Below are positions 1 to 64,000 of a stretch of DNA of 64,000 bases, in pieces (position 1 is the stretch's first letter; every line of letters begins with the position of its first letter). This DNA is from Chrysomallon squamiferum. Taxonomy: Eukaryota > Animalia > Mollusca. The stretch is taken from positions 30,194,001 through 30,258,000 of the forward strand of contig CM022665.1 of the NCBI GenBank assembly GCA_012295275.1, read 5' to 3'. The position numbers and the translations under genes are program-made. A model generated the notes under the pieces. It was not told the origin of the DNA. It made no database searches and was given only the letters and a program-made list of their open reading frames with translations.

Positions 1-1491
1 CATAAAGATGGTATACCTCCATCCTATGGTGCAAAGACAAAATAGTTTCATGTATTAAAATCTAATGAGAACTGAGAAATATTTTTAAGTAATGGTTTTT
101 AATCAGTTGATTTAAAATCTGAGACAGAATGATAGTTATGAAATGTTAAGAAACTTGCAACAACTATAAAAAAAAAAAAAAAAAAAAAAAAATAATAATA
201 ATAAATATAAAAAAATAAAAAATAATAATAATAATAGGCTAATAATAAAATATATATATACTAAACAAAATCTAACAGAAACACCCCCACCCACAACAAA
301 CACAAAAAGACAACAAACCCCCCCCACTAAAAACAGAAAAAAAGACAACAAAACAAGAACCAAAAAACACCTCCAAACTACTTCACTTTCCAATACGTAG
401 GAAGGATCATTTGACACTTGCCTTTTTGCCTGTATGCGACACTGCAATTTGATATTTACTGTATCTTCATTTTAACTTGACATTTGGTTCAACTTTAATA
501 ATGAATCTTGACATTTGGTTCATTAGCATGTTAACCATATACATTTTGTCCTACAAGTGTTAACTTACAGCTTTGCAGTCAATATTTCTACCCTGATAAT
601 AACATCTCTCTATGGAAGGAATCTTTATAGATTGTTGAAAATCTCCCTCAGACATATCTTTTTATGTTTACATTTGTGGCCATATGGTTAAAGATTGTTC
701 TCTCTTTTAATAAATATTTATCAGGTGTCTGTTAAAACATTCTCAGACACTACTGAATTAAGTGATTGTGATTTTACCTCATGTATTCAAGACATTCTAA
801 AAGGAATGTTTGAAAAATTAAATTAAGTCTGTACAAATTTTGATTTAACTTATAATTGTATTTGACATATAAACATATAAACTTAATTCAGTTTAATGTT
901 TTCATATTGTATTGCCAAGTATGTTAATGATTTACTATCACTGTTATGTGTTCAATAAATTTACTTAGTCCCTCCATTTAATGGATTAAAATTTGAAATA
1001 AAATTTACTTTAAAGTCACTGTTTTTTTTATATATTCTTATGAACAGCAAATTGAGCTTGTTTTGTCATGATTGTATAGTGCCATCATTGTCAATGCTCA
1101 AAAATAAATATTGTTTTTTTATATCCAGGGAATTCGAAGATAAAATAGAGAGCATGAATGCACACACTGCCAGTGTAAACAAAATATGTGTGTACTTGAG
1201 GTGTCATCTTTTGCTAACTTCTGGAAGGGTCCGAATTTTGGTAGATTCCAGAGTATTTGTATATTTCCCAAGTATTGCCTGGATTTTCCAAAATCTGGCA
1301 AAGAGGGTTATGTTAAATGGAGTGTCAAGTGTTTGTGTGTGTGTATGTATGAATTCTTATAATAAATTTATAGTTTTTATGCCGCATTTTAAATATGTCC
1401 AGTATCAAACTTTATTTTATTGTCTTATTTTTGATTTAATAACAATAATGTGGTTGTTTTTCTTTTCTTTTTCTTTTTTGTTTGTTTTTAG

Positions 1492-2304
1492 CTCTGCCTT
1501 GTGGAATTGGCAACAACACTTGTAGACAGTACATCAGCTGTGCCAACATTAAAATCAGGTAAACTATACATTTTATATCTAGCAAAAAAACAAAAGATGC
1601 TTTATCTCAGATATTAAAACTCAGGCTTGAGACATGAATATCCACAGGATCAATCCTTCTTGGTGTATCCATTGGGCTATTTCCCATTCCAGACTGTGAT
1701 GCAGCTGGTTTATCAAAGGTTGTATTATGTGCTTTGATGTCTTTGCTTAGGTGGAAAATGTTTTTCTGTTAATTGATAAGAGTAACCCATATCTTAGAGC
1801 AGCTCATTTTCTTTTTTTATGTGATCATTATGCAAGTAAAATTTGACTGATTAACAACCATTAATATTGTATTACCAGAATTTAAACAACACAGCATACA
1901 AGATTTCTTTAAAAATGTGCATGAAATATCTTGTTTGTTTGGGATTTTTAAATTTATTTATTGATTTTTTAGAATTTGATAAATGGAATCAAAACATAAT
2001 TTAATATTCAGTTAATTTTAGTTATTGAAAAATAAAAGGATATCTTTATTGTTAAATTTCATAATAAGTATGTTATTAAATATTATGAACTTTTTTTTTC
2101 CTTAATACATTTAAAGTAAAGATATTACTAAAGATTTTTAAATTCCTGTTCAATTTTAAAATAAAATTGTTTGTTAATAAGAAAAACTTGTGAATAAATT
2201 ACAGGTATTCTCCAGCAGGAAAGATGAAAAACCTCTCATTCTGTGAAAATTATGTAGACAATTTAATGGGACCCTGGCCGTTCAGACCACTGGAAATGTA
2301 CATG
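1492..2304 (+). CDS. First two visible exons of gene 1: LPCGIGNNTCRQYISCANIKIR-YSPAGKMKNLSFCENYVDNLMGPWPFRPLEMYM
   Basis: Long polypyrimidine tract then AG at 1490-1491; donor gtaaac at 1559; acceptor acag before 2205; donor gtaaga at 2305. The phase 2 junction AG|G encodes Arg. Confidence 0.7.
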
Positions 2305-5300
2305 GTAAGAAAAACATATGCAAACATCAGAGCAATAGCATATACTTATATACATAATCATACTGATTTTAACAGTGGACTCTTTCAAAGCTTGGGACCA
2401 TTGACATATGCCAGTTAGAGAGTGTGCCAGTTTAGAAAGATTAAAATGACATGAAATTGGAATATGTGTTAATGCTTTATTTTGAATGTCGTAGTTAAAT
2501 GACTATCAGAGTGTTAGCTGACAAAATTGCTGACACTGCTGACTGTGCTTTTTTTCATGTTTTTCTCCAAAGAAAACTCCTCTGTCAAGGCCTCCAGATT
2601 TAATATAGGTCACAAAAGATTGTTTTCTTTTAAAATTGGACTGGAAATGGATCTTGTCTGGTGAAACCATCCAGATTTTTGAATTTGCCAATCATTACTT
2701 GGTTTTTCTCTCTGCTAAAATGTTGGTTTTGTACAATTGCCAGTAATGGTCACTATGTTTTAGAATGTCAGATACTGTCTGTCTTTCTATCTTAAATTAA
2801 TGGCTAAATCTTTTGTTTGCACAATGGATTTGATGAAAACTGTTCTATTAATTTTACTTTAGTCTGTAATGAAAGTTTAATATGTTGCCATTTTTTAGAT
2901 TGCTCTGTCATTACGAATTCAGTTAGACAATGCCAAATATGCACCATAAGAATTTTTCAGACCAAATGATTTTAAATCTAAACAAGTCAATTTGCTTAGG
3001 TATCTACACACACTAATAATAATAATCTTGTTGATTTAGCTCCATATAGTAGCTACAAACACTAATAATAGTAATCTTGTTGATCTAGCTGCATTTAGTA
3101 ATTACAAGAAGTTCAGGATCATTGTTTATCAAGTTTTCAAAGAAACATGACTATTTCATCTCATGCAACATCGTGATTATTAGCAAAATTGCTACTGGTT
3201 TAGACAGAAATCTGGATTAGTAAAATTCTGGTTTTAACAGAGTTCACTGTAGTTGTAAACAATCTTATACTAAAAAAAAGAGTGTGTGTATGGTGAAACT
3301 ATAACACACACATACATATGTGCACACATATAACATCAAAGATACACAAATATGGATGACATACTCTTCCTAATTGCATTCAAGATATATAAGATATGTC
3401 AACACAGAATTAACACATACCTTTATATGTATATAATCAATATGTATGACATTTTTTGGCTTTCTTTTTTTCTGAGAAAAAATACATCAACTTTCAGTTG
3501 TGTAACAATTCAAGTAATAATAAGAAGAAATAATAATAAAATAATAAAACACAAATATGAAAAATTAGACATTTTATAATAGGTTCCAAACATGTTTTGA
3601 TGTTTTGTTGTTTGGAATTTTGTTTGTTTGTTTGTTGTATTAACGAAAACAGAAAAGCAGCTTATTCATGTAAGAAAAACAAATTAGTAGTGTCTGTTTT
3701 GCCTAATTGCCTGTCAAGGATAAAATTAAGTTCATACAATGAGGCTGATCAGTAAATTAACTAACAAAGCGATGGCTGCCGTACATTATCTCAGTCTTCA
3801 TTGCAGAATTGATTAATGAGACAGGATTGCAGCTTAGTTTCAGGAACACAAGATGTAAAACACTAACAGTGCTTAAACACTGTGACGCTGTTAAACACTG
3901 TAGATATTAGAGGAGAAATGTAACCAAGCTGTTAAATACTGTAGATATTAGAGGAGAAATGTAACCAAGCTGTTAAACACTGTAGATATTAGAGGAGAAA
4001 TGTAACCAAGCTGTTAAATACTGTAGATATTAGAAGAGAAATGTAACCAAGCTGTTAAACACTGTAGATATTAGAGGACAAATGTAACCAAGCTGTTAAA
4101 CACTGTAGATATTAGAAGAGAAATGTAACCAAGCTGTTAAACACTGTAGATATTAGAAGAGAAATGTAACCAAGCTGTTAAATACTGTAGATATTAGAAG
4201 AGAAATGTAACCAAGCTGTTAAACACTGCAGATATTAGAGGAGAAATGTAACCAAGCTGTTAAATACTGTAGATATTAGAAGAGAAATGTAACCAAGCTG
4301 TTAAACACTGTAGATATTAGAGGAGAAATGTAACCAAGCTGTTAAACACTGTAGATATTAGAAGAGAAATGTAACCAAGCTGTTAAACACTGTAGATATT
4401 AGAAGAGAAATGTAACCAAGTTGTTAAATACTGTAGATATTAGAGGAGAAATGTAACCAAGTTGTTAAATACTGTAGATATTAGAGGAGAAATGTAACCA
4501 AGTTGTTAAATACTGTAGATATTAGAGGAGAAATGTAACCAAGCTGTTAAACACTGTAGATATTAGAGGAGAAATGTAACCAAGTTGTTAAATACTGTAG
4601 ATATCAGAGGAGAAATGTAACCAAGTTGTTAAATACTGTAGATATTAGAGGAGAAATGTAACCAAGTTGTTAAACATTGCAGATTTTGCAGGAGAAAGTA
4701 ACCAAATGTTTAAGCATTTTAGATGCTGTAACAAAAATGTTACTTAATCATAGATGGTTGGTGTGCCTACACAAACATGCACATATACACATTGTATTTA
4801 AAGGTTTCAACTGACTTAAAAATAATACTTACATATAATTTTGGGTGACATAATAATTACTTTTTAGCAAAAATCTCTGGTGAACACAACAACACCAGCA
4901 ATTGTTATTACTACTACTATTACAATAACTTACAATAATACTAACACTAATACTAATACTACTAATAATTTATAATTAGGTGATCCATTTACTGTGTATA
5001 TGCATATCAAATTTCTTACTGATTAAGGAAAAACAATATTATTTCATTATAATTCCAATCTGTTAAAGTTCATTTCTTGTAACACTTTTATTTGGTCAGA
5101 TTTGGATCTCATAATCTATAAAAAAAAACAACAACAATAAGACAACAGTGTAAAAACTTTGAAATTATGCATACAAAGGAATGTGTAAAAATATTTCCTG
5201 TAATTGTCTCTTAAACATTAAATGGTGAGTGGCTGTTGTCTGTTTAAGACATCAAGAACATCGCTTTGTCAATGTCAGATTTATCATTAAATAGATTTCT

Positions 5301-6509
5301 GACTGACTCCGAATTTGATAATTATAATTTGAGAGTCATAACTCAGACAATAATCAGTTCATTAATGATCATCTTCAGTAGGAATTAAAGAAACAACAAA
5401 TTGGATGTGCATAGATTTCTAATTAGATTTTAATTTAGATGATGCTTTTCAGTTTTTTTAACCATTTTACCAAAAAATAAAAAATAAAATACATGAGTAT
5501 GGCTGTGTCTAATCTTATAATTACTTGTTCAGCCATTTTATCAAATTATGCACAGTCCACTAGATTCACCCCAAGCTGTCATTACTTCCGTAATTACAAG
5601 ATCAGCGAATACAGCTGAAACTACTACTACTATTACCACCACTGCTACTACTACTGTTACAACTACTAGTATTACTATTAGTTATTACTGCTGCTGCTGC
5701 TGTTACTATTACTACTACTATCATTTCTATTATTACAACTGCTAGTATTACTGCTAGTTATTACTTCTAGTTATTACCACTTGTATCATCACGACCACCA
5801 AACATGACATCAAACATGTAATATTCAAATGTAGGTGACACAAGTCAAAATTATAAATGTTCAGAGCAAAAATTAAAAAGAAATTATTTTAATATTTCTA
5901 AGAATCTGATTGTCTCACTAGGTATTTGTGTCAAACATTTTAATAAGCCTGCAAATTCCCTTGATATAGATAATTTAATTGAGGTATTTTTTTTAAATCT
6001 TCGTGGTTTTTTTTGGTTTTTTAATGTTATATTTAATTTTAATTTTTTTTTCAGTTACATATTTGAATAGTAAGAATTGACAAGCTATTCAAAGCCTACA
6101 TTGTAATATATGTATATAAATGATTATAAATATTATTAAAAGTAAAAATATATACCAGCTACACATCTTCATACTCTGTTTTCAATTAAAAAAACCATTA
6201 GAACTTTGTAATATGTTAAAATTTATAAAAAAATTAACATTCTTAAAATTCTTACACTAATAATTTAAATAAAAATTAATTTATGCATTATTATGTAATT
6301 AAGTGTGTGGAATAAAAATTAATTTATGCATTATTATGTAATTAAGTGTGTGGAATAAAAATTAATTAAAATATTATCTAATACTAAAAATATCCCAACA
6401 GAAACTGTTGAAATCAGAACCCATGCTTTTCCAGAAATCTGCAAATCTCTTGAGAAATCAAAATCCCTAGAGCTATTACATGTATATTCCAAGGGGTATT
6501 TTTTTGTAT

Positions 6510-6547
<38 letters not shown>

Positions 6548-7193
6548 CTTCTTTTTTTTTTTCTATCTGATCCCACCTAACTGGAACTAATGGTTCATTT
6601 TCTCTGCCGATGCTAGTTTGTAGACCTTTTGCATCATTAGCAGATGGTAATTAATAAAGCATTCGACCATACAAGGCTTGCTGGGGAAAATCTCTTCAGG
6701 CTAAAACAAGGCTTTTGATCTTTCAGAGATAACCATGATGTGCTTGGAAAAAATCTCTCATTGTGATGAAGTTTATTGTTTCAGAGTTCTTAAGTCAGAT
6801 AGTCATAACATGTACTTGTCAATTGATGCATATTGATAGGCTGAAGTAAATTGGCTTTGACAGTGTTTTATCATACGTTTTTCTAGTTATTAATGTGTAT
6901 TTTTTTTTTTTTTTTTTTTTTTTTAGATGAGATAGGAGGGAAAAAATGATGTCTGATGATAGTTTTTCATTTTTTTTTTTTTTGTTGTTTATTAAATTTT
7001 GCTATTATAAAGTGTTTTAAGGTGTCTGAGGAAAATTTTGATAAATAGTTGAGTTCATCTGGTGTATTTGAATGTGTGTGTTTGCACACATACTCCACAA
7101 AAATCCATACGTACATGTGATACATATATTGTAAAAAAGAAAAGAAAAGCAGTTTATTTTTCAATTTTAGAGATGTTCCTAACATATAATTTT

Positions 7194-7280
<87 letters not shown>

Positions 7281-7503
7281 CGGGAGAGAGAGAGAAGCAG
7301 GGAGGTAGCTGTTGTACATGTTTCATTGTAAAAGTCAGTTCCATAAAATGCTTTGTAACTGTAATTTTCAATCAAGCAGTTCAAAAAGTTTCAAGAGAAA
7401 ATATACCAGAATATTTACCTGAAACCTTCAATCTTTTTAGTGTCTATGGAATCCTAGAGTTGGCATTATGTTACATTCAGAAATTAAACACGCACACGCA
7501 TAT

Positions 7504-7541
<38 letters not shown>

Positions 7542-10500
7542 ATAAAAAAAGAAGTAAATATTGCAGTAAATTCAGTTGTGAAATTTCCTATAAATTAGCT
7601 CCTTACTTTTAAAGAGCTCTTTGCTTTACAATACACAGAACATTATTAAAATATCTGTAGAACTATGTTATGTTAATATAATAAATGGTGTCATTAATTT
7701 GACAGAAAAATATAGTGGTGTCTATACTGACCTAATTATTATTCATAAATGTAAATAAAAATTTTGTTACTGGCTAAACTGCTACATTCTGTCATTCATA
7801 GAGTGACTGTGGAATAAATTTCCATTCAGTAAAAAGTGATTTTCCTAGTCGTGTAATTACACTGCATTTAATATACATTAATCTGAAAGTGAAACATGAT
7901 CTTGTTCTTAATAATAATAATGATGATGATGATGATAATAAGAATGAAAGTAATAATTATGATGATGTTTCATAATAGAAGTAATAATAATAATAGTAGT
8001 AGTAATAAAGATGAAGATGTCAATAGTAATAATTATGATGATGTTTGATAATAGAAATAATAATAATATTAGTAATGACAATGATGAAGATGAAAATAAT
8101 AATAACATTATAAGTAATAAATAATTATGATCATGAAAATGATAATAATGATGAAAATGATGAAAGCAATTATAATAATAGTAGTAATATGAAACTGTAT
8201 AATAAGCATCCACTCAGATCAGTCCTTTTTAATGTACTTATTGTTCTGTTTAATATTATGGCCAGTGCACTATAAGTTGTTCATCAAAAGACAAATATTT
8301 ATTTTCCATTGTTTCTAAAAATGTTTTTGGAGAAGATTCTATATTTACTAACAGATATGTCTATCTCCTGCAGATTTAAATAATAAGCTGCATATTTGAC
8401 ATATGATAGTCTTTCATACAAAATATATTGAGGTGTTTATAAACAAATATGGATTCATTCACCCATCTGTCCTTGATACTTCAATGTTTTTCTTTATACC
8501 AATTTTGTGAGGTTTGTCTATACAATAATGTGCATGTACGTTGCTTAAATGTTTTGTTGATGGACTTTGTTTTTAATATTTCTTCATATCTTCTCATTAT
8601 ACAAAACCTTTCTTACAAATTCAGTAATTTTACTGAATTATTTCATATTAAAATAATTAATCCACATGTAAATATTTTTATAATCTGCACAAACTTAAGT
8701 AAAGTTCTTGCTTGTACCCAGGGAATATGATATTATGGTTTGCACACACATAAAAAAAATGCTATTATTGCATTTATTCATATATAATAGAATTATGCAC
8801 TTAATTTGAGGGTTTTATGCTCAAAACTTGAGGGTACATGTTATACACAAGGAAGTACATAGCATTACAATGGAATGGTTTTTTAGTAGTTAAGTAGTAG
8901 CTTCCCTAAACACAAGTACAAATATACCACTAAACTCTCCTTTTTTAAATACATCTGATCATGACATGGCCTGTCTGTTATCTTCACGTCTGATACATGA
9001 GAAATATATTTTTTGGATTTAATTCCCATCATGAGAGGTCAGTAATAAATGTGAATAAATATGGTAATCTTGTTCAAAACACTAATATTTTGTTTCTATT
9101 TACAGACATCCTTCAATGCTCCAACTGCCCAAGTTTTAAATGCTACAGGAACTTTTGATCATTTTGCAAAATCTTTCATCTTGCATTTTCCAAGTCATAT
9201 TTTCAAGTAAGCTTAAGTTATTTTAACTTTTATTATTATTTTCTTTTAACCTCTTCACTTGAGATTCATGTACAATAAATAAATGAATAAATAAAATAAA
9301 GATATAAAATTGATTTTCCATTCAAAAATGAAAATTTCTTCTGAAGCATATAAAATAATTTATTATTTTCTCATGTTCTCATTCAGATTAAGAAATAAAA
9401 GCACATGGAAAGCCATTAGTTCTTTTTCTTTGAACAAATGGTTTTTAAAATGCTGATGTGAAGGCTTCGTATTCTTGATGCATATTTGTTTTCCACCAAA
9501 ATGGCTGAAGTCAATAACAGCGCCATTATTGATGTGAAATGAGAAAAGAACTTGTGTTCTGATCATATTTATTTATTAAATAAAAATGTATGACTTTATT
9601 TTCAGTTTCAGTATCAAGACTGAAATATTTGGATAAAGAAGTTAATTTATTGTTTTGTTCTTCAGTTGTATACTTCATAATATATATTATTTTAACAAAT
9701 TTATTCTGTTTTTTCAAACAACAGTCTAAAATTAGTATGTTTTACAATTATATATTTAGCAATGTTAGAAGTATCAAATATTGATATTTTAAAATGTTAA
9801 TATTTTGATTTTTTCCTGTTTATTTTTTTTCAGCAATTATGTTGAAGTGGTTGAAGTTCTTTGTGAAGTTGATGATGGTAATAGCACAAGTTTTGAAACA
9901 ATTTTCACAGAGAAAATCTCAAATCAGAGTAGTGCATTTTCCATTGGAACAGTAACTTGGAATGATTTAAACAGAACTGTCATCAACGAACTTAAGGTGA
10001 TTACTTGCTTAATTACCTGACCTTAATTAACTTTATTAGCTGAAAACAAAGCTGCTGAACCAAACACATTAATGTCATCTGTATGATGTGTGGAATGTAA
10101 ACCTACATCTTTTTGAGCCATTACATAATAGAATTTTAAAATAATTGAAAGTAATACTGCCAAAAACAGGCATAGTTACATCAGTGCTAAAGAACTTTTG
10201 TTACTTAAAGACATAACAGGATTTTAAAATACACTTTCTTAGCAGTTGCAAACAAAGCTGCCTTAGAAGAAGTTTTACAGTCAGATGTATAGTGTAAAGA
10301 ATTTAAAATTGTTACTTATTAGATGACCAGAACTGTTTATGTAGTCAGTTGAAAACAAAGCAGCTATGGCAGATCTAGCAATGTCAGCAGTGTGATATAA
10401 AGAAATTATGATTATTTGTTACTAACTAAATTGTAAAATTGTAGCAATTAGTTAAACATCCAAAACAGACCTAGTAATGCAAACTATATGATATAAAAAA

Positions 10501-13051
10501 CTGATTATTATTACTTATTGATTTACAAAGTTATCAGAATTTATGGGTGGAATCATTTGAAAACAAAGTATATAGATTGTTCTAGCAATGTCAGCCAGAT
10601 GGTGTAATTAGGACTACAGTAATTATAGCTATTACTATTGGTAACATCATAGAGAAATATTTGTAATCTGCTATTCATATTTTACTCACTCACTTACTTA
10701 TGCCCATTGTCTGACATGGATTTCATATATTTATGTAAGATAAATAATGCAGTATCTATGCTGTTAAAAACATTATTTTTACAGTTGATAAGAAAAAGAA
10801 ACACTAACATTTTTCTATATATTTTTAATTTGTTTTTAATTTTTAGAGTGAAAAACTTATTCTGAAGCTGTCATCATCTCAGGATAGTGTGAATGGCACC
10901 ATCAGCTTATCACATGAAGTATTAATTTTTTATCAAAATGATTTTTAATTTTTTTTAGGTTTTAGGGGTTTTTCTGTTATTTAAAAAAAAAAAAAAATAG
11001 TAAATATACATTACTACCAATTACTTAAGTAAAGTGGATAGCCTTAATAATTTCATAGACAAAATATATAAAAAATAATTTAATGTATAAAATGCACATT
11101 TTTTATACTAATCACACATTATAACCTGCTCTCAAATGTTCATGTTTTGTTTTCAACTTATATTTAATACCTTAAATTGTAAAATTGTACAAGACAATTC
11201 TAAATTTTCATTTTAAACAATTATTATGTTACACTATTCTTGATTGTATTATTTAATATTATCATGTATTTACAACTGTTTGTTTATAAACTAGCAATTT
11301 GGAATTGGACATTACGAAGGTTTTCATGCACTCTACAGTCATCAGGGTTGGTTGTCTGGATGTGAGTTCATAGGTCCACGGGCTCAATACCCAGCAGTTG
11401 TCAGTCCTTTTGGACCATGTGTGGAGGCTACTAGTAACTACATTGTGAGTAAATTCTTTTTAATTATTACTCATCTTCTATTTTTAATTACGAAATAAAC
11501 AATCAAATAATACTGGGAATGTATTATTTTTTTAATAATACATGTATATTTATTATTCAGTTTGTTTTTGATATGCATAGGTATGAATATAATTTTTTAT
11601 GGTAAGCTCCATATTTCTGCATATGCTTGTTATATTATTGTCATACTTTATAATTAGAAAAGGTTGATGTTGAAGTAAAATTAAATTAACCACTTGCATG
11701 TTTATTTGGGTTATGTTTCTACATCATCACTGGCATTTTTAAATGTTTTAACAATCATATTTTAGAGTTTATAAAAACATTTTTATAATTTATGATGAAT
11801 GTATGTATGTTTATTAGCACCTGACATTTATATTAATACATAAAAATTTAATTTATGGGTTTTATGTACCAAATTTGGTGTCGTGTGTCTGCAGATAAAA
11901 TAAATAAAATCACATTAAACTGTTGTTAGTTTGAAATAAATATTCACTAAGGAAAAAAAAAGAAAGTAATTTGTGAGATTTGTATCTAGATTATTAATGG
12001 ATGTGGTTATCTGCTTGTTTTTAACAAACCATCAAAATACCCCCCCCCAAAAAAAAAAAAAAAAAAAATAAAAATAATAAATAATAATAATAATAATAAT
12101 AATGTTTATTATTATTATTTTTATTATTTAAAAAAAAAAAAAAAAAAACCCATAAAAAAAAAAAAAAGTTAAAAAAAAAGAAAAAAAAAAAAAAAAAAAA
12201 ATATTTAAAAAATATAAAATCCTACCCAAAACACTAAAAAAGAAAAGAAAACAAAAAATGTAACTTTATAAAATATTTTATCTTTAAATGAATTTTCACT
12301 AATAAACAAATTAGTGGTCAGTCTTGACAGATCAATTCAATATTGTGACCACACACTGATAAAGTCCACCATAATATGTCTGTGCTAACTGCAGATTTTT
12401 AAGGTTGATATATTTGTGACATCTCTCTTAAATTGTTTGTCTTGCTTGCCAGTATGGTCTCTACACTGGCCATCACAGCTGCTTGTGATAAATGAACTAA
12501 GACTGTCAGTTTGAGGGAAACTTCATCTCCATTGTCACAACTCACCAGCAAGTATTTCCTCTGTACTGATGTCTTGTCACTTGCAACATTTTTGTAGCTG
12601 TCCTGAAAATAAAATGCCTTTGTAATAAATATTATAGTTGTTTTCATAACTCTTGGAGAAATATGTTTTATTTGGTTTATCATTCATTTAACAAATTTTT
12701 ATATATGTACTGAAAATAATTTGACTTTGTAATAAATATTACAGTTATTTTCATAGCTTGGTGAAAATGTTTTATTTTTTTTCATTTAGCAAATTTTTAT
12801 ATATGTACTGAAAATAATTTGGCTCTATAGTAAATGTTATAGTTCTTTTCATAACTCTTGGTGAAAATATTTTCTAATTGATTTATCAATTTGCAAATTC
12901 TTTAAGATGTACTGAAAATAATTTGGCTTTGTAATATTATGTTTATAATTTTTATATAAGTACTGAAAATAATTTGGCTTTGTAATTAATTTTCATAACT
13001 CTGTGAAAATGTGTTTTTTTTAATAGATCTATCATTCATTTAGCAAATTTA

Positions 13052-13083
<32 letters not shown>

Positions 13084-14575
13084 ATGAAAATAATTTGACT
13101 TTGCAGTATTATGAGTATTTTCATAACTCTTGGAACACATGTTTTATATGGTTTAGCAAATCTTTATAGATGATGAGAAATATTGGCTTTATTTTTTTGT
13201 GGTTTCTTTAGATAATTTTATGACTATTCAAGGATGTGTGTTATTTAGTTCAACATTAATTTAGCAAATATTTATTGATGTACTGAAAATCTGGCTTCAT
13301 AATATTTTAATTATTTCTTTGACTCTTGGGGAAATAATTGTTTTATTTCGTTCATCATTCTTGTACTGTGGTCCCATAGAGACTTTTGTAACTACTGGAG
13401 AATATGTTTTATTTGGTTTTTCATTTTGCAGATTTTTATACATGTACTGAAATGTTGGGTTTATAGTGTTATAATTATGACAGATATTTCAGTCACTCAT
13501 GGTGAATATGTGTTATTTGATTTATTTTTTATTTGCCCAATTTTTTATAGATGTACTGAAATATCTGGTGTACTGTAATGGATATTTTCTAAACTCTTAG
13601 GGAATGTGTTTTATATGATTTATCATTCATTTAGCAAATATTTATATATGGAGTGAAATATTAGTTTTAGGGCTTGTAGATATAACAGACATTGTCTTAA
13701 TTCTTTGGAAAGTAAATTCTATATGCTTTATTGTTGATAGAGTACCTTTGTTTAGAGGTGCTCAGATAATGATTTATATCACTGTGGTTATCACAGAAAT
13801 GTTCTTAACACTTTGGGAATGTGTTTTATTCTGTTTCTTACTGACTGGGCAACTTTTTATTAATGTAGTCAATTATTGGGTTAATACGACTGTTGTTATA
13901 ACAGCATTAAAACACATTATGTTATCACTCTGGGAATAGGTTTTTATTGTTGAAATGAAATATGTGGTGATTTTGTAATGGCAATATCATCAGTTTCACA
14001 GTGCTGTTGGGATGGTAATTATTGTTAATTAACTGTCTGTATTTCTAAATAGATTCTTTTTGTCTTGACACATATTTGAAATATTTTGTTTTGATTGTTT
14101 TTATATTTGATGACTGACACATAGCAGTTCATCATTTATTTATTTTAAAATTATTATTATCGTTATTATCATCATCATTGTCATCATCATTACCGTTATT
14201 GTCATCATCATCATTATTAGTAGTAGTAATAGTTGTAGTAGTAGCACTTAGTAATTTATTTATATTTTTACAAATTTTATTGGCATATGATAACATTTAA
14301 TATTTCTTTACCTACATAAATGTAATTTAAAAAAATATTAAGAACAAAGAAATGAAAAGGTTTTTAGAACAATAAAATGAAATTAAACACACACTTTTAT
14401 TATTCACAGTAATTTTTTTCGAAAGGTTAGAGACTATAAGAACAAAAATCTGGATATTTAAATAAAATAAAGATTTTGAATATTTCTTATAAATAGATCA
14501 GTGGATAAATGTTTATTGACACCTCAACATAACAGTTGCTATTTATATATGAGTTGTATGTGAGTGAATTTAAAA

Positions 14576-14606
<31 letters not shown>

Positions 14607-15034
14607 ATGTGTGTAATTGTTGTTTATCAATCTAATAAACATTTGACAGATTGTTATTCATGTAAGAACAGTTTTTACATAGAGGTACATAAACATCTGT
14701 TATTGCTCTTATTATTATTTATTTTTTTTTTCATCATTATCATTAATTTGGTTGTCAATGTCATTATTATTTTATTATTAATGAATTAATTATTATTTTC
14801 TATTTTAGGCTTTCTTGCACGCAGGTGATCAAGATGATGTTCATGGTGTGTTAGCCATGTCATTCATAGATGAGAGGGTACATGTAACTTTATCAGTGAC
14901 AGGACTGAAAAACAACATCACCTCAGTCGACATCACTGGACCAGCATTGGCAGGTCAATTTGAACTTGATTAATCTCGCTTTTTGACACTGATAAAATAT
15001 AATTCTGCTAAATCTGTAGTTAATATTGCCAGTA

Positions 15035-15075
<41 letters not shown>

Positions 15076-18000
15076 ATGTGCATGTGTGTGTGTGCATATG
15101 TGTGTGCATATATCTGTCTGTCTCTGTCTATATATATATATGGGTTTGTTTTTTTTGTTCAGTGATATATTTCTACTAAATGTATGTTTAATATATTGTT
15201 CAGTTGCATGTGTATATTCATGATAATTTGACTAAATATTCCAGGACCTCCAACACTTAATATTCCAATAACAACAGCTGGAGCTCTGCATTTAACACTG
15301 AATGCCTCTGTACAGATAAGAGATATTGGTTCATGTAAGTATATATAAACTTTATGTAATCAGTTATAAATTATAAATACACAAACACACAACACATACA
15401 GTTAAATAGATATAATGCATTATCGAGGTATGAATATTTATGGTTTATTATAACTAAAATTTAATCAGCTATAATTTAATACTGTTTGATCATCTTTAAA
15501 TATCACTCTTATTTTGGCTTTTTATGTTTTTTAATTTTTTTAAATTAATAACTATTCCTCTTGGTTTTTTTGTTTGTTATAATACCAACCTACACAGTTT
15601 CTTTCATTATTTTGAATTTATTTTGATGTGACATTTAATTAAAATTTAATATTCAGCTTTAAACCATTATTTCTTGTGTTCAGATATAGAAATCATGGAT
15701 GAAAATTTATTTTTGAATATATACTCAATACTTTTTAAAATAACTCATAATTTATTATAATATGTCCTCTTTCTTAATCTTTCTTCTATATATCTAAATT
15801 AAAATGTTTAAGAAAAATAGTACCTAATAAAATAAATTGAGAATATAAACTCTCTAGTGTTTGTGTTTCTTAATATGTAAAATTAGTCTTATAGTAATAT
15901 ATTGATGTTTTATTATAGTGAAATTTCTGAACAAAGTTACAGTGTGTACTGCAGATTCAGCTGAAAGGTTAGAGATTAATCTAGAAGAAGGTATATATGT
16001 AAGTGTTTGATATCTGACTTCAATACAGTATTATATATATATATATATAAATATAAAATGTATGAATAAGTGTCATTTTGATCATATTTCAATTTTTTAC
16101 ATGATTTAAGGAATTACTTTATAAGAGGTGGAAAAATACAGAAATTAATCAAAATTATTACTTATTTAAAAAAGAAATGTTTAGCTGTGTCAGGAATATA
16201 ATATACTACAGATAATACATTTTATTAAGTTAATAATTAGTATATGTTTAGACTATATTATAAAATATTAACTGTAATATAGAATGTTACTAATGGACAT
16301 TATTAAAATTCGAGCAATGAAACAACCAGTTTCAGATATTGAAAATGCTTAGTGTTATCTAAATTAGTTTCTTGATCAAATTACTGGTAATTCTCTAAAG
16401 TGTGTCATCTTTAAAACAGTATTTATTTGTTGATGCTGTCATAATAAATTTTGTTTTGGATAAAAGCTATAATTGTATTTTAATCCTACACACTGACTTA
16501 ATGTAGTAACTTCAAAGAGGGAATGCATTTTAACGTGATTAGATTTCAAGGATTTTTCAGTAATTTCAATTAAATTATTATAATCCCAGCTATTGTGCAT
16601 GGAGAAAGTTTTGAAAGCATTATAATTTAATTTTTTTTTAAAATTCTGCAGGCACTGATCATTGATGAGAGGAAACTGTATGGAGCAGGAATTTTTCAGT
16701 TAACCAAAGGAAGATGGCTGAAGTTTGAAATTGTGGTAAGATTTGTTTTAAACTTTGCTGCCATTAAACTGAATGAATGAATGTTGTTTCAGAGTTCATA
16801 TTTTTGTCAAATCAGTACATGCTTAAAAGTAAATGTAAAAGTAAATACATTTAACATTAAAGCACTATTCTTGTTTTTTTATGTAAAATGAAAACTGATT
16901 CCAGTCAAAGACAAGCTTGATAGCTTTGAAAAAAAAAAAAAAAAAATGGATAAGTTCAGTAAACAGTTAAATAATTAACCAACCACCAACCAACCAAATA
17001 AATAAAGATATAAAGAAAGAAAGAAAGAAAGAATTTATATTATTCTTAGTTCAAGAAAGCAAACCCCCAAGTTGTCAAAGAATAGATTTATCATTTAAAT
17101 GTTACTGTGTTGTTATTTTTCTTTTAGAACAAAAAATATAAAAATTAAGGAGGTAATTACTTTTATTTACATATCTGATAATAATTGGGATATGCTAATT
17201 AAGGTAGTATGTATAACAGGTTTGAATATATTTTTTTTTTAATACTTCAGATTCATTATTGTATTGAACACTAAGAACTAATCTTTATTAATAATAAAGT
17301 ATGAAAGTAAAATATTAAGTTCATTAGAACCGATGCAGTTTTATATTTTATTGTCATTCTATTGAGAAAAAGTTTTCTCTGAAACAAGTAAAACAGTAAA
17401 TGAAATATATTTAGGCCATCTCTAATTTCAACCAAAGCTAAACTTTAAAATTTCAGTTGAAAGGAGTTGAAGGACACATCTCTTATGTTACACTGAATGG
17501 TCCAGATCAGTGGGGTTTCACAGGCTCAGTGAAATACAAACTTACTGAATATGCTGTCTTGAAAGATAATGGTGATGTTTTTATTGCTGGATCTATAAAA
17601 GTGAGTTACAGTCAATAAAAATAGTTTAATTAAAATCTAACTGAAGTAAGCAAATGTGTGTGTGGATGTGTGTGGGTCTGTGTGTTGTGTGTATGTCTGT
17701 GTCTAAATGTATGTGTGTGCATGTATGTCTACATACTTGTGTTCATGTGCACATTATTCATGCATGTGTATCTTTTTAATATTTGCTGAATACAGATATT
17801 TTATTCATTCTGGTTAGAGATGAAGTGTAATCCTTTTTAATTTTAATTTAAATGAATCATTAATAGTTGGAATAATTTTCAATAATGTTGCTGAATTCAG
17901 TTTAGTTTTAGGATTTGAATTCTGAATTTCTGAAATGTTATAAACTTTATTTGAATACAGATATTTTTAAATTGTCTGAGATTAATGATGATCCATTTGT

Positions 18001-18688
18001 AAATATTAAAAAATTCTAAATTGTCTTTGAATTCAGTTTATTTAAATCAAAAATTGTTTTGCTAACAATGTAGAATTTGAATGTTGGATGCACTAAAATA
18101 TTACTGCATTCTATATATACAAATAAAAATAATTTTTTTATAGTTGTTACATTTTGAGCAAAAGCTTATGGACTGTATCTTAAGTAAAAACACACTGATA
18201 ATGTAGATGAGGGATTTTTTTTAAAATGTCACAATTCTGTAAACACATAAGTATTAGTATATATAGTAATTTTCTAAATTGTTAGTAAAATCTAAATAAA
18301 TGTTTATTATTTATAATTATAGGATCTGAGCAGTGACTTTCTGCTGGCTCTGTGGAAGGGTTTGATTACTATCAACATAAAGACACACACAAACAAATCT
18401 GAAAATTTTCTGTTTGGAAAAGTAAGAACGTTTCAAATTTTGATAAATTAATGCATTATTATGTCATATTACAATAATAAAAAAACAACTTTATTATTAG
18501 CAGACAAATTGTTTTGGTATCTAATGGTTTTGCTATCTATTATTTAATTATATGTGAAACTCTATTTTGCTCTTTAAAATTTTCATTTTGTGTTTAAAAA
18601 AAATGTTTCTGGCATTTAGAATTACCTGTGTTAGTGTTAATTATTTATAGGTTTATTAAACTTTTACCTCTTGTGTGTGTGTGTCTGT

Positions 18689-18724
<36 letters not shown>

Positions 18725-19244
18725 AATTTTATTTATTTATTACTTCTTGGTTATATGTAATCACAAATTATAGCCATGACAAACTTATTCTATGAAATGA
18801 ATGAATTTTTCAAACAGTAGAACCATCTTTCATTTAAAATTAATATCCTATAGGTGATTAAGATAAAATTCTATATCAACAGCAAATAATTATTTATTAA
18901 TTCAAACATGAATTTTATTTTCAGTTGTCTAGCCCAGGTGTTTGGTATTGTACAGAAATCAAAGGTGCACCATGTAAGTATATGAAGATTTCTAAAAACT
19001 TTTGTGTTTTGTATTTTGTAAAACCCTCTGTTATATTCATTGTGTCTACAGTCATAAAGCTGAAATACTTTTTGATTAGAATAGATATTTCTGTTGATTT
19101 CTCAATACAGTCTTAGAAATGAGGAATGGGTTTGATTTATTTGTAAAATTTAGCTTTTTAACACCACTAGGCCTGTTTTTCAGTATGTGAAAGAACACCC
19201 TTTGAGTGATATAACAGCAGCTCAGTCTAACACTCATTACTAAA

Positions 19245-19318
<74 letters not shown>

Positions 19319-20690
19319 TGAATCTGATGAGTGATAAAATGGTTACAGATATAGAATTTTATCTTAATCACCTATAGGATATTAACAGTTTTCTCTGTTT
19401 ATTCACAGGTCCTTCTGTGAATTTAAAACCAGAGTATGGTGTTGTTGATGATGGTGCAGAGGTTGTTCCAGCAAGTGGAATAGCTTCCATTGTTTTGGAT
19501 AGAACTAATGTTTTGCAGTACAGGTAATCTATCTATATGTTGTTGTCTTTTGTTAGATGTATGCAGATGTTACTGGTTTATAAAAGATTTGTCCATTTTA
19601 CTACCAGAATGTTTGATCAGATTGAAGAACACCTTCCTTGCTACTATGTTTGACAGTTATTTGCCATCTTTGTGTTTCAAACATACTCTTACATGCCACA
19701 TTAGATCAGCTTAGTAAAAAACTGAAAAGCTCTTTGATTATAAACTTTACATTTACAATGAGTTGTTAGTGAAACCTTAATATATTATGGTATATGTGAA
19801 TTATTTTATATACTGGGATAGATCTTTCTAATTAAATAATAAAATTTGTATCTTTATAAAATATTTTTTTATTTTTTTTTCATTTCTTGTGATACTTAAA
19901 ATATTGTCCTTTTTATATAAATTATCCATAAAGAACTCTTTTGTTTTATTAATAAAAATAACTTGTATTACTTTCAGTATCTTGGTGGAAAATTCTCAAG
20001 TGCCTGCTACCAAGAAACTAAAAGCAGAAATTGTTCATGGATCAAAAACCATTTTACCTATCCAGCTAACATATTCTAAACTGTTTAATAAAGCTTTTGA
20101 AGTACATGTAAGATTATAATACTGTTTTCTGTTAGAAAAAAACACAATAAATCTCCTTATGGCAGGATGTACAACCATGTAGCTAAATTAGTGGAGTGTG
20201 TTATTATTACAAGGATCAGAGTCATCATAACCCCTATAACTCTCTACACATAATTATCTGTATGGAGGTATAATGTATATCAACAGTCTTTTAATCACTG
20301 GTATTTTTAATTCTTGTATGAGATAGCTAAAGCCATTGTTTGTCATTTTCAGCTTGAAAAATAATGTTATTGCATATTAATTAAAAATTATATAACGTTT
20401 TAACAACTCCTACTTCAATTTTAATGCTGACATTATTTATTTATTTATGCAGTTTATTGTTTTATATGTAGAATGTCATCACTGAGCCTGAATTTCAGCT
20501 GATTTCAGCTCTCTCCACAGAGAGAGTTCACTTACGAGTGTTGGAGGTTGATGGCAAAAAAGCAAGACTAACTGGAAAAATCCCACCTGTCTTTAGAAGT
20601 GTCTGTACTCAACCAAAGGTGAAACTGAAAGAAAATTTACTATAAATTATAAAATTTCATACCTTTCATGTAAAAATAAATAAATAAATT

Positions 20691-20723
<33 letters not shown>

Positions 20724-21172
20724 ATAAAAATAATTAAAACAAAAACAAAAAATAATAAAAATTAAAAAGAACCTAAAAAATGAAAAAAAAGAAAAAAATA
20801 AAAATTGAAGTTAGAAAATGTCTCACCCATCATTCAGCTAATTTGTTAAAAATAAATAAATAAAAAATTCAGTTAGAAAATCTTTCTTTATAGTGTGTAA
20901 GAAATAATTATCCTTTATGATTTAATCTTTTATATTCACGGGAGATGTAATATTTTCTCAAGTTAGATGTGATATTTTCTCAAATTAAGTAAGTTCTTGA
21001 ATGTTAAAACATATTCACAAATGTTATGAGATGCTGATATTTACAAGCAATATCTCTTAACTATATAATGATTAGTTTTACAGTTTCAGACTGTCTATAC
21101 ATGCATGCTGCTGAAAACATGCACATAAGCATATGTACATGCAAAACAAAAGACTCACAGATATGCTCATAA

Positions 21173-21207
<35 letters not shown>

Positions 21208-22647
21208 CACACTTATGCTGAAATACAGACATGTATATGTTTATATACACAAAAATCTATAGATATGGCAAATATCACACACACACACACACTATGACAC
21301 ATTCACTCAGAGATATTTAATAATTTATTTTCTGATTTTTTTTTCTAGAATATTATTGTGGGTGAAGAACATGGTAACTGGTCAACAAAAGCTGTCCCCT
21401 TTGGAAGTCTGTACACTTTGCTTGAAGACCAGCTAGTGTTTACCTTCTCTGGTAATGATTCTGTTCACCTGATGTTAGACAAGGTATTTTCTTTCATTTA
21501 TTTTGTTTTAAATTTAGAAGTCTAGCACAATAGTTTCATAAATGTTAATCAGATTTAATTACAATTTATACTTTTACTACATCACAGTTTTAACGATGAT
21601 ATTATTATTATTGTTGTCGTTGTTGTTGTTATTGTTTTTATTACTATTACTGTACTTGTTATTGTTATCATTATAATCATTATTTTTAATATTAAATATA
21701 ATTTGTATTAAAAGATATTTAAAAACATTTATAATATTAATGGTTTGAAGACAAAAGCAATAAAATAAAGCATTTAAAAATATTTTTAAAAAAATATAAT
21801 TTCAGAAATTTACTGGACTTTGTTCTAGTCAATCATATTAAAAAAAAAAATAATGTGTTCTGAAACTGCAACATCTTAAATAAATAAAAATTAAGAAATA
21901 AATAATAAAAATTCAGACAGATTTATATACCAGGTCCTATGTTAAAATCAGATTTTTTTAACAAGGTATGAGTCAAGGCAATACATTAAATTGTTTTTAA
22001 AAGTGTACAAGTTAGTTATATTTTCCTAGAAATATTATATCTTTAAGAAATCTATGGAAAAAAGTTCATGTTTATAAACAATCCAAGAAATATTATATTC
22101 ATTTAATTATCAGAATGAAAAAACATTTAAAAAAATTTTCTTTTTAAATTAAATAAAAATATTTTGTTAAAACTGAGATCTGTAGGAATATGAGCATAAT
22201 AAAATAATTTATGCAATAATCTGTTTAAATTATATAAATAAATAAATAAATAAACAAACAAACAAAATAAATAATAACAGTATAAAATAAATAAATAACT
22301 AAAAATATGTAACATAAAAAATTACAAATCCCAAACAAAACAACCAAAAACACTTCTTCATTTTTTTATTATTTTTTTTTTTGACTGTAACAATGTATAT
22401 TGAAATTATTAATATGGTAGACTGTATCTCAATTTCAGGAACATTTTGATGATTGCAACTTTGAAAATGCCACCCAAATTGGAGCACCCCCTCACACTTC
22501 TGACAAGCTGTCTGTAGACTACAGATTAAAGAAATTGGGGGTGCAGTACTTCAGCTCTGAAGCAAACTGCAACTCAACACAGCCTCTGAAACTGATTGTC
22601 AAGATTTTACATCCAGGTATGACTCTGACCCTGTGTTGTATTATAAT

Positions 22648-22686
<39 letters not shown>

Positions 22687-23697
22687 ACAGTTACAAACAC
22701 ATCATCATAAAGATAGTATCATTTGTTTTTATCAGATTTAAAACTTAATTTAAAATCTTTTAAGGAAAGGACATAATTCTGCTATTACAGTATAAAATTG
22801 ATATGTTAAGAAATATATATAATTTTAAAATTAAAATTTTAAAAAAAAATGTATTTAATATTTTTGAAATTATTAATTATTGCAAAATTATCACAATTAT
22901 CTTTTTTTTATTTTATTTACATGAACTTTTAAATAATTCTGATTTGTTAATATTTTCCCCCAAAATAATTCTTAAATGATTAAATGAAAATGTTGTTGGT
23001 TTTATAGATAAACTTTATTTACTTCACAATTGGTTTAAAGCTTATTTAATGTATCTCACTATTCATAAGCTGTTTTGTATTACAAGTATTCAGAAATATT
23101 TGTTAATTCATTTTGACAATTTCTATTAAGTTCTTGTTTAATGTTTATTATTCATAATGATTTTATTAAATATAATATTTATTTTTAAAATTCCTATCCA
23201 TTTTTATTAACTTTAGTTTTTATTATTTTTTATAAGTTTATAAGTTTTTGTTAACATTTTGTTTATTTTATTAATTTTTAAATAATTTTTGGCAAATGAA
23301 CTTAACAGTTTCACTCAATTTGCAGTTTTTATTTTAACTTAATTTTGAGGAACTGAATACATATCAACAATTCACTTCATTTTTTATTTATTTTAGTTTT
23401 CATTTTGTTTTTCATTTTATCAAATAAAATTGTGCATAGCCGTATATTTTTTTTAAATTTCCATTTTTTTATTAAAAAATTTTAGTTCCTGTAAAACTGG
23501 ACTTGAATGAGTGTTCAGAGTCACTGTATGATGTATGGAGAAAACAAGAACTAAATAAATATATAACTCCAAACCCTGCTGGAGCTGCAGTTGGTGGATT
23601 GATTGCTGGAATTATTATTCTTGCCATCTTTGTTGTGTGGGACAGGAGAATCCATGACAAGAAGAGTGGAGATGTCTCAATGTTTGAAAGATTCTAA
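1492..23697 (+). CDS. Uncharacterised type-I membrane glycoprotein, 5' end upstream of the window: LPMO-like terminal segment, 4 CHRD-like repeats, phytocyanin-like domain, TM helix, short tail
   Basis: 19 AG/GT-bounded exons join phase-consistently into one open frame: 1492-1558, 2205-2304, 9106-9206, 9834-9996, 10847-10918, 11295-11444, 14809-14953, 15245-15334, 15919-15998, 16652-16735, 17457-17600, 18323-18421, 18925-18973, 19409-19523, 19978-20107, 20472-20618, 21349-21483, 22439-22616, 23486-23697 (TAA). Many N-x-S/T sequons (NNT, NLS, NAT, NST, NQS, NRT, NGT, NIT, NAS, NKS, NWS, NDS). Hydrophobic AAVGGLIAGIIILAIFVVW is followed by DRR. Positions 1-10 (CATAAAGATG|gtatac) may be the end of the preceding exon. 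Linkage across the 6.8-kb intron 2305-9105 rests on phase compatibility only. Confidence 0.8.
1645..1790 (+). mobile_element. Decayed SINE-like interspersed repeat
   Basis: Shares TCCATTG..CT.TTTC...TTCCA..C.GT...TTTATC.AAGG with 56785-56880. Resembles, from memory only, a tRNA-derived gastropod SINE. Confidence 0.45.
3887..4705. repeat. 41-bp minisatellite, 19 near-perfect copies plus a degenerate 20th
   Basis: Unit GCTGTTAAACACTGTAGATATTAGAGGAGAAATGTAACCAA with an exact 41-nt period (3887, 3928, 3969 ... 4666). No spacers. Confidence 0.95.
6268..6366. repeat. Perfect tandem duplication of about 43 bp
   Basis: AATAAAAATTAATTTATGCATTATTATGTAATTAAGTGTGTGG occurs twice, followed by a partial third copy. 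Confidence 0.8.
7198..7295. repeat. (GA)n microsatellite
   Basis: Direct reading; source of the spurious RERE/SLSL ORFs. Confidence 0.95.
9106..20618 (+). CDS. Four CHRD-like repeats of gene 1 (about 9106-10918, 14809-15998, 16652-18421, 19409-20618)
   Basis: Typical CHRD pattern: GAGIFQLTKGRWLKFEIVLKGVEGHISYVTLNGP...DLSSDFLLALWKGLITINIKTHTN...LFGK; VHVTLSVTGLKNNITSVDITGPALAG; ASGIASIVLDRTNVLQYSILV...LISALSTERVHLRV...RLTGKI; TWNDLNRTVINELKSEKLILKL...VNGTI. Repeats 1 and 2 are more divergent. Confidence 0.65.
10035..10640. repeat. Highly degenerate tandem repeat of about 105 bp
   Basis: AAACAAAG recurs near 10043, 10250, 10353 and 10561; CTAGCAATGTCAGC near 10375 and 10582. Confidence 0.5.
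12603..13940. repeat. Degenerate tandem repeat of about 100-120 bp, roughly 12 copies, decaying rightwards
   Basis: Recurrent GTACTGAAAATAATTTGGCTTTG...TTTTCATAACTCTTGG...TCATTCATTTAGCAAATTTTTATA. Confidence 0.75.
19249..19314. repeat. (GA)n microsatellite
   Basis: Direct reading. Confidence 0.95.
21349..22616 (+). CDS. Phytocyanin/plastocyanin-like (cupredoxin) domain of gene 1
   Basis: Translation IIVGEEHGNW...EDQLVFTFSGNDSVHLMLDKEHFDDCNF...LGVQYFSSEANCNSTQPLKLIVKI follows the phytocyanin pattern VG..GW...GD.LVF.Y...HxV..V...Y..C...G..YFxC....HC..GMKL.I.V. Confidence 0.7.
23486..23697 (+). CDS. Last exon of gene 1: TM helix and 18-aa cytosolic tail ending in FERF
   Basis: Acceptor tttag at 23481-23485; contains ORF 23503..23697; TAA at 23695-23697. 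Confidence 0.8.
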
Positions 23698-24560
23698 AAC
23701 CAATTTGTAAAAGATAATAACATTCTGGTGTTTATTTTTATGTTTCGGTATTCAAAAGATTCTAAATCAGATTTTAAACCAATAATAATATTGCAGTGTT
23801 TTATTTTATATTTCAGTGTTTGAAAGAGACAAAAACAGTTTTCAAAAAGCAGAGATAATGTTTGGGTGTTTCTTTTTATGTTTTAATATTTAAGTGATTC
23901 AAAAACAAATTTTAAATATATAAAAAACATTCTGCAATTTTATTTGAAGGATTATAAAACAGATCTGCAAGACATAATAATATTCTGACATTTTATTTTA
24001 TGTTTCAATGTTTGTCAGATTCTAAACAGTAGAAACAAAATATAATTTCAGAATAGTATGCCATATTATTTTTCAATATTTGAAAAATTTGAAAACAGCA
24101 AGAACAAAACAGATAGTAACAGTATTCTGTTTAATGTTTGACAGATTTTAAAACTGTGGAAACAGTTAACAGCAGTTCATTCTATGTTAGAATGTTTTAA
24201 AAATTCTAAACAAGCAGAAACAAAGCAGATGGTATAGTTTATACAGTCCATTTCATGTCGTAATGCTTGAAAGATTTGAAAATGCTGGAAACAAAGCATA
24301 AGATTATTTTATTATTCCAAAATGTTTGTTCCATTTTATGTTGTAAGTGTTTGAAAATTCTAAAACAGAGTGCAAACAAAACCGAAATCTACCAAAATTC
24401 CATTAATTCATTTCATTTCATTTCCATGTTTGAAATATTCTGAACCTCAGCATAAAAAAAAGGTAAAAATGTTCTGATATTCCAAATGACATTCCATTTT
24501 ATGTTTCAGAATCTGAAAGATTTTAAAAATGAAGAAACAAAACAAATAATAACATTCAGT
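23677..24560. repeat. Degenerate tandem repeat of about 68 bp (about 13 copies) starting in the last codons of gene 1
   Basis: Core TCAATGTTTGAAAGATTCTAAAAC recurs near 23677, 23746, 23813, 23883, 23939, 24005, 24073, 24131, 24189, 24260, 24344, 24423 and 24506. Confidence 0.75.
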
Positions 24561-27500
24561 TCCTTCATGTTGGCATTCCATTTTATTTATATCATGTTCT
24601 ACTGTATTCTTTCAAAACTGCAGTTCCATTTTATTTGGAAAGGCTGCATTTTACAAAATAAGATAATCAGGAACCCATTATTTGTATATAAAAAATGAAC
24701 CAGAATTAACATAAGACCCTTGCCAAAAATAAAAAAATATAATAACCTTTCAAAAAATCTATTTGTAATGATCATTATGTGCCTAAATATAATTTATTTC
24801 TTAAAAATGTTTTTTATTTATTAAACCAAATGTCTGTAGCAGATAAATTAAAAAACTGCTAAAAAAAACAACCACAAAATCTTTTTAAAATGTTAATCCT
24901 ATTATTATCATTTTTTTTTAAATTCATTTCACCAGTAAATGTGATATATTAAAAAAATGTTGTTATTAGTTCCACTGTTAACATTCTTTCGATGTTTTAT
25001 TTTAGACAGAATGATATATTGTTAATATATCTTTCTTTCTGATCTCATCATACTTTAAAAGTTTTCTAAATGGCAATATAAATTCCCTATGTACGGGTAT
25101 ACACCCTTTAAAATCTTTGAACTTTAATAATGTTTTAAAAATTATGTTTATTGTCATTTTATTTCTTGTCTTTGTATGTTGAATTTTAATGTACGCATTG
25201 TAAATAGATGGCAGTTGTTAAATATGTTTCCAAAAATGTACTGTTCTAATATGGACACAGTAAATTATTTTATTTTTTATTAAACTTAGATGGTCAGTTT
25301 TTAGAAGTTTCAAGCTGTCATATATATATATAATAAAATTCCCTTTAAACTATAAAGCCAATTATTGTGGAACCCATCCCTAAAGCATATTTGGTACTTT
25401 TATTCTTGTATGTGATTAAATTGATGAACTAAATATTATAATAGATAACTGAATCTCAGTAATTCAATTGTTATGATTCTACTCACACTATAGGTGCAAT
25501 ATCATGGAAAATTCTGATTTAACATTACATAAAACTACACATTTATCTTAAAGCCATTTTAGCATTATTATACATTATTTCAAACATTTAAAAGATAGCC
25601 ATTCATATCAAAAAAAAAAAAAAAAAAAAAAAGAGAGAAATACTGTGGTCAGTTTACTATGTCCGTCCAAATATACATGTATATGTTGTTTCTATGACTT
25701 CATTATTCATTTAATTTAAAATATTTCACTAAAAGCATATCTGAATTAACAAACTAAAAACAAACTTTTTCATAGTAAAAATTGAAACTGTTAAGTGATA
25801 TATTGTAACAAAAAATCACAATTCTTAACAATTTACAGTATACACACATAAATGCATACATGTATGGTTTTGTTTTTTCATTTTGTGATTTGTGTATCGT
25901 AATTTTATTATGTTTTGTAAACTTTTACATTGTGCCTTTATATAAATATCTAAAAAATAGAAATATACTGAATCCTGTTTTTTTTCATTATTATTATTAT
26001 TATTTTAATTTTTTTTTGTTAACAGTTCATTCTGTTTAAAAACGATCATGGAAAAAATTATTTCACTGAATTTATTTTTTGGTTTATTTTAAGAAATGGA
26101 AAAAATGTAAGTAAAAGAAAACACTTGGTATTTTTTATATCCTGGATTTCCAGTGATTTTCTTGGAGTGTGTTGATTAACTGTCTAATCGACAGTTGATT
26201 ATGTTTTTAAAAATAAAATTAGTCTTTTAAAATTATATCAACAAAATTAAAGTTATTGATTGAAAAATATTTCTTATAAATTGTATGATTCTTGAGAACA
26301 AAATCTTTTTATTATTTTTAAAATTTTATTATAACTTTTTATCTCATTATGAAGAATTAGTGCTTTTTATTTAATTAAAAGCAATCTTGCTGAACTAATT
26401 TTAATGTGCTATGGTTATGCCAGTTATTGCAAAAATAGCTTATGTTGTTTTTTATGGAAATTGTCAAGTATTTGATGAATTACTTCATTTAATATTTTTT
26501 TTCTGGTTTTTTTTTTTTTTTTTTTTTTTGTGCATTCCTTTTGTGTGGATTCGAATGGCAAAAATGCATTTTATTTTTTCCATCTTACTAGTATTTTATT
26601 TGTGTTAATTATATTTCCAAATTATAAAGTTTGAAATTAAAATTAGCAAGTTTTTCCTTTTATGATGTCATTTCATGAATACAAATGTAGAAAAGATATA
26701 AATAAATAGCAGGGGAAAAAACAAAAAAAAACAAAAAAGTATGTATGTATGTATATATTTATATATATATATATAAAACTGAAAACCCAGTCTGAGTAAA
26801 ATTAATCATTAGAATTTATAAAATAATATATTAGCAATTTTTAATTACTTTTTTTTTTTTTTTTTTAAATGTATATACAAAATGAGAAATGTGAGCCTCT
26901 GTATATGCTTGTGATTTTATTATCATATTTTATTATTAGCAAAGTTTGGTTTGAAGTAGAAATGAAACAATCAGTTTGAAGTATATAAAATGTATTTAAG
27001 TTTATTTGTTATACAGGTTTTGTGTTTTAAAGTGATAATTTGTTTTAATACCATATTTGAACTATAATAATCATTTCCTGTCATTTTATTTTACTTGGTT
27101 GTTATTCAATGTTATTTTATCTTTTATTTAATGTTAAAACTGTTTCATGTAATTTTACATGTTTAATGTTTTATACCATGCAACTAATTATTTTTAGATC
27201 TGATTCCATGACTTTATTTTCACAAATTTATGCAATGCACAATTTACAATGACTTATTTATTTTTTCATATTTTGTTGTGATAATATAATTAGTTAGACA
27301 TATGTTGTATTTATACATTTGTTTGTGTATTCATTGTTTCAAATAAAAAAAAATATATAAAAACCTGCAGAGTTTATTATTATTATTTTTTAGTTGTCTG
27401 TTGAATAAAATTTAATATTTAAAATAAATTTACAAAAGTAATATTTACTTATGTCTACAGAAAATATGACTGAAAATAAATTTTAAAAATAGTAATTTTA

Positions 27501-28181
27501 GATTATTACTTTCTTGTACATGCAGTTCATTTTAAATGACAGTGAATATTTTTTTTTATCTCAATATTATTTATTTATTTGTGTTATATTTTTCATTTTC
27601 TGAATTGGAATCAAATTTAGTCTACATAATAATGAACTGTTTTTACAAAAAGTAATTTTCTTTACTATCAAATTAGTGTAAGTAATGTTAACTTGTTGAA
27701 ATCTGCATTTTCAGTTTAAAATATTAAAGACCACTTTGAAAGGTAATAGAATGTTATAAATAATAATAAGAAAAAAGTGAAATACTTTGAATTCAACAAG
27801 AAACAGTTTGTATTAGTTTTAAATAATATGAACACATTATGACTAGGTTGTAGCTGTTGAAAATATTTTGACAAAGTCTACCATAGCATATCTAAAAAAA
27901 AAAAAAAAAAAAAATTACAATAATAATTATTATAAAATAATAATTTAAAACAAAAATTATAGATTACAAATAAATAAATAAATAAATAAATAGTATTTCA
28001 GTAAGCTTCCGATAGTAATTTAACATCAAATTTTTGTTTATACATATTACGAAGCAAATGAGTATAACAATAAATAACTATAATAATTTTAATTATTTCA
28101 AAATATTAAATCAAATTAAAATATTTATTTCTGTCTCACTCTCATTTGACAATGGACACATTCATGCAACAGGCAGAATAT

Positions 28182-28219
<38 letters not shown>

Positions 28220-28454
28220 TTTAAATCTGTACCGTAAATAACAGAAAATAACCTGCATCTGTTAAATTATTTTTTATCTTTCAAACAAATAAACAAAATC
28301 AGTTATGATTTCCGATGGGAAGTTACAGTCGATATCATAAAATATTCGATTAAAATATTTGGGTATTTAGCGAGAAATGTATAACAAATGCATATTATTT
28401 ATTTATTTTGTTTATTTTTTTATTTTTTTTTTTTTTTCAGAGACATTTTTTATA

Positions 28455-28530
28455 ATCTCGTCGATACACGTTGGCGCGAGAATAAAATTAAAGACCATCT
28501 GGTCAATTTATTTTAGGAAATGGCGGAAAC
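28455..28530 (+). promoter_or_regulatory. KNTC1 proximal promoter with E2F-like and YY1-like sites
   Basis: Local CpG cluster in a CpG-depleted window. TTGGCGCGAGAA at 28471-28482; AAATGGCGGAAA at 28518-28529 (YY1 core overlapping an E2F-like GGCGGAAA). Lies about 110-170 nt upstream of the ATG. Confidence 0.55.
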
Positions 28531-28640
28531 TTCAAATAAGACAAGTTGTTATATTAGATATCATGCGTTTCCAGTGATTTCCTTGGTGTGTTTTGATTAA
28601 CTTTTGATTAGACATTAATAATACGTTATAGATCAGCCAA

Positions 28641-58896
<30,256 letters not shown>

Positions 58897-59029
58897 TTGT
58901 TGATTGTTGCCGTGTCCTTTGATGCAAATTAAAATATTTTATTGAAAGACAGTGACCATGTTTGACTAGGACTTTTATTTGTACCTGTCTTCAGATTTAT
59001 ATTTACTTATGTTTTAAAATGTATATTAA

Positions 59030-59035
59030 AATAAA
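59030..59035 (+). terminator. Candidate KNTC1 polyadenylation signal AATAAA
   Basis: First AATAAA about 135 nt after the stop codon, followed by a GT-rich tract near 59062-59092. AATAAA is common in AT-rich DNA. Confidence 0.4.
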
Positions 59036-60557
59036 TAACCCAATGTTAATGCATGCAGAGATGTTGTTGGGATTTTTTTTGTTGGTTTTTTTTCAACAAT
59101 TAAAAAGATTGTCCATTTATTAGCTCATATTATAAATAATATGCCTAATAAATTAAAATAATAATTAATTCCTTTTAGTGTATTACTAAAAATATATATA
59201 TTAAATTATTTTGTATTTTCTGTCACAAAATAGACTGTTACTTAATATATTATTAAGTTTTATTTTAAATGCTTTAATTATTAAGCAGTAATGTTTCTTA
59301 AGGTTTCTCGTTTATATATTATGTAAGTTACAGGATCTGGATAAAATGTAATGTTTCTGATAACAAACAATAAAATGTATAAGAGTTCTCAGTGTGTTGT
59401 TTCTATGTTATTAAAAAATAATAATAATAAAAAAACTCATCAACTAAGATTAAAAGATTGTTTGAAGATAAGAAAAAACTCAGTGGGAAGTCTGTTTTTT
59501 CTCTCATGTTTTTGTTCATTCTTGTCATATTTAAAAAAAATAAAAATGACAACAAAGAAACAAGACATATATATATATATATATAAACCTTCATTTCATT
59601 TTATTTTTGTAGATACATGAAAAATGGAATGTTTCCAGGCTTGCTGCCTTTGGTTTGTTTTCTCAATATGTGAATACATGCACCAGCTGGCCATGAATTA
59701 ATGAAATAAATGTTATACAATAAGCAGTATACCAACAGTGACAATTAAAACAACCTAAATTTTATTTTATTTATAAAAAATTTAAAATACCATCTCCACA
59801 AAACAGGTTTATACAAATGTGCAATGTCATTATAAAGCAGATGAATTAATGTGATCAGCATGGTGTTATTATTCCATCCACTCAAATGAATTTCAAAAAT
59901 TTTAAAATGCTTTTAGCTTAAATTTTAAAAAAAATTATTAAAAGTTAAAATAAAAGTTCTGCCTATCTTGATCAAAATGAACTTTTTATCTGAAAACAAG
60001 CACAAATAACTTGTGGGTAGTATTTGAGCATATTTTTGTTAGCATTTGTTCAATATATCAGGTTATTTGCATATATCACTTAAGTAATTTATTTTGATTA
60101 TGAAGTTCCAAATTAGAAAAAAAAATAAATAAATAAACCAAGTTATATTTCACTGATTCTATAAAATTATATCAGGTTAAAGAATTTGATTCAGTTTATA
60201 AAATACTGTGATTAAGTATATCTGATTCAGTATCATTCATCCCACATCATTCTTTACTGTTCTATTATTCAAGCTCTAGACATCCATTGATTCATTTAGT
60301 TACTGGCACTGAGTTTCAGTTTTATCTTCCATCAGTTTTGCCTTCTACATAACCATTTATTCACTCTTTCACTATTTTACAGTCTCACATTTTCCAGTCA
60401 GTTAACATTTTTTTAACCACACACACATGACACAAACTGTTTTCAGAGTTTTTACTCTCAAAGGTATTAAAGATTCATCTTATTTAATCACTCTAGTTAT
60501 GAAGTTCATTTAAAATGGTTATGTATCAAGAATGGCAGTTATAACAACAATGCCCAA

Positions 60558-60596
<39 letters not shown>

Positions 60597-62119
60597 AATT
60601 ATCTGAAAAAAAAAGAAAATAAAATCTTTCCAGGAAAAAATTCATTTCAGCACCTTTACAGACATGAACCAGTATTTAAAAACTTACAAATTACCTGAAA
60701 TTTTTTTTTTTTAAATTTGTTTAGGATACATTAATTTCAGCACCTTTAGAAAAATATGAACAAAAAAACTGTCACTCATGAACACATACTGACAAAAATG
60801 CTGTCTGACCTGATTTGAGTGAAACACTGGATCAATGTAACATCTGCCACTGTTCAGACCCATTTTGGCTATGATGTAACAAAGAGGTAGTTACAAAGTA
60901 TGGGCTTAGCTTTGTGCTTTATGTTTCAATGAATGGATTGCACACTATTAAAAAAATCTCTTAACTGTACACAAACAACTGTCAAAAACTTAAGAAACCA
61001 CAGTATATTAGTTCTGAAAGTTATTAAATGCTCTTATAAAATATTTATGTTTGAAAAATGGAAGAAGAGGCTTTAACTTAGGTGTAGGCCTGTTGGTCAG
61101 TCCTTAAACTTTATATATAATGATAAATATTTTAAAATATGATTTTACAGATCGTTGTTGATAAATCGGTTACAAACTATCTTAAATTTTTACCATTCAG
61201 TTTGAAAATATCACTGATACTCTTTTTCTATGACTCATTTTATTATTTTTTTTTAAACAAAAATGTATACTTATCTATTTATTTGCCATAGTTAGTTTCT
61301 TAATTAAAAAAAATCTTGATATATTTTTGTTAAAACTGCTAGAAGCCAGGCATTCTGGTAACTGTAATTACATTTAAATTATTTATCCAGTAATTTTCCT
61401 GATGATGCAGTTGACTAATTATTATTACTAATTCATGTCATACTGGATACAGTTGCAGGCCAACTATATGCAGTATCATGCTATTGCAATTTCTGTTTTG
61501 TATTTATTAAATGCATAGAGTCTGTAATTACATGTTACAAATATTGCACATTACTGGTATTTGACAAAACAGATATTTTAGGGGTTTTTTAAAATAGAGA
61601 AAAACTGAACATTATATAACATGTGAATGACTTCACAACAGAAAATTTGGTGTAAACCAAACACAACCAGATATTTGATGAAATATCTTTTTCATCTAAC
61701 ACATTAAAGAAAATCTCACTCTGAGCTTATTTACACAGGCTTTGCCTCTTGAGTAACTGTTCCATCTTCAGTGAGTAATGTATAACATTTCATACTTTTA
61801 TAATGTGTTTTGTATAAAATTTCAATCCACCTTTTTGTAAACAAAAATTACATGTGGAAAGAATACCACACATGTACTTGGTCAGATTTCAAAATTAAAA
61901 ATAAAAATGAAACCTGATAGTATCCATTACATTGTCAACAGTTCCCTTTCATTTTTTGTCCATTTCTGTTGTAATTTTACTTTCCTGACTATAAACATAT
62001 TTAAATAATGTTAAGCTCTCTTCAAAACTATGGATATAGTGCTAAATATTTCTTTAATAATGTACTGAGTATAAAAAATAGAGTTTTCCTAAGTAATAAT
62101 ATATTACTGTATTTATATA

Positions 62120-63307
62120 TTACAATTTTGTTTGGGAAGGAGGAAGAGAACTTTGGGTTAGTTTCTCATGAATCATGTTTGTCACTTTGTCAGACATGTC
62201 TAGCACTTTGTTTGACAGGCTGTTAGCAAACTGGGTTAGTATTGGCTCAAACATCTCCATTGCTCTGGCCACAACCTTGTCATCATCCAAATGAGAGGTA
62301 TTTGATGCTGTAGTGGATGCAGATGACATGCTGGAGAAAGCTTCATGTGTGCTGTGGAATGCTTTTTCTAACATCTTCGCCATGTCTTCCGAGTTTTCCT
62401 CACATACCTAAAACAAGACAACAACAAAACATAAATTTTGCTTATACATCAGAATGGGTTCAGATGTTAGTGATGTTTTAATATCAGTTCTCTTCTGACT
62501 GACAAACTCGAGGTTCAACCTAATTTCATGTCAATGAAGAGTTCATTTTGCTGTGCTCAATTTTTAACTTATTTATTATGTGACTTTTTAAATGAAAATT
62601 TATATTCTTCTATTTTCCTTTCTTTTTAACCCACAAATAATGATTTATATGAATTAACCATCACAATGGATTTAGGACAGCATATGTCTTTAAAAATAAA
62701 ATCAAAAATCAAAAAATAAATCTTTGAAATATTACCAGAATGGATTTAGGACAGCAGAAATCTTTCTTTGTTGAAAACCCCCAAAAAAACATTTTTTTAG
62801 TGTAGAAAGTATAAAAGGTTGTACCTTTTTGTAGAGAGCTCTCGACCGTAGGACAATCTCATCCAAATCATCAACAAGAACATTGCAAGACTGGAGATTG
62901 TCTGAAAATAATAAATACACATTAAACTTAGATACTGACTTCTTAATGGAGATTTAGGAACTAATACTATAAAAAACTAATACCATCAAGTTGATCCAAT
63001 AAATTTGTTTTTAAATGATTTAAAATAGCTTTTGTAAATTAACAGTTCCCAAATAGATCTTTTCTATTAATAAAACAAAAGAATATAAATTACTCAAAAT
63101 AACTACATTTGTATTAGAAAACATTATTTTAATGGTGTATATTTATAATAAGTGTGTTAGGTTTAATGATTTGGACTGCTTCATTTGTGGCTAATACCAT
63201 TAGGCCTGGCTTTTTAATTATCACATTAACTTTCACATAGAATTTATTTTCTTGAATTTCTTTCTTTTGTGGGTTTTAATTTAAACAAAACAAAGAATAA
63301 ATAAATA

Positions 63308-63389
<82 letters not shown>

Positions 63390-64000
63390 AAATGTAATCA
63401 TTATTCTAACCTGTTTGGCTTAGAGGTAATGAAAGACTGGAGCGATCAGCAACGCTGGATGTGACTTTTTCAATTTGTGAACTGAAACAACATAAACTTT
63501 GTAAATGACGATAAAAAGTCCTACCCATGAATAAAATCAAATTCTTCTAAAAAGAATTACAGAAGACAAAATAAAAGGATTTAATATTTATCATTGTGTT
63601 TATCTAGGTACATATATATTTATCTTTAGATTTGGTTTAAAAATTCTTTTTGAAATATTTTAAATACAAAGTAAAGATGAAAATTAAATACATTTTTCAA
63701 AGTTAAAGATTTTAATTTTTTTTATATTTTTTATACCTGTTTTTATCTTGATGGTGTCCATTAACCAGTGACTGTTGGGTGTGATGAGATAAAGTTTTAC
63801 TTGAACGTTTGATTTCAGAGTCTGTGTCAATCTCCGAGCCAAGTCCAGTGTCAGACTGACTCCGAGGACTGTTTTTAACATCACTCAGTCTGTGCGCACT
63901 GGAATTGGGAGAAGCTGTATCAGATTTTGTATTTAACCTGTGAACTGTGGGTGAAGCAGGACTCTCTGTGAGGTCCTCAGCACTTGTGTTTAGAGACATA
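62120..64000 (-). CDS. 3' end of a probable MAPKBP1/WDR62-like WD40 scaffold gene (Ser-rich linker and C-terminal helical region)
   Basis: Phase-consistent minus-strand exons 64000-63737, 63481-63411, 62901-62825, 62407-62120 (stop). Translation DNLQSCNVLVDDLDEIVLRSRALYKKVCEENSEDMAKMLEKAFHSTHEAF...MFEPILTQFANSLSNKV resembles the recalled MAPKBP1 C-terminus (LEQCEQLVAELRGSVRQAVRLYHSV...AQLLRDTF...LLEQYSELL). The gene model is solid; the family call is moderate. Confidence 0.55.
63308..63384. repeat. (AAT)n microsatellite
   Basis: Direct reading. Confidence 0.95.

Follow-up and report, generated by a model that had tools for sequence, protein, structure and literature searches.

A predicted cell-surface protein of molluscs and annelids combining an LPMO-fold head, CHRD repeats and a phytocyanin-type domain

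What is encoded by a gene that seems to string together an LPMO-like segment, four CHRD repeats, a phytocyanin-like domain and a transmembrane (TM) helix? The gene lies in a stretch of 64,000 nucleotides from the mollusc Chrysomallon squamiferum (contig CM022665.1, positions 30,194,001 to 30,258,000), here called the window. An initial annotation, made from the letters of the window, knew of no protein with this combination and took the product for a cell-surface protein that modifies or binds glycans. The answer reached here is that the spliced gene is real and belongs to an undescribed protein family of molluscs and annelids, in which every domain is of known fold and the combination is likewise undescribed. 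What such a protein might do is taken up after the evidence for its parts.

The gene and its family

Rebuilt from splice signals, the gene comprises 19 exons on the forward strand, as do all features below, running from 1492 to 23697. They join into 2261 nt that encode 752 amino acids and a stop, close to the 753 or so first counted, with no internal stop codons and with GT-AG boundaries at all 18 introns. The predicted protein carries 14 N-glycosylation sequons, in keeping with the many originally noticed. Splice signals and RNA junctions define the first seven exons (1492-1558, 2205-2304, 9106-9206, 9834-9996, 10847-10918, 11295-11444 and 14809-14953), and splice signals define exons 8-13 (15245-15334, 15919-15998, 16652-16735, 17457-17600, 18323-18421 and 18925-18973) and 14-19 (19409-19523, 19978-20107, 20472-20618, 21349-21483, 22439-22616 and 23486-23697).

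RNA contigs from four runs of a single study contain all six junctions from exon 1 to exon 7, four of them in every run and the other two (2304>9106 and 9206>9834) in three of the four. Continuity across the 6801-nt intron (2305-9105) had been set beforehand as a test of the model, and the contigs of those three runs, which join exon 2 to exon 3, rule out a gene split at that point. Single contigs run through exons 1-6 (X4 record 16) and exons 2-7 (X3 record 13). For the 12 junctions between exons 7 and 19 the basis is homology, together with word sharing: the RNA runs contain 9-13% of the words sampled from 16000-24000, a region in which coding exons make up 12%.

The gene does not begin where the window model does. 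One RNA contig extends 594 nt past exon 1 on sequence outside the window, and the start codon of the closest homologue would lie about 475 nt upstream of that exon. A tblastn search with that homologue found no upstream exon within 1-1491. The window model is 5'-incomplete, then, and the first ~159 residues of the protein, including both of the histidine positions predicted to bind copper, lie upstream of the window.

The closest homologue, found with exon 6 as query, is the 912-aa product of LOC121371163 of Gigantopelta aegis (P0001), annotated by NCBI. Aligned with its residues 160-912, the window model is 69% identical (521 of 754 columns, 3 gaps), and tblastn with the Gigantopelta protein matched all 19 exons in order, which is why the model cannot be put down to chance. 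(Exon 18 as query found no homologue and no PDB match.) A search with the Gigantopelta protein led to three Haliotis proteins and one from Patella, and a profile built from four of these proteins, with P0005 excluded for a mis-modelled insert, gave 406 matches, 21 of them at E <= 1e-30. Eighteen of those 21 come from the gastropods Gigantopelta, Haliotis, Patella, Littorina, Nucella, Biomphalaria, Plakobranchus, Elysia and Aplysia, and beyond gastropods the protobranch bivalve Solemya, the chiton Liolophura, the cephalopod Argonauta and the annelid Owenia. None bears an oyster, mussel, arthropod, cnidarian or deuterostome label, which does not prove the family absent from those groups.

In a quick tree search of 19 rows, run without bootstrap and with eight fragments or mis-models excluded, the window protein and that of Gigantopelta form a pair (SH-aLRT 100), and the grouping of the gastropods is the expected one. 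The gene is therefore likely to be an orthologue series. The protein is conserved and likely single-copy.

Has anyone described it? All members are labelled "uncharacterized" or "hypothetical" in the databases, except that of Owenia, which UniRef calls "CHRD domain-containing". Nothing in the openly accessible main texts searched describes the architecture, SCE4755 (a bacterial family met below) or any of ten accession ids. What matched concerned known LPMOs or chordin, and two of the papers (PMC9977687 and PMC10885894) deal, in the text available from them, with chordin itself rather than with the present architecture. Expression or proteome tables could still contain the family under other gene ids. 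The early impression of novelty thus holds within that literature, and no match to an already characterised family was found.

The head and its copper site

The folds of the domains were tested on the homologue from Gigantopelta, not on the window protein. AlphaFold2, given 22 sequences, modelled it with a pLDDT of 82 and a pTM of 0.76. When the whole 912-aa model was put to Foldseek, all matches were multi-domain beta proteins at a TM of ~0.1, which I rejected as noise. Matches by Atlas features were all below 0.9 and are used as leads only, and Pfam on the 19 single frames of the window yielded nothing of use.

Residues 19-183 of the model align with residues 1-195 of the AA15 structure 5msz (Z 10.2, rmsd 2.6, 142 aligned), and the same head aligns with AA10 (5wsz, Z 9.2) and with X325 (6ibh, Z 8.4, rmsd 3.0, 124 aligned). 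The LPMO-like segment suspected at the outset is thus borne out as an LPMO beta-sandwich in the homologue; of this core, the window itself encodes no more than the final ~26 residues. Exon 1 (1492..1558), an internal exon, supplies the last strands of the head and the predicted axial tyrosine (codon 1530-1532, equivalent to Tyr172 of the Gigantopelta protein). Exon 2 (2205..2304) supplies the end of the core and a conserved extension, C-x-x-Y-x-x-N-L-x-G-x-W-P. The head is the best conserved of the extracellular domains, with 34-61% identity to the Gigantopelta protein in well-covered members.

Exon 6 (11295..11444) encodes a conserved segment, G-W-L ... G-x-C, in which G343, L345, G365 and C367 are found in 15 of 15 rows. 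Alignments with AA9 and AA11 LPMOs continue as far as model residues 331-369, which is this segment, and something like it directly follows the head, as a weak match, in 6 of the 128 lower-ranked hits of the profile. High conservation, the reach of the AA9/AA11 alignments and the similar segment in stand-alone relatives together argue against a linker. More likely, exon 6 completes the extension of the head and packs back on the LPMO fold.

To which LPMO-fold proteins is the head related? Its likeness to the AA15 and AA10 enzymes (TdAA15A, 5msz; BtLPMO10A, 5wsz) comes from the fold, which matches from His1 onward, and from a few residues: identity in the structural alignments is 12-16%, and none of the 22 members matches Pfam LPMO_10 at E <= 1. 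NCBIfam SCE4755 (NF043005) is matched by 18 of the 22 at E <= 0.1 (best 4.3e-14; the Gigantopelta protein scores 27.6 bits, below the cut-off of 75), and in Atlas features and in structure this family adjoins the head. It differs in consisting of bacterial clusters, whereas the head here continues into a long extension and is carried by a body of CHRD, phytocyanin and TM parts. The nearest structural neighbours in the Atlas are algal and giant-virus clusters (TM 0.76 and 0.73), SCE4755 and a BIM1-like cluster (TM 0.57), all ahead of LPMO_10. Then there are the lower-ranked profile hits, 111 of which match the head. Two are family fragments, leaving 109 unnamed stand-alone proteins, and these and the algal and giant-virus clusters are nearer kin of the head than is the SCE4755 family.

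The copper set of TdAA15A is His1, His91 and Tyr184 (PMC5823890). An equivalent set is predicted in the Gigantopelta protein, from motif and fold alignment rather than from coordinates, as His19, His77 and Tyr172. His19 directly follows the predicted signal peptide, for which the cleavage site was placed by inspection and with the help of the fold alignment, and it aligns with residue 1 of both the AA15 and the AA10 structures. Tyr172 stands 11 residues from the aligned end, as does Tyr184 in TdAA15A. The axial position, assigned by motif and spacing, is Tyr in the window, and each of the 19 rows that cover it has Tyr or Phe. Among the stand-alone relatives, both histidines of the brace are kept in 81 of 91 and the tyrosine in 83 of 94. 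One relative (P0034) is fused to two DOMON domains and a cytochrome b561, and another (P0061), which lacks His1, has a weak hevein match (E 0.002). The kept brace and the DOMON/cytochrome b561 fusion indicate redox chemistry in the wider family.

All this could be read as the mark of a membrane-tethered copper mono- or peroxygenase, of a family outside AA9-AA17, that nicks chitin or another matrix glycan and uses the CHRD stalk as a spacer. I consider that somewhat unlikely. Both brace histidines are present in 10 of the 17 animal members that cover the two columns and one or both are replaced in the other 7, so the brace is not family-wide, and on this reading the copies of abalone, heterobranchs and one of the chiton's would have to be pseudo-enzymes. 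A second-sphere Gln or Glu two residues before the axial tyrosine matters in AA9, AA10 and AA15. No conserved Gln or Glu appears there across 19 rows: the residue is Arg in the window and in Gigantopelta, elsewhere R, K, Q, F, T, I, Y, A or S, and Gln in 1 of 19. No chitin-binding family is among the Pfam hits of the 22 members, and the head's closer structural neighbours lie, as noted, outside LPMO_10. The oxidative head imagined in the initial annotation is weakened by the replaced braces and by the variable residue before the tyrosine, while surface binding, the other half of that proposal, is compatible with the data. None of the results connects the protein with chitin.

The losses have a pattern. 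His77 is replaced by Thr in two abalones, by Gln, Met, Ile or Leu in four heterobranchs and by Arg in a chiton paralogue. Biomphalaria and the chiton paralogue have lost His19 as well, so that His1 is kept in 15 of 17. In the quick tree, the abalone and heterobranch losses fall on separate, well-supported branches beside sisters that bear the brace, and the chiton paralogue sits on a long branch. Despite the loss of His77, the Haliotis heads remain 60-61% identical to that of Gigantopelta, and members with a broken brace still have the head as their most conserved extracellular domain. Glu73 and His106 do not vary in any of 13 rows and could serve an alternative chemistry; Glu73 might also play the second-sphere part from another position.

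Such an alternative might be the scavenging of copper. As in Bim1, the N-terminal histidine would capture Cu(II) at the surface and pass it to an importer, and Glu73 or His106 might substitute in members without His77, as in the "mono-histidine brace" of YcnI. His1 is kept, as noted, in 15 of 17, Glu73 is present in all covered animal rows, and the head resembles both X325 and the BIM1-like cluster. PMC10952591 and PMC7924993 describe Bim1 as membrane-anchored and as serving copper uptake, and YcnI as using one histidine and another residue. X325/Bim1 and the present family have in common an LPMO-like fold, a histidine brace and a membrane anchor, the latter two predicted in the present family, and X325/Bim1 has no shown polysaccharide activity. 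It is, by contrast, fungal, single-domain and GPI-anchored with Asp as fourth ligand, where the family here has several domains and ends in a predicted TM helix followed by a tail. I find a scavenger of this kind quite unlikely: Biomphalaria and the chiton paralogue keep the head without either histidine, and Bim1 has no need of a 700-residue stalk or a conserved tail.

The stalk, the juxtamembrane domain and the tail

Of the four CHRD repeats originally claimed, repeats 2-4 are shown and the first is probable, by its profile likeness to repeat 3 alone. Repeat 2 (exons 7-9, 14809..15998) has the SOD-like fold of CHRD and matches the loop-less SOD1 structure 6flh (Z 8.2, rmsd 3.1, 101 aligned). 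Repeat 3 (exons 10-13, 16652..18973), a CHRD domain with a cysteine-containing linker, matches 1ej8 (Z 9.2, rmsd 2.8, 110 aligned), and repeat 4 (exons 14-16, 19409..20618) again matches 6flh (Z 9.7, rmsd 3.1, 104 aligned). Pfam CHRD (PF07452, cut-off 24.1) scores 31.9 bits on repeat 3 of Owenia and 37.1 bits in Solemya, where the best stretch is repeat 4. Overall, 7 of the 22 members match it at E <= 1, and 2 of 6 rescanned exceed the cut-off; nothing above the cut-off was found on the single exons of the window or on the Gigantopelta protein. In a distant fragment, P0051, what looks like a canonical CHRD end precedes the same phytocyanin domain and TM helix (99.4%).

Repeat 1 (exons 3-5, 9106..10918) appears to be a divergent CHRD domain. 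HHalign aligns it with repeat 3 at 81% (E 1.2e-5), to be set against 96.6% for repeat 3 with repeat 4, and finds weak or no likeness between repeat 2 and repeats 1 and 4 (0.2% and 0.4%). The domain consists of eight strands, the sixth followed by a helix, which is the strand-helix pattern of the other repeats too. Searched against the PDB it brings up no match specific to SOD or CHRD, only generic beta-sandwiches at Z <= 7.0. The top three viral matches that Foldseek finds for a model of repeats 1 and 2 are CHRD-domain proteins (E 5e-3 to 9e-3). Repeat 1 coincides exactly with its three exons, has phase-0 introns on both sides and lies inside the C-terminal extension of the head. It is missing from the Owenia model and from P0022 and present in P0017, Owenia's neighbour in the tree. 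With the window excluded, the repeats are 11-45% identical to those of Gigantopelta.

Exons 17-18 (21349..22616) encode a cupredoxin domain of phytocyanin type. Residues 736-840 of the Gigantopelta model match mavicyanin (Z 13.9, rmsd 1.8, 95 aligned) better than ephrins (Z 11.3), and stellacyanin 1jer is matched by sequence (E 6.5e-7), so that the phytocyanin-like domain seen at first is sustained. Finding CHRD and cupredoxin folds had been named in advance as a test, and what was found is SOD-like barrels at Z 8.2-9.7 and the mavicyanin match. As in plant phytocyanins (stellacyanin, mavicyanin), the disulfide cysteines are kept, C789 in 11 of 11 rows and C827 in 9 of 9. This animal domain differs from them at the type-1 copper ligands (His-Cys-His-Gln/Met), judged at the stellacyanin positions as placed by the HMM alignment: the cysteine is missing in 15 of 15 rows, and the first histidine is present only in three Haliotis rows. 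Without that cysteine the domain is not an electron carrier, and that role is rejected. In fold and disulfide the domain also resembles the copper-free early-nodulin-like proteins.

Exon 19 (23486..23697) encodes a juxtamembrane helix, a predicted TM helix at about residues 713-735 and a 17-residue tail ending in F-E-R-F before the stop. The TM helix initially called at the C-terminus coincides with the sole hydrophobic peak of the window protein (residues 715-733, 19-residue mean 2.69). Mollusc members end in this way, with TM helix and tail and not with a GPI-type end, and F-x-R/K-F closes the window protein and 15 of 18 homologue C-termini (16 of 19).

With tandem CHRD domains and an ephrin-like match next to the membrane, might the protein modulate BMP/chordin-type signalling from the membrane, or act as an ephrin-like ligand? 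In chordin, the CHRD domains are metal-free, SOD-like barrels lacking the metal loops, and bind glycosaminoglycans through basic clusters (PMC13382577). The four-CHRD region of chordin and the stalk described here are alike in their tandem barrels without metal loops, and the whole-protein model lies nearest to chordin clusters in the Atlas, at a low TM (0.27-0.28). Chordin is nevertheless secreted and has four VWC domains, whereas the present family has a TM helix, no VWC family among the Pfam hits of 22 members, and a first repeat that interrupts another domain. No chordin or other CHRD chain is among the PDB fold-search matches. The CHRD domains of chordin are, moreover, largely dispensable for BMP inhibition (PMC13382577), and phytocyanins outscore ephrins by sequence as well as by fold. 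Such a signalling role is very improbable, and orthology to chordin or to ephrins is rejected. Nor are the repeats basic overall. The window's repeats 1-4 have net charges of -7, -4, +2 and +1, neutral to acidic, unlike the basic heparin site of chordin, and binding to sulfated glycans is therefore not supported.

A surface receptor with an optional copper site

I propose, tentatively and at a little under an even chance, that the protein is a non-lytic binding or adhesion receptor of the cell surface whose LPMO-fold head carries an optional copper site. The argument is that head, stalk, TM helix and F-x-R/K-F terminus have been kept while the brace has been lost repeatedly. As modelled, the product would be a glycoprotein of the type I membrane class. 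Removal of the signal peptide would free His1 of the head. Behind the head would come three or four CHRD barrels that hold no metal, then a phytocyanin domain, free of copper, near the membrane, and finally the TM helix. Head and stalk may offer a surface to an extracellular glycan, a matrix protein or a neighbouring cell, and the F-x-R/K-F terminus may link the protein to export or to a scaffold. Copper at the tip would tune binding without being required, and would be bound only in lineages with both histidines.

Several observations bear on the proposal from either side. The other two copper-protein folds, CHRD and phytocyanin, are metal-free, and LPMO-fold proteins with a histidine brace and no polysaccharide activity are known (X325/Bim1; PMC7924993). 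Against it, the ten members that keep His19 and His77 include the closest relative of the window protein, and in these Tyr172 is present or not covered, which leaves room for catalysis there; there are also the DOMON/cytochrome b561 fusion in the wider family and the invariance of Glu73 and His106.

On a more daring reading, which I rate unlikely, copper enzymes with a histidine brace would gain a new family outside AA9-AA17, and this protein would be the first member of it from animals. A receptor-like, membrane-spanning oxidase, built from LPMO, SOD-like CHRD and cupredoxin folds, would edit glycans at the surface of the brace-intact molluscs and annelids and would have become a pseudo-enzyme receptor at least three times, beside a large algal, viral and environmental sister family, some of whose members are fused to their own electron supply.

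An undescribed and ancient family of predicted cell-surface proteins of molluscs and annelids is now defined, together with a wider unnamed histidine-brace family. It gives CHRD domains an animal context beyond chordin, and the phytocyanin-type domain one beyond plants. Nature has also set out pairs of orthologues with the brace intact and broken, Gigantopelta or Patella against Haliotis and Littorina against Aplysia, and these pairs offer a ready test of what sets LPMO catalysis apart from copper handling, and both from plain ligand binding.

Surroundings and repeats of the gene

Directly downstream of the gene, on the plus strand, lies a multi-exon gene for the kinetochore protein KNTC1/ROD (window ~28500-60000), of whose scanned exons 8 out of 12 match KNTC1_N, ARM_KNTC1 or Rod_C in Pfam. 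It is an ordinary neighbour. Another gene faces it from the minus strand (62124-63944) and shows as exon-like open frames, two of which were scanned and gave no useful Pfam match. The 6.8-kb intron contains a minisatellite (3887-4705; 20 copies of a 41-bp unit, 95% matches), and a degenerate 98-bp array lies at 12583-12936.

Split models and variant C-termini

Two models fall on the same contig in Nucella (P0011/P0021), Liolophura (P0014/P0018), Aplysia (P0015/P0023), and Argonauta (P0016/P0020). It appears that in each a single gene has been split in two, and the architecture is hidden in databases for that reason. Then there are the homologues P0013 (from Owenia) and P0022, the latter also lacking the phytocyanin domain, which end in a hydrophobic stretch with no tail, an ending that looks like a GPI-anchor signal.

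The head domain in other contexts

The head domain is joined to other modules, or lies near them, as well: Hint in P0031 and P0049, a weak hevein domain nearby in P0061, and two DOMON domains plus cytochrome b561 in P0034, which looks like an LPMO-like domain carrying its own trans-membrane electron supply. Among P0028-P0151, the profile search found about 109 stand-alone proteins related to the head domain in which the His brace (the predicted copper-holding histidine pair) is intact. Many of them have a C-terminal hydrophobic stretch. The Atlas neighbours of the group are algal and giant-virus clusters. Apparently, these relatives constitute an undescribed His-brace family.
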